Notes under the pieces: generated by a model | Told to the model about the DNA's origin: nothing | Databases searched by the model: none | The model's input: only the letters and a program-made list of their open reading frames with translations | Made by a program: the position numbers and the translations under genes | DNA from: Escherichia phage UPEC01 | Sequence record: MW233709 | Length of the DNA: 64,000 nt | Strand: one strand, 5' to 3' | Shown: positions 1 to 64,000 of the stretch, piece by piece | Layout of the letters: each line of letters starts with the position of its first letter | How positions within the stretch are numbered: position 1 is the first letter of the stretch

Positions 1-1213
1 GCGTGACCTGGAATGTGGTGCATCCGTATCGATTGCGAATAAAGTTTGGAAAGGTTTAATTCCTGAGCAGCCACAGATGCTCGCTTCTTCTTATGATGAA
101 GCAGGTATTGCCAAGAACATTAAGTTCCCGGCCTTTGCACAATTGAAAGCCGATGGCGCCAGGTGTTTTGCAGAAGTTCGTGGCGATGAGTTGGATGATG
201 TTCGATTGCTATCCCGAGCTGGTAACGAATACCTTAAGCTTGACCTCCTTAAAAAGGAATTGATTGAAGCTACCCGTGAAGCGCGTGAGAGACATCCTGA
301 GGGCGTTTTAATTGATGGCGAGTTAGTATACCATGAACAGAAAGTAGCTCCCCAGAATGACGGTTTGGGCTTCCTTTTTGACGATATGCCTGAGCTTAGC
401 AAAGCAAAAGAATTTGCAGAATTTGCAGAATCAAGAACCTTTTCAAATGGGCTGGCAAACAAATCATTGAAAGGAACTATTTCTGCAACAGAAGCTTCTT
501 GCATGAAATTTCAGGTTTGGGATTATGTTCCACTGATTGAAGTCTATTCTGATGTTAAGATTCTCAATCCATTGAAATATGATGTGCGTTTTTCTGTTCT
601 GGAAAAAATGATTGCAGATAACGTGGTGCTGCATGGTTTCGACCGCATGATTCTGATTGAAAACCATGTTGTTAACAATCTCGATGAAGCGAAGGTTATC
701 TATAAGAAATATGTGGATGAAGGCCTTGAAGGTATTATCCTTAAGAACATGGCATCGATTTGGGAAAACAAGCGCTCAAAGAACTTGTACAAGTTCAAAG
801 AAGTAATTGACATTGCAATGGAAATCATTGGATATTACGAGCACGATAAAGACCCGAATAAGATTGGCGGTGTTGTGCTTCGTTCTTCTTGTGGTAAGAT
901 TACAAATAACTGTGGTTCTGGCTTTAAAGACACAACTCAAGTTAAAGATAAGAAAACCAAAAAATGGGTTACTATTCCGATTGAGGAGCGTCATGAAATG
1001 GACCGTGAAGCCTTGATGGTTAAAGCTCGTAAAGGTGAATTGGTTGGAATGATTGCCGACTGTGAATGTAATGGTTGGTTGACTTCCGAGACTCGTAAAG
1101 ATAATACGGTTGCATTGTTCCTGCCGATTATCAAAGGGTTCCGTTTCGATAAAGACCATGCAGACACATTCGAAGATGTATTTGGCGACTGGGCAAAGAC
1201 CGGGTTAAAATAA
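1..1213 (+). CDS. 30: ATP-dependent DNA ligase, 5'-partial (reading frame begins at nt 2; N-terminus lies upstream of window)
   Basis: Translation from nt 2 reads RDLECGASVSIANKVW...QMLASSYDE...FAQLKADGARCFAEVRGDELDDV (KxDG adenylation motif) and ends ...ECECNGWL...TFEDVFGDW; near-identical to T4 gp30 as recalled. Stop TAA 1211-1213. Confidence 0.95.
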   Translation, partial: RDLECGASVSIANKVWKGLIPEQPQMLASSYDEAGIAKNIKFPAFAQLKADGARCFAEVRGDELDDVRLLSRAGNEYLKLDLLKKELIEATREARERHPEGVLIDGELVYHEQKVAPQNDGLGFLFDDMPELSKAKEFAEFAESRTFSNGLANKSLKGTISATEASCMKFQVWDYVPLIEVYSDVKILNPLKYDVRFSVLEKMIADNVVLHGFDRMILIENHVVNNLDEAKVIYKKYVDEGLEGIILKNMASIWENKRSKNLYKFKEVIDIAMEIIGYYEHDKDPNKIGGVVLRSSCGKITNNCGSGFKDTTQVKDKKTKKWVTIPIEERHEMDREALMVKARKGELVGMIADCECNGWLTSETRKDNTVALFLPIIKGFRFDKDHADTFEDVFGDWAKTGLK

Positions 1214-1214
1214 C

Positions 1215-1236
1215 AAAAGGGCTTCGGCCCTTTTTT
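1215..1236 (+). terminator. rho-independent terminator after DNA ligase (GGGC-UUCG-GCCC + U6)
   Basis: AAAAGGGCTTCGGCCCTTTTTT. Confidence 0.8.
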
Positions 1237-1238
1237 AG

Positions 1239-1246
1239 TATAAATA
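1239..1246 (+). promoter_or_regulatory. late promoter TATAAATA (alt)
   Basis: Exact T4 late-promoter octamer 25 nt upstream of the alt ATG. Confidence 0.7.
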
Positions 1247-1271
1247 CATCATATTTTATAAGGAACCTATT

Positions 1272-3332
1272 ATGTCTGAACAATTAAATGAACTCTTTGA
1301 CAAATATATCGAAGCCTTCGGTTATCCTGTCATTAATATGAACCCAAAATACAAGGTCCCACAGGTTTGGCAATTCGGTGTTCCTGGGACAAATTCTCTT
1401 ATGGCTCGTTTGATGCAATTCACGGGCAAAGAAACGGTTAAACAATATAAACGCGGTGATGCGATTGCCGAGGTATTTCTGTTATCCGGGACTTCACATG
1501 GCCATGCTATTCCTCTGAAGGGTGGTCTAGGTGAAAAACCTCTTGACGCGATTAACCTGATTTTTGTTACAGTCTGGGAAAGCATTAAACTAGGTAAACC
1601 TGATGTAGTCTTGTTCCGTTTCCCATCCAAAAAGATGAAAGGACAAGACCAAGCTGTTATTCGTATTATGAATCGACTGATTCAAATGAAAACCAGCGGA
1701 CGTTATCATGTTCTTCCGAATGCTTCTGGCCTCGGTAAAAAGAACGCTTATGTAATTATGTACAAAAAGGGTGTTGACCTGCTTTCGGTTGATGGTATGC
1801 CACCAGTCCCTGAGAAATATCAAAAAGTTGAAACTAAAGTTGGCGATGTATTCACCAATAAAGATACAGGCGCGCAAGTCTCCAAACAAGAAATCGCAGC
1901 CGAAGTTCTGATTAACGCAGCAAACAAAAAGACCGACGCAGCTGTTGCCCAGAAAACTAAAATCAGTCGCCGAGCTATTGCACAAGCCCAGTACGCACCA
2001 AGTGATTCCGTGCCAGAAGGTTGGGACGAAATTGATGCAGAAGCTGCTAAGTTTAGTCGACCGGCTACGGCAGAACTTATCGATGATTATGAAGAACTGG
2101 AAATTTTTGTTCGACCTTCCGAAACGAATACTATGGCTCGTATGCGCGCCGCGGATACGGCTATGCGAGCAAATGGTGTTTGGAAAGAAGAAATTCGTGT
2201 TGAAGACTCTGACCCAATTTTTAACCGTATGCATCGTGAACTTAAACGTGCCCCAGTTGGTAGCATGAAGCAGATGCAGATTTTTGCCGAATCATGCGCA
2301 GAGATTCTTAACCTTCGCAAAGCCGCATTTATCGAAAGAAAAATGAATGATGCTCCTCCTAACCTGGATGCAGCCACTTATGCAGCCTCGCTCTGGGAAA
2401 AAGAATACACAAGCGCCATTCGTGTTGCAGTTAAAGACTTTGCCGAAGAAGCATCAGAAAATACTCTTAATTTCACAGCAGGGTATACTGACAACCGTTT
2501 CCATTATGGCCAGCGAGAAGCAATTGCAGATTATTGTGGAGCAAACTATGCCGATATTAATAATTATTTGATGGGCAAATATTATGAAGAAGAAGCTGAA
2601 TTCCTAAATCTAGACAGAGTTGTCGAAACAATTAAGGAATTGGATTCGGCCTTTGAAATTGGACATAAGTTGCCGCCTAATACAACTCTTTGGCGTGGTC
2701 AATATTTAAATGTTCCTACATTTGATAAAATTAAGCAATCGAAATTATTTTATTTCAGGAACTATGTATCAACGTCGTTTAAACCGATTATCTTTGGTGG
2801 TTGGGTGGCGAACGTTGCTATGGCTGCAGTTCATCAGGACTATCGTGATGGGACATCTTTCCAGGCTGATGACGAAATTGTTTTACCAGATATGCCGGAT
2901 GCACGCCGCGACCACGTAATGATGCATGTTGGTTGGAAAATTTCTGGGGCGGACTTAATTAACGTAATTGTTCCTGGGGAATTGTCAAGCAACCCGTCCG
3001 AGCAGGAAGTTATTCTTCCTCGTGGGACTGTAGTTAAGATTACCAAAATTACTGATGCTTCGTATCAAGGAAACGCGAACGTCAAAATGCTGGAAGCTGA
3101 TATCCAGACTACGGACCAACTGGATGAAAATGCAGTTATCTATGATGGCGATGTGTTGATGGAAACTGGTGAGCTTGTCGTTTATCAGGGCGAGGAAACA
3201 GAAGAGCCAGTAGAATCTGTTGACTTTGCATCGTTTGCATCCTCTGGTGTAACGAAGAAAGTCAATCAAGGTCTTGGTATTCTTGCTAGTTGTATTAATT
3301 TGGAAGCTATTCCTCCTAAATTCCTTTCGTAG
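1272..3332 (+). CDS. alt: Alt, packaged ADP-ribosyltransferase
   Basis: 686 aa; segments ETKVGDVFTNKDTGAQV...KISRRAIAQAQ, FYFRNYVSTS, LMETGELV and C-terminal DFASFASS...GILASCI match T4 Alt (about 682 aa, recalled); late promoter TATAAATA 25 nt upstream. Confidence 0.9.
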   Translation: MSEQLNELFDKYIEAFGYPVINMNPKYKVPQVWQFGVPGTNSLMARLMQFTGKETVKQYKRGDAIAEVFLLSGTSHGHAIPLKGGLGEKPLDAINLIFVTVWESIKLGKPDVVLFRFPSKKMKGQDQAVIRIMNRLIQMKTSGRYHVLPNASGLGKKNAYVIMYKKGVDLLSVDGMPPVPEKYQKVETKVGDVFTNKDTGAQVSKQEIAAEVLINAANKKTDAAVAQKTKISRRAIAQAQYAPSDSVPEGWDEIDAEAAKFSRPATAELIDDYEELEIFVRPSETNTMARMRAADTAMRANGVWKEEIRVEDSDPIFNRMHRELKRAPVGSMKQMQIFAESCAEILNLRKAAFIERKMNDAPPNLDAATYAASLWEKEYTSAIRVAVKDFAEEASENTLNFTAGYTDNRFHYGQREAIADYCGANYADINNYLMGKYYEEEAEFLNLDRVVETIKELDSAFEIGHKLPPNTTLWRGQYLNVPTFDKIKQSKLFYFRNYVSTSFKPIIFGGWVANVAMAAVHQDYRDGTSFQADDEIVLPDMPDARRDHVMMHVGWKISGADLINVIVPGELSSNPSEQEVILPRGTVVKITKITDASYQGNANVKMLEADIQTTDQLDENAVIYDGDVLMETGELVVYQGEETEEPVESVDFASFASSGVTKKVNQGLGILASCINLEAIPPKFLS

Positions 3333-3334
3333 GG

Positions 3335-3364
3335 GTTTACAAGCACAAGGAAGTGCGATACAAT
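3335..3364 (+). promoter_or_regulatory. candidate early promoter (GTTTAC, 18 nt, TACAAT)
   Basis: T4-early-like -35/-10 pair between alt and ORF 3396. Confidence 0.35.
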
Positions 3365-3395
3365 GTTCATATCAATTGCACATGAGGAAAACAAA

Positions 3396-3686
3396 ATGAA
3401 ATCATCTTTTCGCTTTAATGGTCAGGAACTGGTAGTTGAGAATGTTATCCCGGCTTCAGAAGAGTTTGACAGCGCGGTGGGTAATGAACTGCGGCGTGTG
3501 TTTGGCGAAGATAAGAAGTTTGACCTTCGCCCTGTTGAAAACTTTGTAAATTCTGAACAAACAGAAAATATTTTTAATGGTGTAGTAACTGGGCAACTTG
3601 AATCTGAAGCACCAATTGCAATTACAGTCTTTGCTAAGAAAGAAGTTGTAATGACTGCAGCAGGTTTCATTTCATTCCGCAAATAA
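3396..3686 (+). CDS. hypothetical small protein (alt-adjacent, possibly alt.-1-like)
   Basis: 96-aa ORF from internal ATG of the track ORF 3363..3686; candidate early promoter upstream and terminator hairpin directly downstream. Confidence 0.55.
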   Translation: MKSSFRFNGQELVVENVIPASEEFDSAVGNELRRVFGEDKKFDLRPVENFVNSEQTENIFNGVVTGQLESEAPIAITVFAKKEVVMTAAGFISFRK

Positions 3687-3715
3687 AAAAGGGACCTTCG
3701 GGTCCCTTTCTTTTT
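3685..3715. terminator. bidirectional terminator (GGGACC-UUCG-GGUCCC) between ORF 3396 and gene 54
   Basis: A-run, perfect 6-bp stem with UUCG loop, T-run; identical hairpin recurs at 16341 and inverted at 40801. Confidence 0.8.
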
Positions 3716-4673
3716 ATAATATACGTTGACTTCCACCAGAGACTGTTCTCCCAGAACCAGTGAACGTATTGTACAGACTTGTTAATCCAGATTGAGCACC
3801 AGACAAGCGGCTCAATCTGGCAACTTCTGAGTTCAAGTTGTTATCTGAACTAATACCAGATACACCTTTAATAACCTTATCTTCCAACCATTCCAATGCC
3901 GCAGCTCTTCCCACCGCACCAGTTGACATAACGCGATAAGCAAAAGTCACATCAAATGTAGCTATCTGATTATCCCCTTCATAACTCAATTCAGGTGCAG
4001 ATACACTTACAGGAACACAACCAGTTAACATAACAACCGTATGCGGTAACCCATTACGCGAATGAAGGTTAACCTGAATATCAGCTTCAACGTCTTCAGG
4101 CAAGGCCCTTAGCTGGGTAACTGGGTCCTGTACAGAGTTGACCCAATCGTTAAATGCTCTAAAGTTCCCTGCCTCTGAATCCATTCTAAAGCTCAATACC
4201 AACGGAGAATATTCTCTCCCGGTTATCTTGATATTTGGTGCATTATGGTTAAGGTCCATTTCGTAGTTCAATGTGTTATCCGGAAGCTTAACAGAGTGAA
4301 CTAATAGACCAGCCGTTGGATAAGCCATATTAAAGAAATCAAGCAGGTAAGTACCAACCTCAAATTCCCCTAGTAACGATTGCACAACACGGTTACTCAT
4401 TGCCCCGATAAGATATTTGCTTATCCCTGATTTGCGAATAAGCTTTTGTGTCCCGGCAGTAACAAGAGTTGTTATCCCCTGAGTTAAGTCACCTTGTGTT
4501 AATCCGAACCAATCTGAGTTAACAGGAAGGTTACTGAATAATGCGCCACCGAACTGGTCCAGAAGATTCTGAGATTTGGAGGAAGGCGTGGTCGCGAAGA
4601 CCACACTAAAAAGGTTATTCCTCTGCAAGTCGATATTAATCGCTTGTGTTTGAAATTCTTGTAAAGTAAACAT
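3714..4673 (-). CDS. 54: baseplate tail-tube initiator gp54
   Basis: 319 aa; position and size match T4 gp54 (320 aa recalled), downstream of 48 in the 29-48-54 block. Confidence 0.8.
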   Translation of the reverse strand: MFTLQEFQTQAINIDLQRNNLFSVVFATTPSSKSQNLLDQFGGALFSNLPVNSDWFGLTQGDLTQGITTLVTAGTQKLIRKSGISKYLIGAMSNRVVQSLLGEFEVGTYLLDFFNMAYPTAGLLVHSVKLPDNTLNYEMDLNHNAPNIKITGREYSPLVLSFRMDSEAGNFRAFNDWVNSVQDPVTQLRALPEDVEADIQVNLHSRNGLPHTVVMLTGCVPVSVSAPELSYEGDNQIATFDVTFAYRVMSTGAVGRAAALEWLEDKVIKGVSGISSDNNLNSEVARLSRLSGAQSGLTSLYNTFTGSGRTVSGGSQRIL

Positions 4674-5767
4674 TAGAAACCTTCCGCATATAGTGAGCCA
4701 CGGTTAAGCGTAATGATTTCACGGAAAGTGATTTCAAGTACAAAAGTCGATGGCAGGTTAGGAGCAATAGCTAATCCACCGAAATGACCATCCGGAGATT
4801 TATCGAATCTTATGCTCTGAATCTGACATGGCCCAAATAGCTCCCCACGGCCATCGTACGAGCTTGTATCACCGAAGTTGCGGATATACCAGATAGTAGG
4901 GTTAGAGACCACCAGAACGTTCGTTAGGAAGCTTGTTATCTCTTCACCGAGCAACTTGCCGTCAAAGTTATCGATTGCTTCCTTTTTGAAGGTGGATTTA
5001 TACCATGTATCGATTTTATCTTTCAGCTCGGAAGCAAACGAACTTTTACCGGTTTCCCCATAGGAGTAATAGTTAAAAATCTCGTATATCTTCACTATCT
5101 GGATTAAGTCCTGGGCCGAACGTGGAGTCATTTCCCAGGTGTAAACTTTTGTCCTGTTATCAGGACCAGCATACATGCTTCGCGCGGTTGTGTAAATCTG
5201 TTCGCCGTGGTCGGCCATTACACCATTTGTAACTGATTCGAGGGCGCCGAAAACTGCAGTCGATGCGATGTTACTAAGAATACCTGTAGCTGAGCCGCCA
5301 CCTTTCGTAATAAGAGATTCACCAACATCGTTGAATCGGTGCGATACGGATTCTACATCAGACTTCGAACGAGGCAACAGGATATTTGCAACAGCGTTTG
5401 AATCAAAACTTTTACCTGTTGAGCCAGCGCCGGTTAATTTCGATTTAGCAAAAGATGTTAAACTTTTAACCGGGTTAAATGAAGCACCATTGGAAACTTT
5501 CTTTAATGAAGTCAATTGGCTTGACCTGTCTGAGCGTAATTCCGGAGATGTTCTTGAACTGAAATTGTATGCCGTGAATAACAGACCATTTTTATAAAGG
5601 TCATTAACTCGCATATCATCTGAAGAATCATTACCGGAAGCTCGTTCTGCTGGATATTGCGCCACAATAGTAGCTTGAGTCTGGGCAGCTTTTGACTGCC
5701 CAGCGGAGGTCTTAGAACCTCCGTTAAATAAACCCGCAATATCAATATCGAGTTCTTTTACTTTCAT
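4673..5767 (-). CDS. 48: baseplate tail-tube cap gp48
   Basis: 364 aa, same length as T4 gp48; ATGA-type overlap with downstream gene 54. Confidence 0.8.
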   Translation of the reverse strand: MKVKELDIDIAGLFNGGSKTSAGQSKAAQTQATIVAQYPAERASGNDSSDDMRVNDLYKNGLLFTAYNFSSRTSPELRSDRSSQLTSLKKVSNGASFNPVKSLTSFAKSKLTGAGSTGKSFDSNAVANILLPRSKSDVESVSHRFNDVGESLITKGGGSATGILSNIASTAVFGALESVTNGVMADHGEQIYTTARSMYAGPDNRTKVYTWEMTPRSAQDLIQIVKIYEIFNYYSYGETGKSSFASELKDKIDTWYKSTFKKEAIDNFDGKLLGEEITSFLTNVLVVSNPTIWYIRNFGDTSSYDGRGELFGPCQIQSIRFDKSPDGHFGGLAIAPNLPSTFVLEITFREIITLNRGSLYAEGF

Positions 5768-5775
5768 GTTATTCC

Positions 5776-7521
5776 TTAGTTAATTCTCGTGGCCTGTCTC
5801 ATGCCAGGGGCAGGGGTTGAACTTTGAGGAGGCATATTGTATTGCGTCCTGGAAGTCTTCTGAATATTATTGACCGTGTTAATTTGTGCCTGAGCTGGTA
5901 CATCCTTGTATTTATTTTCTTTGGCCTTCATGCCTTCGTCAACCTTCGCAGCTTGTTGTGCATCCGGAGAAGTCTTAACATCCGGCGGTTTAACTTTCGG
6001 TTCGTCTTTGAACTTCTCGAGAGACTTATCAAGTTTTTCCAACAGGGCGCGCATATTCAGGTCTTTCGGAGCCCCACCTTTTGCCATAGCTGGGTCAGCT
6101 AATTGTTTTTCAATTTTAGCTCTCATTTCCATCGCATTCTTTTTATCGGTTGCGTCTGGCTTCATTAGGTTGTCAGCAGTTTGGGTCAAACGAATAATAT
6201 CAGCCTGTGCTTTGTCACGCTTCTTGAAATAGTCCAGACGTTCTTCTTCTGGAAGGTCTCTGAAGCTTGTGTCAATACCACCCGCGCGAAGCTGGTCAGC
6301 TTGTTCCTTGGTAAGGTTACCATATTTTTCGGCTTGATTAATTAGTTCAGGTTTATCCTTATACTTCTTATTCATCTTCTCTGCAGCTTCCATTGCTTCG
6401 GCCGAACGTTTGTCATGATATTTTGCTATCTTGGTTTGGTCTTCATCATCCAGAGTTGCCCCTGTATTTTGCTGATAAGACATCAAAGCTGAGGCTTCCA
6501 CATTATCTGCTAAATCGCCCATCCCAGGGATTTTGCTTAAGATAGCTGAAATCAGTTTCGAAATACCAAGCATAAGAAGTTGAGCCATGTTCTTCGTTAA
6601 GTTGACCATTCCGCGAATAATCGCTTCGGCTAATCCTAACCAGTTCCTTTCACTAAACATCGCTTCGGCGTTCTTAGCCCAAGTCATTAGTCCTTCAAGC
6701 AACGGTCCCCATTCTTTGAACTTATCATTAAATTCGGCCCAGCCTTTTTCGAATTGCTTCATGAAATATTGGAAGTAAACTCGTATTGCATCGATACCGA
6801 ATACCAACAACAATAATCCACCAATAAGCTTGGCTGCTTCGGCTGCTGCCGTAATTGTATATTTGAATAGCATCCCGGAGATTCGGTCAGCTACAGAAAT
6901 CGATGCCTTAAATCCTTTTTCGGTTATCTTCGAAAGGGTATCAAGCTTATCACCAAGTGACCAGGTATTAGTCTCTTTACCTTCTGCATCGTTTTTTGGC
7001 TGTTCTGGTTCCGGAATGAAGTCTGCATCGGGCTTTTTTTCTTCTGGCGGTATGAGCGCTGGAACGCTCGCTGTGGGCTTATTCTCTTCAGGCTCTGGTA
7101 GTGCATCCTCCACAGGTTTAAGGCTTTCAGAACCAGCCACAGGAGACGTGACGCCTATTTTACCGCTTATCATTGCACTGAGTTTGTCGAGCTTATCCGA
7201 GAGAATATCCGTGAGGTTTTTAATCCCTTGTTGAGTCTTCTCGGTGGCTTCGGCCGTTAGTTCGACCCCAGCACTGATATCCTGGAGGACCCCATTGTTG
7301 GTCTGGATATTCTCAATAATCTGATTACCCTTATCCTCAATAGCTTCCGATACAAGTTCGGTTGCAGCTTGAGTATTTGTAAGAGTTGTATTCAGATTCG
7401 ATAATTCATCATTCTGTTCAGCAGAGAGGGCTTCCGCCCTCCTTTGTGGTGCTAATTCTTCGATAAGCTTTTTATTAGGTCCACCGCGTCTGAAGCTCGT
7501 TTGTTCGGAGTTTTTATTCAT
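5776..7521 (-). CDS. 29: baseplate hub / tail-length determinator gp29
   Basis: 581 aa (T4 gp29 590 aa recalled); low-complexity Ala/Glu/Lys-rich stretches typical of tape-measure-like proteins; conserved gene order. Confidence 0.8.
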   Translation of the reverse strand: MNKNSEQTSFRRGGPNKKLIEELAPQRRAEALSAEQNDELSNLNTTLTNTQAATELVSEAIEDKGNQIIENIQTNNGVLQDISAGVELTAEATEKTQQGIKNLTDILSDKLDKLSAMISGKIGVTSPVAGSESLKPVEDALPEPEENKPTASVPALIPPEEKKPDADFIPEPEQPKNDAEGKETNTWSLGDKLDTLSKITEKGFKASISVADRISGMLFKYTITAAAEAAKLIGGLLLLVFGIDAIRVYFQYFMKQFEKGWAEFNDKFKEWGPLLEGLMTWAKNAEAMFSERNWLGLAEAIIRGMVNLTKNMAQLLMLGISKLISAILSKIPGMGDLADNVEASALMSYQQNTGATLDDEDQTKIAKYHDKRSAEAMEAAEKMNKKYKDKPELINQAEKYGNLTKEQADQLRAGGIDTSFRDLPEEERLDYFKKRDKAQADIIRLTQTADNLMKPDATDKKNAMEMRAKIEKQLADPAMAKGGAPKDLNMRALLEKLDKSLEKFKDEPKVKPPDVKTSPDAQQAAKVDEGMKAKENKYKDVPAQAQINTVNNIQKTSRTQYNMPPQSSTPAPGMRQATRIN

Positions 7522-8032
7522 TTAGGAGTTCCATTATTTTCAGTAACCCCTTAACAGGACCATTCGGGCCCGGGATTGCTAATGTGCTTGTTATATCGTC
7601 TGCCCACTTAGCAACAAAAGCAGGCATATCCAGAAAGTCTGGAACATCTTCCCCGAGATAAAGGGTCTCCAGGAGATTGTCAACTGGTCCGAATTCTTCA
7701 TACGGTTTATTGGAGCGGAATTTAAATGTCTTTCCTTGATAAGAGAATTCAAGGCGCTGACAGATATAAACATCATCCAGCTTATATGTAAACCCATCAA
7801 TCTCACGTTTGTCTTTTAGCTTACCATTAAATTCCAGAAGATGTAAAGATACAAAGTCGGATTCGGCTGCTGTAAGATTAGGGAATATCGATTGCATAAT
7901 CTTTCTTAATGCAACATAAGGATTAGGTTCGTTTTTAATCAGATTGTGATGCTTGAGTCCAAGCTTGGGAACGTGAATCTCTTTATCACCCAGCTGTATT
8001 TTCTTCGTCGGCAGAATCAGTTTTAAGTTCAT
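7514..8032 (-). CDS. 28: baseplate hub distal subunit gp28 (start uncertain; track ORF extends to 8074)
   Basis: Internal ATG at 8032 preceded by AAGG; begins [11 protein letters not shown]; C-terminus ...[18 protein letters not shown]; size about 172-186 aa vs T4 gp28 177 aa. Confidence 0.7.
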
Positions 8033-9155
8033 TTTTAACCTTCGGTGGTTCTTCAACTTCGATAGGCTTACCATTGGTAAACATATAGAGGTTTGTAATT
8101 GATGTATTGTTACTCACTTCATGAATAACTTCGTCTACGTAAAAATCATATTTGAATTGGTTCTTAGGGTCAAAGAAATTTATCTTATCACCCGGGGTCA
8201 GTTCAAAGTTCCCGTATGTTTTGCAATGTGCGTAACCGTCATATTGTGACATGGTTATTAATCGCTGAGCTTCCTCGAAACCATTTCGGTATGTGTAATC
8301 TGCATAGCCCCCGGAACGAGATACCAGAATACTGTTTTGTCCTTCCCCAAAAGTTATTCTGGTTGCGTTCTTATCAAGGAATGAATGCGCATACACGGTT
8401 GCGTTTTCATATGGTTTTCTTGTATGTTGGTTCGCCTTTGTTAACCATTCAAAATCGAAGGCTAAAGGAGTAGTCAGGTTTTGTACAAATTGCCCAACCA
8501 ATCGAGGTTCCCCCACCACAAAATTAATTGGCTCTTGTGATGTTAGCCATTCATAATCCTGGATACTTATTCCATCAATATCTTCCCATACAAAAACAAA
8601 TTTATCAGTTTCTACCGACAGGCCAACTTCCCTTATGAATTCCATATATTGGTTCATCGAATCACACCATGGAACGTTAGGAGCATAAACGTTTATGCCG
8701 TTTATTGGTGGGGAAAGTAATGGTCTATCTTGATAAATTACCCCGGTCATTTCGACTAATGTTTCCTGTACGCTCGGGTAAAACATACGACTAAATTTCA
8801 AGTCTTCAATTTCGTGAATAGGAGCCAGCTGAATTGTAATTATGTTATCACCCTTTGAATCCACGGAAACAGCAAAGTGTTTACTTCCATATATTCTGGA
8901 TTGGGTTCGGTCGGAGTTAGCATTCTTAACAGAAATCTGAATAACCTGTTCACCATTCATTTTTGTATGCAGGTTTTTCGTATCATAGAATTGCAAGAGC
9001 CCCTCGTTTCTTCCATAAAGGGAATCACGCATGGTTAACGTTGTAAAGGTGGCAGCTAGTTCCACAAAACGGTGTTCAAGCCATGCATCATAATCTTCGT
9101 AAAGGCGGATGCTGATATTAGGAAAGCCTTCACGCTGCATAGATTTAACTGTCAT
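7986..9155 (-). CDS. 27: baseplate hub subunit gp27
   Basis: 389 aa; ...[57 protein letters not shown] matches T4 gp27 (391 aa) as recalled. Confidence 0.9.
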
Positions 9156-9904
9156 TTTTTCAAGTCCTTCTCAACTAGTGATAAAGCAATACCTCGTTCA
9201 ATAGGAATCATATGCATGATGCTATCTAGCGAATATTGATTCTTTACCAGCAAGTGGTTAATTTGATAAAATATAAAGACTTCATCCGGGTTAAGGATAA
9301 GCTTAAAGACGTCAAGCAGGTCAGTATATTCGGTTTTGTGCTTTTCACAACAGCCATATGTAAATGGAAGATAAACCGAATGCATTTTCTTAAGGAGTGC
9401 TTCGAGGCTCTCTATATCAATTGCATCGATAACCTGCATCTTTGTTTCTTCAGGGAGGTCTTCCCAATTGTATTTTTGTTCCGAGTCTTCGACGGTCTGG
9501 ATGGTATTCAATACAAGCTCTGACTTATCTTTATATTCCACTTCAGGGAACTTAAACTGTATTTTTATCCCGGCGGTTTCCATCGTTGGATTTACTAATG
9601 GACCCTGATTCATGTTAAACAAAGTCTGCTTTGTCTTTTTACATTTTTGACATTCAAACGCTACCGGGACTTTTGTCTTACCGATAGAGGAAGTGAATAC
9701 CTTCAGGAATATGTAAGGCCTCCATGCTTTTGGATATTCTCCAAAATAATCTTCCAACAGTTCGTCTAATAATTGTTTTTGTTCTTCGACGGGTTTGTTG
9801 TTCATGTCGTTTCGCACAAGCAGTAAATCACGGTAATCAGCGACTGTAAACGGTTTGAAACGATGAACTCCGTCTGGCATTTCACATCTTACGATATTGG
9901 CCAT
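9152..9904 (-). CDS. 51: baseplate hub assembly catalyst gp51
   Basis: 250 aa (T4 gp51 249 aa); Cys-rich (CQKCKK, CCEKH); late promoter 25 nt upstream on minus strand. Confidence 0.8.
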
Positions 9905-9928
9905 AGAATCCCCTTTTATCTTTATTGA

Positions 9929-9940
9929 TATTTATAAATA
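9929..9940. promoter_or_regulatory. back-to-back overlapping late promoters for gene 51 (minus) and gene 26 (plus)
   Basis: TATTTATAAATA: TATAAATA on plus at 9933-9940 and on minus at 9929-9936, each 18-25 nt from its start codon. Confidence 0.7.
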
Positions 9941-9957
9941 CAGTAAAGGAGCAAATT

Positions 9958-10581
9958 ATGACTTATGAATTTATTGTCCAAATTAAAAATAAAACTATAA
10001 ATTGTAGGGCTTTTACCTTGCGCGAATACAAAGATTTGCTTCAGGCAAAATTAGAAAAGCGTATGGAACCTGCAATAATTGAACTGCTTAATAAATGCAC
10101 TGATGCTAAAGGGCTAAACAAACAGGAAGCCGAGCTGCTTCTTATTAATCTCTGGGCAAATAGTCTCGGAGCTGTTAACGTCGAGCATACATGGGTATGT
10201 GAGTGCGGAAAGGAACAAGATATTCCTGTGACTATAAGTCGCGCAAACATCGTGGATGAGTCTGAAGTTATTCGTGATTTCGGGGCGTTTAAAATTAAAT
10301 TCCGTTATCCTGGGCTATTTGAAGACGGTGATAAAGGAAAAATGATTGCTTGCTGTATCGAATATATTATCACGGAAGGCGGTGAGCGCATCGTTGTTGA
10401 TGACTTAAATGAAGCCGAAATCGAGGACCTGTACAATGCAATTACCCTCGATGATATAAATGCACTAACAGAAGAACTTCTCAAGCCACAGGTCCAAATG
10501 GCTATTCCTATCTCTTGCGAGTGTGGAGCACATTCTGTCCATGTAATTAAGGGGCTTAAAGAATTCTTTAAGTTTATGTAA
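9958..10581 (+). CDS. 26: baseplate hub subunit gp26
   Basis: 207 aa from ATG 9958 with AAAGGAG RBS (T4 gp26 208 aa); late promoter TATAAATA 9933-9940. Confidence 0.8.
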   Translation: MTYEFIVQIKNKTINCRAFTLREYKDLLQAKLEKRMEPAIIELLNKCTDAKGLNKQEAELLLINLWANSLGAVNVEHTWVCECGKEQDIPVTISRANIVDESEVIRDFGAFKIKFRYPGLFEDGDKGKMIACCIEYIITEGGERIVVDDLNEAEIEDLYNAITLDDINALTEELLKPQVQMAIPISCECGAHSVHVIKGLKEFFKFM

Positions 10582-10971
10582 ATGAATATAAACAAAATGT
10601 ATAGCGATGTGTCTCCCGACTTATCTACAAGTTGGGATAAAGACGTTGCTAAAGTAACCGGTGCAAGGTCTGTTAAGAACAGTCTTCTGGGAATAATCAC
10701 CACAAGAAAAGGGTCAAGGCCTTTTATGCCTGAATTTGGATGTGATATAAGTAATCAGCTTTTTGAGAATATCACTCCATTAATCACAGATACCATTAAA
10801 CGCAACATCGTCTCCGCTGTGCGGAACTTTGAACCAAGGATAAGCAATCTACAGGTTGCAGTTGTCCCTATGTATGATGATAACTCCATTATCGTAACGG
10901 TTCAGTTCAGCATTGTTGATGACCCTGATACCCTCGAACAAATCAGGATTCAGCTAAGTCAAAACGGTTAA
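10582..10971 (+). CDS. 25: baseplate wedge subunit gp25 (gpW/lysozyme-like fold)
   Basis: 129 aa (T4 132 aa); TAAATG coupling with gene 26; conserved position between 26 and uvsY. Confidence 0.88.
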   Translation: MNINKMYSDVSPDLSTSWDKDVAKVTGARSVKNSLLGIITTRKGSRPFMPEFGCDISNQLFENITPLITDTIKRNIVSAVRNFEPRISNLQVAVVPMYDDNSIIVTVQFSIVDDPDTLEQIRIQLSQNG

Positions 10972-11007
10972 TGCTTTAATTTTATGGCTGTATAATGGTT
11001 CTAGACC
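10972..11007 (+). promoter_or_regulatory. MotA-dependent middle promoter upstream of uvsY (ori(uvsY)-equivalent position) with GGTTCTAGACC box
   Basis: MotA box TGCTTTA 10972-10978, 12-nt spacer, TATAAT 10991-10996, then GGTTCTAGACC 10997-11007. Confidence 0.7.
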
Positions 11008-11024
11008 CTTACATTGGATACATT

Positions 11025-11459
11025 ATGAAAACAGAGATTGAATATAAGTTGGAAGTCTTTCAGGACGAGTTAGATGCAGATTTAAAAATTGATGGTACAC
11101 AACTTCAATATGAAACACAAAACAACGTTTTGTTGCATAGCAAATGGTTGAGATTGTATACCAACTGCAAGAAAGAAATAATGCGTCTTGAGATTCAGAA
11201 GAAAACTGCACTGAAAAAACGACTAGACCATTATACGGGAAGGGGTGACCCAGGGGAAGAAGTATGCATGGATGTGTACGAGAAGTCAGAATTGAAAACA
11301 GTCATGGCCGCAGATTCAAGCGTGTTGAAGATTGATACTTCAATTCAATATTGGGCACTGCTCCAGGACTTCTGTAGCGCTGCATTAGATGGTGTTAAGT
11401 CACGAAGTTTCGCACTTAAACATATGTTAGAAATAAGACAATTTGAGGCGGGCAAGTAA
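11025..11459 (+). CDS. uvsY: UvsY recombination mediator
   Basis: From ATG 11025: MKTEIEYKLEVFQDEL...LQYETQNNVLLHSKWL...YWALLQDFCSAALDGVKSRSFALKHM...FEAGK, matching T4 UvsY as recalled; MotA-box middle promoter immediately upstream. Confidence 0.9.
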   Translation: MKTEIEYKLEVFQDELDADLKIDGTQLQYETQNNVLLHSKWLRLYTNCKKEIMRLEIQKKTALKKRLDHYTGRGDPGEEVCMDVYEKSELKTVMAADSSVLKIDTSIQYWALLQDFCSAALDGVKSRSFALKHMLEIRQFEAGK

Positions 11460-11692
11460 TGCGATATTCTATCGACGATGCGTTTAACCAAGACGAAGAG
11501 TTCGAAGAAGAAATTAAGTATATGATGAAGGAATGGAAATTGAATCGTGCAGATATTCGTATCTGCGCTGACCACCCTTGTGGTGAAGATGTTATCTATG
11601 TTAAAGGTAAATTTGCGGGATACATCGATGATGCGTTCTATTCTCACAATATGGGAATAGATACTGGTATGAGATACTTTAAGGAAAATTAA
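11459..11692 (+). CDS. hypothetical protein (uvsY.-1-like)
   Basis: 77-aa ORF coupled to uvsY stop (TAATG); conserved position. Confidence 0.6.
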   Translation: MRYSIDDAFNQDEEFEEEIKYMMKEWKLNRADIRICADHPCGEDVIYVKGKFAGYIDDAFYSHNMGIDTGMRYFKEN

Positions 11693-11803
11693 ATGAAAAA
11701 TATTAGTAAGATTCTCGACGAGATGGTTATCTCTGCAAACCGAATAACCGAAATTGTTAATGAGATGAAAGCTCGTGCTGCTATTATGAAGAGCACTAAA
11801 TAG
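11693..11803 (+). CDS. hypothetical small protein (36 aa)
   Basis: ATG 11693 immediately after previous stop; reads MKNISKILDEMVISANRITEIVNEMKARAAIMKSTK; below ORF-track size cutoff. Confidence 0.35.
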   Translation: MKNISKILDEMVISANRITEIVNEMKARAAIMKSTK

Positions 11804-11831
11804 ATATGTAAGTTTAACTGAGGAGACAATC

Positions 11832-11999
11832 ATGTCAGATAAGATTTGTGTTGTCTGTAAAACTCCAATCGATTCTGCATTGGTTGTGGATACAGACCAA
11901 GGTCCGGTGCATCCGGGCGCCTGTTATAATTATGTTCAGAGTTTGCCAGTTACGGAAAATACAGAAGAGCAACTGAACGAGACCCAACTTTTAATTTAG
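11832..11999 (+). CDS. hypothetical small CxxC protein (uvsY.-2-like)
   Basis: ATG 11832 with GAGGAG RBS; reads MSDKICVVCKTPID...; 55 aa. Confidence 0.45.
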   Translation: MSDKICVVCKTPIDSALVVDTDQGPVHPGACYNYVQSLPVTENTEEQLNETQLLI

Positions 12000-12056
12000 C
12001 TAGTGTTGTTAACCATTTTTGGTTTTGCCCCTTCCTTTTGGTTGGGGCCTTTTTAT

Positions 12057-12284
12057 TTAGAAATCTTCGTCTTCGTCTTCGTCCATATCCTCAAGCTCGG
12101 CACGTTTACCGGCAAGAGCGTCACGAACACTGATATCATCGGAATCTTTCAGTTCAGCTTCTTTGCTGCGTTTCTTATAATAGCCTTCCAACTCCTTCAG
12201 ACCGTCCATGGTCTGACAGGAACCAATCTTAGCCATAAAGCCTTCAATTGATGCTTCGTACATAATTTCTTCGAAGGATTTCAT
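12057..12284 (-). CDS. uvsW.1: UvsW.1 small acidic protein
   Basis: 75 aa, MKSFEEIMYEASIEGFMAKIGSCQTMDGLKELEGYYKK...EDEDF; matches T4 UvsW.1 as recalled. Confidence 0.75.
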   Translation of the reverse strand: MKSFEEIMYEASIEGFMAKIGSCQTMDGLKELEGYYKKRSKEAELKDSDDISVRDALAGKRAELEDMDEDEDEDF

Positions 12285-12979
12285 TATATTTCCACCTGTT
12301 TAATTAAATTTCTGATTTTATATAAAGAAAGCCCCGTTGCTACAGAAGCTTGCTTCATCGAACCATATTCAATCCCGTTTAAAACCACTTTCTTAGCGGC
12401 AGGATTTTTGGATGGGTCTTTATAACGTTCTTTTGCTTTATCTGAAATTTTCTTTGATGCTTCTGGTGTATGTGATTTACCATACATCCAATTACCTTCA
12501 CCTTTATTTCTTTCGGATATAGCTTGACATTGTGCTTGAGAGTATTTATACGGATTCGCTTTCTTTGTCGCAGATATTTTATCGGCCCAAGTTATTTTGC
12601 GACCCTTTAATAATTGGCTCATATATTCTTTATGTTCTTCAGTATGGTGCTTACCATAAAAAGGATTGCCTTCACCAGTCTGAAGAACTGACATTTGTCT
12701 ACGCTCCCATCCATACGATTTATTGAATTGTCGTTGATGTGTTCGAGAGCTCATACCCATAGCAATGACGGCCTTTATAAGACCGTAATGATTGGGATGA
12801 ATTTTGGCCAATAATTTATGTGCAATAAAATGTTCTTCCGGAGTAAGGTTGACTCTGTTTTCTTGTGTATCAGGTCCACCCATACATTCTGGAATGATAT
12901 GGTGAGATTCCGTGTATCCAATCGGTTTGGAAGCCTTTCGGCTCCCAATTAAATCATCATATATTTTTTGATAATTCAA
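12284..12979 (-). CDS. free-standing HNH homing endonuclease with two NUMOD3 motifs and a C-terminal HTH-like tail (Mob-like)
   Basis: HNH core ESHHIIPECMGG...NRVNLTPEEHFIAH; NUMOD3-like repeats GEGNPFYGKHHTEEHKEYMS and GEGNWMYGKSHTPEASKKIS; TTG start overlapping uvsW stop (TTGA); last six codons IKQVEI duplicate the uvsW C-terminus. Confidence 0.85.
   Translation of the reverse strand: MNYQKIYDDLIGSRKASKPIGYTESHHIIPECMGGPDTQENRVNLTPEEHFIAHKLLAKIHPNHYGLIKAVIAMGMSSRTHQRQFNKSYGWERRQMSVLQTGEGNPFYGKHHTEEHKEYMSQLLKGRKITWADKISATKKANPYKYSQAQCQAISERNKGEGNWMYGKSHTPEASKKISDKAKERYKDPSKNPAAKKVVLNGIEYGSMKQASVATGLSLYKIRNLIKQVEI
12288..12306. repeat. 19-bp direct repeat, copy 1 (HNH gene 3' end / uvsW.1 ribosome-binding region)
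   Basis: Identical to 12980-12998. Confidence 0.9.
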
Positions 12980-14475
12980 ATTTCCACCTGTTTAATTACA
13001 TAGTTAAAACGTTCATCAGCATATCGTTGTATACGTTCAAGGCCATGTTTTAGGGCAAAGTTCAAATGAACATATTTCTTTTTAGCATTTGCCGATTTAG
13101 GTTTAACACCCATATCATCAACGATATCAAAAACGTTTGCTTGTGATTTGGATTCATGTTTTCTAAGCACACGACCAATTGTCTGGAGTACAATTACCTT
13201 TGACTTGACCGGGTGAGCGAAAATAATATGATGGAGGTTTTTAACGGAAATCCCCGTTGAGAATACACCATATGAAGCTACAACAATAATTCCCTTTCCA
13301 TTCTCTGCCATGACCTTCAGAGCATTACGAGTTTCGGTATCGACTTCCCCAGAAACATAATACACTTTTTCATGACCAGCTTCCTTAAGCATTTCAAACA
13401 TCGATTTACCATGCTCGATATTCTTAAACATCAAAAAGACGTTTTCATCTTTTTTAGAAAGCTTGAGTGCAAGGTTTGTTACCCATTTATTTCGGCGTGC
13501 AGCTTTTGTAATTACCTTGATTTCATCCTGATAAGTTTTACCTTTCATTTTAACGGTGAATTCATCAGGGTAACGAAGGAAAATACTATTTATTTTAAGG
13601 TCAGTAACCTGACCATCTTCCATTAATTTAGATGTTGATACTGGTTTAAAGATATCACCAAACAGACCCATATATTGCATAAGGTTGGCTTTGCCATCAC
13701 GGAGTGAACCTGACAGACCAAATTTAAACATGCAATTCGTAAGGCCTTCGATAACCGTCGAAATCGATTTACCTGTAGCCATATGACATTCGTCATTCAT
13801 AAACTGACCGAACTGTTCAAACCATTCTTTAGGTTGTTTTACAGCCGTCTGATAAGTCGATACATAAATCATCGCATCAGAATCGCGTTTAGTCCCGGAA
13901 CGAATACCCAGACAAGCTGCACGAGGGAAAAGCCGATAATCAACAAAGTCATTAATCATCTGGTCAACAAGGGCCGTTGTAGGAACAAGGATAAGTACCT
14001 TGCCTTCATAGTTCTCGAGATAATATCGCGCCAGAAGCGCCTGGATGAGGCTTTTACCTGCAGACGTAGGTAAGTTCAGAATCTTTCTTCTGTTGACCAG
14101 ACCATCATATACGGCGTCAGATTGATACCAATGGGGCGTTATCTTGGTATTGCCTGAATAGATTTCTTTTGACTCGACCCATTTGTCGAATTCTTCGCGA
14201 GAGATTTCTTCTTTCTCGGTGATTTGCGGGTCAATCCAGAATGAATAACCAAACTGGTCAGCGAACTTTTTAATTTGATTAACCAAACCGTATGGTAATT
14301 TACGATTGTAATCCAGGAGGCGGATTCGTCCGTCCCAAACTCCCTGCTTGAACTTTGGATTGAAGCGATAGTTTTCAGCTTCGAAGCTGAAGTAATCACG
14401 GAGTTCGTAGAAGATTCCATCTTCACATTCAACATGCACGTGACTAAAATTTAGAAAGTTGATTTTAATATCCAT
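12976..14475 (-). CDS. uvsW: UvsW DNA helicase (SF2)
   Basis: From ATG 14475: MDIKINFLNFSHVHVECEDGIFYELRDYFSFEAENYRFNP...; Walker A LPTSAGKS, DECH box MNDECHMA; about 500 aa as in T4 UvsW; late promoter 29 nt upstream. Confidence 0.9.
   Translation of the reverse strand: MDIKINFLNFSHVHVECEDGIFYELRDYFSFEAENYRFNPKFKQGVWDGRIRLLDYNRKLPYGLVNQIKKFADQFGYSFWIDPQITEKEEISREEFDKWVESKEIYSGNTKITPHWYQSDAVYDGLVNRRKILNLPTSAGKSLIQALLARYYLENYEGKVLILVPTTALVDQMINDFVDYRLFPRAACLGIRSGTKRDSDAMIYVSTYQTAVKQPKEWFEQFGQFMNDECHMATGKSISTVIEGLTNCMFKFGLSGSLRDGKANLMQYMGLFGDIFKPVSTSKLMEDGQVTDLKINSIFLRYPDEFTVKMKGKTYQDEIKVITKAARRNKWVTNLALKLSKKDENVFLMFKNIEHGKSMFEMLKEAGHEKVYYVSGEVDTETRNALKVMAENGKGIIVVASYGVFSTGISVKNLHHIIFAHPVKSKVIVLQTIGRVLRKHESKSQANVFDIVDDMGVKPKSANAKKKYVHLNFALKHGLERIQRYADERFNYVIKQVEI
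12980..12998. repeat. 19-bp direct repeat, copy 2 (uvsW 3' end)
   Basis: Identical to 12288-12306. Confidence 0.9.
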
Positions 14476-14503
14476 GATGATTCCAAGGTAATAAATATAT
14501 CTA

Positions 14504-14511
14504 TATTTATA
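14504..14511 (-). promoter_or_regulatory. late promoter TATAAATA (uvsW)
   Basis: Octamer on minus strand 29 nt upstream of uvsW ATG. Confidence 0.6.
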
Positions 14512-14529
14512 CACTAACCGAGGTTCATC

Positions 14530-15195
14530 ATGATTGACAAGAACTACATTGAGGAAATTCGTGTCCTCGAGAAAAAAGAAGCCAAAGAAAAATTAGCCGA
14601 ATACGCAGCATCACTTGGTGTTGATGTTAAGAAAACAAAAACCTTTGATAATATGTTGGCCGACCTGGAAGCAGGACTTAAAGCATTTGCTGACATGCCT
14701 ATGCCTGATGATAATGAAGGCCTGAGCATCACTGACCTTATCGACGCCGATGATGAATTGTCAGGTGCTAAATTTGATGGCGACGAGTCAGCTAAAGAAG
14801 AAGCTAAACTCTTATTTGATGCTCCAACCGAAGCAAAGGTTGAAGTTGTTGAAATCGAAGAACCAGTTGTTGTGGTTGAAGAAGATGTTCCTTTTGTCGA
14901 AGAAAAGTTCGAAGCGGCTGTTGCTAAGGTTATCGAATCTGAAAAACCTGTATTTGCTCTGCCAAAAAACTTTAGCCCGAATTTAATGCTTATTGGTAAG
15001 AACCCTGGATTCTGTACTGTTCCATGGTGGATTTATCAGTGGATTGCCGAGACTCCAGATTGGAAAGAACGTCCAACTGCTTTCCCACATCCCACCGCGC
15101 ACCAAACTCTATTCAGTTTGATTTATTACATCAATCGTAATGGGTCTGTTCTAGTACGAGAAACTCGTAACTCATCTTTTGTCACTTTAAAATAA
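14530..15195 (+). CDS. putative Inh-like protein (inhibitor of prohead protease), assignment by position only
   Basis: 221-aa acidic protein between uvsW and hoc, where T4 encodes inh (about 226 aa, recalled); no sequence-level confirmation. Confidence 0.45.
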   Translation: MIDKNYIEEIRVLEKKEAKEKLAEYAASLGVDVKKTKTFDNMLADLEAGLKAFADMPMPDDNEGLSITDLIDADDELSGAKFDGDESAKEEAKLLFDAPTEAKVEVVEIEEPVVVVEEDVPFVEEKFEAAVAKVIESEKPVFALPKNFSPNLMLIGKNPGFCTVPWWIYQWIAETPDWKERPTAFPHPTAHQTLFSLIYYINRNGSVLVRETRNSSFVTLK

Positions 15196-15204
15196 GGGTT
15201 TATT

Positions 15205-16338
15205 ATGGCTTATACCGTAACTATTGCTCCTTTGGCGGCTACGGCCGTTATTGGAGCAACAACCAATTTCACTGCGACCGGTTCCGGTGCTGCAGCTGAA
15301 GGTACCGAATCATTTGTCTGGACCGTTGATGGCGTTCCTCAATCTTCTGTGACTGCTGCAATGGATTATGTTGCTGTTGGTCCAGCAGGCAGTAAGACTA
15401 TTAAAGTTGTTGCAACAACTACACCAGCGGACGGCGAACCAGAAACAGCTGAAGCCGAAACAACTTTAACTATCCAGAATAAAACAATGCCTGCTATTAC
15501 ATTGACTTTAGACCCGGCCTCTGTTACTAAAGAAGTGGGGCAATCTCAAGTTGTTACTGCTAACGTGACAGGCGCTCCTTCTGGTGCAACAATCGCTTAT
15601 GTTTGGAAACGAAATGCCGACGTAATCGCAGGTCAAACTGGTAAAACTATTACCGTCACCGAATCAGCAGAAGCAAATTATACATTGAACTGTGAAGTTA
15701 CTGTTTCTGCACCCGATTATAATAATGGCACCGCATCTAAAGGAGCTGCGGTAACTTTTGTTAAGAAAACTATGTCGGGTGTTTCTGTTACTTTAGCACC
15801 AACCTCTATTAATGTTCCTGAAGGAACTCCGGCTTCATTTAAAGCAGATGTAGTTGGCGCACCGAGTGGAGCTACTTTTGCCTATTCTTGGAAGAAAGAC
15901 GGTTCTCCTGTAGTTGGCACCACGGATACTTTAGCAATCGATACAAGCGCCGAAGGTTCCCAGTTAATTGAAGTTTCTGTTGTTGTATCTGCTACAGATT
16001 ATAATCCTGTTACAGTTACCAAAACCGGTAATGTAACAGTCACGGCTAAAGTCGCACCAGTTCCAGAGGGTGAACTACCTTACGTTCATCCGCTGCCAGT
16101 TCGTAATTCAGCTTATATCTGGTGTGGTTGGTGGGTTATGGATGAAATTCAGAAAATGACTCTTGCTGGACAAGACTGGAAAACCGATGACCCAGATAGC
16201 CCGTATTATTTGCACCGATATACACTTCAAAAAATGATTACCGACTATCCAGAGGTTGATGTACAGGAATCTCGTAATGGTCGAATTATTCATCGCACCG
16301 CTTTAGAAACTGGTATTATATACGATTACGTTTATTAA
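15205..16338 (+). CDS. hoc: Hoc, outer capsid decoration protein with Ig-like domains
   Basis: 377 aa; repeated Ig-like segments and C-terminal ...PEGELPYVHPLPVRNSAYIWCGWWVMDEIQKMT...DWKTDDPDSPYYLHRYTLQKM... match T4 Hoc as recalled. Confidence 0.9.
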   Translation: MAYTVTIAPLAATAVIGATTNFTATGSGAAAEGTESFVWTVDGVPQSSVTAAMDYVAVGPAGSKTIKVVATTTPADGEPETAEAETTLTIQNKTMPAITLTLDPASVTKEVGQSQVVTANVTGAPSGATIAYVWKRNADVIAGQTGKTITVTESAEANYTLNCEVTVSAPDYNNGTASKGAAVTFVKKTMSGVSVTLAPTSINVPEGTPASFKADVVGAPSGATFAYSWKKDGSPVVGTTDTLAIDTSAEGSQLIEVSVVVSATDYNPVTVTKTGNVTVTAKVAPVPEGELPYVHPLPVRNSAYIWCGWWVMDEIQKMTLAGQDWKTDDPDSPYYLHRYTLQKMITDYPEVDVQESRNGRIIHRTALETGIIYDYVY

Positions 16339-16340
16339 TT

Positions 16341-16370
16341 AAAAAGGGACCTTCGGGTCCCTTTATTTTT
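16341..16370 (+). terminator. rho-independent terminator after hoc
   Basis: AAAAAGGGACCTTCGGGTCCCTTTATTTTT. Confidence 0.85.
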
Positions 16371-16459
16371 ATGGTACTGAGCAAACGTTGTCTGGACCCT
16401 TTCTCCAGTGAGTCTTTGTGGTCATACCATAACAATTGTTCATCTGACATAAAACTCCT

Positions 16460-16489
16460 GTTTACAAGTTAAAAATTCCATGTTAAGAT
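16460..16489 (+). promoter_or_regulatory. candidate early promoter (GTTTAC, 18 nt, TAAGAT)
   Basis: Upstream of ORF 16507. Confidence 0.35.
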
Positions 16490-16506
16490 AGCTTCACTAA
16501 CTCAAC

Positions 16507-16710
16507 ATGAGAATCATTATGGATAAGGTTAAAGTACATTTTCTGCATGAATCTGGCATGACATTTATTGAAATCGCCAAGGTATTAGGCGGGACTGCTA
16601 AAGAGATGGCAAAAGCCTGGGTTGATGTAGAACAAGCCAAAGCTAAATTTAAAGCGAAAGAAAAGATTGTTTATCGTAAACGTTTGAATAACAAAAAGGT
16701 GAAGAAATGA
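16507..16710 (+). CDS. hypothetical small basic protein (possible HTH)
   Basis: 67-aa ORF (alternative ATG 16519); segment MTFIEIAKVLGGTAKEMAKAW is HTH-like; candidate early promoter upstream. Confidence 0.5.
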   Translation: MRIIMDKVKVHFLHESGMTFIEIAKVLGGTAKEMAKAWVDVEQAKAKFKAKEKIVYRKRLNNKKVKK

Positions 16711-16970
16711 CATTCGCAGAAGAACTACGCCAAATGGCAAAAGAGTCACAAGATAAAGTTGCAAATGACTTTATTGCTATATTCCGCAAAGTGGCTATTG
16801 CCGCCGCTGAAAATGGCAAAGATTTTGTTAATATGGCAGTTTCTGAAAAAGAATATGAAGAAGGCAATCGTGGAAAAATATCTGATTTTCTGCGGGCAGA
16901 AAAATTTACATCATTTACCTGGAATTTTGATTGGCAAGAAAACAAGCCAACATTGTATGTAAAATTCTGA
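16707..16970 (+). CDS. hypothetical protein
   Basis: 87-aa ORF overlapping previous stop (ATGA); sits in the T4 24.2/24.3 position. Confidence 0.5.
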   Translation: MTFAEELRQMAKESQDKVANDFIAIFRKVAIAAAENGKDFVNMAVSEKEYEEGNRGKISDFLRAEKFTSFTWNFDWQENKPTLYVKF

Positions 16971-16974
16971 CCTT

Positions 16975-17013
16975 TTTGCTTCAAATAAAATTGTGGTATA
17001 ATGGTTCTAGACC
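16975..17013 (+). promoter_or_regulatory. MotA-box middle promoter upstream of rnlB with GGTTCTAGACC box
   Basis: TTTGCTTCA, 13-nt spacer, TATAAT 16997-17002, GGTTCTAGACC 17003-17013. Confidence 0.6.
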
Positions 17014-17100
17014 TTCCGATACGATTAATTTCTTTTCAGAGAAAGAAAGTATAGAGAGTCTAATTTATAATGATATTTATAACATCAAAAGTGAGAGATT

Positions 17101-18108
17101 ATGTTTAAGAAATACAACAGCCTTGAAAATCACTATAACAACAAGTTCATTGAAAAGATTCGCCTGCAAGGCTTCACCAACGGTGAATGGGTAGCTCGTG
17201 AAAAGATTCATGGTACCAACTTTTCATTAATCATTGAACAAGACAATGTGACATGTGCGAAACGCACTGGACCTATCCTACCTGCAGAAGATTTTTATGG
17301 TTATGAAATTGTATTAAAGAACTATGCAGATTCTATTAAATCTGTACAGAAACTTTTGCAGGATATTAATTACCAGGCATATCAGATTTATGGCGAGTTT
17401 GCTGGTACAGGTATTCAGAAGAATGTGAATTACGGCGATAAAGATTTCTATGTGTTTGATATCCGCGTTACTAAAGAAGATGGTTTTGAATCCGTCCTGA
17501 CTGACACACTTATGGAAGCCTTTTGTATTATTCATAAGTTTAAAGTTGCTCCGCGCCTGGCTACTGGTAGCTTTGAAGACCTTATTAAGCTACCTAATGA
17601 CCTGGATTCTGTGGTCCCTGATTACAATTTTACAGTGGATAATGCAGGATTGACTACAGCAAATACCACTGATTTTGATGCAAAGGTGGAAGGTAAAGTA
17701 TTCACTGCTGAAGGATTTGTATTAAAACCTGATGTTCCTGCCTGGTTACCTAACGGCGAGCGTGTGGCGATTAAATGCAAGAACTCTAAATTCAGCGAAA
17801 AGAAAAAGTCTGATAAGCCTATTAAGGCCGCTGTTGTGTTGTCCCAGGAAGACCTGGATATTTTATGGCAGTTCACTGATTACGTGACTGTTAACCGTAT
17901 TAATAATGTTATCAGTAAAATTGGGGAAGTATCGCCGAAGGATTTTGGGAAGGTAATGGGTTTGACTGTCCAGGATATCCTGGAAGAAGCTGGTCGTGAA
18001 GGCCTTGAATTGACCCAGTCAGAAAATCCTGTTGAAGTTAAAAAGCAACTTATCACAAATGTAAGAGAAACATTAAGACATGTTTGGATTGCATTAATTA
18101 GTGAATAA
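17101..18108 (+). CDS. rnlB: RNA ligase 2
   Basis: 335 aa; [19 protein letters not shown]...[16 protein letters not shown] (nucleotidyl-transferase lysine motif KIHGTN) ...[22 protein letters not shown] matches T4 Rnl2 as recalled. Confidence 0.9.
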
Positions 18109-18139
18109 AAAAAAGGGCCGCAAGGCCCTTATTCTTTTT
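18105..18139. terminator. bidirectional terminator between rnlB and the gene 24 paralog (GGGCC-GCAA-GGCCC)
   Basis: A8 run, GNRA-loop hairpin, T-run. Confidence 0.8.
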
Positions 18140-19412
18140 CCAGTGGCGGAAGTTTAACGCCAAGATAAGAACTCAATTGGCTTTGGTTAGCCATCTTATC
18201 CATATCAGCCCCATCAATAAGGCGGGCTTCTTTATCGTCTTTAGCAACGGTATAGGGGTTCGCTGTCAATGCATAACGAGCTAACAGTGCAACCGTAGGC
18301 TGTAAGCTTTCAGGGTCAACAATAACCTTGAATTCTCCGACCGATGTATCCCCCTCATCATCAACTTCGCTAAGTCCTTCCGTATAAGGCGCATAATACA
18401 AAGATGCGACCGTCTGACCTTCACCCATATCAGCATTTACACCGACAATAACATAATCACATGGACTATTCATATCTGCGTAAAGAGGCAAACCGTTCTT
18501 CAGAACACCATAGGCTAATTCATCCTGGTCTTCCTTTTTCTCAACCCAGCCAGAAGCGGCTAAAATAGCTGCACAACGGGAAGAAGCAACCGCATATGTA
18601 CCAGCAAACGAAGTCTGACGTTGAACTGCAGAATTCATTTCACACATATAATAATACAGGGTTCGTGCGCGGTCCTGTGCGTTATCATATTTCGGGTCAG
18701 TGAGATTCAACACACCTTTTTCAGAAACACCTTGTACCTTGAAGCGAGAACTAACAGTAATAAGGGATTGCAATACATCCTTATTAATTTCCTCTGCCAT
18801 TTGAATGCCGAGAATATTATCGATGAAGTCTGTTGCATCGAAACCGTTTGCTTCCAGGTCCTGAGCAAGCTCGACAGTTAAAGAAGTTTTCAACTTTCTG
18901 GATTTAACTTCAGTCTGCCATTTATCGATACGGAAACCAGCTTCAGCAATTTCAGGATGCCCCTTTTCAAATTTATCAGTGAAAGCAGCATCTGACATCA
19001 TTCTTATATGTCCAGCAGCAATGGCTTCAGAAATAACTTCACCTAAATCAGTTTCGAGTGTCCCGGCAAAGGGGGAAGCTTCCAGAACTTTGAATACAAC
19101 GCTTTCAAACTGAAACATATCGCCGACTGCATAAGCTTCATCTTTGTTCGTAAATTCTGGAATATTCTTACGCTCGAACATACCAATCTGACCTGCAAAT
19201 GTTGCTCCACCGAGATATGTCATTTTATCATCTGGGTTCAGAACACGAACACCATACAACGCTGCAACAGGCTGTGTAGTTTTCTGTTCGGCAACGAGTG
19301 CTTTAAAAATTCGTTTATTCGTGGCCTGGGTATAAGAAAGCAAATTAGGACGGGCGACCTGGTTGGCCGCCGTTAATGTTGATTCGTGAATTAGTGCGTT
19401 AATCTTTTGCAT
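18129..19412 (-). CDS. head vertex protein gp24 paralog (divergent second copy)
   Basis: 427 aa; aligns end-to-end with the adjacent gp24 (shared blocks TNQPVAALYG, KSRKLKT.LTVELAQD.EANGF, NKDVLQSLITVS, YAPYTEGL, ANPYTVAKDDKEARLIDG) at an estimated 55-60% identity. Confidence 0.85.
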   Translation of the reverse strand: MQKINALIHESTLTAANQVARPNLLSYTQATNKRIFKALVAEQKTTQPVAALYGVRVLNPDDKMTYLGGATFAGQIGMFERKNIPEFTNKDEAYAVGDMFQFESVVFKVLEASPFAGTLETDLGEVISEAIAAGHIRMMSDAAFTDKFEKGHPEIAEAGFRIDKWQTEVKSRKLKTSLTVELAQDLEANGFDATDFIDNILGIQMAEEINKDVLQSLITVSSRFKVQGVSEKGVLNLTDPKYDNAQDRARTLYYYMCEMNSAVQRQTSFAGTYAVASSRCAAILAASGWVEKKEDQDELAYGVLKNGLPLYADMNSPCDYVIVGVNADMGEGQTVASLYYAPYTEGLSEVDDEGDTSVGEFKVIVDPESLQPTVALLARYALTANPYTVAKDDKEARLIDGADMDKMANQSQLSSYLGVKLPPLEKE

Positions 19413-20693
19413 TTACGCCTCATAAATGATTGGCGGAAGTTTAACACCGAGCAGATAAGACATATTGCTCTGACCGGCCATTAAATCCATATTGGTTGCA
19501 TCGATAATACGAGCTTCTTTATCGTCTTTAGCAACGGTGTAAGGGTTAGCTGAAAGTGCATAACGAACCATCAAAGAGATAGCTGGTTGCAAACTGTCAG
19601 GGTCCACAATGACTTTAAACGCGCCTACATGCTCTTCATCATCTAAGTCCAGGCCTTCGGTATAAGGAGCATAGAAGATTGAGCCTACGACTTCGTTTCC
19701 GCCGTAATTTTCTTTAACGCCAACGGTTACATAATCCAATGGACTGTTAACATCACAGAATACAGGAAGACCATTAATCAAATAACCGTACGCTGTTTCA
19801 GGAAGCCACTGTTCGTCTTCAGGTTTATGCTTCAGCCAGCCAGAACCGGCCAACATAGCAGCAACACGGCTGGAGGCAACAACAAAGGTACCGGAATAAG
19901 ATGTAGTTTTCTGAATTTCGGAGTTCATTTCGCAAACCAGTTCGTACAGTTTACGTGCGCCTTCTGGAGCTGCATCATATGTTAAATCGATGGTGCCATT
20001 GTCAGAAACACCAGTTACTTTATAACGCTTGGAAACGGTAATAAGAGACTGAAGAACATCTTTGTTAATTTCATCTGCCATAATAGTAGCAAGCAGGTCT
20101 TCCAGGAAAGCAGGAGCATTAAAGCCATTTGCTTCCATATCCTGAGCAAGCTCAACAGTTAATGCAGTTTTCAATTTACGGGATTTAACAGGAGCATTCC
20201 ATTTATTAACCTGGAATACAGCGTTACTAATTTCAACATCACCGGCTTCAAATTTCTCGGTGTGCGCTGCATCAGGAACCAAACGAATGGTTAATGCAAT
20301 AAGACCTTCTTGCAGAACATCTGATAATACAGTTTCGGTAGTCGATGCAAATGGATTATCAACCAGAGCTTTGTAAACGATATTTTGGTATTTTACATAT
20401 TCGCCTTTAGCAACAGGCTGAGTGGCTGTAGTTAATTCTGGAATAGTTGTACGGTCTTTAGAACCGACTTCGCCTCCATAAGTAGCGCCCGTCTGGAAAC
20501 TGAATTCATTATCAGGAGTAAGATATTTAACACCATACAGTGCAGCAACAGGCTGGTTAGTACGTTGTTCAGCGATGATATCGCGGTAAATCAATTTAGT
20601 CGTAGCGCGGGTCAAAGCAACAAGATTCGGGCGGCCCAATGAGTTGCTGGTAGTAATAGTTGACTCGCGCAGTAATTTGTTAATCTTTGCCAT
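19413..20693 (-). CDS. 24: head vertex protein gp24
   Basis: 426 aa; MAKINKLLRESTITTSNSLGRPNLVALTRATTKLIY...EQRTNQPVAALYGVKYL closely matches T4 gp24 as recalled; late promoter 27 nt upstream. Confidence 0.9.
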   Translation of the reverse strand: MAKINKLLRESTITTSNSLGRPNLVALTRATTKLIYRDIIAEQRTNQPVAALYGVKYLTPDNEFSFQTGATYGGEVGSKDRTTIPELTTATQPVAKGEYVKYQNIVYKALVDNPFASTTETVLSDVLQEGLIALTIRLVPDAAHTEKFEAGDVEISNAVFQVNKWNAPVKSRKLKTALTVELAQDMEANGFNAPAFLEDLLATIMADEINKDVLQSLITVSKRYKVTGVSDNGTIDLTYDAAPEGARKLYELVCEMNSEIQKTTSYSGTFVVASSRVAAMLAGSGWLKHKPEDEQWLPETAYGYLINGLPVFCDVNSPLDYVTVGVKENYGGNEVVGSIFYAPYTEGLDLDDEEHVGAFKVIVDPDSLQPAISLMVRYALSANPYTVAKDDKEARIIDATNMDLMAGQSNMSYLLGVKLPPIIYEA

Positions 20694-20719
20694 TTGCGCT
20701 TTCCTTTTGTGATATACTT

Positions 20720-20727
20720 TATTTATA
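20720..20727 (-). promoter_or_regulatory. late promoter TATAAATA (gene 24)
   Basis: Octamer on minus strand 27 nt upstream of gp24 ATG. Confidence 0.7.
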
Positions 20728-20733
20728 AAAGTT

Positions 20734-20780
20734 GTTTACAACCAGATTAAGATAAGACATAATGATTCCATACTGAGTTA
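20734..20780 (+). promoter_or_regulatory. early promoter cassette G (GTTTAC, 18 nt, CATAAT, then conserved leader GATTCCATACTGAGTTA)
   Basis: Drives ORF 20805; the leader sequence recurs at 58316 and 59361. Confidence 0.55.
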
Positions 20781-20804
20781 ACAAACAAAACCTGGAGTTT
20801 AAAA

Positions 20805-21086
20805 ATGAACAAAGCAACTTTCCTTCTGAACACCTTTAAAAAATTGGAAATTGAAGTTATTGCATTGGTCAACAAATACCCAAATGGCGTTAATGGTAAT
20901 GCTCTGAACAAACTAGTTAAAAAATATGAAAACTTAGCATATGACACTGATTTCTGGTGGAATGGTAATTATTCTACTCACACTAAAGATAAAAATGGTA
21001 ACTGGTTGAAACTTCAAGAAAACAATGTTAACTTCAGAGACCTCATCAAGCGCCGGGTAGAAGTTCATTTAAATGGTATGGTATGA
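20805..21086 (+). CDS. hypothetical small protein, early gene embedded between genes 24 and 23 on the opposite strand
   Basis: 93-aa ORF with its own early promoter (GTTTAC, 18 nt, CATAAT), GGAG RBS, and a bidirectional terminator downstream. Confidence 0.55.
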   Translation: MNKATFLLNTFKKLEIEVIALVNKYPNGVNGNALNKLVKKYENLAYDTDFWWNGNYSTHTKDKNGNWLKLQENNVNFRDLIKRRVEVHLNGMV

Positions 21087-21090
21087 AAAC

Positions 21091-21120
21091 AAGAAAGGGA
21101 CCTCAAGGGTCCCTTTTTAT
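21091..21120. terminator. bidirectional terminator between ORF 20805 (plus) and gene 23 (minus)
   Basis: AAGAAAGGGACCTCAAGGGTCCCTTTTT: 6-bp stem flanked by A-run and T-run. Confidence 0.8.
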
Positions 21121-21136
21121 TTAACTTAATCTAAGA

Positions 21137-22696
21137 TTAAATTCCTTTAACATATACGCGGCGGAAGTAACCGTTCAAGCCGAGGCTGTTAACGATGTCC
21201 GGCATGCCGTTTTGAATACGCTTGGTCGGAGCCTGAGCTGTCGGGTCAGCGAACGGGTTAATACCGATACCGTAACGGGTTTTGAAGCCCATAACCGGCT
21301 GGAAGTTTTTCGGGTCAGAGCCACGCAGCGGAGTCAGTGCAACATATGGTGCATAGTAGATACCAGCATCCATTTCGTTAGCGCCTTTGTAACCGATGGT
21401 GAAGTAGTCTGCACGAGCATACTGGTCGATATAGACACGGTATTTGCCACCCAGAACACCAGCGAACACAGCTTTAGTGGTGTCAACGTTGAAACCTTTA
21501 CCCAGACCCTGAGCAGCATAAGATACGGAGGTATCAACTGCAGCCAGTACGTTAACTACGTTACGGGAAGCGATGATGAAGTTACCTGCACCACGGCCAG
21601 TCTGACGAGCGATTTCAGCAGCTTCTTTGTCAATCTGGAACAGTAAAGCTTTGAAGCTTTCACCAGCCCAACGAGCACCACGGATATCAATCGGGTCCTG
21701 GAAGTCAAACACACCAGCTTTAGCGCCAACGGTGTTGGTCATACCAGATTTACCAACCTGAGCGGAGTAGTTAATCCAATCGATAACTTCGCGGTTGATT
21801 TCCAGCATAATTTCGGTAGCCAGAATACCACTCAATTCAGCATCAGCATCCATACCGTGGACAGCGCGGAGGTCCTGCGCCAGTTCGATAGAGTAGCTTG
21901 CTTTAAGCTGACGGGATTTAGCTTCGATAACTTGTTTGTCGATGCGGAAGCCCATTTCGTTCCACGGGTTATCAGTAGAACCGTTAAAGCCTTCCTGCAA
22001 TTCGGCGATAGAGGTAGCCATACCTTCAGCGATTTCTGCCAGCTTACCAGCTTCGAGCAGTTTGGTAACTTCAGCGTCAAGTTTAGCAGCATCAGTAGCG
22101 GCGGCATCGACGGTTACAGCTTCAACAGCCTGGTAGTGCGCAGAACCGGTTGCTTCGAAGAAGTGTGAATAAATTTTACCAACGGTAAGAACTTTGCTTG
22201 CAGCCAGAGCTTCGAAAGCTTCAGCAGCGCCCTGACCAGAGAACATAGCGTTCGGAGCATACATCGGGTGGAAAGCTTCTTTAGCACCAGCAGCTACAGG
22301 GTCTTTACCGTAAACTGCACGCAGGGCAAATACCTGGCCAGTCGGGTTGTTCAGAGGCTGTACGCCACAAATATCAAACGCAATCAGATGCGGGATAGCA
22401 CGACGAACCATACCCATAACTGCCGGCCCAATCTGAGTTACTGCGCCAGAGGTCTGGCCAGCAGCGATATTGGTAGCATCATAACCATGGTCACCACCGA
22501 TTTCAGCTTCGGTCAGGAAAGAACCAAATGCTTCGGAGATTTTTTCGTCACGGTATTCAGGAGCGGTCAGAATATCTTGTTCCTGGTTTTCAAAGATTTT
22601 AGCGATGATAGCTTGTTTAGAAGCACCAACGATTTCCGGAAGAGCTTCGTTTTCCAGCAGAGCGGACCATTTTTGAACTAATGCATTCTTTTTCAT
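21137..22696 (-). CDS. 23: major capsid protein gp23
   Basis: 519 aa; very close to T4 gp23 throughout (e.g. SKQAIIAKIFENQE, IAAGQTSGAVTQIGPAVMGMVRRAIP, C-terminal FRRVYVKGI). Confidence 0.97.
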   Translation of the reverse strand: MKKNALVQKWSALLENEALPEIVGASKQAIIAKIFENQEQDILTAPEYRDEKISEAFGSFLTEAEIGGDHGYDATNIAAGQTSGAVTQIGPAVMGMVRRAIPHLIAFDICGVQPLNNPTGQVFALRAVYGKDPVAAGAKEAFHPMYAPNAMFSGQGAAEAFEALAASKVLTVGKIYSHFFEATGSAHYQAVEAVTVDAAATDAAKLDAEVTKLLEAGKLAEIAEGMATSIAELQEGFNGSTDNPWNEMGFRIDKQVIEAKSRQLKASYSIELAQDLRAVHGMDADAELSGILATEIMLEINREVIDWINYSAQVGKSGMTNTVGAKAGVFDFQDPIDIRGARWAGESFKALLFQIDKEAAEIARQTGRGAGNFIIASRNVVNVLAAVDTSVSYAAQGLGKGFNVDTTKAVFAGVLGGKYRVYIDQYARADYFTIGYKGANEMDAGIYYAPYVALTPLRGSDPKNFQPVMGFKTRYGIGINPFADPTAQAPTKRIQNGMPDIVNSLGLNGYFRRVYVKGI

Positions 22697-22717
22697 GTGT
22701 TGTATAACCTTATTAAA

Positions 22718-23536
22718 TTAAGAAATTCGTGATGCTGCGAGAGCAGACAAGTCCGCGAAGGACAGGGTAGGCTTGGCGCCTTTTTCTTCAACTGCTTCTG
22801 AAATGTAATTCAGTGCCGCAGCATCGTCTACATTTTTATTTATAGCGGCTTCGGTGATTGGTTTGTCGGTGGGTTCTACCTGACCTTTAACCATTTCAAC
22901 GATAGCGCCAATTTTGGTACCGAATGCATCAGAGTATTCCATGCCTTCTACCAGAGAACCAACTTTTTCTTTTTGGGATTCAGTCAGGTCTTTAGTTGCT
23001 TCAGTCAACGCAACTTCACGTTGGACATAATTGATATAAGCATCACGCTTAGAAACTTCTTCGAACAGGTTAGCGGTTTCTTCTTTCTGTTCAGCCAGTT
23101 CTTCCTGCATTTCTGCAACAACATCGACAGATTCTTCTGGAACAACAACGTTGTGCTCAACGAACAGTTCTTTCATGCCGGTGAACATGGATTCGAACAG
23201 GTCAGCTTTAATGCCACGGTCGACAGCCAGTTTATTTTCAGCGAGCCATTCTTTAGCAACGTGGTCCAGGAATTTAGCTGCAGATTCTTTCAGTTTTTTC
23301 TCTGCTTTTTCGTCGGCTTCTTCTTTATTCTTTTCGACTTCTTCTTCAGCTTTTTCAGCGATGGCGTGAATGTGAGATTCTGCCAGTTTGATGGCGTGTT
23401 GCTTGACGGTAGCTTCGAATACAGTGCCGAAGGTAGCTTTCGCTTCCGGGGACAAATTAACTGATTCGAAAATACTATCGAGAGCAACGGAAGCATCGAT
23501 ATTCTGAGCTTCAGAAATGAGTTGTTCTTTAAGCAT
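22718..23536 (-). CDS. 22: prohead core scaffold protein gp22
   Basis: 272 aa, acidic coiled-coil; size and position match T4 gp22 (269 aa); late promoter 30 nt upstream. Confidence 0.88.
   Translation of the reverse strand: MLKEQLISEAQNIDASVALDSIFESVNLSPEAKATFGTVFEATVKQHAIKLAESHIHAIAEKAEEEVEKNKEEADEKAEKKLKESAAKFLDHVAKEWLAENKLAVDRGIKADLFESMFTGMKELFVEHNVVVPEESVDVVAEMQEELAEQKEETANLFEEVSKRDAYINYVQREVALTEATKDLTESQKEKVGSLVEGMEYSDAFGTKIGAIVEMVKGQVEPTDKPITEAAINKNVDDAAALNYISEAVEEKGAKPTLSFADLSALAASRIS
22837..22844 (-). promoter_or_regulatory. candidate late promoter TATAAATA inside gene 22 (gene 23)
   Basis: Octamer on minus strand about 140 nt upstream of gp23 ATG; none found closer. Confidence 0.4.
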
Positions 23537-23565
23537 TTTGTAGTCCTGTTGTTAAGATATACATT

Positions 23566-23573
23566 TATTTATA
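23566..23573 (-). promoter_or_regulatory. late promoter TATAAATA (gene 22)
   Basis: Octamer on minus strand 30 nt upstream of gp22 ATG. Confidence 0.65.
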
Positions 23574-24207
23574 ACGTCTTTAAAGCCTCTGCGAGAGCCA
23601 TAAAGGCGTCGTCGGCACTTGTATCGGCTTCCGCCGTTTGTGATTCTGTAATCTGCTTTGGTTTGACCCAAGCGTCCGGAGCACTTGGCCCCCATACTGC
23701 ATCTACTCCAACCGTCAATTTAAAACCTTCATTGACGATGTTATAACCTTTTGCTGATTTAGTCAGGGAACCGAGCCCACGACTAGATACACCAGGAATC
23801 CAACCCGCTCTTATATTCGCAGCAAGTTTATCACCTGGGCCATGGTCGCCTTCGATAATACGCGCGCGGCCATATACATCATTCCCTTTCCACCACATTT
23901 CCTCGATAATAATTGCCGCCTGCATAGGGTCAACGTTTGCACGAGGTGGATGGTTTAATTCTCCAAGAGACTGCTTGGTTTCAACCTGTTCGGCGATATA
24001 GTCCGCAACGGCTTTTTCCAAAATATGTTTAGGATAAAGTCGTTTATTACGGTTAACAACTTCAGCTTGTAGGAAAATACCTTCAATATAAAGTCCTGGC
24101 TTTAAACCGCTGCTGGAACCATCATGAGATTCCAACATCGGTACACCATCTTTAATTTCGCCCGGTTGACCCCAGTGTTCGATTAGTAACTCTGGTTTCT
24201 GTTCCAT
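23569..24207 (-). CDS. 21: prohead core protease gp21
   Basis: 212 aa; LIEHWGQPGEI.DGVPMLES.DGSSSGLKPGLYIEGIF.QAEVVNRNKRLYPK...GDHGPGDKLAANIRAGWIPGVSSRGLGSL matches T4 gp21. Confidence 0.95.
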   Translation of the reverse strand: MEQKPELLIEHWGQPGEIKDGVPMLESHDGSSSGLKPGLYIEGIFLQAEVVNRNKRLYPKHILEKAVADYIAEQVETKQSLGELNHPPRANVDPMQAAIIIEEMWWKGNDVYGRARIIEGDHGPGDKLAANIRAGWIPGVSSRGLGSLTKSAKGYNIVNEGFKLTVGVDAVWGPSAPDAWVKPKQITESQTAEADTSADDAFMALAEALKTL

Positions 24208-24635
24208 TAATCAAGTCCGAATGCTTTACGCTTAGCTCGAGCTTTTTTGCGCTTGCGCTCTGCTCTGATTTGCGTAGATGGGTTTGCTCTTTTCGTTTTA
24301 GTAGCCAGACGGGCAATTTGACGACGTTTAGCTTTAGAAAGACCAGTTGTTTGGAAAGCATTACGCTTACGAGTAGCTAGGTCTTTTGTGCGGGTTAACT
24401 CACCGCGAGACGATACATGTTTAACGATAAATTCGTTAAGCTGAACACCTTCATTCAGAGCGCCGATAACCGTTGCTTTTTCATATTCACCGGCTGCAAA
24501 CATGTTTTCTACAATAATATTTATATCGTCTTTTTCTAAGGCTTCAGATAATGAATCAAATTGTCCCTGAGCTTCTTCGGAAACACTTTCGATGTTTTCA
24601 AGAGTTAATTCGTAATCATCAGGGATAATAAACAT
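24207..24635 (-). CDS. 68: prohead core protein gp68
   Basis: 142 aa (T4 gp68 141 aa), between genes 67 and 21 as in T4. Confidence 0.75.
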
Positions 24636-24892
24636 TATTCATCGTCCTCATCTTCATCGTCGTCGCCTTCATCTGCGTCGTCAGATTCTTTTTTGTCTTT
24701 CTTTTCTGCTTTGGCGTCGTCCTTGCCTTCATCATCTTCTTTAGGCTCTTCACCTTCAATCATGATGGAACGTGCAATTTCAATCTTACGTTCTTCAATC
24801 AAACTACCGCATACTGGGCCAATGTTTTCAGCAAAATATTTGCGAACGGCTACGAGGTCGTTTGATTTAATGGCTTCAAATAAATCATCCAT
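24635..24892 (-). CDS. 67: prohead core protein gp67
   Basis: 85 aa with an extremely acidic C-terminus; T4 gp67 about 80 aa; conserved position after gene 20. Confidence 0.75.
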
Positions 24893-26466
24893 TAGAAATC
24901 CTCTTCTTCTTCTTCAGGGTTTTGGAAACGAGCCTCTTTGGACTCCAATTCAATTTGCTTAGCTTCTTGATTAATTTCTTCATCAGACATCTGGAGGAAG
25001 TCCTTCATAGCCGTTTGATGCGAAATATATTTACCGATAAACGGTTCAGCCATCGTTAGCATATTGATTCTGCGTTCCATGATTTCTGCATCTTTCATTT
25101 CAGTGAAATAGCTATCACGGTTGAACGTAACTTTAATATTATTTAGTTCCTTGTCCCATTCCTCTTCTGAAATAACTTTTTTCAGGATAAGGTTGGTTTT
25201 AAGCGGGTCGAGGAAAACTTCTTCAAATTTATTCTGTAACTGTCTAATCCATTTAGAGAAATTCAATTCATCGCGAGTAATTGTCGCCCCCGCATCAAAC
25301 ATAACGCCGCTGTTCTGGTCATTAGGGATACGAGATAATGGAATTCTGAGAGCCTGATATAGGTTGTTCTTAAACCAGCGAACATCGTCCATATCCGACA
25401 TGCCTTGTGCACCTGGGAGAGTATCAACTTCGGTGACTGCTTTACCGTCACGACGTTGCAACCAATAGTCTTCTGTCATTGACATATTGTGCTGTTGGTT
25501 TTTGATTTTACCCGTAGTTGCATCATATACGACACGGTTTTTCATCGTGTTCATAATATGTTGCATATGTGCTGCTGCTTTACGAGACGGCATATTCCCA
25601 GTATCGATATAAAAGACTCGGCGGTCTGGAGCACGAGTTATACGATAAATGACTAAAGCATCTTCTAATAGTTTTAATTGGTTTGCAGGTTTGATTGCTC
25701 GTTGCAGGTATCCGATGATATTCTTACCGCAACAATCAAGTAATCCGGAATGCGCATATACAATTGCCGCACGAGGAATTTTTATTTTAGTACCCGCTTC
25801 ATATATACGACCATCGGCACAATAACTTTCATGACCTGTATCGTATACAAAATATTCTCTGTAACCGTCAACAATTTTCGTACCATTTTCCATGCGTGTA
25901 ACGATTTCACGGATGAACTGGATTTGTCTTGGGTCAAGGCGACGAAGTTCTTGAACACCTTCTTTAAGTTTTGAAGGGTTGATAATTTTGTGGAAGAAAA
26001 TTCGAGAATCCACATACCAACGTTTAAAGTGGTCAGAACCTTTACGCTCGAAATTAAGGAGGTTATTAACTTCCGAGAATTCTTCGAGAATTCGGTCTTT
26101 AATTTTCTGACTAAATTCAGTAGCATCAAGGTTAAGAGCTACAACATCTTTGCCGTCTTCAAATACGATGGCATCAGATACAATCTCTTGAACCGCGTTA
26201 TCAACTTCATAATTATTTAGTAGGTTACGGTATGTGTCAATTAATTCCCTGGTGTTTTTTACTTCCGGTTCGTTGCTCCCGAACATCTGTTGCATCAATG
26301 CATTATACGGGACGTTTTGTTCTTGTGACTCAATTTCGCGAGCCCCATCATCAAACTTCGGCCCGGTCATTGACTCTAAATTATTTTTTTCTTGTTGCTT
26401 ATATTCTTGTTCATCTTCTTTAGCCCAAGGCTTAAGAAAATTTAGTATTGTATTAAAACCTGCCAT
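24892..26466 (-). CDS. 20: portal vertex protein gp20
   Basis: 524 aa, same length as T4 gp20; [37 protein letters not shown]-terminal EEEEDF match T4 as recalled. Confidence 0.95.
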
Positions 26467-26514
26467 TAGAGTCTCCGAAGTTTGGGAAATGAGGCCGAAG
26501 CCTCATAATAACTT

Positions 26515-26522
26515 TATTTATA
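26515..26522 (-). promoter_or_regulatory. late promoter TATAAATA (gene 20)
   Basis: Octamer on minus strand 49 nt upstream of gp20 ATG, followed by a GAGGC-UUCG-GCCUC leader hairpin. Confidence 0.65.
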
Positions 26523-26523
26523 C

Positions 26524-27015
26524 TTATTCCCACCAGTCAATAGCAAACGTTGTTTCAAACGTCTCAATCTCATTATTACTGTCCCAATCCATCTGGACTT
26601 CCCCAACGTTAGTTGGCCACATGCCGGTAATAACAACTTCTTTAGTAACGGTCTTGCCATCACGATGGAACTGGCGGACAGTAGCGGTTTTCTTATAATC
26701 AGCAGGAGCTGCACCGGTAATTTCGTTGGTCATACCGTGACACATATTTTGCCAATCAACAATTGCTTGACGAACTTTATGAGCATCGTCGTTATAAATC
26801 GTAATAGTCCAGTCATCAAATGTACGGTCTCCCGCAACGTTGATTTTACGGTTCATGTAACCAACTGGTACTTTTTCTACAATGCCTGCTGGCATCGGGG
26901 CTGCTTTACAATGGAAAGCAAAGTTTTTACCCAGGAATGGGATTTCGACTTCGAACAGGTTAGGGCGAGCAAAGTCACCGGATTCGAAAGCGCGTGTGAT
27001 ATCGGTCAACTCCAT
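26524..27015 (-). CDS. 19: tail tube protein gp19
   Basis: Start at internal ATG 27015 (GAGGA RBS; late promoter 53 nt upstream); ...TRAFESGDFARPNLFEVEI...GIVEKVPVGYMNRKINVAGDRTFDDWT matches T4 gp19 (163 aa). Confidence 0.92.
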   Translation of the reverse strand: MELTDITRAFESGDFARPNLFEVEIPFLGKNFAFHCKAAPMPAGIVEKVPVGYMNRKINVAGDRTFDDWTITIYNDDAHKVRQAIVDWQNMCHGMTNEITGAAPADYKKTATVRQFHRDGKTVTKEVVITGMWPTNVGEVQMDWDSNNEIETFETTFAIDWWE

Positions 27016-27067
27016 TAAGGAATCCTCTTTATAGACACAGGTCGCGCGTACGCGTCCCTGATGCATG

Positions 27068-27075
27068 TATTTATA
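27068..27075 (-). promoter_or_regulatory. late promoter TATAAATA (gene 19)
   Basis: Octamer on minus strand 53 nt upstream of the 27015 start. Confidence 0.65.
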
Positions 27076-27146
27076 CTAGGTAATATGATTCATCATCTCA
27101 AGATAATGGCTTCCTAGAATCAACCACAGGAGCCCGTAGAACCGAT

Positions 27147-27184
27147 TATGCTTTTATTTATAACACTGTATAATGGTTCTACGG
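27147..27184. promoter_or_regulatory. composite element: plus-strand MotA-box middle-promoter copy (GGTTCTACGG variant) overlapping a minus-strand TATAAATA
   Basis: Plus: TGCTTTT, 13-nt spacer, TATAAT 27169-27174, GGTTCTACGG; minus: TATAAATA at 27155-27162. The plus-strand promoter points antisense into gene 18. Confidence 0.5.
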
Positions 27185-27220
27185 TTTTACTGCTAATTAA
27201 TTCTTTCTAAGCGATGATAA

Positions 27221-29200
27221 TTATTGTGGCCCAATCAGCTCATCAAAATCAGCACCAGTGCTTGTGGCTACGAAATTAAGCGTGATGTAGTTGATGCTGC
27301 GCGCAGGTTTAAAATAAATGCTAGCAACAAACTCATTTCGGTCTATGACCGACGGGGTGTTGTTAGTAGTATCACAAACCACACGACCTTCATAAATGCC
27401 ACCGAGTGCACGAATACCATCCAAGTATTGAGAAGTTTCCATACGGAATGATGCACGAGTGAAGTTATCGTTAAGCTCAAACAGTTTATATTTGGATGCG
27501 TCACCGATATTTTTCTTCAGCATATTCGTAAGACGGCGAACGTTAATATGGTCCATCGGAGATGGAACTTTAGTTGCAGTCTTATCACCATACAGAACAA
27601 AACCATCACCACCTGCGAAACCAACAACCGGGTTGATAGCTTCTTGATACATGCGGTCACGCTGGGTCTGACGAGGTTCAACAGCCAATTTCAGAACATT
27701 CAGAATCTGACCACGGTTATAACCAGCCGGAGACATCCAAGGCTGAGAAACATCATCAGTACGAGCACACAGTCCAGCCATATCAGCTGCCAGAGGAACC
27801 CAACGGTTAACGTCGTTATATTTATCATACTGATATTTATAGTTGCCATCAATCGCTGCATAAGTCGTGCTGATATTCATGTTATCAGTATCAAATGCGC
27901 CAGCACCTGTACGCCAGTCAATCAGGTTATCCACTGCACGGGTCAGAGGAACGTTAACCAACAGACCTTTCGGCGGGGAAATGAATGCCAAGCAATCCTG
28001 ACGTTCGTCAGCAATAGAAACCACGTGCTTCTGAACAGTGGAAGCGGTCGCATCACCTTCACCAGCACAAGCACCAGCGATAAGCAGGTTGATATGCAGA
28101 GCTTCACGGTCAGCGAACAGGTCCCAACCTTGCATCAAATCACCAGCGGTAATCTTATCGTTTGCAGAAATACCACCAGACAGATTGATGATACCACTGA
28201 AGCCTACAGGCCAGTTGCGAGATGTTGCATAGATGTAGTTGGAAGTACCTTTTGCAAAGTAGTCATCCAGGTAAATGTTATTACCATAAACATCTTTTTC
28301 GCCCTGCTTAGTAGACAAAACAACGTTTTCGACGATTGCACCATCGCGGCGAACGATAATTGCATATTGGTTTTCGGTCTGAGGACCATAGTTAAACACT
28401 GCACGAGCTATAGAAGCGCGGGAACCACCACCGGGGAAAATATCCAGATTTGCAGTTGCGCCTTTTTCAAATTCAGCTTTGGATACGATTTCAACTTCAA
28501 GAGTCGAACCAATTTCACCAGGATAAAGAGCAACAACACCCGGCATTGCATATTTTGCCAATGATGCCTGGAATTCCAGAGAAGTAATTGCTTCTTCACT
28601 GTTTTCTGCTTCAGTCAACAGAATGCCAGAATCGGTAACAATTTTCCCGACAGTGATGGTACCAGATACACCGGAAGAAGTGGTCGTAACTTCTGCAGTC
28701 CATGCACTGCCCAAATTAGGATACTGATTAATAGTTTTAGCAAATGCAATAATCTTATTGGTAGGAATAAAGATTGCCAGAATTTTACCATCAACATCGA
28801 CCTTGGTCACACGGCCAGCCGGTTCAACAACAGTCTGGTTGTGTTTAACTTGAATAACATCACCGACAGCATAGTTTGTACCAGCAGTTACGATGGTAGT
28901 TTCAATATTGCCAGCAATAGGGGATGCGTTTTTAGCTTCGTCACGGTTAACAACACGTACAGTACGGAGGTCGTTACCATATTGCAGGAAGTTCATCCCA
29001 CTCATAAAGTAATCTGCTGTTTCATTATTCGGACCACCAAACAAATCAACAAGTTCAACTTCGTTTGTAATCTGAGTTACCTGGAAAGCTGGGCCCCACT
29101 GGAATTTACCAACCAGCGCCGCACGACCCGTCGCGTTACGAACAACAGTGCTTTGGACCGTTGTTTCTTTGAGCTCAATGCCCGGAGATAATAAAGCCAT
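27221..29200 (-). CDS. 18: tail sheath protein gp18
   Basis: 659 aa, same length as T4 gp18; MALLSPGIELKETTVQSTVV..., C-terminal INYITLNFVATSTGADFDEL. Confidence 0.96.
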   Translation of the reverse strand: MALLSPGIELKETTVQSTVVRNATGRAALVGKFQWGPAFQVTQITNEVELVDLFGGPNNETADYFMSGMNFLQYGNDLRTVRVVNRDEAKNASPIAGNIETTIVTAGTNYAVGDVIQVKHNQTVVEPAGRVTKVDVDGKILAIFIPTNKIIAFAKTINQYPNLGSAWTAEVTTTSSGVSGTITVGKIVTDSGILLTEAENSEEAITSLEFQASLAKYAMPGVVALYPGEIGSTLEVEIVSKAEFEKGATANLDIFPGGGSRASIARAVFNYGPQTENQYAIIVRRDGAIVENVVLSTKQGEKDVYGNNIYLDDYFAKGTSNYIYATSRNWPVGFSGIINLSGGISANDKITAGDLMQGWDLFADREALHINLLIAGACAGEGDATASTVQKHVVSIADERQDCLAFISPPKGLLVNVPLTRAVDNLIDWRTGAGAFDTDNMNISTTYAAIDGNYKYQYDKYNDVNRWVPLAADMAGLCARTDDVSQPWMSPAGYNRGQILNVLKLAVEPRQTQRDRMYQEAINPVVGFAGGDGFVLYGDKTATKVPSPMDHINVRRLTNMLKKNIGDASKYKLFELNDNFTRASFRMETSQYLDGIRALGGIYEGRVVCDTTNNTPSVIDRNEFVASIYFKPARSINYITLNFVATSTGADFDELIGPQ

Positions 29201-29229
29201 TTTGAGTCCTCTAATAGTTTGCTTTACTT

Positions 29230-31536
<2,307 letters not shown>

Positions 31537-31540
<4 letters not shown>

Positions 31541-32412
31541 AATGGTACCCTATTTTTTCGCGGTGCTGGTGGTGTTGGGTCAACCGGTACAGGAATATCC
31601 TGCGAGTAGGTTTGAACAGATTCACCTTGCCAGTCTTCTTGGTCGACGTCTCGTGGAACGGCTTCCGAGTCAACAGATTCGAAATTACCTTCCGGTGCAA
31701 GCTCTCTGGAATTCGCAAAGAAGTCAAGATAGATAGTACGGATTTCCCCGGCTACTTCCTTGACCGGTGGATATAACCAACCGTTGACTTCGAACATAAT
31801 GGACCATTCGAGTCTACGACGAGTCATTGCATCACCTTCAATTTGCTCATCCATAGCAATGGACTGGAGCACGATTCTTATATCACGTTCGAACGTAATT
31901 TCATTCGTATAAAGTTCAGTGATGGTTGTATTAAAATGTGGCTGGAAGTAAGGCATGATTTGTTCGATAATCTGGAACATATCATCTTGATGCCTTGTAT
32001 ATATTCCAAGCTCGAAAATCATTTTGACCGGTACAGGAGAATATTGTGATATCTGCTTGCGAGGGTCGTTATTAGCAAATCGCGCCTGTGTGTGATTCTG
32101 GAGAGCCGTTTTATATTGCCCGTTATACATCAAGTCAACCATATGCAGGTTCATACGGGGCAATACGGTCTCGATTTTAGCCTTCTGAGCAGCACGTTCT
32201 TGTGGTGTCATGTCAGGAGTCGGTGTATTCTGAATAGCGGTCCATTTTCCAAGCTGCATCATGAATTTTTCTTTTGAAGCATAAGAAATAGGGACCTTAA
32301 TATATTTAAGTCCAGTGTCTTCTCTGGTTCTGGCCACTTGTACATGGGAAAATAAATCGCCCATTAAAACGATATAGCGACGCAGAGACGAATTATAAAA
32401 ATGCCCAAACAA
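31537..32412 (-). CDS. 15: tail sheath stabilizer / tail completion protein gp15
   Basis: 291 aa; [20 protein letters not shown]...; T4 gp15 272 aa. Confidence 0.9.
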
Positions 32413-32455
32413 AGTAACCTCCAGGCGCCCAATTCGGGCGCATTAATAAATGTAT

Positions 32456-33241
32456 TTATTCATCAAAGAAACTATCGTCAAAGCTATCCTGTTTTGCCTT
32501 CGGAGGAGCCTCAAGTCCACGACCATTCTGCACAAAATATGGTTTAACATATTCAGCTGCTTCTGCGTTAATCTCATCAGATTCTGCATAAGGGATATCA
32601 CTGATATCTGTAAGACCATCGATATTGTGGATTGGTTGCAAATCGAGCTCACTGAATTCTGGAATATTAATACCTTCATTTCGTTGCAATTCGGGTTTAA
32701 GCTCTTCTCCGGAGTAAATGTATTTGCTCGCGGTGATTTTACGAATGGCGTTTTGACCTACCTGATAGAATGGGTCATAAGGCTGTACCCAGGTTATTTC
32801 GAACAGACTGTTATCGAGAGGGAAATAAATCAAATCTCCGGCAATAGGTTCGGTTCCATTGCATTGGTGTTTAAACAGGTTAGGGTTAATCGATATTGTA
32901 ATTTCATCGTTCACAGTCATACCGAATTTACTAAAGATAGAACCATCACCCTGATATGCATCGAACGTATCCAGATACCCAGCAAATTTCCATGCTTTAT
33001 CAAATTTACTCTGGAGGTCTTCACCAAATAGTAAATCCGGTTTAACGAATTGTCTTGGGATGTAATAGAGAGACATCCCGCGCATCTGAATACTTTCAGC
33101 AACAATAGCATCGGCTAAAGTCTGGGTATTTTCATGATGCATAAAGTTTATATAGGGGTTCAATATCTCTGTAGCATTGGTATTGTCATACCCGGTCCCG
33201 TCTTCGAGCCGGGCGAATAAGTTCGCGTCATATGTAGCCAT
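32456..33241 (-). CDS. 14: neck protein gp14
   Basis: 261 aa; [13 protein letters not shown]...[25 protein letters not shown] matches T4 gp14. Confidence 0.9.
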
Positions 33242-34179
33242 TAGCCCACCAATATAGGAGTCGGTGCATCCAGCAGGTCAAGTTCTTCGCGAAGACGTTC
33301 TTTTTCCATGCGAGCTTCTTCGATTAAACGAACACCATCAACTGTGGTACCACCTGGCATCATCATCCCCTGGTGTTTAGCCAATACGTTGCCGTTAACT
33401 TCCTTAACGAGCGCTGTGGCATAGTCTTTCACCCAACGGTTGTTGTATGCACCATCTTGAAGTCCAAGGTCCTCACCGGCTCTCATACCGCTTATTCTGC
33501 GCGCAGGATTATCCCACTGTGCACCAGCATTCCACGGATTATCACAATCGGGCGAGGCAAAACCATAACCAGCTGTATTGCCAACCATTGAATCCACACC
33601 GTTATATGATTTGGTATAAACTTCAATTACAATCACATCCCCTTGACGGAAGTTGCCCATAATTTTAAGTTGTTCGGTATCATCGTTATACCAGTAATCT
33701 GGAAGCGGAACCATCAGGTCTTGCATCATTGAACGATATTGCATAAGCTGTGTAAAATAACCAAGGTCTGCACCAAAAGCATTTGGACCAAAGCTATTAC
33801 ACGAGCTACCCATCCCACCGTTAATCCCGGCAAGGCCCAGAACGAAATCTGTAAACCATGGATATGTGGCTTGTCCGTCCATTGAAGTTAATGAACCGAC
33901 GTTAGTACGAATAATCTGCGTTACTGCAAAAATATTACGTCCTTTTAAATCGAAAACACCATCGCGGAATTTCTGTTGTGAAACTTCATCATGACCGATA
34001 TAAAAAGCCTGATAACCTTTGTTATATCCATTATAATGATATTCACCGTATAATTCTAATGCACGCTGGATGCAATCATAGACTTGGTCGGTCGTAACTT
34101 CGATATTCGTGATTGGAGCACCAAGACGACGAAGGATTGCATCTTTTAATTGTTTCGGGTTGTATGATTCAGTTGCCAT
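33241..34179 (-). CDS. 13: neck protein gp13
   Basis: 312 aa (T4 309 aa); conserved position; late promoter 19 nt upstream. Confidence 0.88.
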
Positions 34180-34197
34180 ATGTTTTCCTCTTTACTG

Positions 34198-34205
34198 TAT
34201 TTATA
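34198..34205 (-). promoter_or_regulatory. late promoter TATAAATA (gene 13)
   Basis: Octamer on minus strand 19 nt upstream of gp13 ATG. Confidence 0.6.
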
Positions 34206-34230
34206 CGAAAAAAGGGCCGAAGCCCTTTTG
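34205..34230 (-). terminator. rho-independent terminator after wac
   Basis: Minus strand reads GGGCUUCGGCCC followed by a U-run, directly after the wac stop. Confidence 0.75.
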
Positions 34231-35856
34231 TTATGGTCCAACAGTCACGAATGTAGACAAAAGAACCCATGCATTATCAACAAGCACGTAAGGGAGACCA
34301 TCAGTCGCAGGAGCGACAGGAGGTCTTTTGGCGAGCTCCGTTTCCAAGGCTGATACTTTACCTTCTAAAGTAGTTATCTTCGCCTCGGCCGCATCCAGGC
34401 GACCAGGGAGCGGAGTTACTGTACCTTCAAGGGTTGTCACGCGAGTGGTTAATGGTGCAATTTTCGCAGTATCGAGTTTAATTGCATCAATCTCGGTTTT
34501 GGTATCGATAATTTCAGTCCAGGTTCCTTGCTTGCGACCATATAACTTATTGTCCAATGGTGCATCGTTCAGCTTGGACGCCATCAGCATATCCAAGTTA
34601 ATTACAACCGGAAGAACACCACGTTCAGCCACGGTAGCACCGTTAGGGTTAGTTCCGTTCATCTGACTAGTTAAAGTCAAAATAGAACCTTTCATACCAG
34701 TGTTATTTGTACCGATTTCGGCTTGTACATCCTGAAGACCTGATGCGATTTCATTAGCCAGTGTAGTGGTCGCATTCAACTTATACGTGATAGTGTTTGG
34801 CTCCGGAGATTGCTCTGTACCAATTCTCTGAGAAAGCCATGCAGTGGTTCCGCGTAAACCAGAGCTTGAATCCTGACCAACAACAACCTGTAAGCCATTA
34901 ACATCCGAGCGCAAAGCACTGATTCGACCATTAATTGTTAATGGTTCCAGAGCGGTGCCGATATCAGCTTCAACCTTAGCAAGTCTTGGTTTGATATTCG
35001 CAATATCTGTTTCATTGACCGAAACACGTCCACCAAGATTTTCAACGCGAGTTGTAATTGCAAGTCCGGTACCAAAACCAATAGCTTCTTGAATGTTGGC
35101 AATATCTTCGTCAATTTCGACTGCTTTACCATCAAGAGTATTCAGTCGAACAAATACAGCCGGTTTACCTGTTGCTAAAGTAGACTCACCTAATTCTTCA
35201 CGAATTTTAATTACTTTTACGTTAAGAGAACCAACATCAGAATCATGATAGTTATCTTCAAGAGTCTTAATACGAACTCCATGAGCAACAATAGCCGAAC
35301 TGTTATCGATGATGCGGCGTTTCATGCCTTTTGACGGATTGCCGATAACCTGGAGACCATTTATATCTTGGTCAACATACTGGCCTAATTCATTTTTAAT
35401 CCATACGAGGTCATTACGAACTGTGCGATAATATGAATCGGTTAGCGGGTCATAAACACCAACATCTTCTTTTAACTTTTTTAGGTCTTCAGATGTTTCG
35501 CTTGATAATAATTCGGTATTAAATTGACGTTCATCAAGGTCAAGAATATTCGTACGGTTTTTTTCAATTTGTTTAACAACTTCCGTGTTAGTTGTTATAT
35601 TCAAAGCTTCCTGAATATTATTGACGTTATCAATAATTTCGTTTATTTTTTCTTTAGATGTATTTGAGTTGTCGTCGAGTGTATCTACGTTTGTTTGAAC
35701 GCCAACCGCGGCGGCGTTCAAATTACCATCATGACCATATTTGGTACTGGCCGCAGTCATACAATCACCGTTTTGTATCCAACGAATTCTCTGTTGGCCT
35801 TCGTCTGGAATACCGATGCTATACGGCAGTTCTTTGAGACTGAGTTTATTAATCAT
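34231..35856 (-). CDS. wac: fibritin (whisker antigen control)
   Basis: 541 aa coiled-coil protein ending in a foldon-like ...PYVLVDNAWVLLSTF; N-terminus and central SYYRTVRNDLVWIKNELGQY..DINGL.V.GNPS.GMK.RII match T4 Wac. Confidence 0.9.
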   Translation of the reverse strand: MINKLSLKELPYSIGIPDEGQQRIRWIQNGDCMTAASTKYGHDGNLNAAAVGVQTNVDTLDDNSNTSKEKINEIIDNVNNIQEALNITTNTEVVKQIEKNRTNILDLDERQFNTELLSSETSEDLKKLKEDVGVYDPLTDSYYRTVRNDLVWIKNELGQYVDQDINGLQVIGNPSKGMKRRIIDNSSAIVAHGVRIKTLEDNYHDSDVGSLNVKVIKIREELGESTLATGKPAVFVRLNTLDGKAVEIDEDIANIQEAIGFGTGLAITTRVENLGGRVSVNETDIANIKPRLAKVEADIGTALEPLTINGRISALRSDVNGLQVVVGQDSSSGLRGTTAWLSQRIGTEQSPEPNTITYKLNATTTLANEIASGLQDVQAEIGTNNTGMKGSILTLTSQMNGTNPNGATVAERGVLPVVINLDMLMASKLNDAPLDNKLYGRKQGTWTEIIDTKTEIDAIKLDTAKIAPLTTRVTTLEGTVTPLPGRLDAAEAKITTLEGKVSALETELAKRPPVAPATDGLPYVLVDNAWVLLSTFVTVGP

Positions 35857-35864
35857 TTTGGTCC

Positions 35865-37415
35865 TTAATAGTGAACTTTAATAATATAGTTTAAAGACAT
35901 ATTCCAAGGTCTTGTTTCATATCCGATAAGGCCTTCACGGTTTAACGTTCCGAGAGAATCACGACCACCACCTAATTCAAATCCGTCATTTGTGAAATAC
36001 GAGGCATTGTCCCAGTCTGCATATTTTCTGGTACCAAGATAACCCTGATAAACTGACGCACCAAATGGAGCTTCATTGCGTTGATATTCACCCCAGCCAC
36101 CAGCGTGTTTATGGTATGACATTTGTTGTGCCTGAACACCGCCAACATGCATTCCATCACAACCAACACCCAAACGGTCTTTACCATAACCATCTTGACC
36201 ACGGTTATTCAGAATATGACCGCCTGTACCTGCGCCACGAACGAATAAGCCGCGCATATCAGGAACGCCAGGGTTATTCCAATCACCACCAAAACGAGTT
36301 CCAACAACATTTCGATAGTCAGGGAACTGGTCGCCATTAACAGTACCACCATGACACATAATCCAACCAGGAGGAGCGCTATCACCTGCAAACATCATCA
36401 CGGTTCCGACAGGAACACGTTCGGAAGCATAACGTTGTGTAGAAAGTAATTGACCGCCCATATGAGCCGTAGTGGAGTCAAAATTGCCAGTGGAAATATA
36501 ATCTAAAGAAAGACTTCCATTAATTCGTTGACCACCTCGAGTGTTAATTACATCTGCATTCCAGGCCAGGGCTCCAGCTCCATCACCACCAGGAGCAATC
36601 CCAGCCTGAGTAGTTAATCTAACGACACCACGAATATCGGTTGTAGCACCACGACCATTAAGAGTTGCACCAGTTACCGCAACACCATCAGCACTGTTAT
36701 TGATTTCTGACTGATTACCCAGACGAATAATCCCTGCGCGGTCTTGTGTTGCTGTACGAGCATTTAAACCAGCCGGAGAAATTGCCACGCCGTCACCCAG
36801 AGTTCCTGCTTGTACTTCAGCATTTGTAGCAATTCGCACTAAACCAGAAACAGTTTGTGTAGCAGTTGAATAAGTCGGAAGAGCGGCGGTTGCTTTACCA
36901 ATTGCCAGAGCAACTTTCAACGGAGACATGGCGGTTGTGTCGTCTGTGCCAGCTAAAGCTGCATCTTCGGTGCTAATACGAAGAACACCCAGATTATTTT
37001 CGGTACCGACACGAACGGTAAAAACATCATCAATTGTTGCTTTTAATGAAGATGGAACAATAGCTGCATCGGTTACTGTCCCTGCAATTGCTTCTGCATT
37101 AGTGGCATAACGGGTAATACCTACATAAGTTTCGGTAGCTTGTGTAGGGATGTCTAAACGAGCTTTTAAGGTCGCCGGAGTCACAGCAGAGTCTGGACTA
37201 ATACCATCAATAACTTCTTGTGTGGTGGCTAGTCTGATGAGCCCTGCGGTCGTTTCGGAAGAGGCTGGGATATATCCATCTAACGCAATTTTATTAAGAG
37301 CTGCTAAAGCCTCTTGTACGTTGGTAACAGTCGACGGGAACGCTGTTCCCGTCGGGTCGAATGTTTTATATTCGGATTTATCGCTAATGTGTTTTAGCGT
37401 GTTAGTCGTTGTCAT
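35865..37415 (-). CDS. 12: short tail fiber gp12
   Basis: 516 aa; ...TPATL, AWNADVI..RGGQ.INGSL, MSYHKHAGG.GEY, C-terminal ETRPWN.SLNYIIKV match T4 gp12. Confidence 0.92.
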   Translation of the reverse strand: MTTTNTLKHISDKSEYKTFDPTGTAFPSTVTNVQEALAALNKIALDGYIPASSETTAGLIRLATTQEVIDGISPDSAVTPATLKARLDIPTQATETYVGITRYATNAEAIAGTVTDAAIVPSSLKATIDDVFTVRVGTENNLGVLRISTEDAALAGTDDTTAMSPLKVALAIGKATAALPTYSTATQTVSGLVRIATNAEVQAGTLGDGVAISPAGLNARTATQDRAGIIRLGNQSEINNSADGVAVTGATLNGRGATTDIRGVVRLTTQAGIAPGGDGAGALAWNADVINTRGGQRINGSLSLDYISTGNFDSTTAHMGGQLLSTQRYASERVPVGTVMMFAGDSAPPGWIMCHGGTVNGDQFPDYRNVVGTRFGGDWNNPGVPDMRGLFVRGAGTGGHILNNRGQDGYGKDRLGVGCDGMHVGGVQAQQMSYHKHAGGWGEYQRNEAPFGASVYQGYLGTRKYADWDNASYFTNDGFELGGGRDSLGTLNREGLIGYETRPWNMSLNYIIKVHY

Positions 37416-38080
37416 TACGATACTCGCTTATAATGGTAAAGTGAAATTGCGCCATTTGCTGTGCCACCGGATAATGTCTGGGTTGAAGTTCCAAGATATT
37501 CCCAGGAACCATAACCACCGCGCGGTTGCTGTGTAATAGTCTGGCTAAGCGTACAACCATATTGAGCGAAAGGTGCAAAATTATGGTTTTGATAGTCGTT
37601 ATATGTAATATTTAATATAGACTGGTCCACACTATCAATTGCAGAGCTTGACACGATTAAACTATCCGCAACAGCCGTCAACAAAGCATCGTTAACTTTG
37701 GAAGCAACCAATACAGCTGAATCCCCGACAATAACCTCAACCGGAATACCAAAAATGAAAAATAAAACAGTATCACCGACCCCGGCACCAGAAATAGACC
37801 CGGTGAATTTAATTTTATCCGACTGGCTGATTGCTGCCGGAGAAAGGTTATTTGTATTAGTAATTACACTACCAACTGGAAGCTCGTATCGAAATGCGAT
37901 ATCATCTATTGCGCTCTGAACTGTTGGGTAAAAAATACCTTCGGTTGTCTGTGTTGCGGATGGGCCGCCGATTGCTCGTTGACCCATAACAGCCGTAATA
38001 TTTTTTGATGTATTTTGAAATTCTAAGCAACTAGCAAGGCGGGAAATTACTCCAGCCTTTTTATTCGTTAATGTTTTCAT
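37415..38080 (-). CDS. 11: baseplate wedge / short-tail-fiber attachment protein gp11
   Basis: 221 aa (T4 219 aa); conserved position. Confidence 0.85.
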   Translation of the reverse strand: MKTLTNKKAGVISRLASCLEFQNTSKNITAVMGQRAIGGPSATQTTEGIFYPTVQSAIDDIAFRYELPVGSVITNTNNLSPAAISQSDKIKFTGSISGAGVGDTVLFFIFGIPVEVIVGDSAVLVASKVNDALLTAVADSLIVSSSAIDSVDQSILNITYNDYQNHNFAPFAQYGCTLSQTITQQPRGGYGSWEYLGTSTQTLSGGTANGAISLYHYKRVS

Positions 38081-39891
38081 TAAGCAATCCTTACCCAGCG
38101 ATGAGCAATCAAATATGGAGGCATTGTATAAACCGGTTGAGCTTGAGGGTCTTGCGCCTGATTAATGGTGGCTTTATCTTCTCTGTATTTGGTATAAGCT
38201 GGACCTTGTGCATCCGGGTCTACCTGACAACCGCCAACAACAATCGGACCATTATCATCAACAACCAAAACTTTCTCGTCGGTTTCAAGTTTAGGTACGT
38301 TTATATCTTTAATATGAACTTCAACACTACCACCTGTGCCACCCGCCGTCGCTTGTGGGTTACCACCAGAATCCAGGTCATTATTGTTTGTATGGAAGTT
38401 TGAGGCAGGGTCATCAGACCAGGCAACGATTACACGTTCTTTCAAACGTTTCCATGAACCGAATCCCATATAAGTAACCGGGTTATTCGGGTTAACCGTA
38501 TTTTCGTAAATTGTACCAACCGGATAGAATAATTCAAAGATAGCACCAACAGAAGATGGAACAACTTCCTGAAGACCGACTGGTTCAACGTTTGGTGCAA
38601 ACGGATTATCAAAATCTGTGATACGCACACGACCGGTTAGGCTCAATGTATTTCCCTGAGAAACATAAAGAGTATCAGTCTCATCACGGATTTCATCCAT
38701 GGTCATAGTTGTGCCGATATCGTTATTGTACCAAATGACTGACAGAATATCACCGTCTTCAAATTCACGGTAAATGCTAATGCCTTCGATACGGTTATCA
38801 TCATCAAATTGCAGCAAATAATCCTGGTTTGATTCAGACCAGCTACCACCATTTGCACTACATTCTGCAGCAGTAGAACCTTGTGCACCTTCACAATAAA
38901 ATACTGGAGTTCCCGCAGTACCAGCTTGATGTTGCAAAATACTGTTAATGAATACCTGACATGCGTTTGGGTTAATTGGGCTACCTGGAGAAATACCAAG
39001 TTCTTCAATTGTAAAGGTGTGTTTGGTTGTCAAATCTGTAACAATCAAAGAACCATTAATTGTTGTTTCTTTGGTCCTGTCTTGACTACGAACAAGTATA
39101 TCACGACGATTATACGAACTACGCCATTGAGCAATACCATCATTAAATGTTCGGATGATAACAGTATCACCTTCAGCGCATGGCATTTTCAAACGGATAC
39201 TTTTGCCGTCAAGCGCAACAATTTCACCAGGGTTTGCACCAGGGGAACCAAATTCAGCATTCACCGGGTCGAAAATATCATCTTTACCATAAAACAGGTC
39301 GTTACCACGATGTTTGACTTCTAAGTTCGATACGCTATACGGAATAGCACCAAACACATTGATAAAGTCAGTTTGTCCTTCGGTAGCAATAAACTGTTGG
39401 GATGCAACTGTAGCAACGTCGTTATTTGAAATTTTATCGACTTGTTTATTATCGATATATTCCCAACGACCTGGTGAACAATATACAAGTTCAAGGTCAG
39501 CTAAGTTGCGTTTAATTTCTACTGGATTTGGTGAGCCTTTAATCGTATCCCCGACTGCAGGAACAATTGTCACCGGGTTGATTTGCCAAGTAGCAAACAC
39601 GTCACGCAAGCGAATTACATAATTGTATTCTTGAGTTGTTCCTTTCGGGAGGACGACTCGAACTGCACCGGCTGATGTATCGATGGTATAGCTTCGACCC
39701 ATAACAGCAGACAACTCGGTGCCTTCTTGTGTAGTCCAAGTTTTCCATGCACCAGCCGCATGAGGATTTTCACCGTCCCCCAGCTGATAATAAAGGTCGT
39801 CAAAGTTATTGTTTATTTTTTGACCGCCGAGACGAAGGTAATCACCAGTACCATCATCAACCATATTGCCAATTTTTAAATTCTGTTTCAT
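38080..39891 (-). CDS. 10: baseplate wedge / tail pin protein gp10
   Basis: 603 aa (T4 602 aa); conserved position. Confidence 0.85.
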   Translation of the reverse strand: MKQNLKIGNMVDDGTGDYLRLGGQKINNNFDDLYYQLGDGENPHAAGAWKTWTTQEGTELSAVMGRSYTIDTSAGAVRVVLPKGTTQEYNYVIRLRDVFATWQINPVTIVPAVGDTIKGSPNPVEIKRNLADLELVYCSPGRWEYIDNKQVDKISNNDVATVASQQFIATEGQTDFINVFGAIPYSVSNLEVKHRGNDLFYGKDDIFDPVNAEFGSPGANPGEIVALDGKSIRLKMPCAEGDTVIIRTFNDGIAQWRSSYNRRDILVRSQDRTKETTINGSLIVTDLTTKHTFTIEELGISPGSPINPNACQVFINSILQHQAGTAGTPVFYCEGAQGSTAAECSANGGSWSESNQDYLLQFDDDNRIEGISIYREFEDGDILSVIWYNNDIGTTMTMDEIRDETDTLYVSQGNTLSLTGRVRITDFDNPFAPNVEPVGLQEVVPSSVGAIFELFYPVGTIYENTVNPNNPVTYMGFGSWKRLKERVIVAWSDDPASNFHTNNNDLDSGGNPQATAGGTGGSVEVHIKDINVPKLETDEKVLVVDDNGPIVVGGCQVDPDAQGPAYTKYREDKATINQAQDPQAQPVYTMPPYLIAHRWVRIA

Positions 39892-40760
39892 TATACCGGT
39901 ACTCCGATTGTTTGGGCGGAAATTACTTTAATAGCGAGCTTCATGGCAGTGGGTGAGCTTATAGCCGCCTGAATGATATCCTGGTTATCAATTCTAAAAT
40001 CGATGGCATATATCTCATCTTCTTCATTAGTTTGTCCACGTCTGATTACAGCGTATTCTGTGCTATATACCTTGCGGTCCTTAAGGTCGATGTAAAGTAA
40101 TATTTCTGATGCTTTGTATTTAGTTTCGTCTGTTGAAATAGCCGTCAGCATCAATTTGATAGTTTTATAATCTGCACGGAAAGCAAGTGGAATATCACGA
40201 ACAACCGAGCTCATATTGTATGTTTTGTCGAGCAATACAGATTGGTTGCCAAACATACTTTCAATTTTGTAGTCCCATGTCCCTACGCCGTTAGCATCGT
40301 CAATACACCACAATGTAATTTTTGTATAAGGCTGAGTAAATTTCATTTTGTTCGTTGCAGCAGTCAGGAATGAATCCGTGCCTTGTAGTTCAACTTCCAG
40401 AGGCAACGAGGTGGATAATGAACCATTGGAGTTAATAAAGATAACACCTTCGCCTGCTTTACCTTTTGCAATTCTTGCAGTGATAACACCTTCGGCAGTA
40501 TTGACATCCCGCATAGAACCGAGAGCAACAGTTGAGTTCCATTCAATGATATTTGTGGCTTTTTGATAGTAGCCGGTCGCATGAAGTACCTGGGAGTTTT
40601 CTCCATTATTCACAGAGTACAGACGCTGGTCGCCGAATGTATTATACAAACTGTCTAAATCCACGTTCAGTTTACGACCGCCTTCATATAGAATATCACC
40701 GGTGCTGGCGTTACCAATCTCGCCGATGTCTACTAATAATTTTGGGGTTTGATTAATCAT
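39891..40760 (-). CDS. 9: baseplate wedge, long-tail-fiber socket gp9
   Basis: 289 aa (T4 288 aa); late promoter 28 nt upstream. Confidence 0.85.
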   Translation of the reverse strand: MINQTPKLLVDIGEIGNASTGDILYEGGRKLNVDLDSLYNTFGDQRLYSVNNGENSQVLHATGYYQKATNIIEWNSTVALGSMRDVNTAEGVITARIAKGKAGEGVIFINSNGSLSTSLPLEVELQGTDSFLTAATNKMKFTQPYTKITLWCIDDANGVGTWDYKIESMFGNQSVLLDKTYNMSSVVRDIPLAFRADYKTIKLMLTAISTDETKYKASEILLYIDLKDRKVYSTEYAVIRRGQTNEEDEIYAIDFRIDNQDIIQAAISSPTAMKLAIKVISAQTIGVPV

Positions 40761-40787
40761 AGGTAAGCCTCGTTATTGATATAGCTA

Positions 40788-40795
40788 TATTTATA
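40788..40795 (-). promoter_or_regulatory. late promoter TATAAATA (gene 9)
   Basis: Octamer on minus strand 28 nt upstream of gp9 ATG. Confidence 0.7.
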
Positions 40796-40798
40796 GAA

Positions 40799-40825
40799 TA
40801 AAAAAGGGACCCGAAGGTCCCTTGC
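40799..40825 (-). terminator. rho-independent terminator after gene 8 (GGGACC-UUCG-GGUCCC)
   Basis: Plus AAAAAGGGACCCGAAGGTCCC; minus strand gives the same UUCG hairpin plus U-run, just upstream of the gene 9 late promoter. Confidence 0.75.
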
Positions 40826-41829
40826 TAGAATTCAAAAATAATGTTAACTTCTTCTGTCTGGTCCATTGCACGAATAATCGGTGGGCGGTTTTCCATATAA
40901 ATCATTTCCCCGGAATGACGGTCCAAATCAATTGCATCGTAGTATTCTTTGATTGCTTTGATATTTGGGTCATTAGGATGTACTTTAACTTCAAGTGGGT
41001 TGGATATAATCGACAGCTGGCGGAAGCCTTTGTTCCCCGGGAGACTGAACTCTGGGAAATAAATGGAATCCATAAATGCTTTAAATCTGATTGTATATCC
41101 TTTGATTCTGTATATTAAACCGAAATCATCTTGTTGCCAGCTGATATTGTCTTTGTAGCCCCAACGTGATGGGTCTTCTTCGATTTCTTCAGGCCATGGA
41201 ACAACAATATATTCGTTAGTACAACGGTTGATGGATACATCAGGTGGAATCTCATACAAATATTCCCAGAGATAACCATCGCCCATATCGACTCGTCCTT
41301 CTGTATCACCAGTCCCAGCTGGAGCTCTCGTCGAGTTATATTCTGCAGTCCATTTACCACCGAGTTTTAAACACTCTTCTTTATTGATAATAGAATAAAT
41401 GGAGCAAGTCCCAACATCAGGAACGTCTACACAACGATAAACCATCCAACCTTTACCAACATCAGTTCGGTTATACGGAGCACTGTTAGCTACAACAATT
41501 TCCCCTACCTGGAAGTTAAGCGGATTGGGATATCTGATATCGCCCCAGTCTTTACGTGGGACAACACAATCAAGCATTGACTTATAAACTTTGACTGCAC
41601 CCATCATATTTGTCCAAGTATCTTCAACACCTTGCGCTGTGTCAACCGGATAAGGAGGGGCGAACCCCGGGTCATTCTCATTCGAAGCCCAGGGTTCAGC
41701 GCGACCGAATGTTACATACATCGTATTCTGGTCGGGCTCGTTACCAATCATTTTATAAAAGTTATACATTTTTTCAGTTCGAAATTTCGAGGTAATTATC
41801 GAACGATAAACTACAGATGAATTATTCAT
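40825..41829 (-). CDS. 8: baseplate wedge subunit gp8
   Basis: 334 aa, same as T4 gp8; terminator hairpin immediately downstream. Confidence 0.85.
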   Translation of the reverse strand: MNNSSVVYRSIITSKFRTEKMYNFYKMIGNEPDQNTMYVTFGRAEPWASNENDPGFAPPYPVDTAQGVEDTWTNMMGAVKVYKSMLDCVVPRKDWGDIRYPNPLNFQVGEIVVANSAPYNRTDVGKGWMVYRCVDVPDVGTCSIYSIINKEECLKLGGKWTAEYNSTRAPAGTGDTEGRVDMGDGYLWEYLYEIPPDVSINRCTNEYIVVPWPEEIEEDPSRWGYKDNISWQQDDFGLIYRIKGYTIRFKAFMDSIYFPEFSLPGNKGFRQLSIISNPLEVKVHPNDPNIKAIKEYYDAIDLDRHSGEMIYMENRPPIIRAMDQTEEVNIIFEF

Positions 41830-44800
41830 TTACCTTTACCTGTGTTGGGTCTTTCGTGTCGCGTGGATTACCAATATCATCCTTAAGACGTTGATTAACC
41901 AAATTGCGCCAGTTAGCAAAAGTCACGGCGGACTGGTCAAACAATGGACTGTATTTTTTACGACGTTCAGACGGGAGAGTCCCATGAAAATCTGAAAAAT
42001 CGTTTTCGGCATCATAATCTGCCGGTAATGGGAACGGTAAACCTGCGTTAGGAGCAATATTATATACTGCTTCACCTGTAACAGGGTTATGCTCAATGTT
42101 TCCATCAGCTCCAATAACTGCAATACGGTCACACCATTCTGACGGAATACCCGACGACCAACGATAGTTGTTCAGTTTATTGATAATGGTTTCTGTATGT
42201 TTTAATGACAGACCAGCATTAACAAACATTGTCAATAATGTAATTCCAACAAATCCAAATCCAACCGGATGAACAAATCGCAATACGTCATTACGATAAC
42301 GAGATGTAGGGAGACTTGATTTAATGGTCATTACATAGTAAGAACGATTTCGGTTGATATAATCGATGTTATTGCTAAGTAATTCTTTCCCGCGAACACC
42401 CTGAACAATCATGCCTTCAAAGGAAGTCCTTTCGGATTTAATTTCTTGCCCAACAATAAAGCGACCAAGCAAGTTATGAATCGTGATACGCCATCTCAAT
42501 TTACCCTGTTTGTAGTCACGCTCCATATAGGTAACGTTACTGCGGCCAGTTGGTGTGTAAATTGTTTGTCCAACAATATCTTCGCTGATATTATCAGATT
42601 CGACGATTATGTCATACTCGGTTCCGTTCTTGGATTCAATATCGATTTCAACGTCTTCATTATATAACAATTTGAATAAAAACTTATAGGATGCTTCAGT
42701 CCCCTTGGTTGCCCAAAAATCAGACTGTCTTGCTTCAAAGAAACGAACTACTTCGTCACGCTTGGTCTTTGACAAATATATATTTCTTTTGTACATTTCA
42801 CTCCAAAGGTATTCCCATGCATCTTCCTCGCGTGGGTACTGGTTGCGAATCAAGTTCAAAAGGTTGTTATAATATGTGCCAGAGCCATCACTGATAAACT
42901 GCAAATAATATTCACAGAATTTTTCGAAGTTGCTATCCTGGAGCAAATAACTATCCGGAACCATCTTTGTTAAAAGAGGACGCAAGTCCGGGTCTTTCTC
43001 TTGTTCATCATTATCCGGGGTCCATGGAATATCATGTTCCTGGTTCTGTAATTCTGCAGTGAACATAACTTCTTTCGGTTTCCAGATTAATCTAACTTCA
43101 TCACGCATACGATAGTCAAATTCAAAATAACCAATAAGCTCACCAGTATTTTTATGTAACATAATACCCGAGGCATATTTTTTAAAGCCATTGAATTCGA
43201 TGTTAGGAGAAGTAACTTTTACTTGACCTTTATTCCAGTATTCGTGTACAATACGTTCAGGGGATGAACCACCAAAGGTATCGATAATCTTTTGATACAG
43301 CATGTCATTATATACAACCAGAGCTCTGTCTGATGTGGTAATCCAACAACGAGTATCATCACGGCGAGACCAGTTAAAGAACGGTTCAGCGTAATATGAC
43401 ATACGTCCAGGTTTAAACTCTTCCCAACCTGAATCTTTATTCGACCTAAAACTCATCATCAAATAATGCTTGTCATGTATCCATTGTTCATCATACACAT
43501 ATTTGACTGCTTCGTTAACTTCTTCAGGATACTTAGCGGGGAGTTCGGTATCTGGCTCAATGGAATAACGGAAGTTACTTGAACTGATAAAAAGTTCAAT
43601 TCCATCAGTTGACATGCTTGTGTAACCATGTTCAATACGGCGACGTTCATCCTCTGTATTACCAAAAACTCGTGTCCATGTATCGGTATCGGTATTTAAT
43701 TTATAAACGCCCTTTGATAATGAATCGACAACGTTTTCAGGCTTAGTCGGGTCTTGGCGTTCTTCCTTTACTTCACCCGTGATTAATGCAAACACTTCAC
43801 CGTCAATTGAATCCATCTTGTAACAAACAGCTTTTGGGTTGCCGCTTATTGTGCTATATCCAGCTTCAAATAATTTTTCACCGAATGTTGGAGAGTTAGG
43901 GTCATTATCAATTGGAGCATCAGAGGATTTAGCTTTGTATACACGGTCGCGGCCAGCAACGTAAATCATGGAATCGGTCGTAGTAATTGCTTCGGCAATT
44001 GTTGAGATATATGCCGGGAGTCTTGCGTATGTGCCAAATATTTCAATATCAAATCCGAGATTGATATCCGAACCAATTTTTGCAAATGTTATATCCTGGG
44101 AACTGAATCGAACATCATCAGCAGACCATCTTATGTCACTTGATTTGCGACCGTAAAAAATTCGGTCATACCCGAGTACGTAAGTTGTCGTATCTGATTG
44201 ATAATAAATTGTGCGCGATACCGGGTTACCGATACGGTCATTAAACAATTTTACATAATACCAGTTCTGCCCTTTATCATTGGAGACTTTGACAGTTGTC
44301 TGGAATCGTTCAAACAAATACAGTACACCACCGAGTTCAGCAATCATCGTACGATTAACATCGTTACACACTGGCTGAATACTGCCCTGAATTTCGTGAT
44401 ATTGGTCTTCTTTTAATACATAGTTTGAAATTGAAGACAAATGAGAATAAGCAGGAGTAAAGCTAAAATCTTCGGACATCAACGATGCCATAATTGCATC
44501 ATTATTAAAGTTGATATAGGCCTGGTTATTGTTTGTGAATTTTTCTTCGATGAATTTATTTGTTAATGTAAACTCACGCATGTGTTCAAATGTGTATGCG
44601 TTAGTTGCAAAGGTTTCAAATTCTTCGGTATAAACCCAATCAGATTGTTCAAAACCCATTGCTGCAACAGCAACACGCATTTTGTAAAATGATACTGGAC
44701 GAATAAAATCTTGTTCGAACCATTCATTGTCTGGAGTATAACCTAAATTCCTCCATAACAGATTTTCTTCTGGAATAGCAACACCATTTTCTTTTGTCGG

Positions 44801-44917
44801 AGCAATCTCAACAAAATAATAAAAGTTGGCGCCAACATTATCCCATTTTATGCTAACCTGGTTAGCAGATAGTTTATCAATCCGTAAGCTGGTTACATAA
44901 GGGGCTTTAACACTCAT
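41822..44917 (-). CDS. 7: baseplate wedge initiator gp7
   Basis: Start at ATG 44917 gives 1031 aa (T4 1032 aa); MSVKAPYVTSLRIDKLSANQV..., C-terminal GNPRDTKDPTQVKVNE; the longer track ORF would overlap gene 6. Confidence 0.9.
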   Translation of the reverse strand: MSVKAPYVTSLRIDKLSANQVSIKWDNVGANFYYFVEIAPTKENGVAIPEENLLWRNLGYTPDNEWFEQDFIRPVSFYKMRVAVAAMGFEQSDWVYTEEFETFATNAYTFEHMREFTLTNKFIEEKFTNNNQAYINFNNDAIMASLMSEDFSFTPAYSHLSSISNYVLKEDQYHEIQGSIQPVCNDVNRTMIAELGGVLYLFERFQTTVKVSNDKGQNWYYVKLFNDRIGNPVSRTIYYQSDTTTYVLGYDRIFYGRKSSDIRWSADDVRFSSQDITFAKIGSDINLGFDIEIFGTYARLPAYISTIAEAITTTDSMIYVAGRDRVYKAKSSDAPIDNDPNSPTFGEKLFEAGYSTISGNPKAVCYKMDSIDGEVFALITGEVKEERQDPTKPENVVDSLSKGVYKLNTDTDTWTRVFGNTEDERRRIEHGYTSMSTDGIELFISSSNFRYSIEPDTELPAKYPEEVNEAVKYVYDEQWIHDKHYLMMSFRSNKDSGWEEFKPGRMSYYAEPFFNWSRRDDTRCWITTSDRALVVYNDMLYQKIIDTFGGSSPERIVHEYWNKGQVKVTSPNIEFNGFKKYASGIMLHKNTGELIGYFEFDYRMRDEVRLIWKPKEVMFTAELQNQEHDIPWTPDNDEQEKDPDLRPLLTKMVPDSYLLQDSNFEKFCEYYLQFISDGSGTYYNNLLNLIRNQYPREEDAWEYLWSEMYKRNIYLSKTKRDEVVRFFEARQSDFWATKGTEASYKFLFKLLYNEDVEIDIESKNGTEYDIIVESDNISEDIVGQTIYTPTGRSNVTYMERDYKQGKLRWRITIHNLLGRFIVGQEIKSERTSFEGMIVQGVRGKELLSNNIDYINRNRSYYVMTIKSSLPTSRYRNDVLRFVHPVGFGFVGITLLTMFVNAGLSLKHTETIINKLNNYRWSSGIPSEWCDRIAVIGADGNIEHNPVTGEAVYNIAPNAGLPFPLPADYDAENDFSDFHGTLPSERRKKYSPLFDQSAVTFANWRNLVNQRLKDDIGNPRDTKDPTQVKVNE

Positions 44918-44948
44918 CATGGTTTCCTTAAAAAGCCTCCGAAGAGGC

Positions 44949-46895
44949 TTATAGTGTAATTGGTTCAAGGTCAATCTTTGTATATTGCGGACGAAGGTCA
45001 TTCTCAAATACAATCAGTGAACCATCTTGCGTGTATATATTATCTTGGTTAGGACTTGCATAAAGTTCGATTGATTGAACTTCAAAGCGCTCGGAGGTTA
45101 ATCCAATCGCGGCGATATCCCAAAAAATATAATCAGAGTAATAGTCAATTTCGCCAATTGCGTAATAAACTGTTTGGTCAGCCGGAGCTTCCATTTTATT
45201 AAAGTCATCTTGTAGGTAAGGCTGGATGTTTACGTTTTCAATAACATCGCCTGGACGGAATGGACCAATTACCATTTTACCATCACCACGAGAATCTTTA
45301 TCAGTTGCAACAATGCGAACGTTATAGGCTTCACCCGTGGTCGGAACAAATTCAAATTCACTTGATTCGACTGAACGGTTGCCATACTGGTTATAGTATT
45401 TAATGCCGGATTCTGGAGTCTTAAAGAAGTTCAGGACTTCACGCACCATCGAAATGGTTGCAGATGAACCAAGAATACTATGGTCAGTATTATCCACATA
45501 CGTAAGCATTTTTGACTTAGCAAAACTTCTGTTAAAGATTTCAACTTCATCGATATAATAACGGTCAATCTGATTAATGATTTGTGCTTGCAACCATTGT
45601 TCAGATTCTTGTAATTTGTTCAGCGCATAAGATACTTTGATATTATGTTTAAGGAACAAATAATCCGGAGAAATTACCGATGGTGTAATTGTTGATACGT
45701 TGAACTCACTAAGGTAGTTCTGGATGTCCTCACGCTGCACTGCAGTGAGATACAAGCCCGATTTAGGCTTAACTGATATAAACGCATACCCAGGCTTATT
45801 TGCGTCTGTAAACGTCTGTACGGCTTGCACGATTGAACCAAATCTTTCAGATACGAAGGTATCATAATCTGTTCCGGTGACAGCACGCATCTGCGCTTCA
45901 CGTTTAACAACAGCCAGTTCACGGATACGTTCGATATCTTCTGGGTCACCCCCGCCATCGGCACCGACATAATCAGGGTCGTCATTGTAGTTTTCAGTAA
46001 TTTTATCCACTGTGATATATGACAAAGTATCGGCATAACTGAAATCAACAGCACCGTTTGCATCTGCCCCTGAGGTACGAAGATATTCAATAACAATTGT
46101 CGAATCTTGCACCGGTTTGAGACCACCAATATAGTTGGCTTCCATAACGCCGCCGGCTACAGATTTGGTGGATTCACCTTCACCGAAGAAAAATTCAGTA
46201 TAGCCATCGATTGTTTCACGCATATAAAATATGGTGGAAGTCGAACCAGCATGGACCATTGATTTGTTCGTCCAGTCAACCCACTCAACACCGTTCACAT
46301 ATAACTTAACTTCTTTGCGGTCGATATCCGGGTCGCGAATAAGAATAGGTTGTTTCGGGTCATATAAAAGTTCTGTACGAATAATACGGCCCTGGGCTAG
46401 AGATACAATCGGAAGGTATTGGTTGTTAATATCTTTAACTGCAATAACGTTTTCCGTGGTAACAAAAACATAAGGGTCAGCTGATGTATCACGAGCATAT
46501 GCCAGGAATTTAGTTCCTCGTGGGATTTCAATATTCGATGGTTGCAGAGCATGAGAACATGTCAACATAACCGAAGTCTTTGCGGCCGAACGTGAAGATG
46601 GAAGATATCCATTATCCTGTGCTGCCTGAACAACCGAAGACCTTAAGTTTGCAGTTCCGATAAATGATTCATAAACTGCTGTATTAGCAAACTGCTGCAT
46701 ATAAAGTGTATTATACGCAAGCATGTCAATCAGGATATTCATTCGCGAACCTACGAAATCATAATCCTTAAATTCATCCTGGCTTGATAACCAGTCGATG
46801 ATATTCTTTTTAATTTCTTCAAACGTAGCTCCCACAAATACTTTTGGGATAGCGTTAACGGTTCTTGTTAATTGGTAATTCGTAGGAGTAGCCAT
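44949..46895 (-). CDS. 6: baseplate wedge subunit gp6
   Basis: 648 aa (T4 660 aa); conserved position. Confidence 0.88.
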   Translation of the reverse strand: MATPTNYQLTRTVNAIPKVFVGATFEEIKKNIIDWLSSQDEFKDYDFVGSRMNILIDMLAYNTLYMQQFANTAVYESFIGTANLRSSVVQAAQDNGYLPSSRSAAKTSVMLTCSHALQPSNIEIPRGTKFLAYARDTSADPYVFVTTENVIAVKDINNQYLPIVSLAQGRIIRTELLYDPKQPILIRDPDIDRKEVKLYVNGVEWVDWTNKSMVHAGSTSTIFYMRETIDGYTEFFFGEGESTKSVAGGVMEANYIGGLKPVQDSTIVIEYLRTSGADANGAVDFSYADTLSYITVDKITENYNDDPDYVGADGGGDPEDIERIRELAVVKREAQMRAVTGTDYDTFVSERFGSIVQAVQTFTDANKPGYAFISVKPKSGLYLTAVQREDIQNYLSEFNVSTITPSVISPDYLFLKHNIKVSYALNKLQESEQWLQAQIINQIDRYYIDEVEIFNRSFAKSKMLTYVDNTDHSILGSSATISMVREVLNFFKTPESGIKYYNQYGNRSVESSEFEFVPTTGEAYNVRIVATDKDSRGDGKMVIGPFRPGDVIENVNIQPYLQDDFNKMEAPADQTVYYAIGEIDYYSDYIFWDIAAIGLTSERFEVQSIELYASPNQDNIYTQDGSLIVFENDLRPQYTKIDLEPITL

Positions 46896-46903
46896 TTTAT
46901 TTC

Positions 46904-47197
46904 CTATTTTATAAAGACTTTTGATGAGGCTTGAGCCACAGTATCACCACATGAAATCGGGTCTGCCATTTGAACAGCTTTCTTACCGGTAACAAATACT
47001 TTTGATGTGCGCGGTTGTGTTACTCCACCGTGAGTTTCATATGGTTTTTTAATTTCGGTATGCTCGGTAATAGGGTCTCCGGCAACTAACACCGGAATTC
47101 CCCCGGTGAATACTTTACCTTGAGTTGCATTAATTACAGTCGGTGGCCATGCTTCGTGGCCTGCTGTAACACATTGATTGAAACTTAATCCAGCCAT
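46904..47197 (-). CDS. 5.4: baseplate spike tip, PAAR-repeat protein gp5.4
   Basis: 97 aa, same as T4 gp5.4; Gly/Pro/His-rich PAAR-like sequence ...[17 protein letters not shown].... Confidence 0.85.
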
Positions 47198-47718
47198 TAA
47201 TCCCTCGCGTATACGTATGAACGCAATTTATCTGCCCATCTTGACCAGTTACCAACGATAGTTTTTGTGTAAACTTTTGTCATTGTCTTTCTTACTGGAG
47301 CAGGAGGTGGGTCGGTCTCATTACCTGCACGGCTATTACTGCCGCCAGAGCTCCCTGTGTCTCCACCAGAGCTCTCTTCTTGAAAGTCATAGGTTAGGGT
47401 TACCGTGTATGAAAAGACCTTCTGGAGGCTCGCTGGGGCCCTCCAGAGATACAATTGAGTACTCTTATCGGTAGGAAGGTCTTCCCATGAACCGGCAGTT
47501 TTGAATTCATCATTAAGCCGATATTTAAGTGCATCATCTGCGAATCCGAACACGGATTCATAAACACCATAAAGATGATTACCCTCAACATTAACGCCAG
47601 GGGTGGCCTCATATTCAGTTATATTTATTTCGACTAATGTTTCGTTTGTTTCTAATTGAGCTGTAAACGTAACATCGATTGAGGCTCCTTCCATGGAGTC
47701 TCCTAGGTCAGTGCTCAT
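47197..47718 (-). CDS. hypothetical protein in the gene 5.1 position (start uncertain; alternative 47778)
   Basis: Only ORF between gene 5 and 5.4; start 47718 avoids overlap with gene 5; no recognisable motif. Confidence 0.5.
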
Positions 47719-47728
47719 TGGAAGTATA

Positions 47729-49471
47729 TTAGCCAATGTCAATCCTCGAACCATCAATAGTATATTGACCAGATGCAATAGAACTCATTGTTGACATTGT
47801 TTCGGACCAATTGCCAGCCACGGTCATATCAACGTTTCCATTAACGGACCATTTGACATTACCATTTACCGTATAATCATGGTTACCTTCGACAAGAGTT
47901 TTTGCGTCACCTTTAACAGTTATTTCAGCATTACCTTCGACCAGAATACTTACATTACCTTTGACGATAATTGTACCGTCACCTTCGATAGTTTTGGTTT
48001 CATTCCCACGAATATGAATGCTTTCGTTTCCATCGGTCTGACGACGAACGTTAGCCATATTATAATAGGTTTCATCACCACCAACGTTGACTTTATTATT
48101 ACCACCAACGTAAGTACTCGAATCGCCCTGGGTCATATAATAACCATCAGCTACTGTCTTCGAAGTCTTACGACCATCTGGTGCAACTTCCTCATAGGAA
48201 CCGGTTGGATGAATCAGTCGATAACGTTCTTGTCCAGGGGTATTATCGAATTCCTGAATATGACCGCCTTCAGTTTGCATTGTCTGCACGTAAGGATATT
48301 CGCCCTTGTAACTTGATTCTGGCTCTTTAAATAGAATCCTTGTATCTTCTGGGGTCCACGGGTCGGCTGGGTCAGAATTTGCAGGGGCTGCAAAGGTTTG
48401 AATCATCCTATATGAACGCCCTTTAAATGACCTTTCTTTAGGGGCCATAATACCATATGATTCCATATTACCGGTAAGGATAATCATTGATACCCTTGAT
48501 GCACGTCCTTTAGTTTGGTTAAACCATACTGAATTACGAGCTTCCTCAAATGCCTTTTTATAATCACCTACTAACATTGCGCTAAGCATACCACGGAATT
48601 TAGCCAATCCACCCAATCCCATTTGGAAAGCCATGTTTTCAAGAGCCATTTGTCTCGAACGGTTTTCTTTATTGTAAACTGGACCCACAACACTATGCCG
48701 GCCTATATCGTTTTGGACTTTTTTAAGGTCTTCTTGGAATAATTTAGAGGCCTCGTCCATTGATATTGCACCAGGGTTGCCTTTAACTTCACGGCCTATT
48801 TGATTAGATAATATTTTGTTTATTTGATTCATATCTCTAATAGGTTGTGGCGTAATTAAGTGTCCTATACCTATAGTAGGATAACCTTCGGTGTCCCAAT
48901 ATACTTTCAAACGAAGACCTTCATCACGGTGAAGCATATTTTCAATTGTGAAATTAGGATTATCATCTGGCTTAACTTGACTCAAATCAAGGCCATCGGG
49001 GTTAATACCAAGGTCAAGGTTTGCATCCTGAATTACGTTCGAAGTTGCATCGTAACCGACCTCACCGCCTCGGTTGAGCGCAGCAGCATCATTACCTACA
49101 TAAAGTGGATATTGTCCTGTGGGGTCAGAGAAGCCTTCGTTGGGATTTGCTTTTTGTCTTGAGGCTGAACCATACGTACCAATAACAAGTCCGTTGAGTT
49201 TCCACTTGTCTAAAAAGTGACCATATACCTGAGTCCCTGGCACCATACCAGTCATTGCAGTTTGAATACCAGAAACTGATGCAGATGATGTTGGCATCAG
49301 TACAGACATCCATGGCAGGTCTTCAGTTCTGATACCTTTTACAGGTCCTTGCGATTTCTCATATGGATGCATACCCCATACACGGACACGGACTCGACCT
49401 TGTTGAAGTGGGTCCATTCGGTCTTCGACAACACCGACGAACCAACTTACATTATCTGACATATTAATCAT
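47729..49471 (-). CDS. 5: baseplate hub + tail lysozyme gp5 (cell-puncturing device)
   Basis: 580 aa; MINMSDNVSWFVGVVEDRMDP..GRVRVRV.G.HP; lysozyme segment HRDEGLRLKVYWDTEGYPTIGIGHLI; C-terminal VxGN beta-helix repeats. Confidence 0.93.
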   Translation of the reverse strand: MINMSDNVSWFVGVVEDRMDPLQQGRVRVRVWGMHPYEKSQGPVKGIRTEDLPWMSVLMPTSSASVSGIQTAMTGMVPGTQVYGHFLDKWKLNGLVIGTYGSASRQKANPNEGFSDPTGQYPLYVGNDAAALNRGGEVGYDATSNVIQDANLDLGINPDGLDLSQVKPDDNPNFTIENMLHRDEGLRLKVYWDTEGYPTIGIGHLITPQPIRDMNQINKILSNQIGREVKGNPGAISMDEASKLFQEDLKKVQNDIGRHSVVGPVYNKENRSRQMALENMAFQMGLGGLAKFRGMLSAMLVGDYKKAFEEARNSVWFNQTKGRASRVSMIILTGNMESYGIMAPKERSFKGRSYRMIQTFAAPANSDPADPWTPEDTRILFKEPESSYKGEYPYVQTMQTEGGHIQEFDNTPGQERYRLIHPTGSYEEVAPDGRKTSKTVADGYYMTQGDSSTYVGGNNKVNVGGDETYYNMANVRRQTDGNESIHIRGNETKTIEGDGTIIVKGNVSILVEGNAEITVKGDAKTLVEGNHDYTVNGNVKWSVNGNVDMTVAGNWSETMSTMSSIASGQYTIDGSRIDIG

Positions 49472-50070
49472 AATGACTTCTCCATCTCACGGATTAATGC
49501 CGAAATAAATGATTCGATATCATTAGGGTCGATTATCTTTATTTCTCGTTTATATTCATTTTTGCGAATAGCGTCTTCATAGATATCTACTGCAGCTAAT
49601 GGACCTTCATATTGTGGGTACAATTTATTCTTATCACCTTTATCATACCAGGTGTACGGATTATCAGGATAAGAAACAAGATTCCAGAATTTTTCACCAT
49701 CTTCATTTACATGATAAAGAACCTGATTACCACCTATATTCGAATAGCGTTGAATTGATGCCTGATACGATGATTCTTGTGAACATATCCAACCATAATA
49801 AGGGTCATAGATATTATTAAGCATAAGGAGAACCCAATAGAGTTGCGTGTTTCCATAGAGCTGGTATGCAAGTTCTTCAGGTCTCGGAGCTCCGGCGATG
49901 TAATGCGTTTTCGGTGTATAATTAACCGCAACCTTATCAAAATAGGCACGATAGTTTCTGAAGATGTCAGTCATCGGGATGCTTAAGACGTCTTCTTTCG
50001 TTAATGATGCCGAGTTTTTTCTGATTGTTTTAGCATCATAATCAATTGGGTTAAAAAATGAAAAAAGCAT
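49468..50070 (-). CDS. 53: baseplate wedge subunit gp53
   Basis: Start at ATG 50070: MLFSFFNPIDYDAKT...IPMTDIFRNY...YWVLLM...YDPYYGW matches T4 gp53 (196 aa). Confidence 0.88.
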   Translation of the reverse strand: MLFSFFNPIDYDAKTIRKNSASLTKEDVLSIPMTDIFRNYRAYFDKVAVNYTPKTHYIAGAPRPEELAYQLYGNTQLYWVLLMLNNIYDPYYGWICSQESSYQASIQRYSNIGGNQVLYHVNEDGEKFWNLVSYPDNPYTWYDKGDKNKLYPQYEGPLAAVDIYEDAIRKNEYKREIKIIDPNDIESFISALIREMEKSL

Positions 50071-50082
50071 AAAGCCTCCATT

Positions 50083-50090
50083 TATAAATA
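50083..50090 (+). promoter_or_regulatory. late promoter TATAAATA (gene 4)
   Basis: Octamer 28 nt upstream of gp4 ATG. Confidence 0.7.
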
Positions 50091-50118
50091 AGTATATCAA
50101 TATTTATTAGGAGGCTAT

Positions 50119-50568
50119 ATGGCATACTCCGGGAAATTTAAGCCCACCAATATAGAAAAATATAAGGGCGACTGGAAGAAAATACAATACCGGTCAAGTT
50201 GGGAGGCTTGGCTGATGAGATGGCTCGACAACCATCCGAACGTTGTTCAATGGGGTTCTGAGACTGTGATTATTCCATACTTCTGCAACGCGGAAGGGAA
50301 AAAGCGCAGATATTATATGGATTTCTGGGTTAAGTTCGATACGGGGCAACAGTTCTTTTTCGAAGTTAAACCATTAAAAGAAACAAGACCCCCAACCAAA
50401 CCGGCCAATAATACCACTGCGAGTAAAAAGAGATTTATTAATGAGATGTACACCTGGAGCGTTAACTCTGACAAATGGAAAGCTGCGCAAGCTACCGCGG
50501 ATAAGATGGGTATAACGTTCAGGATAATCACTGAAAACTCACTGAAAAAATTAGGATGGAAAGGATGA
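50119..50568 (+). CDS. 4: head completion protein gp4
   Basis: 149 aa; [28 protein letters not shown]...[18 protein letters not shown] matches T4 gp4 (150 aa); late promoter 28 nt upstream. Confidence 0.88.
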
Positions 50569-51389
50569 GTATTTTTACATTTATCAATGAATCTGCAGAT
50601 AAACCAGGTCCGAAACCCAGTAAATCAGAACAACAATGGGTTGAAATAGGGGTTGAATTTTATACAGCAAAAGAAAAGGGAATGACCTCGAAGAAGTTTG
50701 CTGAAGAGAAAGGAATCAACTATTCGACCTTTACCAAAAGCATGTCGAGATATCATTCGAGAATTCAGACTGCTTATAAAGTATCCAAGCTCAAAAAGAA
50801 ACCCGCCGGTAAACTTACGAAGGCTGAACGTCAGCTGATAATGGTGAATAGCTTTAGAAAGAGCATAAGAGATAAGATTGCTAACGAAGGCGCTGCAAGC
50901 AACACCAAATCTGCCAGATGGTTCGCTGAGACAATTAAGAAATCAGTTCGTGGTCACGTAACGGCTAAACCTCAACCGGGTAAGATTTATGCTTATATCT
51001 ATGATGCAAAGCATAAGGATACTCTTCCGTATTGGGACAAATATCCGTTAATCATTTATCTTGGGCTAGGTAAGCACAATTTGATGTATGGTTTGAACTT
51101 GCACTATATTCCACCGAAGGCACGTCAAGAGTTCCTTGAGGAACTTCTTAAGCAATATGCTAATACTCCTACGATTACGAACAAGACTCATCTGAAGATT
51201 GATTGGTCAAAGGTGAAGGGATTTAAAGGGGCTGACCAGATGATTAAAGCATATATACCTGGCAATATAAAAGGTACTATTACTGAAATCAAGCCCAGCG
51301 ACTGGGCAAACGTTGTTATGCTTCCGTTGCAACAATTTATGTCGAAAGGCAAAAGATTCTCTTCCCAGAAAGTATGGAGAAATTCATAA
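50556..51389 (+). CDS. 2: DNA end protector protein gp2
   Basis: 277 aa (T4 gp2 274 aa); conserved order 4-2-3-1. Confidence 0.85.
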
Positions 51390-51424
51390 TCTATTATCGG
51401 TCAGTGTTATTGGTAAGGACAAAA

Positions 51425-51463
51425 GGTCTAGAACCATTATAACACTGATTGTTTTAAAGCAAA
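51425..51463 (-). promoter_or_regulatory. MotA-box middle-promoter copy with GGTTCTAGACC box, on minus strand between genes 2 and 3 (antisense to gene 2)
   Basis: Minus strand reads TTTGCTTTA, 13-nt spacer, TATAAT, GGTTCTAGACC. Confidence 0.5.
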
Positions 51464-51474
51464 CAAGGTGCACT

Positions 51475-52074
51475 ATGTCAGGTTTATATAATCAAACTAA
51501 CACGACTAACTTTATATTAGAGGTGAGCGATTCAAACCTCACACAGACCTTTAAACTCAACGTTCAAGACGTTACCCTCCCAGGAGTTCACATTCCTGTG
51601 ACGGATGTTCCTGGCGGAACACAAGGTATAAATCGCTCCAGTCTTCCTGGTAGTACAATAGAATTCGACCCGCTGATTGTTAACTTTCTGTGTGACAAAG
51701 ACCTAAGAGCGTGGCTTGACATCTATAAATGGATGCTCTCGCTCAACAACTACATCACACACGAATCAAAAGCATGGCATCCGAAGGGTCGTCCCGAAGC
51801 GGTCACGCTTCATATCTTAGATAATAACAAGGACAAAATTGTCATGTCAATCCATTACTATGGTGCATGGCCGTCCGACCTGTCAGAGATTCAGTATTCA
51901 TATAAAGAAGATTCTGACCCGGCTATCAATGCAACAGCAACTTTTAACTTTAAGTCTTTTGCTGTAGAAATTGATGGTATAATAATAGAAGGTAGACCAC
52001 AGATTGATAGTAATGCAGCAATGCAACAGGAAATCAGGTCTAAGTCAATGCATCCATCTATGAGAAACGTATGA
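51475..52074 (+). CDS. 3: tail completion / sheath stabilizer protein gp3
   Basis: Start at internal ATG 51475 (199 aa; T4 gp3 176 aa); position between 2 and 1. Confidence 0.75.
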   Translation: MSGLYNQTNTTNFILEVSDSNLTQTFKLNVQDVTLPGVHIPVTDVPGGTQGINRSSLPGSTIEFDPLIVNFLCDKDLRAWLDIYKWMLSLNNYITHESKAWHPKGRPEAVTLHILDNNKDKIVMSIHYYGAWPSDLSEIQYSYKEDSDPAINATATFNFKSFAVEIDGIIIEGRPQIDSNAAMQQEIRSKSMHPSMRNV

Positions 52075-52747
52075 AATTAATTGCGATTGTGGGTAAAAAA
52101 CGCAGTGGTAAAGATACGACTGCTGATTATGTTATTAGTCAAAATGGAACAAAGTGGCAGCTTGCAGGTCCGATTAAAGAAGCGCTTTATAACGCGTGGA
52201 TTCGTCAAGACCTGCCACACAATTTGACCCTGGAAAATTTTGATGGACAAGGTTACGACCGTGAAAAAACCTTAATAATGAACAACACCGAAGCTTATAT
52301 TCTTCTGGTTGATGCTCTTGAATGGTTGAAACAACAATACAATCTTGACCTTCCGAATCCGGATATGGTTCGTAAAATTATTGAATTTCACACACTAAAT
52401 AATGTTGAGCCCTGGACAGTTAGACGTTTCATGCAGACCCTTGGAACTGACATTGTTTGTACAGAGTTCGACAGCATGTTTTGGATTAAAACTTTTGCCT
52501 GCGACTATCTTGACAACCTCTATTCTGGATATAAATATTACGTTGTCCCAGATGTTCGCCAAAAGAACGAACTTGATTCGCTTCGGGCGATGGGTGCTAC
52601 AATAATCTTTGTAGAACGCGATGAAGCAAATCATTCTACTGATACACACATTACGGAAGCTGGACTTCCACCACTAGCTAGTGACATTGTTATTAAAAAC
52701 GATGGCACACTCGAAGAACTTTTTGATAAAATTAATAAGGTAATATA

Positions 52748-52748
<1 letters not shown>
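52071..52748 (+). CDS. 1: deoxynucleoside monophosphate kinase gp1
   Basis: 225 aa; P-loop GKKRSGKDT near N-terminus; ATGA coupling with gene 3. Confidence 0.88.
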
Positions 52749-53438
<690 letters not shown>

Positions 53439-53439
<1 letters not shown>

Positions 53440-53478
53440 TGTACAAATGAGTGTAGGTGCAGTATTATGTTCCTACAC
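53439..53478 (+). promoter_or_regulatory. early promoter / stem-loop cassette H (GTGTAC, 18 nt, TATTAT; -10 enclosed by inverted repeat GTGTAGG/CCTACAC)
   Basis: Immediately after 57B stop; same architecture as cassettes at 54422, 54755, 55065 and 58809 but a different stem sequence. Confidence 0.55.
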
Positions 53479-53499
53479 CAATGAACGAACGGAGTTAAA

Positions 53500-53832
53500 A
53501 TGAACATCAAAACTTACAACGAGTTTTTAGCCGAATCCGCCATCAATGAGACCAAATCAATTGATGATAGTGAAGGCTCTCTGAAATTTGGTTTATCCAA
53601 AAATGCAGATGGTGTTTTCTTTCAGATTGGTAATGAACGTTTTCAAACGTCCAAATATTCCAAAGCTGCAGTTGAAGCTGTCCTGAAATCTGGTGGCAAG
53701 TGGAAAGGCAAAGAAGGTACTAAAGAAATTGGTATCGCTGTTGACGGCGGTATGGCTTATTTTAAAATTGGCGATGAACAATTTATTATGTCTGCTCGCG
53801 GACGTAAAGAACTGGCAAAACTTTATAAATAA
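53500..53832 (+). CDS. internal-protein-like gene 1 (capsid-targeting leader MNIKTYNEFLAE)
   Basis: 110 aa; N-terminus matches the T4 IPI/II/III targeting leader MKTYQEFIAE with an LxE cleavage-type motif; first gene after promoter H. Confidence 0.6.
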   Translation: MNIKTYNEFLAESAINETKSIDDSEGSLKFGLSKNADGVFFQIGNERFQTSKYSKAAVEAVLKSGGKWKGKEGTKEIGIAVDGGMAYFKIGDEQFIMSARGRKELAKLYK

Positions 53833-53840
53833 GGTTTCTT

Positions 53841-54113
53841 ATGAAAACTTTCAATGAATTTTTCAACGAGTCACAACTGAATGAAGAAGTAAAAATTAGT
53901 AAAGCAGTCAAATCTATGATTGACAATATCAATCACCTGTATAGCATTGACTTGACTGACCATATAACAATTGGTAACAAACGCAACTTTTTCGCGTTTG
54001 ACATTTCAGAACTTGACCAGAACCAAATTAATAACATTGAGCGTTTTGCCAATGACAAGGGTCTCCGTCATGAGACAGCTGGTTATAAAAAATATGCAAT
54101 TTATCTAAAATAG
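53841..54113 (+). CDS. internal-protein-like gene 2 (leader MKTFNEFFNE)
   Basis: 90 aa; leader-like N-terminus; 8-nt spacing from previous gene; body unrelated to neighbours. Confidence 0.6.
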   Translation: MKTFNEFFNESQLNEEVKISKAVKSMIDNINHLYSIDLTDHITIGNKRNFFAFDISELDQNQINNIERFANDKGLRHETAGYKKYAIYLK

Positions 54114-54121
54114 GATTTCAA

Positions 54122-54421
54122 ATGCAAACTTTTCATGAATTTTTGGTAGAAAACAATTACCTGGCAGAAGCAAAAACCTGGCCTCTGGGTCTTCAGAAGA
54201 AAAACACCTACAAATGGGTTGACTTCAAAGGTAAAGGCGACGCTGAAGACTTTGACCAGCTGCGTAAAAATGGTTATACCTTCCTTGACTCTAACTATAA
54301 CAAAATTACCTCTTTTAGTCAGAAGTCAAGCATTGCCTTCATTGAAACTGGTAAGAACTCTCCTAAAGATATCACTGACGACTTCACCGCTTATGGTGTA
54401 ATTCGTGGTTCAAAAATGTAA
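54122..54421 (+). CDS. internal-protein-like gene 3 (leader MQTFHEFLVE)
   Basis: 99 aa; leader-like N-terminus; 8-nt spacing from previous gene. Confidence 0.6.
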   Translation: MQTFHEFLVENNYLAEAKTWPLGLQKKNTYKWVDFKGKGDAEDFDQLRKNGYTFLDSNYNKITSFSQKSSIAFIETGKNSPKDITDDFTAYGVIRGSKM

Positions 54422-54458
54422 TGTACACGATGGGATAGTTGCAGTATAATTATCCCAT
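54422..54458 (+). promoter_or_regulatory. early promoter / stem-loop cassette A (TGTACA, 17 nt, TATAAT; inverted repeat ATGGGATA/TATCCCAT)
   Basis: -10 hexamer lies between the two 8-bp arms; followed by CAACTACTGGAG (RBS) and ATG 54477. Confidence 0.55.
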
Positions 54459-54476
54459 CAACTACTGGAGCTACTA

Positions 54477-54755
54477 ATGAAAACTTATCAAGAATTTATT
54501 AACGAATCAATTAGTCACCCGGATATGCTGGAAGACCTGAAAGGACATCTGATGGTTAAGGCCAAACCGGTTGATGGTGGCGCATTTGAGTTGTTTCTTG
54601 TTAAAGGCGAAAACGGTCCTGATAACAAGAAAGTTTCAGCAATGATGTTGACTAAAGGTTACAAAGTCAGTTCTTCCTGGAATGCTCCATTCACTTACGC
54701 GGTAAGCCCTCGTGAACTGAAAAAAGTTAAAGCTGGACAATATACAAAAATTTAG
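54477..54755 (+). CDS. internal-protein-like gene 4 (leader MKTYQEFINE)
   Basis: 92 aa; leader-like N-terminus; own early promoter/stem-loop cassette upstream. Confidence 0.6.
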   Translation: MKTYQEFINESISHPDMLEDLKGHLMVKAKPVDGGAFELFLVKGENGPDNKKVSAMMLTKGYKVSSSWNAPFTYAVSPRELKKVKAGQYTKI

Positions 54756-54793
54756 TGTACGTGATGGGATAACTGTAGTATGATTATCTCATC
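54755..54793 (+). promoter_or_regulatory. early promoter / stem-loop cassette B (GTGTAC, TATGAT; ATGGGATA/TATCTCAT)
   Basis: Near-identical to cassette A with one arm mismatch; precedes ATG 54810. Confidence 0.5.
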
Positions 54794-54809
54794 AACTACT
54801 GGAGACCAC

Positions 54810-55064
54810 ATGAAAACTTATCAAGAATTTATTACTGAATCTGCAAATGCAAAAGTTGAGTTTGCTTATGTTGGTTCGCCGCGTGGCAGTTTTTCCAATG
54901 AGGAATTCCGTCGTTCACTGGACAATTTCATGCAGTTAAGTGCTGAAGTATCGCATGATGGTCGTTATGACATCGTTACTATTAGCGGTTCTGAAGACCT
55001 TATCAAAAAGTGGCACAAGCAGAAAGATGTTGAGATGCGTTACTATCGTATCCCTAAAAAATAA
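54810..55064 (+). CDS. internal-protein-like gene 5 (leader MKTYQEFITE; possibly IPI-like)
   Basis: 85 aa from ATG 54810 (GGAG RBS); leader-like N-terminus; own promoter cassette; size similar to T4 IPI (95 aa). Confidence 0.6.
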   Translation: MKTYQEFITESANAKVEFAYVGSPRGSFSNEEFRRSLDNFMQLSAEVSHDGRYDIVTISGSEDLIKKWHKQKDVEMRYYRIPKK

Positions 55065-55101
55065 GTGTACTTTTAAATGGGATAGTGTATGATTATCCCA
55101 T
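55065..55101 (+). promoter_or_regulatory. early promoter / stem-loop cassette C (GTGTAC, 17 nt, TATGAT; ATGGGATA/TATCCCAT)
   Basis: Same cassette as A; precedes ATG 55122. Confidence 0.55.
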
Positions 55102-55121
55102 CAACTACTGAGGAGAATAAA

Positions 55122-55307
55122 ATGAAACGTTGCGAATTAATTAGAAATGTTACTGCCCTTGTTGCTGTTACCACTTTTGGTTTTAGCATGTTTGCTGGCT
55201 TTATGTTGAATATGCTTTCAACTTCTGAGAATATAATCTCTTTAGTAGTTGCATTTTTAATTGGTTCAATCTCTTTCGTTATGGATAAAATCTCTAAAGG
55301 TGAGTAA
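55122..55307 (+). CDS. small hydrophobic membrane protein
   Basis: 61 aa from ATG 55122 (GAGGAG RBS); two hydrophobic helices (VTALVAVTTFGFSMFAGFML, IISLVVAFLIGSISFV). Confidence 0.5.
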   Translation: MKRCELIRNVTALVAVTTFGFSMFAGFMLNMLSTSENIISLVVAFLIGSISFVMDKISKGE

Positions 55308-55308
55308 A

Positions 55309-55698
55309 ATGTATAAAGTGTATGCGGATTATCAGGCAAATCCATCTGAAAAACCAGATTGTCAAATTGGGTGGGCGCATGACACCCTGCTTGAAGCGGT
55401 AGACGAAGCTCAAAAATTAGGGTATAGTTATGTAGATATTGTTCAACCAAATGGAACAGTTATTACACTTGAAGAATTCAAGAATATCAAAACAAACTTT
55501 TTGCTTTTTGCAGGTGATAGCTATTATCCTCGTGGCGGTTATGCTGACTTAATCGCAAAGGCTGCGACTGAAGATGAACTGCGTGATATCATTAAAGAAA
55601 ACGAGAAGAAGCCTTGTTATGGTTCCAACCGTTTTGACTGGTGGCAGATTGTTAATGCCAATACGCATACTATTGTTGATGAAGGAACATGCGAATGA
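55309..55698 (+). CDS. hypothetical protein
   Basis: 129 aa from ATG 55309 immediately after previous stop; GGTGAG RBS. Confidence 0.55.
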   Translation: MYKVYADYQANPSEKPDCQIGWAHDTLLEAVDEAQKLGYSYVDIVQPNGTVITLEEFKNIKTNFLLFAGDSYYPRGGYADLIAKAATEDELRDIIKENEKKPCYGSNRFDWWQIVNANTHTIVDEGTCE

Positions 55699-56171
55699 AT
55701 ATCAAATTTGGTCAGACCATCCCTAAAGGTTATGTGATTGAAATTGAAACCTGGGAAAATGATGGTGACAACTATAAAACCCAAACGGTATTTGGCGTAG
55801 AAGAACAAGAAATCCAGCAGTACAAATATATCCTGGAACTTTTCCATGGTTCGCATTGCAACAACCGCAACAAATGTGGTAATTCAGAATGGGATGTGGT
55901 TAAACACTTGGTTATCGCCCACATTGCATCTGGCGTAAAATCTGGCCAGTTGACTTATGAATTTTTGGATAAAGTTCTTGGTATCCAAGACTTAGAAGCC
56001 TTGCTGAATGATGATGAAGAAGCATACTATTTGAATGAAGCCCTTACTGAGCTCCTTGGTATGGCTTGCGAATATGATGGCGATTTCATGCGTGTAATTT
56101 CTTATGTTAAGCTATATATAATCGAAGAAGAAATCCGAATCCCATCTGTTAAAGGGCTTGATATGCTTTAA
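55695..56171 (+). CDS. hypothetical protein
   Basis: 158 aa; ATGA coupling with previous gene; GAAGGAA RBS. Confidence 0.55.
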   Translation: MNIKFGQTIPKGYVIEIETWENDGDNYKTQTVFGVEEQEIQQYKYILELFHGSHCNNRNKCGNSEWDVVKHLVIAHIASGVKSGQLTYEFLDKVLGIQDLEALLNDDEEAYYLNEALTELLGMACEYDGDFMRVISYVKLYIIEEEIRIPSVKGLDML

Positions 56172-56291
56172 CAAAAACGCGTTATTATTAATAAGTACCC
56201 TCTATTACCAAAGGTTCTTCCCTCAAAGAATCTTTCATAATAGCATGTGCTATTAATCAAACTTACTTTACTTAATTTTACTTGAGGTGTT

Positions 56292-56561
56292 ATGTTAGTA
56301 TTAAAATTAGCTTTTTACGACCCTAAAACAAAGACAACCACTACCAAACGTTGCTCTATTTCGTATGAGTGTCAATTTGGTGAAATTCAGCATCCAACAG
56401 GCGAAACCTTTATGTCAATTGGTTGTTCAACATTCAATAAAGTCAAATTAATCCCGTTGGTTAATACGGCGGCTTATCTGGTTGCTCCAGAAGAAATGAC
56501 TTATCATACAATTCAGCATATGGTTAAAGATGATAATGCTCCTGCTGGATTTGTAATTTAA
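56292..56561 (+). CDS. hypothetical protein
   Basis: 89-aa ORF with GAGGTG RBS; ends 5 nt before the first tRNA. Confidence 0.5.
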   Translation: MLVLKLAFYDPKTKTTTTKRCSISYECQFGEIQHPTGETFMSIGCSTFNKVKLIPLVNTAAYLVAPEEMTYHTIQHMVKDDNAPAGFVI

Positions 56562-56566
56562 TTTTA

Positions 56567-56640
56567 GGCCCTGTAGCTCAATTGGTTAGAGCATCCGGCT
56601 CATAACTGGCAGGTTTCCGGTTCAAGTCCGGATGGGGCCA
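56567..56640 (+). tRNA. tRNA with CAU anticodon (Met or lysidine-type Ile)
   Basis: Cloverleaf by hand: acceptor GGCCCTG/TGGGGCC, D-arm GCTC-AATTGGTTA-GAGC, anticodon loop CTCATAA (one U-C mismatch in stem), T-arm TCCGG-TTCAAGT-CCGGA; T4 itself carries a CAU tRNA-Ile. Confidence 0.8.
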
Positions 56641-56642
56641 CC

Positions 56643-56719
56643 CGGGGTGTAGCTCAATTGTATAGAGCAACGGTCTTCTAAACCGTAGGTTGTGGGTTAG
56701 AATCCCACCACCCCGACCA
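56643..56719 (+). tRNA. tRNA-Arg (anticodon UCU), CCA encoded
   Basis: Acceptor CGGGGTG/CACCCCG, D-arm GCTC...GAGC, anticodon stem ACGGT/ACCGT with loop CTTCTAA, T-arm GTGGG-TTAGAAT-CCCAC, then A-CCA; T4 encodes tRNA-Arg(UCU). Confidence 0.85.
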
Positions 56720-56734
56720 ATTACTGAGGATATT

Positions 56735-56974
56735 ATGGTTATTAGTGAATCATATGCAGTTATGGATATAACCAGCAACGAGCTGGTTTATAGCTTTGAT
56801 GAGTTTGACGAAAATGATAAACAAGTCCCATGGTTTGCATTAACTGCTCCACCTGAACATAATAAATATCTAAGTTTCCCGACTCGCAGACTAGCAACAA
56901 ATTTTATGGAATTCAATGACCTTGATTCCAATTATAAGGTTGTTAAAGTCAAATTAGCTATTACAATTGAATGA
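56735..56974 (+). CDS. hypothetical protein
   Basis: 79 aa from ATG 56735 (GAGGA RBS); the longer track ORF (56690) would overlap tRNA-Arg. Confidence 0.45.
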   Translation: MVISESYAVMDITSNELVYSFDEFDENDKQVPWFALTAPPEHNKYLSFPTRRLATNFMEFNDLDSNYKVVKVKLAITIE

Positions 56975-57164
56975 GAAGCCGGGTCGCTACCGGTAAGTCG
57001 TCGGGGCCTGTTCCCTGGGGTATTGTTCCTCCCACAGTTTTCTGTGTTCTGGTTCTTTACTATCACATCAGGCACGGCGCACCTTTTACGGAGTTTTTCC
57101 AGAGCGGGCGGTGCGCCCGGTAGTATGAGAAATCCGAGCGGATGGTGCATCCGGTACTATGGAA
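56975..57164 (+). ncRNA. candidate small stable structured RNA (cf. T4 species 1/2 RNAs next to the tRNA genes); speculative
   Basis: About 190-nt non-coding, unusually GC-rich segment directly after the tRNAs, with several stable stems (e.g. GGCGCACC...GGTGCGCC, CGGATG-gtg-CATCCG). Confidence 0.25.
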
Positions 57165-57172
57165 TATAAATA
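57165..57172 (+). promoter_or_regulatory. late promoter TATAAATA (leader-bearing ORF 57204)
   Basis: Octamer 31 nt upstream of ATG 57204. Confidence 0.6.
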
Positions 57173-57203
57173 TTAACAACAACCCTAATAATGGAAAAAC
57201 AAA

Positions 57204-57587
57204 ATGCTTACATATGCAGAATTTTTAAATCGCAATACCATCACCGAATCCGTACTGACTGAAGCTGGCAAATTTTCTTTAGTGGCTCCAGAAAAAGCCG
57301 GCGTTTCAATTGGTGACCGTGTTATGTTCAAGAAACCAGTTAATGGCGTTTCTTGGGGTATCGTAACTGGGTTTGGTATCAAAGCTAAAGATGTTAAAAA
57401 CGCCGCCGCGCCAGGTGCTAAACTAGCCGGTTCCAAAGTTTCAACTTATATGGTTCGTCCTAAACAGTCTCCAGGTAATGGTGCCGCTGACTGGGTTGGT
57501 GCTCCAATCGAAATCGCTCGTGATAAATTCTTGAACATCACTGACCGTGCCAACGAACGCGCTGCAATGGCATTCGCTCGCGGATAA
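57204..57587 (+). CDS. internal-protein-like late gene (leader-like MLTYAEFLNRNTITE)
   Basis: 127 aa; N-terminus resembles the capsid-targeting leader with an ITE motif; late promoter TATAAATA 31 nt upstream; terminator downstream. Confidence 0.55.
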   Translation: MLTYAEFLNRNTITESVLTEAGKFSLVAPEKAGVSIGDRVMFKKPVNGVSWGIVTGFGIKAKDVKNAAAPGAKLAGSKVSTYMVRPKQSPGNGAADWVGAPIEIARDKFLNITDRANERAAMAFARG

Positions 57588-57623
57588 GAACACTTGCCTT
57601 GCAGGTGGAACCCCGACAAGGTA

Positions 57624-57652
57624 TAGCCCCTTCCGAAAGGTTGGGGCTTTTT
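57624..57652 (+). terminator. rho-independent terminator after ORF 57204
   Basis: GCCCCttCCgaaaGGttGGGGC followed by T6. Confidence 0.7.
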
Positions 57653-57676
57653 TATAAATCAACTAAAGAGAAACGT

Positions 57677-58231
57677 ATGAAACTGTTAAAATATTTGAGT
57701 TGGATTCTGTTAGTTCCGCTGGATTTTATCTCCATGATTCTGGCCGTTATCCTGGCTCCATTTGTAGTTCCGTTCCATAATAAAAAGACTGGTAAACTTC
57801 CGTTCGGGTTTGATTGGATGATGACTTATGATAATCCGATTGATGGTGACCGTGGTCATATCAAACGTTGGTCAAAAATCCGAAAATGGCCATTAGGTGT
57901 TTACTTCCAACGAGTAGCCTGGCTCTGGCGAAACAAAGCATACAATTTTGCTTACCACAAGCTCGGTCGTGATTGCAATTCAGAATTCCATTATAAAGGT
58001 AATCCTGATGTTGAATCTGGTTCCCCAGATAAAGCTCATCATGGATGGCTCTTTATGTGGACGGACAATGCCTGGGGTGTTTTTGCTTCTGTTCCTTATC
58101 TTAAGGTCGGTGGAATCACCTTTTATCTGCGTGTTTATTGTGGCTGGAAGCTCAAGAGCCTTCTGTCCCGACCCATCCCTAAGGCTATGCTCGCCTTTCA
58201 TATAAATCCGTTCCGCTTTTATAAGAACTAA
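57677..58231 (+). CDS. hypothetical membrane-anchored protein
   Basis: 184 aa from ATG 57677; N-terminal hydrophobic helix LLKYLSWILLVPLDFISMILAVILAPFVVPF; terminator downstream. Confidence 0.5.
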   Translation: MKLLKYLSWILLVPLDFISMILAVILAPFVVPFHNKKTGKLPFGFDWMMTYDNPIDGDRGHIKRWSKIRKWPLGVYFQRVAWLWRNKAYNFAYHKLGRDCNSEFHYKGNPDVESGSPDKAHHGWLFMWTDNAWGVFASVPYLKVGGITFYLRVYCGWKLKSLLSRPIPKAMLAFHINPFRFYKN

Positions 58232-58255
58232 CAGCCCGCATTGCGGGCTTTTTTA
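58232..58255 (+). terminator. rho-independent terminator after ORF 57677
   Basis: GCCCGC-att-GCGGGC followed by T6. Confidence 0.8.
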
Positions 58256-58291
58256 TACCCCGAATAAATTTGAAATTTTCTTCAAAAAGTA

Positions 58292-58340
58292 GTGTACATC
58301 CAAATTGTCTGGGTGCATAATGATTCCATACTGAGTTACA
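58292..58340 (+). promoter_or_regulatory. early promoter cassette E (GTGTAC, 18 nt, CATAAT, then leader GATTCCATACTGAGTTACA)
   Basis: Upstream of ATG 58373; leader shared with cassettes at 20758 and 59361. Confidence 0.5.
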
Positions 58341-58372
58341 CACTGAATCAAACAAAACTTTGGAGAAATAAA

Positions 58373-58798
58373 ATGAACTTTCTGACCCTGACCTCTGCAT
58401 TCTCTGTTACCCGCATCACTAACAAAATGGTTGCTGACGAAGTATGTGAAATCTGCATTCGTGAAGATGCACTTATCCATCTGACTTCAACCCAGATTGT
58501 TGCCATTGCCAAGTCCCTTAATTCTGAACTGAAGGTAAACACCAAACAGTCAAAAGAATCTATCATTGAATTAATCCAAGCTGAAATGATTGAATTCCCA
58601 ATTGAAGAAGTTAAAGAAGAAAAAATCCAGTCCAAATCTGGTAACGCTCGTGACATTTGCTTCCAGGCATTTGCAGAAATTGATATGAATGATAATGCAG
58701 CTCGTCGCGCTCTGATTGATGTTCTGGTTACCACCCATGATATCAAAAAGACTGTTGTTCAGTCATATGCATCCAACTTCCGCAAAGCTCAAAAATAA
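58373..58798 (+). CDS. hypothetical protein, paralog A (shared C-terminal domain with 58882..59325)
   Basis: 141 aa; C-terminal ...NDNAARRALIDVLVTTHDIKKTVVQSYASNFRK; own early promoter (GTGTAC, 18 nt, CATAAT). Confidence 0.55.
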   Translation: MNFLTLTSAFSVTRITNKMVADEVCEICIREDALIHLTSTQIVAIAKSLNSELKVNTKQSKESIIELIQAEMIEFPIEEVKEEKIQSKSGNARDICFQAFAEIDMNDNAARRALIDVLVTTHDIKKTVVQSYASNFRKAQK

Positions 58799-58808
58799 TT
58801 GAGAAAAG

Positions 58809-58858
58809 TGTTTTACTTCCAGATGGGATAGTGTATAATTATCCCATACTGAGTTACC
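58809..58858 (+). promoter_or_regulatory. early promoter / stem-loop cassette D (GTTTTAC, TATAAT; ATGGGATA/TATCCCAT) fused to the ACTGAGTTACC leader
   Basis: Hybrid of the stem-loop cassette (A-C) and the CATACTGAGTTAC leader family; precedes ATG 58882. Confidence 0.5.
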
Positions 58859-58881
58859 AAATAAACAAACGGGAAAATAAA

Positions 58882-59325
58882 ATGAAAACTTCAAAACTGG
58901 TTAAGTATGTTAAACTGGCATTAAACAACTCTTCTGAAGCTGAAGCACAATCCGCAGCACGTATGTTCTTCAAACGTCTGACAGCTGAAGGTATTTCATT
59001 TAACCCGGCAGTATTTGGTATCACTCGTGGCGAAGCTGCTAAACTGGCAACTCTGGCAGGTAAAATTTTTAAAGGTCTGAATGATGGACAGGTTAAACCA
59101 GAAGTTAAACCTACTCCTAAAGCTGAACCAAAAGCTGAACGTAAGGCACCTAAACGCTCCGGTATGAGCAACAAAGATTTATGCTATGATATGTTCAAAA
59201 CTGTTAATATGTCTAATGGTGCTGCTCGCAGAGCTGTTATTGATATGATTGTGCGTGAGTTTGGATTCAACAAAGCATCAGTTCAGTCTTATGCTTCCAA
59301 CTTCCGCAAAGAATTTGAAATTTAA
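58882..59325 (+). CDS. hypothetical protein, paralog B (shared C-terminal domain with 58373..58798)
   Basis: 147 aa; C-terminal ...SNGAARRAVIDMIVREFGFNKASVQSYASNFRK; own promoter/stem-loop cassette. Confidence 0.55.
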   Translation: MKTSKLVKYVKLALNNSSEAEAQSAARMFFKRLTAEGISFNPAVFGITRGEAAKLATLAGKIFKGLNDGQVKPEVKPTPKAEPKAERKAPKRSGMSNKDLCYDMFKTVNMSNGAARRAVIDMIVREFGFNKASVQSYASNFRKEFEI

Positions 59326-59407
59326 TTAAAAAGGGGGTATACAAGCCCCCTGCTTTAAGGCATAATGATTCCATACTGAGTTACACAATAAAACACTGGA
59401 GAATAAA

Positions 59408-59713
59408 ATGAAATTCATCATCAACCTGGCGCTTGTTGACTTTGATAAAACTGGTAATTTCGCATCTGCTGAAAATATGATTCGTAACACCAAGTTCAAA
59501 GTGCAAGTCCAACAGGCGGTAGCAAAAGAGTTCTTTACTGATAAATTAACTAACGTTGTTAATCACCTGAATGTGCAAGTTAAATTCACTCGTGAAGCGG
59601 AAACTACTGTTGCATTTGATTTTGACTGCCAATACCATGATGAATATGTTCGCCGCATCCTGGATATTGTGTCTGATGAACTTTATTATGGTGTGCAGGA
59701 AAACAAAATCTAA
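59408..59713 (+). CDS. hypothetical protein
   Basis: 101-aa ORF with GGAG RBS; preceded by the conserved leader CATAATGATTCCATACTGAGTTACA. Confidence 0.5.
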   Translation: MKFIINLALVDFDKTGNFASAENMIRNTKFKVQVQQAVAKEFFTDKLTNVVNHLNVQVKFTREAETTVAFDFDCQYHDEYVRRILDIVSDELYYGVQENKI

Positions 59714-59717
59714 ATTA

Positions 59718-59749
59718 GTGCTTTAATGGGAACATGATAGTATGTTCCC
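59718..59749 (+). promoter_or_regulatory. MotA-box middle promoter with -10 enclosed by inverted repeat GGGAACAT/ATGTTCCC
   Basis: TGCTTTA 59720-59726, 11-nt spacer, TAGTAT; 8-bp perfect inverted repeat with 6-nt loop; precedes ATG 59786. Confidence 0.45.
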
Positions 59750-59785
59750 TGGATAATAAAACTTTAACCATCTGAAGGAAATACC

Positions 59786-60379
59786 ATGAATACTTTAAAG
59801 AAACTTGTTGAATTCATCCGCTCCAAACTGGGTACTGCAATGGCACAAAACCTGTCTATTGAAGACCAGTATACTAAAGCTGCTTCTACCCTGATTGATA
59901 AGATTACTGAGCTCCAGACTGCCCATGTTAAGTCTGTTAATGAAGAAAAACGCATTCGCGAGTTAGCGAATGAAAAAGACCAGCTCGCTTCTTCTAAAGA
60001 ACGCGAAATTCGTAAACTGATTGCTGATGGTGCTGATGTCCAGGTCCATGCTAAACTGGGCCTCCTGTATCGTCGCACTGCTAAACAACTTCGTAAGAAG
60101 GCAGATGATTATGTTGAAATGCGTAATGAAATTAAATTGAAAGTTAAAGAGCTGGATGATTCTCGTCAGGAACTAGCTGTTAAACTGGAATATATCCGCG
60201 AAACCCGTAAGGTATCTGCCCTGGGTATTGCGACTGCAGATGATGTTGTTGAAATCGCTGCATTGACTAAGATTGATATTGAAGACACCCTGATGCGTGT
60301 TGAAACCTTCAAAGGTCCACAGGTTGGTGTGGATACCACGTCAGCTGACATTGAAGAATACATCAATTCACTTAAGTAA
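59786..60379 (+). CDS. hypothetical coiled-coil protein
   Basis: 197-aa ORF, charged heptad-like repeats; middle-promoter/stem-loop upstream and terminator downstream. Confidence 0.55.
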
Positions 60380-60382
60380 GAT

Positions 60383-60407
60383 AAAAGGGGGCTTTGCCCC
60401 CTTAATT
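60383..60407 (+). terminator. terminator-like hairpin after ORF 59786
   Basis: GGGGGC-ttt-GCCCCC followed by a short T-rich run. Confidence 0.55.
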
Positions 60408-60423
60408 GGGAGAGGAGAATATT

Positions 60424-60978
60424 ATGAGCTTATATACTGACCTTATATCAAATGTAGACTGGTTTGGTGGTAGTGGCCTTGCTACTGAAACTAATACAGT
60501 TCTTTATAGAATCCGTGGTGACTTGGGTTATTCCAATGATTTCTTAAGAAGAACAACAAGTCGCGGCGATACTACCAAATTGCCTTTTATTTTTGCTTTA
60601 GCTGAAGACCTTTCTTTCGCAGATGCCTTGGAAATTATTGACGTAAATCTGGGTATTCAACGAGTGGAATTCGCTGGACTACGTTATTCAGTATATGCTT
60701 TAAACGAGAGCAATGATTGCATACTTCTTAATATGGCAGATGATGATTACCATTTAGTATGTTATGTGGCGCTAGAAAATGGTGATGTATTTGGAATGGT
60801 TGACCGACGGCCAGCTTATACTGATATTAAAAATTATGATAAAGCTGAGCTTGCTATTTTGACTAATGAGTACACATTAGAATGTCATAAACAAAAACGT
60901 AAGCTTAATCGTTTTATTGCTGAATGTCGTGAATATGCTAAAGGGGTTCAAAATGCGAACGTTATATCTGCCAAGTAA
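60424..60978 (+). CDS. hypothetical protein
   Basis: 184 aa from ATG 60424 (GGAGAGGAG RBS). Confidence 0.5.
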   Translation: MSLYTDLISNVDWFGGSGLATETNTVLYRIRGDLGYSNDFLRRTTSRGDTTKLPFIFALAEDLSFADALEIIDVNLGIQRVEFAGLRYSVYALNESNDCILLNMADDDYHLVCYVALENGDVFGMVDRRPAYTDIKNYDKAELAILTNEYTLECHKQKRKLNRFIAECREYAKGVQNANVISAK

Positions 60979-61312
60979 ACCAGAAAAATTTGTATACGCA
61001 GACAAGATTGATAAAGACCTTATGCCTCCATTTGGAGCTTTGTCCATGTGCATCGTTGGGGTTATAATGATGGTGCTTTGTGGGGATATGAATATCATTA
61101 GTGTTGGAGTCGCCTGGTCACTAATAATTGCAGCACCTTTTATTACAGTCCTGAGCATGATATTGATAAATGTGTGGCATCAAAATCATATGAATAAAGG
61201 ATATCGTGGGCGAGTTAAAGAGTGGGAACAAAAATGCGTTTCCCTGCAAGAAGAGCACAAAATTAAATGTGCCGAAGAATTTATTAAGGAGGTTCGTAAT
61301 GGAACGGCCTAG
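60953..61312 (+). CDS. small membrane protein
   Basis: 119 aa from ATG 60953; two hydrophobic helices (ALSMCIVGVIMMVLCG, VAWSLIIAAPFITVLSMILINVW). Confidence 0.5.
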   Translation: MRTLYLPSKPEKFVYADKIDKDLMPPFGALSMCIVGVIMMVLCGDMNIISVGVAWSLIIAAPFITVLSMILINVWHQNHMNKGYRGRVKEWEQKCVSLQEEHKIKCAEEFIKEVRNGTA

Positions 61313-61652
61313 TCTTGCATCACATGTTTATCAATTGGCTGAATATGATATTGGTGCCAATTTATTATTAGGGATTGTCACCGCCATGCTTGGTGGTTTG
61401 GTTGGTCTGGTAATGACCACGGTTATGGCTGCAATCGAGGGAGTCATGCCCATTGAGATGGGTTTCTTTATGATAATCGCTCCGGCTGTTGTGTCTTATT
61501 TTATCCCTGTTGTGTATGATATCTGTCACACAAATGCAGTGAATGCTCCTAGTCGGAAGAGATATGCTTCAGCAATGGCTGAGTATAATAAGTTCCTGAA
61601 CAAAACAAAACGTAATGAACTTGAAACCTTTATTAAGGAATGTAAATCATGA
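61299..61652 (+). CDS. small membrane protein
   Basis: 117 aa from ATG 61299 (AAGGAGG RBS); hydrophobic helices (LLLGIVTAMLGGLVGLVMTTVMAAI, FFMIIAPAVVSYFIPVVY). Confidence 0.5.
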   Translation: MERPSLASHVYQLAEYDIGANLLLGIVTAMLGGLVGLVMTTVMAAIEGVMPIEMGFFMIIAPAVVSYFIPVVYDICHTNAVNAPSRKRYASAMAEYNKFLNKTKRNELETFIKECKS

Positions 61653-61939
61653 ATAAAATTGAAATTGCTATCCCCAAGTATTATGATGAGAAATCTGCAG
61701 AAAAAGCTATCTATTCTCTTCTAAATAAGACCTCTGAAATTGAAAAACACTGTGAAGAAATCGCAGATGAATATGGTATCGAATTCAGCACTGGTGATTA
61801 CGGCACCGGCCGTACATATCACCCAGTCGGTTATGAATGTTCCGAATGGTTCGCTCACCATATTGAAAACAACGGCGGACAAGTTGAAAACGGCATTGTT
61901 ACTGTTGGTGCCTGGGTTTCCTCTTCTGAGGTGTGCTAA
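61649..61939 (+). CDS. WVSSSxEC-family small protein 1
   Basis: 96 aa ending ...GAWVSSSEVC; first of four tandem paralogs. Confidence 0.55.
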   Translation: MNKIEIAIPKYYDEKSAEKAIYSLLNKTSEIEKHCEEIADEYGIEFSTGDYGTGRTYHPVGYECSEWFAHHIENNGGQVENGIVTVGAWVSSSEVC

Positions 61940-61940
61940 T

Positions 61941-62222
61941 ATGATGAATGATTACCGTAAAAATAAAGAACTGGCTAACGCAGTAAATGACATCCATAAA
62001 GCTATTCGTCGTGCTGAGGAAATTGCAAACAAATATGAGACTCATTTTAATATATACCCTGCTCGCGGTATGGGCGGTGACTATTATTCTCCTGGCGCCC
62101 TGAAAGCTGACCTTGCTCATTGGGAAGAACATGGTCATCCTGAATGGGCTATTGTTAATACTCATGACTATACAACTGACCTGGAAAAAGGCGGTTGGGT
62201 GTCCTCCTCTTCTGAATGTTAA
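61941..62222 (+). CDS. WVSSSxEC-family small protein 2
   Basis: 93 aa from ATG 61941, ending ...GGWVSSSSEC. Confidence 0.55.
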   Translation: MMNDYRKNKELANAVNDIHKAIRRAEEIANKYETHFNIYPARGMGGDYYSPGALKADLAHWEEHGHPEWAIVNTHDYTTDLEKGGWVSSSSEC

Positions 62223-62231
62223 GGAACTATT

Positions 62232-62429
62232 ATGTCTCGTGAACTAGATTGTGCAATCCGTACTGCCGCGGCAGCTATTGAAAACGTTATCCAGATTTGC
62301 AAAGAAGAACGCGAAGAAGCTGATATCTACATTGATGGTGTTCGTGACTTAGAACGACATATCACGCTTTATAACGGTTGTATTACTATTAGTGGTACCT
62401 CTTGGGTATCATCCTCTTACGAATGCTAA
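62232..62429 (+). CDS. WVSSSxEC-family small protein 3
   Basis: 65 aa ending ...TSWVSSSYEC. Confidence 0.55.
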   Translation: MSRELDCAIRTAAAAIENVIQICKEEREEADIYIDGVRDLERHITLYNGCITISGTSWVSSSYEC

Positions 62430-62438
62430 GGTGATAAA

Positions 62439-62663
62439 ATGTCCAATATTAATGAATTAGAAAAAGCTTCCCTTGAACTGGCTGCACTGTATAAGAAAGT
62501 AAAAGATATGGCTTCTGCTCAAGATTTTGGTGTCGAGCTCGATGATTATGACGGCGAAGTCCGTCTTGAAGACTGGTTGAACAGCTCTTGTTATGGTGAA
62601 GAAGCTGGCCGTACCTTCGTTGCTCGTGCCGATGGTAAAATCTGGTATCCGAGCAGCTGCTAA
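62439..62663 (+). CDS. WVSSSxEC-family small protein 4 (divergent)
   Basis: 74 aa ending ...KIWYPSSC. Confidence 0.5.
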   Translation: MSNINELEKASLELAALYKKVKDMASAQDFGVELDDYDGEVRLEDWLNSSCYGEEAGRTFVARADGKIWYPSSC

Positions 62664-62693
62664 AATTATCACAAGGATGTGATAGGAGGACTT

Positions 62694-63023
62694 ATGCACA
62701 GAGATTCAGTATTTAAATATCTTTTAAAAACAGATAAAGAATTTTATATGGATGGACAAGCATTCTTGTTCGTTCGCGGTAAGCGTGAAATGTTTTATAA
62801 ATGCGACCTCTCCATGCATCATCACATGTACCATACCCATGGCGAGTCCATACTAGGGTTCTCTGGTGATGAGACTAAACATATAGCTATGTATTATGAC
62901 CATTTCAAGCTCAATGATTGTGGTGATAATGCTTTGGTCTGGAATCCATCTTGGTGTCGGTGGGATACAATAGACAACAATAAATTATTTTTAGAATATT
63001 GCAGAAGTAGTATACAACTCTAG
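62694..63023 (+). CDS. hypothetical His/Cys-rich protein
   Basis: 109 aa from ATG 62694 (TAGGAGG RBS); MHHHMYHTH and several Cys suggest metal binding. Confidence 0.5.
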   Translation: MHRDSVFKYLLKTDKEFYMDGQAFLFVRGKREMFYKCDLSMHHHMYHTHGESILGFSGDETKHIAMYYDHFKLNDCGDNALVWNPSWCRWDTIDNNKLFLEYCRSSIQL

Positions 63024-63087
63024 AAAATCGTGTTACTATTCTCTTATCAACTGATGACAATCACGTTATCAGAACAGGAGAATAAAA

Positions 63088-63288
63088 ATGTCTATCGCAA
63101 ACGAATTAATCAAAGTTCTGAACGAAGCCAAAGCCAACCAACTGGAGGTTAATCTCCAGGAAGTTTCAGATGGCATTAAAGTAACCATCAGCGGCGATGG
63201 CGTTCCAGGCACTACAGAGGTTTACGATTCTTTGGAAGAAGTGGTTTCTTGCATTAAAAGAGCCGTTTACTTATATGGTATAATTTGA
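63088..63288 (+). CDS. hypothetical protein
   Basis: 66-aa ORF with AGGAG RBS. Confidence 0.45.
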   Translation: MSIANELIKVLNEAKANQLEVNLQEVSDGIKVTISGDGVPGTTEVYDSLEEVVSCIKRAVYLYGII

Positions 63289-63298
63289 GGAAAATATT

Positions 63299-63466
63299 AT
63301 GTATAATGTTCTTATTGTTTTTGTCACTCATCCGCAAGGTGGAGTAAGACAGAATACTTCTCAAGTGGTTCAATTTTCTTCACTAGAGGCCGCCAATCTT
63401 GCTGCCTCACGAATTGAAGCGAAAAAATCGGCACTTGGAAAATATGAAGTAACTCGTCTTTACTAA
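63299..63466 (+). CDS. hypothetical small protein (55 aa)
   Basis: ATG 63299 with GAGGAAAATATT spacing identical to the next gene; below track cutoff. Confidence 0.35.
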   Translation: MYNVLIVFVTHPQGGVRQNTSQVVQFSSLEAANLAASRIEAKKSALGKYEVTRLY

Positions 63467-63479
63467 TGAGGAAAATATT

Positions 63480-64000
63480 ATGATGTTAGTTATTGGCTCT
63501 CGCGCATTGCATAACGCCGGTCTGATTGAAAGTAAGAAAATTGAAAACTCTGATTGGGACTTTATAGCAGACCAAGGTTCCTGGAACAACTTTAAAACCC
63601 AGATGATGGGGCAGCATGTTCCTGTGGATAACCCAGATGTGCAAGCTTTTAAGTGTATGCACAACGGTAAAGAAACCTATTTTGAAGCATACATCGTCAG
63701 AGCCCTGACAAGTGTTCGTGAGCTGACTGATGAGCTACAAGAGGAAGATTTTACTTCCAGTTATCGTCTGCTCAAATATGCGAAGGCGAATATTCAGAAA
63801 GACCGTCTATCTGGTTTTTACTGGGCGACTCCTGATATTTGTCTGGCAATTAAACTGTCTCATCGTTACCTGAAGAACAATCCATTCTTCCTGAAGACCA
63901 TGAGTCATATTAATTACCTTCGTAATAAGGGTGTTGTTCTTAATGATGAACTGCAGAAAATCATGCTGCAACGCCAGGCAGAAACATTGTCATATAGCCA
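63480..64000 (+). CDS. hypothetical protein, 3'-partial (runs off window end)
   Basis: Open frame from ATG 63480 (GAGGAAA RBS) to the window end, at least 173 aa. Confidence 0.5.
   Translation, partial: MMLVIGSRALHNAGLIESKKIENSDWDFIADQGSWNNFKTQMMGQHVPVDNPDVQAFKCMHNGKETYFEAYIVRALTSVRELTDELQEEDFTSSYRLLKYAKANIQKDRLSGFYWATPDICLAIKLSHRYLKNNPFFLKTMSHINYLRNKGVVLNDELQKIMLQRQAETLSYS

Follow-up and report, generated by a model that had tools for sequence, protein, structure and literature searches.

A start-site box shared by a small class of MotA-type middle promoters in Gaprivervirus, T4 and their relatives

We analyzed a 64,000-nt stretch of a T4-like Escherichia phage genome (the window) and found four MotA-type promoters sharing a short sequence block, hereafter the box, that directly follows a perfect –10 hexamer. 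Judged by their letters, promoters with the box form a discrete small class kept at corresponding genome positions in T4 itself and in many of its relatives, and the conserved unit is the discriminator together with the first 6 to 12 transcribed bases, not the TCTAGA palindrome. The box most likely serves as the start-site and 5′-leader module of a small middle-time regulon. The complete reading, a start-site/5′-leader module of a small conserved class of MotA/AsiA-dependent middle promoters with its own regulon and antisense RNAs, is in our judgment about evenly poised between right and wrong.

Four box promoters in the window

The window derives from a phage of the genus Gaprivervirus and is 97.5–99% identical to Escherichia virus TH41. 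A preliminary description had claimed a composite element (MotA box, spacer, TATAAT and a conserved downstream sequence) at four sites, and direct reading of the letters found it at all four. The copies, and the inverted repeats at two of them, are as follows.

Copy 1, uvsY promoter: 10972–11013, plus strand; MotA box TGCTTTA 10972–10978, 12-nt spacer, TATAAT 10991–10996, box GGTTCTAGACC 10997–11007
Copy 2, rnlB promoter: 16977–17013, plus strand; MotA box TGCTTCA 16977–16983, 13-nt spacer, TATAAT 16997–17002, box GGTTCTAGACC 17003–17013
Copy 3, gene 18/19 spacer: 27149–27184, plus strand; MotA box variant TGCTTTT 27149–27155, 13-nt spacer, TATAAT 27169–27174, box GGTTCTACGG 27175–27184
Perfect 10-bp inverted repeat at copy 3: 27134–27184, no strand assigned; arms CCGTAGAACC (27134–27143) and GGTTCTACGG (27175–27184)
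Copy 4, gene 2/3 spacer: 51425–51461, minus strand; MotA box TGCTTTA 51461–51455, 13-nt spacer, TATAAT 51441–51436, box GGTTCTAGACC 51435–51425
10-bp inverted repeat at copy 4: 51401–51448, minus strand; arms TCAGTGTTAT (51448–51439) and ATAACACTGA (51410–51401)

The 13-mer TATAATGGTTCTA has exactly four perfect matches in the window, against about 0.002 expected in 128 kb, and all four show 12 to 13 nt between MotA box and TATAAT; the pattern TGCTTNA-N10-14-TATAAT has four matches against 0.09 expected. The 11-mer GGTTCTAGACC has exactly three perfect matches (copies 1, 2 and 4), and in the 170.5 kb of TH41 it is restricted to these three promoters. The heptamers of copies 1, 2 and 4 (TGCTTTA, TGCTTCA and TGCTTTA) agree with the MotA-box definition (a/t)(a/t)(a/t)TGCTT(t/c)A near –30, while the last base of the copy 3 heptamer, TGCTTTT, departs from TGCTT(T/C)A; one such departure lies within the tolerated variation of MotA boxes (PMC2988021). 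The –10 is a perfect TATAAT in 4/4 copies, and the spacers (12, 13, 13 and 13 nt in copies 1 to 4) all have the middle-promoter distance of 12±1 bp to a sigma-70 –10 element (TAnnnT). Their earlier assignment as putative MotA-type middle promoters thus fits every copy. Searches of TH41 with the T4 proteins (tblastn) identified homologs of MotA (32% identity, E 5e-26) and AsiA (52%, E 2e-22), both encoded outside the window.

Aligning the four copies with their flanks confined the identity to TGCTT, TATAAT and the next 7–13 nt. The exact block common to the promoters is 13–20 bases long and spans the transcription start; in copy 1, the similarity extends to about 11013. The spacers show no relationship to one another, and neither do the flanks. 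This rules out both a recent duplication of one element and a mobile cassette, and the shared blocks are kept by selection or some homogenizing process. The suggestion of a common origin by duplication fails on the same grounds and on the orthology of the positions across genera. PeSL cassettes, reportedly described by Arbiol et al. in 2010, are said to consist of early promoters with a stem-loop and to be repeated as whole units in hyperplastic regions. The window class resembles them in being a repeated promoter-containing sequence with high within-genome similarity and differs in sharing short blocks only, with differing spacers, at middle-type promoters and at fixed orthologous sites; of a whole cassette with conserved spacer and flanks at variable positions, only the boxes are common to the copies. 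At the Rfam gathering score, no family was found at the four sites and the whole window contained two tRNAs only, and a search for an RNA fold common to the sequences downstream of the copies found none.

Copy 1 directly follows the stop of gene 25 and precedes uvsY (both located, like the other genes, by tblastn with T4 proteins), and its predicted start, A11003, is 22 nt from the uvsY ATG at 11025. The site had been equated with the T4 ori(uvsY) promoter, and this equation is borne out: copy 1 is the ortholog of the T4 PuvsY/oriF promoter, whose mapped start (115371) is the equivalent A, and 36 of 38 related IMG/VR loci keep the box at the uvsY site. Copy 2 precedes rnlB, with a predicted start at A17009 and a 92-nt leader to the rnlB ATG (17101). 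Box-type rnlB promoters were found also in Dhakavirus and Mosigvirus; the mapped T4 PrnlB has a different location and lacks the box, and in many other genera the rnlB promoter retains only TATAATGGTTT. A 5′-terminal stem was seen in the rnlB leader only, where the box-encoded 5′ end closes a 53-nt stem; comparison of the window with TH41 and other Gapriverviruses shows differences on its two sides that look compensatory.

Copies 3 and 4 had been described as pointing antisense into the 3′ ends of genes 18 and 2, an orientation that the gene positions uphold for both of these predicted promoters. From the predicted start of copy 3 (A27181), the gene 18 stop (27221) is 40 nt away and transcription would then run antisense into gene 18; from that of copy 4 (A51429), the gene 2 stop (51389) is likewise 40 nt away, followed by gene 2 in antisense. 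Copy 3 is kept in TH41. The reported overlap of this copy with a minus-strand late-promoter motif is real: the gene 19 late motif TATAAATA occupies 27163–27156, inside the copy 3 spacer, and the 27134–27184 inverted repeat encloses this motif and the upstream half of the copy. At copy 4, the inverted repeat encloses the tail of the –10 and the box, and comparable repeats are present in other genera.

The presence of both antisense copies within perfect 10-bp inverted repeats, a hairpin in the gene 2/3 spacer of nearly every genus and the position of the copy 4 MotA box, 13 nt from the gene 3 ATG (51475) on the opposite strand, could be taken to mean that copies 3 and 4 serve the sense late mRNAs, as a hairpin, processing or translation signal for genes 18–19 and 2–3, and resemble promoters incidentally. 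However, the same MotA box, spacing, TATAAT and box occur at sense promoters with mapped starts, and the hairpin shifts relative to the promoter between genera while the promoter itself is kept. We consider this explanation highly improbable.

The box in TH41, T4 and other genera

The assembled TH41 genome contains TATAATGGTTCTA five times, each behind a MotA-type box, and a position matrix adds two slightly variant copies, giving in total seven box promoters among about 31 strong MotA-type sites. TCTAGA occurs at only five sites in TH41, three of which are the GGTTCTAGACC promoters. By homology to T4, one box promoter outside the window lies upstream of a cd.3 homolog and another at the position of T4 PnrdC.7, while a third lies between a modA/modB-like gene and srd and points into the modA-like gene.

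A scan of the T4 genome found four promoters of the form TGCTT(T/C)A or CGCTTTA, 12–13 nt, TATAAT-G[AG]n-TCT-AAG[TC]CC. Two of them are PuvsY (the oriF promoter) and PnrdC.7; the others, predicted by the scan, are the following.

T4 75968–76005, plus strand: box promoter in the gene 3/gene 2 spacer, antisense to gene 2
T4 11868–11902, plus strand: box promoter in the srd/modA spacer, antisense to modA

MotA-dependent starts have been mapped for PuvsY at 115371 and for PnrdC.7 at 53325 (PMC2988021, Table 1). Both coincide with the first A after TCT, 7 nt past TATAAT, which sets the extent of the box at –6 to about +6 or +12. The same geometry would place the starts of the two plus-strand promoters near 11,898 (anti-modA) and 76,001 (anti-gene 2). 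Neither is among the 58 mapped middle promoters (PMC2988021), and the T4 records hold no annotated feature at either. In T4, a promoter-less near-copy of the PuvsY –8 to +16 segment was also seen in the interior of gene 34.

Only PuvsY and PnrdC.7 among the 58 mapped T4 middle promoters carry the box, which rules out a generic middle-promoter feature; PnrdD and P34i show partial resemblance only. The published middle-promoter consensus ends at –10 (PMC2988021), so the preliminary description was right that the downstream block exceeds it. PuvsY and PnrdC.7 are built like the window copies, with a MotA box at –30, 12±1 bp, a sigma-70 –10, the box and an A start, whereas the –6 to +12 block is no part of the T4 middle-promoter consensus. 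In the literature accessible to us, none of Hinton 2010, Kreuzer & Brister 2010, Nolan 2006, Patterson-West 2018 and Wolfram-Schauerte 2022 was seen to describe the box, and a full-text search with box sequence strings returned no phage-related paper.

For comparison across genera, we used 43-kb segments of one Dhakavirus, one Mosigvirus and one Jiaodavirus and IMG/VR loci retrieved with profiles of UvsY, gp2, Srd and RnlB. Orthologous box promoters were found at uvsY, gene 2/3 and srd/modA in more than ten genera, with genus-specific variants of the box (TCTAGACC, TCTAAGTCC, TTTAGGTCC and TTTGAGTTC). The uvsY promoters follow the pattern TATAATGG + YYT + purine + G(G)T(Y)C(C)TT in Gapriver-, Dhaka-, Mosig-, Tequatro-, Karam-, Moon-, Jiaoda-, PM2-, CHI14-, EcS1- and TG1-type phages, and their spacers and upstream regions vary freely. 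The gene 2/3 antisense promoter is present in most phage types with a uvsY box and in Acinetobacter-phage contigs: the boxed orthologs of copy 4 include the T4 promoter at 75968–76005 and those of Dhaka-, Mosig-, Karam- and Moon-type phages, PM2, CHI14 and EcS1. Aeromonas-phage contigs have TATAAT and a box-like sequence at gene 2/3, preceded by no MotA box that we could see. Upstream of srd, T4-, Gapriver-, Mosig- and PM2-type phages and one additional group have the antisense promoter, and the nrdC.7 box promoter is orthologous in T4 and TH41. The gene 18/19 copy is confined to Gaprivervirus and Dhakavirus, which has a similar one, and is absent from T4, Mosigvirus and Jiaodavirus.

The uvsY promoters of one Pseudotevenvirus and one Slopekvirus lacked the box and that of one Krischvirus was ambiguous; RB49 and RB43, of the Krischvirus and Pseudotevenvirus groups, are reported to have no motA ortholog (PMC1524935). 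As a control, the ordinary P1 promoter compared between T4 and Mosigvirus had nothing in common downstream of –10.

Constant and variable parts of the box

Among 47 distinct promoters, positions –6 to about +6 have a high information content, those up to +10 a moderate one and the spacer a low one, and the discriminator is 6 nt long in 42 of 46. The constant elements are a perfect –10, G at –6, G at –5 (87%) and a pyrimidine run ending in T at –1, then a purine start, G(G)TYC and a T/C-rich stretch. The start-site sequence differs by genus.

Gaprivervirus (window): TCTAGA
T4 (Tequatrovirus): TCTAAG
Mosigvirus: TTTAGG
Karamvirus: TTTGAG
Dhakavirus: CCTAGG or CTATGG
Jiaodavirus: ACTAGT

A CTAG core is frequent among the genera, but the presence of TCTAAG, TTTAGG and TTTGAG at orthologous sites means that the dyad symmetry is not conserved. 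The proposal that the TCTAGA palindrome is the functional unit or a shared binding site does not survive this comparison, as TCTAGA is genus specific and orthologous promoters in several other genera lack dyad symmetry; a palindromic TCTAGA site is thereby ruled out. In all, the preliminary description is partly supported: the middle promoters, the block beyond the consensus and the antisense orientation hold, while the palindrome was wrong.

Box copies within one genome are more alike than copies between genomes. All four T4 copies read TCTAAG[TC]CC and three window copies TCTAGACC, and GGTTTTGAGTTC is found at both the uvsY and anti-gene-2 loci in Karamvirus only. A permutation test on the uvsY and anti-gene-2 boxes of 11 genus-level pairs, which are not phylogenetically independent, gave p of about 0.001–0.003, and the two boxes differ at 5–7 of 12 positions in 5 of the 11 groups. 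The downstream half of the box varies (AGACC, AAGTCC, AGGTCC, ATGGTT and GAGTTC), and its distance from the start floats by 1–2 nt; a single recognition sequence, whether RNA or DNA, cannot be formulated.

The constant part of the discriminator has a parallel in known promoters. Sigma-70 region 1.2 contacts the nontemplate strand where the discriminator GG sits, and GG at –6/–5 fits such a contact. The lambda PR promoter (GATAATGGTTGCA) is a strong sigma-70 promoter with a discriminator/sigma region 1.2 element; the box promoters share with it GG adjoining the –10, a discriminator of 6 nt and an A start, but a discriminator of this type leaves the conserved +2 to +12 and the genus variants on the same host polymerase unexplained. 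T4, RB69-like, Dhakavirus and Gaprivervirus phages all infect E. coli and meet the same host polymerase, yet –4 to +10 drifts in step within a genome, which suggests a phage-encoded partner, a function shared by the common 5′ leaders or short-tract gene conversion.

A phage-encoded partner could be a DNA-binding protein that binds –6 to +12 as an operator and switches this subset of promoters off or on, its specificity drifting genus by genus together with the box. Repressors act at the start site, which the box overlaps, and the box marks a discrete promoter subset; it is more alike within a genome than between orthologs, even among phages of the same host, and palindromes centered on CTAG are found in several genera (TCTAGA, CCTAGG and, in Jiaodavirus, GGACTAGTCC). 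On the other hand, T4, Mosigvirus, Karamvirus and other phages show no dyad symmetry, GG at –6/–5 across genera fits a constant partner, the host polymerase, better than a drifting one, and no candidate protein was identified. We regard an operator as unlikely, if conceivable.

The likeness of the boxes within a genome might also arise incidentally, through recombination or gene conversion that exchanges promoter cassettes among strong promoters, the box having no function beyond that of a good promoter. Recombination is intense in T4-type phages, the near-copy within gene 34 accords with this reading and, in the rnlB leader, the window and TH41 diverge right after the box. However, with spacers and flanks not homogenized, conversion tracts would have to be shorter than 25 bp and have next to no homology at their sides, the promoters occupy stable, orthologous positions in the different genera and the box is kept over distances where an ordinary promoter has diverged. 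A by-product of this kind seems to us very unlikely.

Predicted antisense transcripts, possible replication origins and a candidate regulon

The geometry of the antisense promoters is conserved: the predicted start lies about 40–60 nt beyond the stop of gene 2, gene 18 or modA, into which the transcript would run back, and the upstream half of the promoter borders on the start region or the promoter of the gene that follows. At the T4 anti-modA promoter, the MotA box is adjoined by a GTTTAC motif that resembles the –35 of T4 early promoters. The promoter activity of copies 3 and 4 and of the two T4 plus-strand copies is predicted from their sequence. It is reasonable to expect that the predicted antisense RNAs would dampen expression of gene 2, gene 18 and modA during middle times or hinder read-through. 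If not terminated, the copy 4 transcript would enter genes 53 and 5 in sense after about 1.3 kb.

A short RNA defined by a terminator was considered and rejected: the hairpin found some 135 nt past copy 4 falls within conserved gp2 codons (P-x-D-W-A), and other genera do not have it consistently. A role of the 5′ end as a trans-acting seed was likewise discarded, the complementary sites in T4 and TH41 being only scattered; one site, which contains a mismatch, covers part of the start codon region of T4 gene 16 but has no conserved counterpart in TH41.

Starting from the oriF site at copy 1, the preliminary description suggested that the other copies may be additional origin-type promoters; on this view, all box promoters would be of origin type, with persistent R-loops priming leading-strand synthesis as at T4 oriF. 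Copy 1 is the oriF ortholog, T4-type R-loop origins require a middle promoter, which the window copies are by sequence, and three conserved members would make transcripts with no open reading frame to serve, like the oriG promoter. In both oriF and oriG of T4, the transcript of a middle promoter can prime, and copies 3 and 4, like P34i, the oriG promoter, would fire against the local genes. Besides oriF, T4 origins have been placed near soc (oriA), near rI.-1 (oriC) and near repEA (oriE) (PMC3016281), and the T4 copies at 11.9, 53.3, 76.0 and 115.4 kb lie 0–5.5 kb from four of the five mapped origins. For the three copies other than that at oriF, we estimate the chance of such proximity at about 3–4% with windows of ±5.5 kb, which is suggestive at best.

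Several observations speak against a general origin function. P34i, unlike the window copies, has no convincing box: against a matrix built from boxes of phages other than T4 and Gaprivervirus, it ranked 7th of 58 with a score of –3.9. An origin-specific motif is rejected on this result, P34i being the promoter of the only other proven R-loop origin. No motif is common to the T4 origins and R-loop formation needs no specific sequence, oriE relies on an early promoter and plasmid screens yielded oriF and oriG only (PMC3016281). Downstream A+T and purine content at +10 to +69, a simple composition measure, separates neither the known origins nor the box promoters from other middle promoters; by A+T content, P34i ranks 51st of the 58 T4 middle promoters. 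That the box promoters are origins as a class thus appears quite unlikely.

The reading that we prefer is that of a start-site and 5′-leader module. At middle times, the host RNA polymerase, remodeled by AsiA, would be brought by MotA to TGCTT(T/C)A at –30, use the perfect TATAAT and start at the A of TCT/AGACC (the slash marking the start), 7 nt after the hexamer. The box would then consist of two halves, an untranscribed 6-nt discriminator G-G/A-n-Y-Y-T and the first 6–12 transcribed nucleotides, predicted as 5′-AGACCYUU in the window phage, 5′-AAGUCCUUCC in T4 and 5′-AGGUCCUUCC in most genera (the 5′ ends of the class written as oligonucleotides would be AGACCUUUUG / AAGUCCUUCCAUU). Together, the halves may fix the start point and provide all transcripts of the class with one common, pyrimidine-rich 5′ end. 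The box may act via the initiation complex, the common 5′ leader or both; candidate effects of the leader are transcript stability, escape from termination and recognition by a phage factor. The leader sequence GUCCUUUA bears a possible resemblance to boxA (GCUCUUUA).

The core of the regulon would comprise the uvsY mRNA, in T4 also the oriF primer RNA, nrdC.7 and the anti-gene-2 and anti-modA RNAs, with rnlB, the anti-gene-18 RNA and cd.3 as probable lineage-specific additions. In the window, copies 1 and 2 would drive mRNAs (uvsY and rnlB) and copies 3 and 4 noncoding RNAs. A bolder form of the model, which we offer tentatively as a possibility rather less likely than not, is an unrecognized and deeply conserved MotA-dependent regulon in which the element TATAAT-GGnYYT followed by AGGTCCTTCC, with its variants, is read by a coevolving phage protein or RNA and couples the uvsY/oriF transcript to antisense RNAs against gene 2, encoding the DNA-end protector, modA and, in some genera, gene 18; the two T4 plus-strand promoters missing from the mapped set would belong to it.

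Middle transcription of T4 is a textbook system, yet its promoter definition ends at –10. If the preferred reading is true, a start-site module on a few promoters adds a layer of control to sigma appropriation, and new noncoding RNAs are predicted in T4 itself, from the two plus-strand starts proposed above. The box promoters include one that doubles as oriF and several that would be able to make antisense RNA only, and the class may offer a route to how gene 2, modA and gene 18 are held in check before late times.

Inverted repeats at the predicted antisense promoters

Inverted repeats and other structured elements were located in the window as follows.

27134-27143 / 27175-27184: perfect 10-bp inverted repeat, CCGTAGAACC / GGTTCTACGG, in the gene 18/19 spacer at copy 3
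51448-51439 / 51410-51401, minus strand: 10-bp inverted repeat, TCAGTGTTAT / ATAACACTGA, enclosing the copy 4 box
51307-51293, minus strand: hairpin within conserved gp2 codons
56567-56640 and 56643-56716, plus strand: adjacent pair of tRNA genes (Rfam RF00005, 62 and 74 bits)

The repeat at copy 3 contains the MotA box, the spacer and the -10 of that promoter, and one of its arms is the variant box itself; it also spans the late-promoter motif TATAAATA on the minus strand (27163-27156). Among the compared gene 2/3 regions (loci L054-L100), a spacer hairpin was present in nearly every genus, and its placement relative to the antisense promoter differed between genera. In Dhaka, PM2, CHI14, EcS1 and the Aeromonas phages the hairpin surrounds the promoter; in the T4, Mosig, Karam and Moon types it lies downstream of it, as CTTCC...GGAAG. 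The meaning of the hairpin at 51307-51293 is ambiguous because the site falls inside conserved gp2 codons; hairpins resembling it were observed in the T4, Moon and Karam types.

In some genomes (L063, L066 and L068), an insertion that appears to carry an opposite-strand ORF fills the gene 2/3 spacer, and no box promoter was seen in these three up to 260 nt from the stop codon of gene 2.

Possible covariation in predicted transcript hairpins

The start of the rnlB transcript is predicted to fold back on itself, the 5' end AGAC... pairing with ...GTCT approximately 50 nt downstream; the sequences compared were those of the window, TH41 (L001) and loci L152-L154.

17009-17061 in the window, about 29685-29737 in TH41 (L001): rnlB leader fold
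About +77 of the anti-modA transcript, in Gaprivervirus (L144-L147) and Mosigvirus (L146): GC-rich hairpin

The rnlB stem arms are AGACCTTC/GAGAGTCT in the window, AGACCCC/TGGGTCT in TH41 and VR20, and GAGGGTAT in two other Gapriverviruses, such that both sides vary among the three forms and the changes look compensatory. The anti-modA hairpin, which falls within the 3'-terminal part of the modA-like gene, shows a compensatory change in both arms (CTACGCGAAGCGTAG vs CTACACGCAGTGTAG).

Upstream of rnlB in many genera (L163-L177, L195 and L198), a MotA box lies approximately 22 nt 5' of TATAATGGTTT, and a second -10-like sequence, GATATA, is found at the canonical 11- to 12-nt spacing; judged by sequence, the two look like overlapping -10 elements.

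Related sites in T4

Three sites were located in T4 (NC_000866).

11868-11902, plus strand (L008): consensus MotA-type promoter antisense to modA
75968-76005, plus strand (L006): consensus MotA-type promoter antisense to gene 2
153486-153463, minus strand (L007): ATGAATCTAGACCATCCAATAA, inside gene 34

Neither promoter is in the list of 58 mapped middle promoters or has an entry in the T4 records. The gene 34 sequence, found without a MotA box or a -10, nearly matches positions -8 to +16 of PuvsY (ATGAATCTAAGTCCATCCAATAA), with blocks of 9 and 11 nt identical. It precedes P34i, the oriG promoter, by approximately 470 nt and carries the Gaprivervirus-type TCTAGACC.

Follow-up and report, generated by a model that had tools for sequence, protein, structure and literature searches.

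A 231-aa open reading frame (ORF) stands between uvsW and uvsW.1 in a stretch of 64,000 nucleotides from Escherichia phage UPEC01 (sequence record MW233709; hereafter the window), and an exact direct repeat brackets it. This arrangement raises two questions, namely how the gene came to lodge at the junction of two conserved phage genes and what the repeat represents. The initial annotation had proposed an HNH homing endonuclease gene, recently inserted and flanked by a target-site-like duplication. On the comparisons presented below, we consider it highly probable that the locus carries an active Mob-family homing endonuclease, borne on a cassette that duplicates the uvsW tail and recently acquired by a TH41-like backbone.

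Gene order, expression signals and the encoded protein

According to the ORF list of the 64-kb window, uvsW, the 231-aa ORF and uvsW.1 are all encoded on the minus strand. The features of the locus are the following:

14504..14511, minus strand: T4-type late promoter TATAAATA upstream of uvsW
12976..14475, minus strand: uvsW helicase gene, 499 aa plus stop (ORF list; Pfam UvsW_N, ResIII, Helicase_C)
13003..13174, minus strand: diverged uvsW 3' patch, 172 nt, with all 34 uvsW-side differences from TH41 and none at 13175-15627
12980..12998, minus strand: uvsW-side repeat copy, encoding the UvsW end (V)IKQVE(I), with a Shine-Dalgarno AGGTGG 4 nt before the endonuclease TTG
12284..12979, minus strand: homing endonuclease gene, free-standing Mob-type HNH, 231 aa (Pfam, tblastn, phrog, alignment)
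12818..12916, minus strand: HNH catalytic core, residues 22-54, YTESHHIIPECMGGPDTQENRVNLTPEEHFIAH
12599..12682, minus strand: first NUMOD3 motif, about residues 100-127, GEGNPFYGKHHTEEHKEYMS (sequence reading and orthologue match at residues 94-122; boundaries approximate)
12543..12550, minus strand: TATAAATA within the endonuclease ORF, candidate internal late promoter for uvsW.1 (sequence match; unproven)
12443..12526, minus strand: second NUMOD3 motif, residues 152-179 (best Pfam stretch)
12305..12391, minus strand: C-terminal strand-strand-helix-helix module, about residues 197-225, resembling the DNA-binding helix-turn-helix of I-TevI/I-HmuI
12288..12306, minus strand: uvsW.1-side repeat copy, the native uvsW tail, encoding the endonuclease end (L)IKQVE(I)
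12057..12284, minus strand: uvsW.1, 75 aa (Pfam UvsW-1, 4.5e-24)

The uvsW ORF is listed as 12976-14514, with a GTG at 14514; the real start is the ATG at 14475, since this GTG lies upstream of the late promoter, and uvsW is annotated as a gene of the identical length of 1500 nt in SP18 and VR7. The 24-nt context around the promoter is also found upstream of segE-uvsW in T4, and transcription from it presumably extends through uvsW, the endonuclease gene and uvsW.1. The internal occurrence of TATAAATA (12543-12550) is kept in the Gaprivervirus and Dhakavirus copies of the gene and missing from those of the other genera. Consensus scans for sigma-70 promoters and terminators returned nothing informative.

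Overlapping codons join the endonuclease gene to both neighbours, its TTG start overlapping the uvsW stop (aTTTGA) and its stop overlapping the uvsW.1 ATG (TAATG). The TTG start had been proposed initially and is borne out by orthologues beginning with ATG or GTG at precisely this position and sharing the N-terminus MNYxKIY. An NTGA start/stop overlap was present in all 11 copies read, nine of this lineage (from seven genera) and two of a second lineage described below. A hairpin burying the TTG start (-7.1 kcal/mol) is weak, AU-rich and no better than shuffles in its 100-nt context; it was rejected as a translational control, being weak and not conserved in other genera.

The 231-aa ORF, located where the HNH gene had been announced, is identified from its sequence as a free-standing Mob-type HNH homing endonuclease with two NUMOD3 motifs. 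Pfam NUMOD3 (PF07460), a type of DNA-binding motif that many phage homing endonucleases possess, matches two stretches of the protein with 68 bits against a cut-off of 20.4, and the general Pfam HNH model (PF01844) scores 13.7 bits (E 0.071; gathering cut-off 21.4). An alignment of 48 sequences shows no variation at the HNH residues H27, N41, H50 and H54, which align to the HNH motifs of McrA and IscB. The catalytic residues and both NUMOD3 motifs first read from the letters are indeed present. The catalytic motif, that of the HNH (beta-beta-alpha-metal) nuclease superfamily, is the classic HH...N...H, McrA-like and without zinc-binding cysteines; it is neither the HNH_3 motif of I-HmuI nor GIY-YIG. 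The structure model of the protein has a pLDDT of 86.9. The phrog_655 family ('homing endonuclease') matches the protein at 5.6e-57, tblastn finds annotated mobE genes in RB59 (3e-19) and Aeh1 (3e-18) and an annotated mobD in RB6 (3e-16), and the ACG-C40 orthologue carries the annotation 'MobE'. The gene is under strong purifying selection, with a dN/dS of 0.02-0.10. The SP18 RefSeq annotation gives the gene a truncated CDS from which the catalytic histidines are missing.

Comparison with TH41 and the diverged uvsW 3' end

The window and TH41 are identical over 3818-12306 (8,489 nt) and 13175-15627 (2,453 nt), uvsW.1 included (228/228 nt), and their sole differences in these ~11 kb are a 692-bp insert and 34 substitutions at 13003-13174. 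The outer edge of this patch falls in the codons of helicase motif VI (LQTIGRVLR) and its changes are mostly synonymous (dN 0.027, dS 0.276). Since ~11 kb of identity is broken only by the insert and the adjacent patch, a recent acquisition by gene conversion is supported: the window genome appears to be a TH41-like backbone that recently received the cassette, and the patch a one-sided co-conversion tract that arrived with the endonuclease gene. Because the gene is linked to the diverged patch, we infer that the empty allele is cut or nicked at a specific site and that the occupied allele is immune, and the patch is a candidate location of the endonuclease target, in its immune form. With only the gene and a one-sided 172-nt tract interrupting eleven kilobases of identity, the locus preserves the natural trace of a homing event very cleanly.

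The same pattern is encountered in other genera. Identities are given below for the part of uvsW lying 261-441 nt ahead of its stop, for the last 240 nt before the six-codon tail and for uvsW.1, in this order:

Window and TH41: 100 / 86 / 100 %
UP19 and NC-G: 99 / 82 / 96 %
ACG-C40 and T4: 99 / 83 / 99 %
PM2 and Pm5461: 99 / 75 / 99 %
PSE-D1 and Mineola: 99 / 88 / 100 %

Divergence restricted to the 3' end of uvsW thus recurs in five genera, and the uvsW.1 side is without donor polymorphism in any of them. BLAST identities were used for the uvsW 3' end between genera, where dN/dS gave implausible values, probably owing to saturation (dS was not computable for several pairs) or to unmodelled indels. 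Codons separating occupied from empty alleles across genera yielded weak associations only, with a Lys AAA 36 nt before the uvsW stop and TGG/TTT 156 nt before it. The likely endonuclease target is narrowed to the last ~200-250 nt of uvsW, and existing pairs of phages make it possible to address directly how nicking Mob enzymes promote one-sided gene conversion.

The direction of a gene-conversion event cannot be read from two sequences, and the TH41-type patch is the allele commonly found in Gaprivervirus records that lack the insertion. The window lineage could accordingly represent the older state, TH41 having lost the gene and the patch by ordinary recombination with an insertion-free phage. 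However, ordinary recombination has no reason to end exactly at the end of the endonuclease gene in five genera while leaving uvsW.1 unexchanged, and endonuclease-driven conversion predicts transfer toward the empty genome. We regard this reversed polarity as unlikely, and it leaves the identity of the element unaffected.

Distribution and age of the lineage and nature of the repeat

Orthologues at the uvsW site were found in 74 records from seven Straboviridae genera and adjoin uvsW in every match listed. Within Gaprivervirus, five records carry the window-type gene (type A) and correspond to four genomes, SP18 being present under two accessions; two records carry a different HNH gene (type B) and ~20 are empty. 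Among the Jiaodavirus matches listed, 13 records (query included) have the gene and the next 27 are empty. The type-B endonuclease at the uvsW site has an unrelated C-terminus, is 54% identical to the window protein over the 65-aa HNH region and passes the PF01844 cut-off with 24.2 bits. An uncharacterised lineage of Mob-type enzymes is thereby defined, along with another lineage that shares its site. To judge from its presence in seven genera and its existing annotation in SP18, the endonuclease lineage is old. When IMG/VR was scanned for the exact pattern of the native junction, only three contigs and no new occupied sites came up, and no account of an endonuclease gene between uvsW and uvsW.1 emerged from the literature searches.

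An old gene might be a vertically inherited and possibly domesticated resident, its presence and absence reflecting repeated deletion between the repeats and not ongoing homing. Its divergence between genera tracks that of the flanks (80% nucleotide identity between Gaprivervirus and Dhakavirus, flanks 75-78%), its dS between genera is 1.1-1.4 with strong purifying selection, and VR7 combines an occupied-type uvsW patch (98%) with a single 19-mer, the state expected after a precise deletion between the repeats. Deletion, however, cannot make the 172-nt, 20%-diverged patch separating the window from the otherwise identical TH41, nor does it explain one-sided patches in five genera. With a query representing scarless deletion, 17 of the 19 insertion-free Gaprivervirus records gave 87-92% and the two VR7 records 93.9%; the 17 low scores count against deletion because a simple deletion would leave the patch in all of them. 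Among the four insertion-free genomes read directly (TH41, EAWsc9, VR26 and VR7), the occupied-type patch is found in VR7 only. Long residence is therefore a quite improbable account of the locus, and acquisition of a mobile endonuclease by gene conversion remains our preferred explanation.

The repeat itself bears on this acquisition. The 19-mer ATTTCCACCTGTTTAATTA has exactly two occurrences in the 64-kb window, at 12288-12306 and 12980-12998, and no further match there when up to two mismatches are allowed. No such repeat was obtained in 100 dinucleotide shuffles (chance expectation 0), and the match can be extended to 21/22 nt. The bracketing of the gene by an exact 19-bp repeat, as initially described, is confirmed. 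Its two copies read as the last six uvsW codons, which also hold a Shine-Dalgarno sequence, hence as a duplicated tail and ribosome-binding site. In the window, uvsW ends in the element-side ('surrogate') copy (...GTA ATT AAA CAG GTG GAA ATT TGA), and the native copy supplies a Shine-Dalgarno AGGTGG 7 nt ahead of the uvsW.1 ATG. UvsW and the 231-aa protein consequently share the C-terminus IKQVEI, in agreement with the first reading of the repeat as the last uvsW codons plus the uvsW.1 ribosome-binding region. The insertion point lies inside the last six uvsW codons; the gene stands between uvsW and uvsW.1 as had been stated, but it was inserted within the uvsW tail.

Relatives without the gene had been expected to show a single 19-mer at an uninterrupted uvsW/uvsW.1 junction, and this is the case in the empty Gaprivervirus sites of VR7, TH41 and EAWsc9, where the 19-mer is unchanged; that of VR26 differs by one base. 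In TH40, the same two exact copies are found, yet its endonuclease gene stands at a dS of 0.28 from that of the window, so the exactness of the repeat is not evidence of recency. Near-invariance of the tail within Gaprivervirus and functional constraint on both copies, and not the youth of the insertion, would account for the exact match. From the recent homing insertion first envisaged, the recent acquisition is retained on the TH41 comparison, whereas the exact repeat is lost as a sign of recency and the lineage itself is old.

The uvsW-side tail copy is diverged or shortened in four other genera. In Dhakavirus, the endonuclease ends with NLMKQVDL (native tail) and UvsW receives MKEVQI*. In Tequatrovirus, it ends with RKTVNL, the native tail of T4, followed by the native hairpin and Shine-Dalgarno, and UvsW receives KEVKL*. 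An exact repeat of 16 bp is found in Bragavirus PM2, and only ~9 nt of the repeat still match in Jiaodavirus. These comparisons overturn the target-site-like duplication of the initial annotation. Although an exact direct repeat brackets the element and empty sites are single-copy, a true target-site duplication, produced by staggered cleavage and fill-in by a transposon-like element, is hardly credible and was rejected on the absence of terminal inverted repeats and on the cross-genus comparison: the insert encodes no transposase or integrase, its sole ORF being the HNH endonuclease, homing uses homology-directed repair and makes no duplications (PMC2988022), the repeat is precisely the stretch that both neighbours require as coding tail and ribosome-binding site, and the uvsW-side copy differs from the native one in Dhakavirus, Tequatrovirus, Jiaodavirus and the type-B element. 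Because this copy differs and is continuous with a 200-250-nt diverged uvsW tract, it was imported and not made at insertion.

The proposed cassette and its relation to known systems

As we picture the acquired cassette, the mobile unit would exceed the ORF and comprise ~170-250 nt of diverged uvsW 3' end, the surrogate six-codon tail and the endonuclease gene. The enzyme would carry its HNH nuclease at the N-terminus, followed by two NUMOD3 minor-groove motifs and, at the C-terminus, a module resembling a helix-turn-helix. The uvsW-side repeat copy would complete UvsW with IKQVEI and give a Shine-Dalgarno sequence to the weak TTG start, whose overlap with the uvsW stop implies coupled, low-level translation of the endonuclease; such overlaps suggest a translational coupling that restricts how much endonuclease is made (PMC2988022). 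The endonuclease ORF would continue in frame into the displaced native tail and end at the native stop overlapping the uvsW.1 ATG, so that uvsW.1 would keep its own Shine-Dalgarno and stop-start coupling. A selfish gene can thus settle where the stop and start of two translationally coupled genes overlap and harm neither, since the element duplicates the six-codon tail that is also the ribosome-binding site. By analogy with MobE, the enzyme would nick or cut the uvsW 3' region of a gene-free phage during mixed infection, and repair would then copy the immune uvsW 3' patch of the donor along with the endonuclease gene. The nick made by MobE falls in the neighbouring gene, ~120 nt away from where mobE itself is inserted, and mobE+ phages have protective polymorphisms at that place (PMC2790892).

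As phage parasites go, the element is ordinary: its kind is known, and it does not constitute a new kind of system. Like T4 MobE (and MobA-D), the enzyme joins a homologous N-terminal HNH domain to a lineage-specific C-terminal DNA-binding region (tblastn; PMC2790892). Both mobE and the window gene are free-standing, lie tightly between two genes that are essential or conserved and transcribed together, start on a codon overlapping the upstream stop and adjoin a conserved gene whose polymorphisms are linked to endonuclease presence, with co-conversion of the flank. Unlike mobE, which lies at nrdA/nrdB, the window gene occupies uvsW/uvsW.1, where it interrupts the final codons of the upstream gene and the tail is duplicated; it further differs by its TTG start, by the NUMOD3 and helix-turn-helix C-terminus of its product and by an identity of only ~33-37%. 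The modular association of a nuclease with NUMOD3-type helices and a C-terminal helix-turn-helix recalls I-HmuI and I-TevI, which are intron-encoded whereas the window enzyme is free-standing. T4 SegE, a free-standing GIY-YIG enzyme encoded between inh and uvsW, also exploits uvsW as target or neighbour (PMC2988022); it is unrelated in sequence and located on the uvsW 5' side. SegE is absent from the window, where inh directly abuts uvsW.

Fungal mitochondrial mobile ORFs (mORFs) carrying a replacement C-terminus have been described in atp6 of Allomyces macrogynus and in atp6, atp9, cox2 and nad3 of Glomus (PMC3630166). As in these mORFs, an endonuclease ORF resides in the 3' end of a host gene and brings a foreign, diverged C-terminal segment (PMC3630166), the native C-terminus being displaced downstream of the ORF and, in fungi, sometimes in frame with it. 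[quoted passage not shown] The likeness is one of architecture only, the enzymes being without homology.

Taken with all its parts jointly, the proposal that the uvsW 3' end of T4-like phages hosts a counterpart of the fungal mORFs is tentative, and we give it slightly less than an even chance. The cassette would always travel with its own immune replacement for the segment running from helicase motif VI to the C-terminus. The duplicated tail would permit a scarless loss that leaves the immune allele behind, and VR7 is a possible case. Two lineages of endonuclease, unrelated in their DNA-binding domains, would have come to share one architecture and one nucleotide position. If this proposal is true, the element drives the turnover of alleles in an essential helicase, in no fewer than seven genera.

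Layout of the locus and the encoded endonuclease

The HNH/NUMOD3 gene at the uvsW/uvsW.1 junction of Escherichia phage UPEC01 is bracketed by the 19-mer ATTTCCACCTGTTTAATTA, which occurs in exactly two copies in the 64-kb window (12288-12306 and 12980-12998), with no near match elsewhere in the window and none in shuffled sequence; when extended, the similarity covers 21/22 nt. The exact bracketing repeat reported in the initial annotation was thus confirmed. The locus comprises the following features:

14504-14511, minus strand: late promoter TATAAATA, upstream of uvsW
12976-14475, minus strand: uvsW (Pfam UvsW_N/ResIII/Helicase_C)
12284-12979, minus strand: 231-aa endonuclease ORF with a TTG start and two Pfam NUMOD3 motifs, as first proposed
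12057-12284, minus strand: uvsW.1 (Pfam UvsW-1)

Directly before uvsW (14475-14530) lie its late promoter and the divergently transcribed inh (phrog_1051). The GTG at 14514, as listed, was ruled out as the uvsW start, being upstream of the late promoter at 14504-14511.

On the coding strand, both repeat copies read TAATTAAACAGGTGGAAAT, corresponding to codons (V/L)-I-K-Q-V-E-(I) with a Shine-Dalgarno sequence (AGGTGG) inside them, so that UvsW and the 231-aa protein both end in IKQVEI, as the initial annotation had stated. This layout preserves the UvsW C-terminus. The endonuclease stop overlaps the uvsW.1 ATG (TAATG), and uvsW.1 indeed retains both its native overlap with a stop codon and its native Shine-Dalgarno, 7 nt ahead of the ATG. 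The initiation context of the endonuclease itself is weak, with a TTG codon overlapping the uvsW stop (aTTTGA) and a Shine-Dalgarno just 4 nt upstream. The TTG start is real, because orthologues have ATG or GTG as their start codon at this position and share a conserved N-terminus that holds the catalytic histidines. The RefSeq CDS gp197 of Shigella phage SP18 (NC_014595.1, locus 986-1585) has 199 aa and starts at the internal Met33; the conserved N-terminus and catalytic His26/His27 are therefore missing from that annotation. Read from TTG, the protein has its full 231 aa, as in orthologues starting with ATG or GTG there.

Two further elements were observed within the ORF. An 11-bp AU-rich hairpin, UUGAAUUAUCA...UGAUGAUUUAA (-7.1 kcal/mol; 12946-12979, minus strand), occupies its first 34 nt and includes the TTG; it is no better than shuffled sequence in context and is weaker or absent in other genera. 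The T4 late-promoter consensus TATAAATA lies at 12543-12550 (minus strand), about 260 nt upstream of uvsW.1. Every Gaprivervirus and Dhakavirus copy of the gene keeps this consensus despite changes in neighbouring bases; orthologues of other genera lack it. This candidate internal late promoter could restore uvsW.1 expression, or could be a coding coincidence (NPYKY).

The general Pfam HNH model scores the protein below threshold (13.7 vs 21.4 bits). The HNH motifs of EcoKMcrA and IscB align with residues 22-54 (YTESHHIIPECMGGPDTQENRVNLTPEEHFIAH), and 48 aligned homologues show no variation at H27, N41, H50 or H54, which upholds the HNH core claimed at first reading. The protein matches PHROG 655 'homing endonuclease' (5.6e-57), and tblastn matched annotated mobE and mobD of T-even and Aeromonas phages (3e-16 to 3e-19). 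In the AlphaFold model (pLDDT 86.9) the chain is extended, with a strand-strand-helix unit at the N-terminus, helices for the NUMOD3 segments and a strand-strand-helix-helix unit at the C-terminus; fold searches returned weak domain-level matches only, to the DNA-binding domain of I-TevI, a phage HNH nuclease and I-HmuI. Purifying selection on the gene is strong (dN/dS 0.02-0.10 vs four orthologues). SP18 and many further records already label the gene a homing endonuclease; literature searches found no published characterisation of this lineage.

Origin of the 19-bp repeat

The window is 98.4% identical across the locus to SP18, a Gaprivervirus. In this genus, the same gene occupies the same place in five records representing four genomes (SP18 has two accessions), a different 261-aa gene is found at the site in two records (P479 and vB_YenM_P8), and about twenty records have nothing there. 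The key prediction was that relatives would show an uninterrupted junction with a single 19-mer. Such empty genomes exist: in VR7, TH41 and EAWsc9 the junction reads ...AACTATG TAATTAAACAGGTGGAAAT ATAATGAAA..., with one copy, and the uvsW stop TAA overlaps the uvsW.1 ATG.

A target-site duplication, to which the repeat had been likened initially, was rejected: the insert has neither terminal inverted repeats nor a transposase, and homing does not generate such duplications (PMC2988022). The architecture in other genera points instead to a functional duplication of tail and ribosome-binding site. In every genus the endonuclease start and uvsW stop overlap as NTGA, and in most of them the endonuclease reading frame continues through the native uvsW tail, terminating at the native stop that overlaps the uvsW.1 start. 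In Dhakavirus the endonuclease ends in NLMKQVDL, the native tail (NC-G) is YVMKQVDL-stop, and UvsW of occupied genomes ends in MKEVQI-stop. In Tequatrovirus the endonuclease ends in RKTVNL-stop, followed by the native hairpin and Shine-Dalgarno; UvsW ends in VMKTVNL in T4 vs KEVKL-stop in occupied genomes. Bragavirus carries a 16-bp exact repeat whose downstream copy is the empty-site sequence of Pm5461, and in Jiaodavirus only about 9 nt still match. The repeat thus consists of the last six uvsW codons in duplicate. The uvsW-side copy (surrogate tail) is part of an imported uvsW 3' segment, and the recipient's tail remains as the uvsW.1-side copy; the gene is at the uvsW/uvsW.1 junction as annotated, but actually inside the uvsW tail. 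The two window copies are identical because the tail is nearly invariant among Gaprivervirus alleles and because both are constrained as coding sequence and ribosome-binding site. Repeat exactness was rejected as an age clock, since TH40 has the same two exact copies and an endonuclease gene at dS 0.28 from that of the window. Among described architectures, fungal mitochondrial mobile ORFs come closest: they bring in a foreign C-terminal segment of a gene and push its native counterpart downstream (PMC3630166).

Probable acquisition of the gene with a segment of uvsW

The window and TH41 show no difference over 3818-12306 (8,489 nt, all of uvsW.1 included) or over 13175-15627 (2,453 nt). Between these stretches lie only a 692-bp insert and 34 substitutions, the latter confined to 13003-13174. 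This 172-nt patch, 20% divergent from TH41 and mostly synonymously so, is a one-sided co-conversion tract beside the endonuclease gene in an otherwise identical backbone. The comparison supports recent gene conversion, although two sequences alone cannot prove direction; the proposal of a recent homing insertion thus stands as to recency, without the exact repeat as its age marker. From 15628 onward, substitutions vs TH41 become dense after 2.4 kb of identity (14-25 per 200 nt across 15601-16200, falling to 5 thereafter) and the alignment breaks at 16395-16444, so that 15628-16444 forms another mosaic boundary in the inh/hoc-side region.

The window patch is 98% identical to that of other occupied phages and also to that of VR7 (NC_014792.1), though VR7 lacks the gene and its surrounding backbone is only 90-93% identical to the window. 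The predicted scarless-deletion sequence, used as query, retrieved 19 insertion-free Gaprivervirus records, the two VR7 records being best (93.9%) and the other 17 at 87-92%; of the four insertion-free genomes whose sequence was read directly (TH41, EAWsc9, VR26 and VR7), VR7 alone carries the occupied-type patch. VR7 may reflect scarless loss via the 19-bp repeat, or conversion stopping before the gene, presumably leaving an immune allele.

By tblastn, full-length orthologues (57-99% aa identity) were found in 74 phage records from seven genera (Gaprivervirus, Dhakavirus, Moonvirus, Jiaodavirus, Gualtarvirus, Bragavirus and Tequatrovirus), adjoining uvsW in every one of the matches listed. 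Occupied genomes from five genera were each compared with the closest available empty relative.

Identity (%) of occupied genomes to empty relatives in uvsW 261-441 nt before the stop / the last 240 nt before the six-codon tail / uvsW.1
Window vs TH41: 100 / 86 / 100
UP19 vs NC-G: 99 / 82 / 96
ACG-C40 vs T4: 99 / 83 / 99
PM2 vs Pm5461: 99 / 75 / 99
PSE-D1 vs Mineola: 99 / 88 / 100

The gene thus comes consistently with a diverged uvsW 3' allele on its one flank, and with no linked divergence on the other. In 6/7 pairs the tract has its outer edge 198-255 nt ahead of the uvsW stop, level with the codons of helicase motif VI (LQTIGRVLR) or slightly past them; the mobile unit takes in about 170-250 nt of uvsW besides the gene. 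Between genera, divergence of the endonuclease gene matches that of its flanks (dS about 1.1-1.4): the lineage is old, though its acquisition in the window is recent. The finding is real and its first interpretation was essentially right.

Proposed homing at the uvsW 3' end

MobE offers a model. Its nick falls in nrdB, about 120 nt away from mobE itself, and phages hosting mobE have protective polymorphisms at the nick site (PMC2790892). By analogy, the UPEC01 enzyme would act on the 3' end of uvsW in genomes with an empty site, and repair off an occupied genome would then copy the immune patch together with the endonuclease gene. We lean slightly towards a target within the uvsW patch; the constant patch linkage and the lack of uvsW.1 linkage are as expected in that case. 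The same start/stop arrangement in mobE has been read as coupled, low translation (PMC2988022), and the Mob literature suggests that endonuclease translation would likewise be coupled to uvsW and kept low. The main value of the locus is as a clean natural example of, and a tractable system for, Mob-type homing.

Across genera, two codons differ between many of the occupied and empty alleles. At 36 nt before the uvsW stop (about 13010-13012), 5/7 empty alleles have Lys AAA vs CGT, AAG, CAA or CAG in most occupied ones; at 156 nt (about 13130-13132), 5/7 have Trp TGG vs Phe TTT/TTC in most occupied ones. Judged from these alleles, both are possible target or immunity positions, on an association that is weak and without phylogenetic control.

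The second, type-B element encodes a 261-aa HNH endonuclease at the same site (vB_YenM_P8, 489-1274; P479, 985-1770). It lacks NUMOD3 motifs, scores above the Pfam HNH threshold and has an unrelated C-terminal domain; only the HNH domain (54% over 65 aa) and the last six residues are common to both proteins, the latter supplied by the native tail. Its junctions show an ATG in CTATGA, a surrogate tail VKHVEL-stop and read-through into IKQVEI-stop, with a one-sided diverged tract as well. Type-B orthologues adjoin uvsW in Dhakavirus Bp7 and in phages of Enterobacter, Acinetobacter and Aeromonas, so homing endonucleases have long used the 3' end of uvsW as an insertion site. T4 SegE exploits uvsW from the opposite side (T4 annotation; PMC2988022); segE (GIY-YIG), located in T4 between the late promoter and uvsW, is absent at window 14475-14530.

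In the T4 reference (NC_000866.4, locus 3154-3260), uvsW and uvsW.1 are still one fused 587-aa ORF, and around the GC hairpin that follows the uvsW stop the T4 sequence reads TTAATAAGCTTCGGCCC, where ACG-C40 has TTATAAGGGCTTCGGCCC. A T4 sequencing error has been reported here (PMC1524935), and the difference fits it.

Follow-up and report, generated by a model that had tools for sequence, protein, structure and literature searches.

Two adjacent gene 24 paralogs in Escherichia phage UPEC01, probably an old and conserved pair of capsid vertex genes

Phage T4 is annotated with a single gene 24, encoding the capsid vertex protein, whereas Escherichia phage UPEC01 carries two such genes end to end, raising the question of where the second copy came from and what it might do. 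We analyzed a 64-kb window, the 64,000-nucleotide stretch of sequence record MW233709 that contains the locus, in which the list of open reading frames places both genes on the minus strand: 24A (426 aa) at 19413..20693 and 24B (427 aa) at 18129..19412. BLASTP aligned the two products over 428 columns with 56% identity and 75% positives (E=1e-173), and each matched T4 gp24 from end to end over ~424 residues, 24A at 70% identity and 24B at 55%. By comparison, gp23 of UPEC01 was ~29% identical to each copy and aligned only with the C-terminal ~250 residues, so T4 gp24 is clearly the nearer relative and both copies belong to the gp24 family. An earlier note, made from the letters alone, had described two abutting, full-length gp24 homologues on one strand, and this is borne out by the reading frames, a TAA|ATG junction and the end-to-end T4 matches. 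Its estimate of 55-60% identity between the copies and its statement that T4 has one gene 24 also held, but calling the upstream copy 'very close' to T4 gp24 overstated a 70% match.

Both copies are assigned to phrog_138 and score almost alike against Pfam family PF07068 (Gp23 family), with 328.4 bits for 24A and 327.5 bits for 24B at a gathering cut-off of 24.4. Gene 23 shares this family, and a tblastn search with copy B found only these three gp23-family genes in the window. The gene 24B product is predicted to keep an HK97-like fold with an I domain, like capsid gp24*, as the best PDB match to its AF2 model (pLDDT 73.6) was T4 gp24* (5vf3_a, E=8e-50, TM 0.82/0.85); 24B alone was modeled, and the fold of 24A is taken from its 70% identity to T4 gp24. 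All gp24 structures in the PDB come from T4 (1YUE, 5VF3 and 7VS5), with none for a second copy, and both UPEC01 genes have in common with T4 gp24 its domains, its cleavage motif and its place after gene 23. Copy B departs from this template in its AP loop, which is shorter by 4 residues than that of 24A or T4 gp24, and in 2-3 additional residues near positions 239 and 350 relative to T4 gp24. Mature T4 gp24* begins at residue 11 (PMC9546572), and the motif L/I-x-E|S at residues 8-11 reads LRE|S in 24A and IHE|S in 24B. E10 and S11 were invariant in 64 of 64 aligned gp24 sequences, and L7, E10 and S11 were all invariant in the B clade. The motif at which the prohead protease gp21 removes 10 residues from T4 gp24 is thus retained in both copies.

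The head genes of UPEC01 run in the order 21-22-23-(orf)-24A-24B, placing the pair in the late-gene position downstream of gene 23 (21137..22696, minus strand), the older paralog for the major capsid protein, identified by its reading frame and the VR7 annotation. A terminator scan placed the terminator of gene 23 at 21094-21116. A motif search located a T4-type late promoter box, TATAAATA, at 20720..20727 on the minus strand, 26 nt 5' of the 24A start codon; this box had 22 matches in the 64-kb window versus 4.9 expected, and none of them fell inside 24A or between 24A and 24B. The TAA of 24A directly abuts the ATG of 24B (...GAGGCGTAAATGCAA...), and a Shine-Dalgarno GAGG for 24B lies 5 nt upstream of this ATG, within the last 24A codons (19418..19421, minus strand). 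The two genes are in the same reading frame in UPEC01. On the 3' side of 24B, the terminator scan and the sequence itself identified an intrinsic terminator, GGGCCttgcGGCCC plus a T run (18113..18130, minus strand), that is bidirectional and common to the convergent gene rnlB. 24A and the coupled 24B therefore lie in one late transcription unit with a single predicted late promoter and a single terminator, and their translational coupling implies co-synthesis.

This gene pair is already known, and annotations of it exist for about a hundred related phages. The A-then-B arrangement occurs in ~117 GenBank records from at least five genera, the two-copy groups being Gaprivervirus, Dhakavirus, Gelderlandvirus, Marfavirus and Erwinia phages; comparison across T4-like genomes, which the earlier note had proposed, thus showed a widespread second copy that is not peculiar to UPEC01. 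The papers on JS98 are said to be the first report of the gene 24 duplication. Genes, order and coupling are as in UPEC01 both in JS98 (24a/24b, from the Dhakavirus/Gaprivervirus/Gelderlandvirus set; A 90% and B 95% identical) and in VR7 (24(1)/24(2); A 97%, B 98%). The B copies of VR20, where the products are called 'capsid vertex protein I/II', and of TH22 are 100% identical to UPEC01 24B, and S16 has an equivalent pair annotated twice as 'head vertex protein'. There is no essential difference between the UPEC01 pair and those of JS98, VR7, VR20 and S16, and UPEC01 24A and 24B are orthologs of the JS98-type 24a and 24b copy by copy, with matching order and junction. The best nucleotide match over the 24A-24B locus was 96.3%, and UPEC01 is a new mosaic isolate whose hoc/rnlB flank is JS98-like. 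In the eight loci that we compared, A always preceded B, abutting or overlapping, with all open reading frames intact, and the same order and intact frames were found in 17 IMG/VR loci. Junctions of the types TAAATG, TAATG and ATGA occurred across eight lineages, and because the frame at the junction varies in this way, a conserved A-B read-through fusion is excluded. In the open-access full-text literature, we found no functional or virion-presence study of the second copy and no proteomic or structural paper on two-copy phages.

Both genes are under strong purifying selection, and B is more constrained than A. NG86 dN/dS values were 0.051 for A and 0.026 for B between UPEC01 and VR7, and 0.053 and 0.020 between UPEC01 and JS98. 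The two copies also diverged in parallel, with dN(A) and dN(B) correlated over 28 genome pairs (r=0.95) and A-versus-B identity constant at 56-57% in all eight genomes. A decaying or redundant duplicate is rejected by the low B values (0.020-0.026) and by the intact frames of both genes in the 8 + 17 loci. The idea of a 'spare copy under divergent selection' consequently fails, since B dN/dS of 0.02-0.03 lies below that of A and frames are intact at every locus examined; together, purifying selection, parallel divergence, the conserved cleavage motif and the shared promoter and terminator exclude it.

Neighbor-joining (NJ) trees were built under each of two distance corrections with 150 bootstrap replicates, giving 300 trees. 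24A grouped with T4 gp24 in a supergroup with bootstrap 98, and the B clade was monophyletic with 100% support and did not fall inside the A+T4 group in any of the 300 bootstrap trees. The stem of the B clade was long, at 0.175 substitutions per site, and dS between A and B was saturated. That A groups with T4 gp24 and B stands apart indicates that the split is ancient or that B was acquired laterally; the T4 gp24 ortholog is 24A, and 24B is a deep-branching paralog, possibly a xenolog. A recent lineage-specific tandem duplicate is rejected because neither copy has the other as its closest relative. What survives of the proposed tandem duplication is the presence of two coupled gp24 paralogs, which are neither genome-specific, given ~117 phages in at least five genera, nor recent. 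The tandem, one-strand, equal-length layout would suit a lineage-specific duplication whose second copy drifts as a spare, or even an assembly artefact, but such an origin is scarcely credible: it is refuted by the failure of B ever to nest with A (0/300), the saturated dS, the B dN/dS of 0.02-0.03 and the occurrence of the pair in ~117 independent GenBank genomes and in metagenomic contigs. The single gene 24 of T4 would then be a reduced state reached through loss of B, and not an ancestral template that gained a copy here.

As to how B arose, a further alternative is lateral capture from a deep-branching lineage of T4-like phages, instead of ancient in-situ duplication with repeated loss; homologous recombination in the conserved g23...rnlB flanks would later have carried it from one genus to another. 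N32, R56 and a short AP loop are common to B and to the gp24 of Krischvirus, Slopekvirus and Biquartavirus and are lost in all other Tevenvirinae, and the B clade took no firm position among the basal Tevenvirinae in the NJ trees under either correction. There is also one well-supported conflict between the A and B trees (P0007, P0009 and P0014 versus partners P0083, P0102 and P0104), UPEC01 is mosaic around the locus, and one contig (L010) combines Jiaodavirus-like gp23 (94%) and RnlB (91%) with a gp24 locus completely unlike that of the Jiaodavirus Klebsiella phage KP01. Set against capture are the co-variation of dN(A) and dN(B) noted above, the ranking of relatives, which is the same for A and for B in the eight fully analyzed genomes, the identical gene order and coupling in all loci compared, and a search for possible donors, which found no lineage carrying a B-type gene alone. 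We regard lateral capture as a real possibility, but lean towards in-situ duplication.

Comparison of the two copies pointed to the parts of the protein in which B is distinctive. The A and B groups have 108 near-invariant alignment columns in common, and B has fixed T32N, L34R, Y57V and E335Q at positions where all other Tevenvirinae gp24 are invariant. Among sites conserved within each group but differing between A and B, 7 of 14 fall between residues 21 and 70 (post hoc Fisher test, p=0.003), and substitutions specific to and fixed in the B clade cluster in the N-terminal segment 26-37 and in I-domain linker 1 (56-68). In T4 gp24, residues 26-29 beta-pair with an I-domain linker belonging to the neighboring subunit, and contacts within the capsomer stabilize linker 1 (PMC9546572). 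B substitutions at these pentamer contact elements may point to a distinct type of pentamer. The short AP loop, N32 and R56 were rejected as novel specializations of B, as outgroup phages carry the same states, which makes them retained ancestral characters.

Taken together, the locus probably represents two capsid vertex (penton) genes that have long been conserved as a pair, with 24B kept immediately downstream of 24A, and both genes likely encode functional structural vertex proteins. Under this model, 24A and 24B would both be synthesized late, the prohead protease would process both products, and each would take its place at the capsid vertices as a subunit in a role that the other does not fill. 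Vertices may be heterogeneous or specialized, as the earlier note had raised. Because the fixed substitutions of B concentrate where T4 gp24 subunits pair within one pentamer, we tentatively propose, as the most favored specific mechanism, that 24B may form its own pentamers at some of the 11 non-portal vertices. More doubtful is the fuller version, with two kinds of penton, B pentamers confined to particular vertices among the 11 (e.g. the single apex at the far end from the portal, or a ring of five) and a T4 capsid secondarily simplified to a single gp24 by repeated loss of 24B.

Each of the 55 gp24* subunits in T4 takes up a like conformation, whichever of the 11 vertices it occupies (PMC9546572), so geometry by itself does not call for two types of penton. 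This likeness, the co-synthesis implied by tight coupling and the 108 shared columns would all fit a model in which the A and B subunits are interchangeable and assemble together without preference, giving either pentamers of mixed composition or A and B pentons distributed at random, and in which the pair is kept for dosage or robustness rather than for a distinct role. We consider this unlikely, as it leaves unexplained the stable 56-57% A/B identity in every genome without gene conversion, the tighter constraint on B and its four fixed substitutions, and single-gene T4-like phages make enough gp24. It is less probable still that 24B is no longer a vertex subunit and that its gp24 fold has been co-opted, for example as an assembly factor confined to the prohead, a special capsomer beside the portal or a decoy for host defenses that sense capsid proteins. 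Such a change of role would be in keeping with the long B stem, the altered N-terminal and linker residues and a codon adaptation slightly below that of 24A, but 24B is full length and lacks no domain, the cleavage motif is kept, its model has the gp24* fold, many of its states are ancestral rather than novel, and it sits on the late head-gene transcript shared with 24A. Codon adaptation was higher for A than for B in five of six phages; the difference is small and gives only a weak hint that 24B output is lower.

A parallel is the split between gp23 and gp24, likewise a tandem duplication of a capsid-shell gene in the late head operon followed by specialization. There the roles, gp23 in hexamers and gp24 in pentamers, are proven to be distinct and the proteins are ~29% identical, whereas A and B are 56% identical and their difference in role is a candidate only. 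Models of the phage capsid derive from T4, with its one penton protein, and in a whole series of T4-like genera a second gene of the penton type has persisted under very strong constraint; Dhakavirus and Gelderlandvirus include phages in therapeutic use. The phylogeny inverts the intuitive story, in that the second gene is an old one and its absence from T4 most probably reflects loss. If B does mark a special class of vertex, it would be a clear case of symmetry-breaking specialization in a prolate head.

The single gp24 of KP01 showed 64% identity with A and 63% with B, and a sliding-window comparison gave A-like ends and a B-like middle. An A/B recombinant is rejected, because the 'B-like' states also occur in the single-copy basal phages TG1, ZZ1, Acj9 and X20 and partly in outgroups, and are therefore ancestral. 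A recent hybrid is likewise rejected, as no segment of KP01 gp24 reached the expected ~90% identity.

Two adjacent full-length gp24 homologues lie on the minus strand of the window, 24A (19413..20693, 426 aa) and 24B (18129..19412, 427 aa), with the major capsid gene g23 (21137..22696, minus strand) as their upstream neighbor, confirming the tandem pair claimed in the earlier note. Protein alignment of the two products gave 56% identity and 75% similarity over their full length (E=1e-173), and each scored ~328 bits against Pfam PF07068. The major capsid protein gp23 is ~29% identical to each product over the C-terminal 250 residues, and a tblastn search of the whole window with 24B returned only three gp23-family genes, namely gp23, 24A and 24B. 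T4 gp24, encoded by the single gene 24 of NC_000866, is 70% identical to 24A and 55% identical to 24B, so the description of the upstream copy as very close to T4 gp24 was too strong. The gene pair is real, above chance and rightly located; 24A is the T4 gp24 ortholog, and 24B is a deep paralog missing from T4.

At the junction, TATGAGGCGTAAATGCAAAAG, the 24A stop codon touches the 24B start codon, and a GAGG Shine-Dalgarno sequence lies 5 nt 5' of the latter. A sequence search of the window placed the T4 late-promoter box TATAAATA on the minus strand at 20720-20727, 26 nt 5' of the 24A start, and found no such box within 24A or between the two genes. Intrinsic terminators were predicted by a terminator scan on the minus strand after g23 (21116-21094) and after 24B (18130-18113), and this arrangement of a promoter before 24A, none between the genes and flanking terminators defines 24A-24B as one bicistronic late transcription unit. 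A conserved read-through fusion of A to B was ruled out, as the frame relation between them varies among lineages. Window-wide, 22 TATAAATA boxes occurred compared to 4.9 expected, a count reached in 0 of 100 shuffles; most of them lie on the minus strand from 20 to 41 kb and mark the block of late structural genes.

The pair is not peculiar to this genome: it is old, common to several T4-like genera and already annotated in databases. Megablast of window positions 18000-21200 matched 77 phage records, with Gaprivervirus-type coliphages (CJ20, VR20, VR7 and others) as best matches at up to 96.3% identity, followed by Dhakavirus (JS98, IME08) at ~82%. The pair is named '24(1)' and '24(2)' in the VR7 record, '24a' and '24b' in JS98, 'capsid vertex protein I/II' in VR20, VR25 and VR26, and 'head vertex protein I/II' in Salmonella phage CGG4-1. 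Papers on JS98 from 2004 and 2007 were reportedly the first to describe it. Counting gp24 by tblastn (E<=1e-100) gave 1206 places in 1089 phage records, implying ~117 records with two copies; another tblastn gave 1535 places in 1417 records. Two copies were found in Gaprivervirus, Dhakavirus, Gelderlandvirus (S16, STML-198, Melville, CF-SP2), Marfavirus F48, Erwinia phages Cronus, IT22 and FBB1, and Proteus phage ABTNLPp2, and one copy in T4, Jiaodavirus KP01, Slopekvirus Matisse, Biquartavirus avDM9 and Krischvirus FL20. Every B-bearing locus examined (the window, VR7, JS98, CF-SP2, F48, three metagenomic contigs and 17 IMG/VR loci) had the order g23, 24A, 24B, with both 24 ORFs intact and abutting or overlapping (TAAATG, TAATG, ATGA). 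Nine loci from Tegunavirus and Acinetobacter phages with a gp24 <60% identical to B were single copy when 3 kb on each side was checked.

The pair is ancient and strongly conserved. Full-text literature searches turned up no accessible paper on what the second copy does or on whether virions contain it. Nei-Gojobori dN/dS on codon alignments was 0.051 for A and 0.026 for B between the window and VR7, and 0.053 and 0.020 between the window and JS98, with dN(B) averaging ~0.8 times dN(A). B is constrained at least as much as the T4 ortholog A, which excludes the proposal that the second copy is a spare, as well as a decaying or fast-diverging copy. In all eight genomes compared, A and B shared 56-57% identity at saturated dS, so no gene conversion has taken place.

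To place B, we aligned 135 gp24 sequences (both copies of the window, named references, and 120 representatives of clusters from a protein search) and built a neighbor-joining (NJ) tree with 200 bootstraps. The B copies formed one clade (100%), set apart by a long stem branch (0.175 substitutions per site). Another clade (100%) united the A copies of Gaprivervirus, Dhakavirus, Gelderlandvirus and Marfavirus and was sister (94%) to a clade with T4, CC31, Merlin, PEi20 and PM2; this A+T4 supergroup (98%) left B outside. An additional 300 bootstrap trees, built with two distance corrections, all recovered a monophyletic B and placed it inside the supergroup in 0/300; these trees fix no single place for B among the basal Tevenvirinae (Jiaodavirus, Tegunavirus, Acinetobacter phages). 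Lateral capture is the rival account of where B came from. B keeps some outgroup states lost from all other Tevenvirinae gp24 (N32, R56, partly F36, and a short AP loop), which points to A and B having separated no later than the enterobacterial T-even radiation. Two candidate readings were rejected. The single Jiaodavirus gp24 resembled an A/B mosaic, but its B-like states are common to other single-copy basal lineages and hence ancestral; B's shortened AP loop is ancestral as well, rather than a novelty.

The A partners of B-bearing genomes are dispersed across the supergroup, with P0045 (locus L010) grouping with CC31 and T4, P0084 (locus L012) with PEi20 and PM2, and the FBB1 copy at the base. 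Either B has been lost four or more times, the T4 line included, or it has moved laterally. Probably both loss with vertical descent and lateral exchange contributed. Vertical descent is indicated by the correlation of dN(A) with dN(B) across 28 genome pairs (r=0.95), with relatives ranking alike, and exchange by one well-supported conflict between the A and B NJ trees and by contig L010 (Logan SRR22802695, 2724-5278). L010, Jiaodavirus-like in its gp23 (94% aa) and RnlB (91% aa), carries the A+B pair plus an additional 239-aa ORF, whereas Klebsiella phage KP01 (L006, 3501-4781) has a single gp24 only 67% and 63% identical to L010's A and B. The gp24 locus has therefore been swapped between these otherwise close relatives.

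The B protein retains the gp24 cleavage motif and the predicted gp24 fold. E10 and S11 are invariant in 64/64 aligned gp24 sequences, as is L7 together with them in the B clade, and these residues match the T4 site at which the prohead protease gp21 cuts 10 residues off gp24 (PMC9546572); PDB 5vf3 chain a begins at residue 11. When modeled with AlphaFold2 (mean pLDDT 73.6), B had as its top PDB match processed T4 gp24* in the mature capsid (5vf3_a, E=8e-50, TM 0.82/0.85), ahead of gp23; gp24 structures in the PDB are from T4 only. The analysis shows co-transcription signals and coupled genes, a preserved fold and cleavage motif, tight constraint and parallel divergence of the two copies. Both proteins are probably made late, cleaved after E10 and incorporated as vertex subunits with non-redundant roles; a non-vertex role for B is the rival to this reading.

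Divergence between A and B is greatest in the I domain, residues 61-160 (30-55% identity per 20-residue window). Among 163 positions conserved at >=85% in both the B and non-B groups, the groups differ at 14, seven of which fall in residues 21-70 (A26S, T32N, L34R, Y36F, K56R, Y57V, T68G), an enrichment (7/28 versus 7/135, Fisher p=0.003) for a region picked post hoc. In T4 gp24, a parallel beta interaction joins residues 26-29 to an I-domain linker of the adjacent subunit within one pentamer, linker 1 (~residues 60-81) makes stabilizing intracapsomer contacts, residues 11-20 extend onto the neighboring hexamer, and the AP loop contacts gp23 (PMC9546572). The AP loop of T4 gp24 and A is 4 residues longer than that of B, which also carries short insertions around positions 239 and 350. 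The clustering of B-specific fixed substitutions in the two segments through which neighboring subunits pair tentatively suggests that B may prefer B as neighbor and could form separate pentamers filling some of the 11 vertices. Random co-assembly of A and B is a competing arrangement. All 55 gp24* subunits of T4 are alike in conformation (PMC9546572), which speaks against geometry requiring two kinds of penton. When codon adaptation was scaled to the gp23 of the respective phage, B fell slightly below A in 5/6 phages, a weak hint that B is the minor species.

The window is mosaic around the locus. Positions 16442-24200 align to VR7 at 91% nt, while the inh/hoc region (15000-16342) is 92-94% identical to JS98 and has no VR7 match; VR7 instead has a collagen-repeat ORF on the other strand. 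For gp23 and the two gp24 copies, the window and VR7 share 97-99% identity, whereas the window RnlB, from the convergent rnlB gene (17101-18108, plus strand), is 86% identical to that of JS98 and only 70% to that of VR7, which places a recombination breakpoint at the bidirectional terminator just past 24B (18113-18130). VR7 RnlB is 83% identical to T4 RnlB. The Hoc-like protein (15205-16338, plus strand) has 377 aa compared to 282 aa in JS98, and the JS98 alignment omits 15489-15763, consistent with one additional Ig-like repeat in UPEC01 Hoc.

Between g23 and 24A, a 93-aa ORF (20805-21086, plus strand; phrog_6003, unknown function) without a Pfam match occupies the slot held in T4 by the homing endonuclease gene segD. 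Its counterparts are VR7ORF190c and JS98 orf173, and nothing in our analysis supported the 'glycosyl hydrolase family 25' label it carries in record EAWsc9. In an Erwinia-FBB1-like contig (L013, Logan DRR865494), the product of the gene past 24B (2676-3674) is 332 aa long and gives a faint Pfam match to collagen repeats, resembling the collagen-like ORF of VR7 near the same locus.

Follow-up and report, generated by a model that had tools for sequence, protein, structure and literature searches.

Promoter-early stem-loop (PeSL) cassettes have been described in T4-type phages (Arbiol et al. 2010, PMC2839356; Comeau et al. 2014, PMC4122927), with exchange signatures recorded for RB49/phi1, T4/PST, and KVP40/nt-1 and with crossovers of RB49 mini-circles located between the -10 element and the ATG (PMC2839356, PMC4122927). 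The "uber" UP/-35/TGn/-10 early promoters of T4 represent another closely related class (Hinton 2010, PMC2988021; Nolan 2006, PMC1524935), and a late promoter consensus is also available (Nolan 2006, PMC1524935). For the RegB/S1 system of T4, the strong-site consensus GG*AGRAYARAA (Durand 2006) is quoted in PMC3014915.

In this study, we analyzed a repeated block in the window, by which we mean the whole 64,000-nucleotide stretch of Escherichia phage UPEC01 DNA (record MW233709). The block resembles PeSL cassettes in its succession of terminator or stem-loop (variable in position or absent at some copies), AT-rich stretch, sigma-70-like early promoter, Shine-Dalgarno (SD) sequence, and ATG, in being repeated many times, mostly between small accessory ORFs of hyperplastic regions, and in that indels and replacements between close relatives map to the cassettes, with crossovers between the -10 and the ATG. 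With the T4 early promoters it shares a GTTTAC/TGTACA-type -35, a 17-nt spacer, a TATAAT-like -10, A-rich upstream sequence, C-rich positions -3 to -1, extra consensus beyond the hexamers, and a location 5' of early genes or novel ORFs (PMC2988021, PMC1524935).

Repeated early promoter block in the window

Scanning of the window revealed three exact copies of a 23-nt block, CATAATGATTCCATACTGAGTTA, on the + strand (20758-20780, 58316-58338, and 59361-59383) and a fourth, TATAATTATCCCATACTGAGTTA, on the same strand at 58834-58856 with 3 mismatches to CATAATGATTCCATACTGAGTTA. This agrees with the sequence-only reading, in which the block was said to precede ORFs 20805, 58373, and 59408 and, in a hybrid form, ORF 58882. 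No match to the block was obtained in 100 dinucleotide shuffles of the window (0 expected by chance), and an antisense copy was present neither in the window nor in VR7. Looser motif matches at 4509, 22428, 48524, 48447, and 55880 lay inside coding sequence without promoter context and were rejected as chance occurrences. The cassettes built around the four copies, and the stem-loops beside them, are as follows.

20735..20807, + strand: cassette copy 1, with -35 TTTACA (20735-20740), 17-nt spacer, -10 CATAAT (20758-20763), discriminator GATTCC, predicted +1 A20770, 35-nt leader, GGAG (20794-20797), and ATG 20805
58233..58249, + strand: terminator hairpin AGCCCGC-ATT-GCGGGCT plus T run, a PeSL-type stem-loop 5' of cassette copy 2
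58293..58375, + strand: cassette copy 2, with -35 TGTACA, -10 CATAAT at 58316, predicted +1 A58328, 45-nt leader, GGAG, and ATG 58373
58812..58884, + strand: cassette copy 3 (hybrid), with -35 TTTACT, -10 TATAAT between the arms of the ATGGGATA/TATCCCAT inverted repeat (58823-58847), then CCATACTGAGTTAC, predicted +1 A58846, GGGA SD, and ATG 58882
59332..59351, unstranded: stem-loop AGGGGG-TATACAAG-CCCCCT, enclosing the -35 of cassette copy 4
59338..59410, + strand: cassette copy 4, with -35 TATACA, -10 CATAAT at 59361, predicted +1 A59373, 35-nt leader, GGAGAATAAAA at 59398-59408, and ATG 59408

An A-rich leader, a GGAG or GGGA SD, and the ATG (20805, 58373, 58882, or 59408) followed 3' of each block copy, and the distance from the predicted start, placed at the usual 7 nt from the -10, to the + strand ATG was 35 to 45 nt in all four. 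Alignment of the four upstream regions revealed that identity spans the -10 hexamer to ~+11/+12, while the -35 hexamers (TTTACA, TGTACA, TTTACT, and TATACA) and the spacers of 16 to 17 nt differ, and that similarity returns in the AAAC..GGAG..AAAATG part of the leaders. In a consensus scan, all four copies scored as promoters with a -35, a 16- to 17-nt spacer, and a -10, each followed by an SD and an ATG, which upholds the proposal of a sigma-70-type early promoter joined to a 5' leader. The same combination of -35/-10 promoter, SD, and ORF start codon was found in the four window copies and in 11 copies of VR7. T4-like -35 hexamers (TTTACA and TGTACA) and an A-rich upstream region occur at the cassette promoters, the -10 is CATAAT instead of TATAAT in most block copies, and the 12-nt start segment ATACTGAGTTAC is invariant among block copies. 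Placement of the stem-loop is uneven: at 58233 it precedes the promoter, at 59332 it encloses the -35, at 58823 it brackets the -10, and at 20758 there is none; several VR7 copies carry an upstream stem-loop (GGGTCC plus T run plus AAAAAGTAG TGTACA).

Distribution among T4-type phages

As judged from its sequence, the window is a VR7-like T4-type coliphage of the genus Gaprivervirus, and the region around the copy 1 locus has 94 to 97% identity to VR7/SP18-like phages and ~83% identity to JS98. With a 39-nt query, the block was retrieved from only ~34 records, all Gaprivervirus, at 10 to 15 places each, together with weaker matches in Morganella phage MP1. The four copies counted before in the window alone are therefore an underestimate for these genomes. 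In the complete VR7 genome, 11 copies were found, all on the early strand, upstream of srd, ORF045c, nrdC.8, ORF098c, ORF145c, ORF146c, ORF147c, ORF190c, 30.8, ORF277c (just before motA), and ORF287c. In the window, three tandem copies occupy a mosaic region at 58.3 to 59.4 kb and one lies in the core capsid cluster. T4, RB69-like, and JS98-like genomes lack the start segment ATACTGAGTTAC, two Dhakavirus records with isolated matches excepted. When IMG/VR was scanned for the exact pattern ATYCCATACTGAGTTA, 73 stretches were returned, with promoter context only in VR20, VR25, VR26, and MP1; the remaining stretches were discarded as chance or unrelated coding matches. A literature search, covering sources other than the VR7 genome paper, retrieved no paper describing the VR7 early promoters.

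The MP1 copies, GGGCATAATGATCCCATACTGAGTTAACAAACAAACGGAG and GGATATAATTATCCCATACTGAGTTAACAAATAAAAC, sit at annotated promoters, and block identity between Gaprivervirus and the distant MP1 is about 90 to 100%. The whole MP1 cassette (L016, 568-650 and 1078-1165; L052) is ~90% identical, including the upstream AAAAAGT(G/A)GTGTACAACT part, and precedes the ORF 58882 orthologue and other small genes in this phage of a different genus. Such a cassette in MP1 suggests either a very old constraint or the transfer of a gene with its promoter between lineages.

Two start-segment flavors and a hybrid promoter

Early-strand -35/-10 matches in VR7 and in the window fell into two families according to the sequence 3' of the -10. 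Flavor A, ...YCCATCAACTAC(TGATGAGGA / TGGAG), has the core CCATCAACTAC, with ~17 copies in VR7 and copies at 54422 and 55066 in the window, whereas flavor B is the start segment of the block, CCATACTGAGTTAC; set against each other, the start segments read ATACTGAGTTAC (block) and ATCAACTAC. The flavor A core is also multicopy in JS98-like and RB69-like phages (18 places in JS98, about 600 records), while the JS98-type form of the core, TACTATAGACCTATCAA, was not found in the window. The copy at 58834 combines the two flavors: its upstream half, with ATGGGATA/TATCCCAT bracketing the -10, matches the flavor A promoters at 54422 and 55066, its downstream half is flavor B, and the junction falls at CCAT. 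The hybrid form claimed before ORF 58882 is accordingly real, with a flavor A upstream half and the downstream half of the block. This type of chimera is kept in VR7, VR20, VR25, VR26, and SP18 and also exists in MP1.

Other repeated promoters were observed in the window. A second early-promoter class, at 53440-53500, 54411-54470, 54745-54804, and 55068-55101, has an inverted repeat around the -10 (GATGGGATA..TATCCCATC or GTGTAGG..CCTACAC) and the start segment CCATCAACTAC, and it precedes an array of small genes whose products begin with MKTYQEFIxE, the T4 internal-protein capsid-targeting signature. In addition, three MotA-box middle-type promoters (TGCTTyA, 12 to 13 nt, TATAAT) are located on the + strand within the late-gene region, at ~10962-11010, ~16970-17030, and ~27140-27190, the last of which overlaps an opposite-strand late promoter, TATAAATA. 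All three have the -10 plus start segment GTATAATGGTTCTAGACC in common, so middle promoters, too, come in repeated -10/start families.

Exchange of genes and promoters among relatives

The region at 57.6 to 60.4 kb is mosaic among Gapriverviruses, and its genes and cassettes were mapped in nine genomes, with every expected cassette present.

Window, SP18, and phage 212: promoter with ORF58373-type gene, hybrid promoter with ORF58882-type gene, promoter with ORF59408-type gene
TH44, VR20, VR25, and TH54: the same order, plus an extra VR7ORF146c-type gene and cassette between the first two
VR7: extra gene and cassette present; ORF58882-type gene cut to 68 aa; ORF59408-type gene, e.6, and the next gene deleted
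RZ: ORF59408-type gene missing; cassette drives e.6 directly

At the VR7ORF146c-type indel, the window hybrid has the sequence of the left-hand TH44 cassette up to and including CCATACTGAGTTACCAAATAAA and that of the right-hand one from there on, which places a crossover inside that stretch, and the crossover lies within CCATACTGAGTTA[AC]CAAATAAA, inside the block. Relative to genomes with the VR7ORF146c-type gene, hybrid copy 3 is a recombinant junction. The RZ deletion joins the cassette CTGGAGAATAAAA to the similar CTGGATAATAAAA upstream of e.6, with the crossover in CTGGA(G/T)AATAAAA, the cassette SD. Moreover, the promoter half ..tcagtatggagtctatgTATAATGATTCC.. precedes the MDIKLY gene in VR7 and VR20 but the MFTTAE gene in VR26, and the orthologous frd.2 promoter, 3' of the gene 32 terminator, is flavor A in VR7 and flavor B in VR26 between near-identical flanks, with the VR26 patch matching the leader of another flavor B copy. 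The movement of the module proposed earlier is borne out by these crossovers inside the cassette, by the gene swap behind a promoter half, and by the start-segment swap at frd.2. Taken together, the comparisons show that promoter and mRNA start can be exchanged as separate modules and that every lineage retains homogenized flavors of its own.

Further features of this part of the genome were recorded. At ~59718-59750 of the window, a middle-type promoter (GTGCTTTA, 12 nt, TAGTAT) with the hairpin GGGAACAT/ATGTTCCC around its -10 is found upstream of e.6, and the CTGGATAATAAAA sequence 3' of it is a degraded cassette SD, the crossover point of the RZ deletion. A comparison of VR7 64477-64683 (L006) with window 58882-59325 revealed a larger VR7 deletion in the cassette-rich region. 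Two tRNA genes, tRNA-Met (CAT) at 56567-56642 and tRNA-Arg (TCT) at 56643-56719, lie head to tail; the tRNA content at this spot varies, being Met, Asn, and Arg in SP18 and Met only in VR7.

Copy in the capsid gene cluster

Cassette copy 1 is oriented opposite to late genes 20 to 24 and is surrounded by the following features.

18129-19412, - strand: gene 24(2)
19413-20693, - strand: gene 24(1), start codon at 20693
20720..20727, - strand: T4-type late promoter TATAAATA for gene 24(1), overlapping the UP-element region of the divergent early promoter
20805..21086, + strand: ORF 20805, 93 aa, phrog_6003 (unknown-function family)
21092..21118, unstranded: bidirectional intrinsic terminator of ORF 20805 (+) and gene 23 (-), scoring on both strands
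21137-22696, - strand: gene 23

The matching order in VR7 is portal gene 20, 67, 68, 21, 22, 23, VR7ORF190c on the opposite strand, and two tandem gene 24 copies. The tandem gene 24 duplicate (repeat family D1; about 71% nucleotide identity over 198 nt) occurs as in VR7 and JS98/IME08.

In three genera, homologues of ORF 20805 are found on the opposite strand in the same slot, flanked by genes 24 and 23, with identities of at least 90% in Gaprivervirus (VR7ORF190c), about 62% in Dhakavirus (JS98 ORF173c), and about 37% in Mosigvirus (RB69ORF188c), whereas T4 has only segD in this slot and IME08 has segD after the ORF. The ORF had been regarded as an early island within a late module, a description that, if taken to mean a recent insertion, does not fit homologues holding the slot in three genera; likewise, genes 23 and 24, whose direct adjacency in relatives had been suggested as a check, are never adjacent in VR7, IME08, PhAPEC2, or T4. 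Beside gene 24, all four of these lineages carry TATTTATAAA(A)G..(G/A)TTTACA, that is, the gene 24 late promoter TATAAATA overlapping the upstream region and -35 of the opposite early promoter. Sequence 3' of the slot -35 differs among lineages, being TACTATAGAC(C/T)TATCAA, a multicopy family of its own, in Dhakavirus and Mosigvirus, TATAATCATATACAAAC in T4, and the block in Gaprivervirus. Since the ORF and the late promoter/-35 are common across genera while the -10/leader is lineage specific, the gene and the promoter position are old, and it is the -10/leader half that has changed, in agreement with the repeated family of each lineage. The copy at 20758 appears to be an ancient early promoter that diverges from the adjoining late promoter of gene 24.

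The terminator at 21092-21118 does score on both strands as claimed, but it is not private to ORF 20805, being the gene 23 terminator, which Nolan et al. found conserved in every T4-like genome of their comparison (PMC1524935). It is a member of the GGGACC..GGTCCC repeat family D3. Near-identical terminator hairpins, AAAGGGACC-loop-GGTCCCTTT, were also noted at 3682, 16337, 21088, and 40797, and the terminators are themselves repeated modules.

Leaders and sequence constraint

RNA folding revealed that the four leaders fold no better than shuffled sequences (z = +0.8 to +2.0), and a gathering-threshold Rfam scan of the whole window returned only two tRNAs and no family at the leaders. Most of the leaders partly resemble T4 RegB/S1 sites in presenting a GGAG SD in an unpaired A-rich context, but the fit is full only at 59398, where GGAGAATAAAA is an exact 11/11 fit to GGAGRAYARAA and the sole full fit among the four window copies. 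Two other sites, 20794 and the SD in the leader of ORF 58373, each agree at 9 of 11 positions when counted from the sequence, and the 58882 leader has GGGA in place of GGAG. VR7 encodes regB.

Among orthologous copies, variable columns amounted to 20/85 (23.5%) in the spacer, 3/90 (3.3%) in the discriminator plus start segment, and 0/60 (0%) in the hexamers, although these copies were selected via the block, which biases the count toward block conservation. Considering this low variability and the presence of every expected cassette in the nine-genome region, the start segment seems to be under constraint as strong as that on the hexamers. Promoter function by itself offers no obvious reason for invariance to about +11/+12; the constraint could reflect promoter escape at very strong promoters, a factor binding site, or homogenization by frequent recombination.

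Proteins encoded downstream

The three ORFs behind the tandem cassettes are as follows.

58373..58798, + strand: ORF 58373, 141 aa, phrog_9997, equivalent to VR7ORF147c
58882..59325, + strand: ORF 58882, 147 aa, phrog_18416, equivalent to SP18_gp147; 52% identical to MP1 gp120
59408..59713, + strand: ORF 59408, 101 aa, phrog_7474; absent from phage RZ

No Pfam domain was detected in any of the four window proteins, and PHROGs returned unknown-function families only. ORFs 58373 and 58882, however, share a C-terminal domain (42% identity over 73 aa, E = 2e-17) and cross-match phrog_9997, phrog_18416, and phrog_17275, so the statement that the encoded proteins are unrelated fails for this pair; it holds for the remaining downstream genes, which are mutually unrelated (ORF 20805, ORF 59408, srd, 30.8, nrdC.8, and others). 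VR7ORF277c has the same C-terminal domain and the same unusually long leader (ACACTGAATCA..CTTTGGAG) as ORF 58373, which indicates that part of the spread came from joint duplication of gene and promoter. The ORF 58882 family occurs in Gaprivervirus, MP1, and Erwinia RF1, and the C-terminal domain alone occurs in Acinetobacter T4-likes. The MP1 gp120 gene also carries the cassette, and MP1 homologues of VR7_gp147 and SP18_gp147 have been detected in virions by mass spectrometry.

Interpretation and alternative explanations

We consider it quite probable that the block is the core of a lineage-specific T4-type family of early promoters and mRNA starts that has been spread and exchanged by PeSL-type shuffling. 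Its core would consist of the -10 hexamer, the discriminator, and the first ~11 to 12 transcribed bases, followed by an unstructured A-rich leader to the GGAG SD. By analogy with T4, host sigma-70 RNA polymerase would fire these promoters right after infection, the open leader may allow efficient translation, and RegB with ribosomal protein S1 would cut the GGAG SD and shut off the early message; the module is expected to drive strong expression at the immediate-early stage, after which the message would be inactivated with the help of RegB, as happens in T4. The block is one of two interchangeable start-segment flavors, the other being CCATCAACTAC..., common to JS98-like and RB69-like phages. 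Copies may have arisen in three ways: through retention of ancestral promoter sites, through copying of a promoter along with its gene (the ORF 58373/ORF 58882/VR7ORF277c family), and through short-patch homologous recombination or gene conversion between promoters. As direct repeats flanking small genes, the copies would let recombination between them delete, insert, or swap genes.

Several alternatives were weighed against this explanation. Independent ancestral promoters, kept alike without any movement by purifying selection to one optimum, would account for the many copies at places where T4 has early genes (srd, just upstream of motA, 30.8, and the 23-24 slot) and would accord with the extended consensus of T4 early promoters past the hexamers; we nevertheless regard this as very doubtful, since the frd.2 change combines two indels with substitutions in one patch, which corresponds to the leader sequence of a different copy, chimeric copies are joined at CCAT, indel crossovers fall inside the block, and the coexistence of two flavors in one genome argues against a single optimum. 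It is hardly credible that ORF 20805, its promoter, and its terminator entered recently as a mobile island or represent a variant form of a homing-endonuclease cassette: segD fills the slot in T4 and lies beside the ORF in IME08, and the ORF is on the strand opposite to its late-gene neighbors, but homologues of 37 to 62% identity stand in the slot across three genera, the late promoter/-35 is kept even in T4, the window holds neither terminal repeats nor an endonuclease or transposase gene for such an element, and the terminator is the conserved one of gene 23. There is practically no chance that the leader repeats form a structured RNA with a cis-regulatory role, such as a riboswitch, a thermosensor, or an sRNA gene, or that they code for a leader peptide. 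The segment is indeed repeated and conserved and is presumably transcribed, yet Rfam matches were zero, the leaders are less stable than shuffles, and the frame of the block relative to the ATG varies between copies without a common start codon. In-frame GTG-started ORFs at 58292 and 58831, considered as a leader peptide or N-terminal extension, were dismissed as artifacts because the frame is inconsistent.

The start segment (AUACUGAGUUAC, or its DNA) may instead be the recognition site of a lineage-specific factor that defines an immediate-early regulon, for instance through early shut-off, message stability, or activation by an injected protein. On this view, promoter strength alone would be insufficient for the conservation. 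We judge this unlikely. In its favor, the start segment is held about as tightly as the hexamers while the spacer drifts, the block stays about 90 to 100% identical between Gaprivervirus and the distant MP1, the ORF 58882 family is found in both block-bearing lineages, with MP1 homologues in virions, and how T4 shuts off its early promoters is, according to the literature, still not understood. However, the genes behind the block have no common theme, the block has neither dyad symmetry nor RNA structure, Erwinia RF1 and the Acinetobacter phages have the protein domain without the block, and co-occurrence may equal joint inheritance or transfer of a gene with its promoter. The ORF 58882 family could be an injected factor reading the block or, equally, a case of such joint inheritance. 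A more specific version, in which the start segment is a cis-acting address tag, read by a factor specific to Gaprivervirus- and MP1-type phages (candidate: the virion-associated ORF 58373/58882 family), and marks a subset of immediate-early genes for a separate step of control such as activation, shut-off, or decay, appears distinctly improbable.

Comparison with known systems

The phenomenon is real but largely ordinary, being already known as PeSL or as the T4 early-promoter class, and no new mechanism is demonstrated by the analysis of the block. What is gained is an extension of the PeSL picture to another T4-like genus with cases resolved at sequence level, namely, crossovers inside a 24-nt shared stretch, a chimeric promoter joined at about +1, and a start-segment switch between sibling phages. 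In the annotation of VR7/SP18-like therapeutic phages, the block may serve to mark immediate-early transcription units reliably. Moreover, the invariance of ~12 transcribed bases could bear on promoter escape or on the unexplained early shut-off of T4.

A close parallel to the block is the TACTATAGACCTATCAA(C/A)... family of Dhakavirus and Mosigvirus, represented in VR7 by flavor A (CCATCAACTAC). This family is likewise a multicopy -10 plus start segment, holds the orthologous promoter of the 23-24 slot in Dhakavirus and Mosigvirus, and is interchangeable with the block at one promoter site (frd.2), but it differs in the sequence after CCAT/CTAT, in a shorter leader running straight into the SD, and in a much wider distribution (about 600 records). 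Compared with the T4 early promoters, the block has mostly CATAAT as its -10 and carries the invariant 12-nt ATACTGAGTTAC. Compared with the PeSL cassettes described so far, it belongs to a different lineage (Gaprivervirus and MP1), its stem-loop is variable in position or absent, and one of its copies lies in the capsid cluster beside a divergent late promoter; conservation is highest in its -10 plus start segment, rather than in the stem-loop or the -35.
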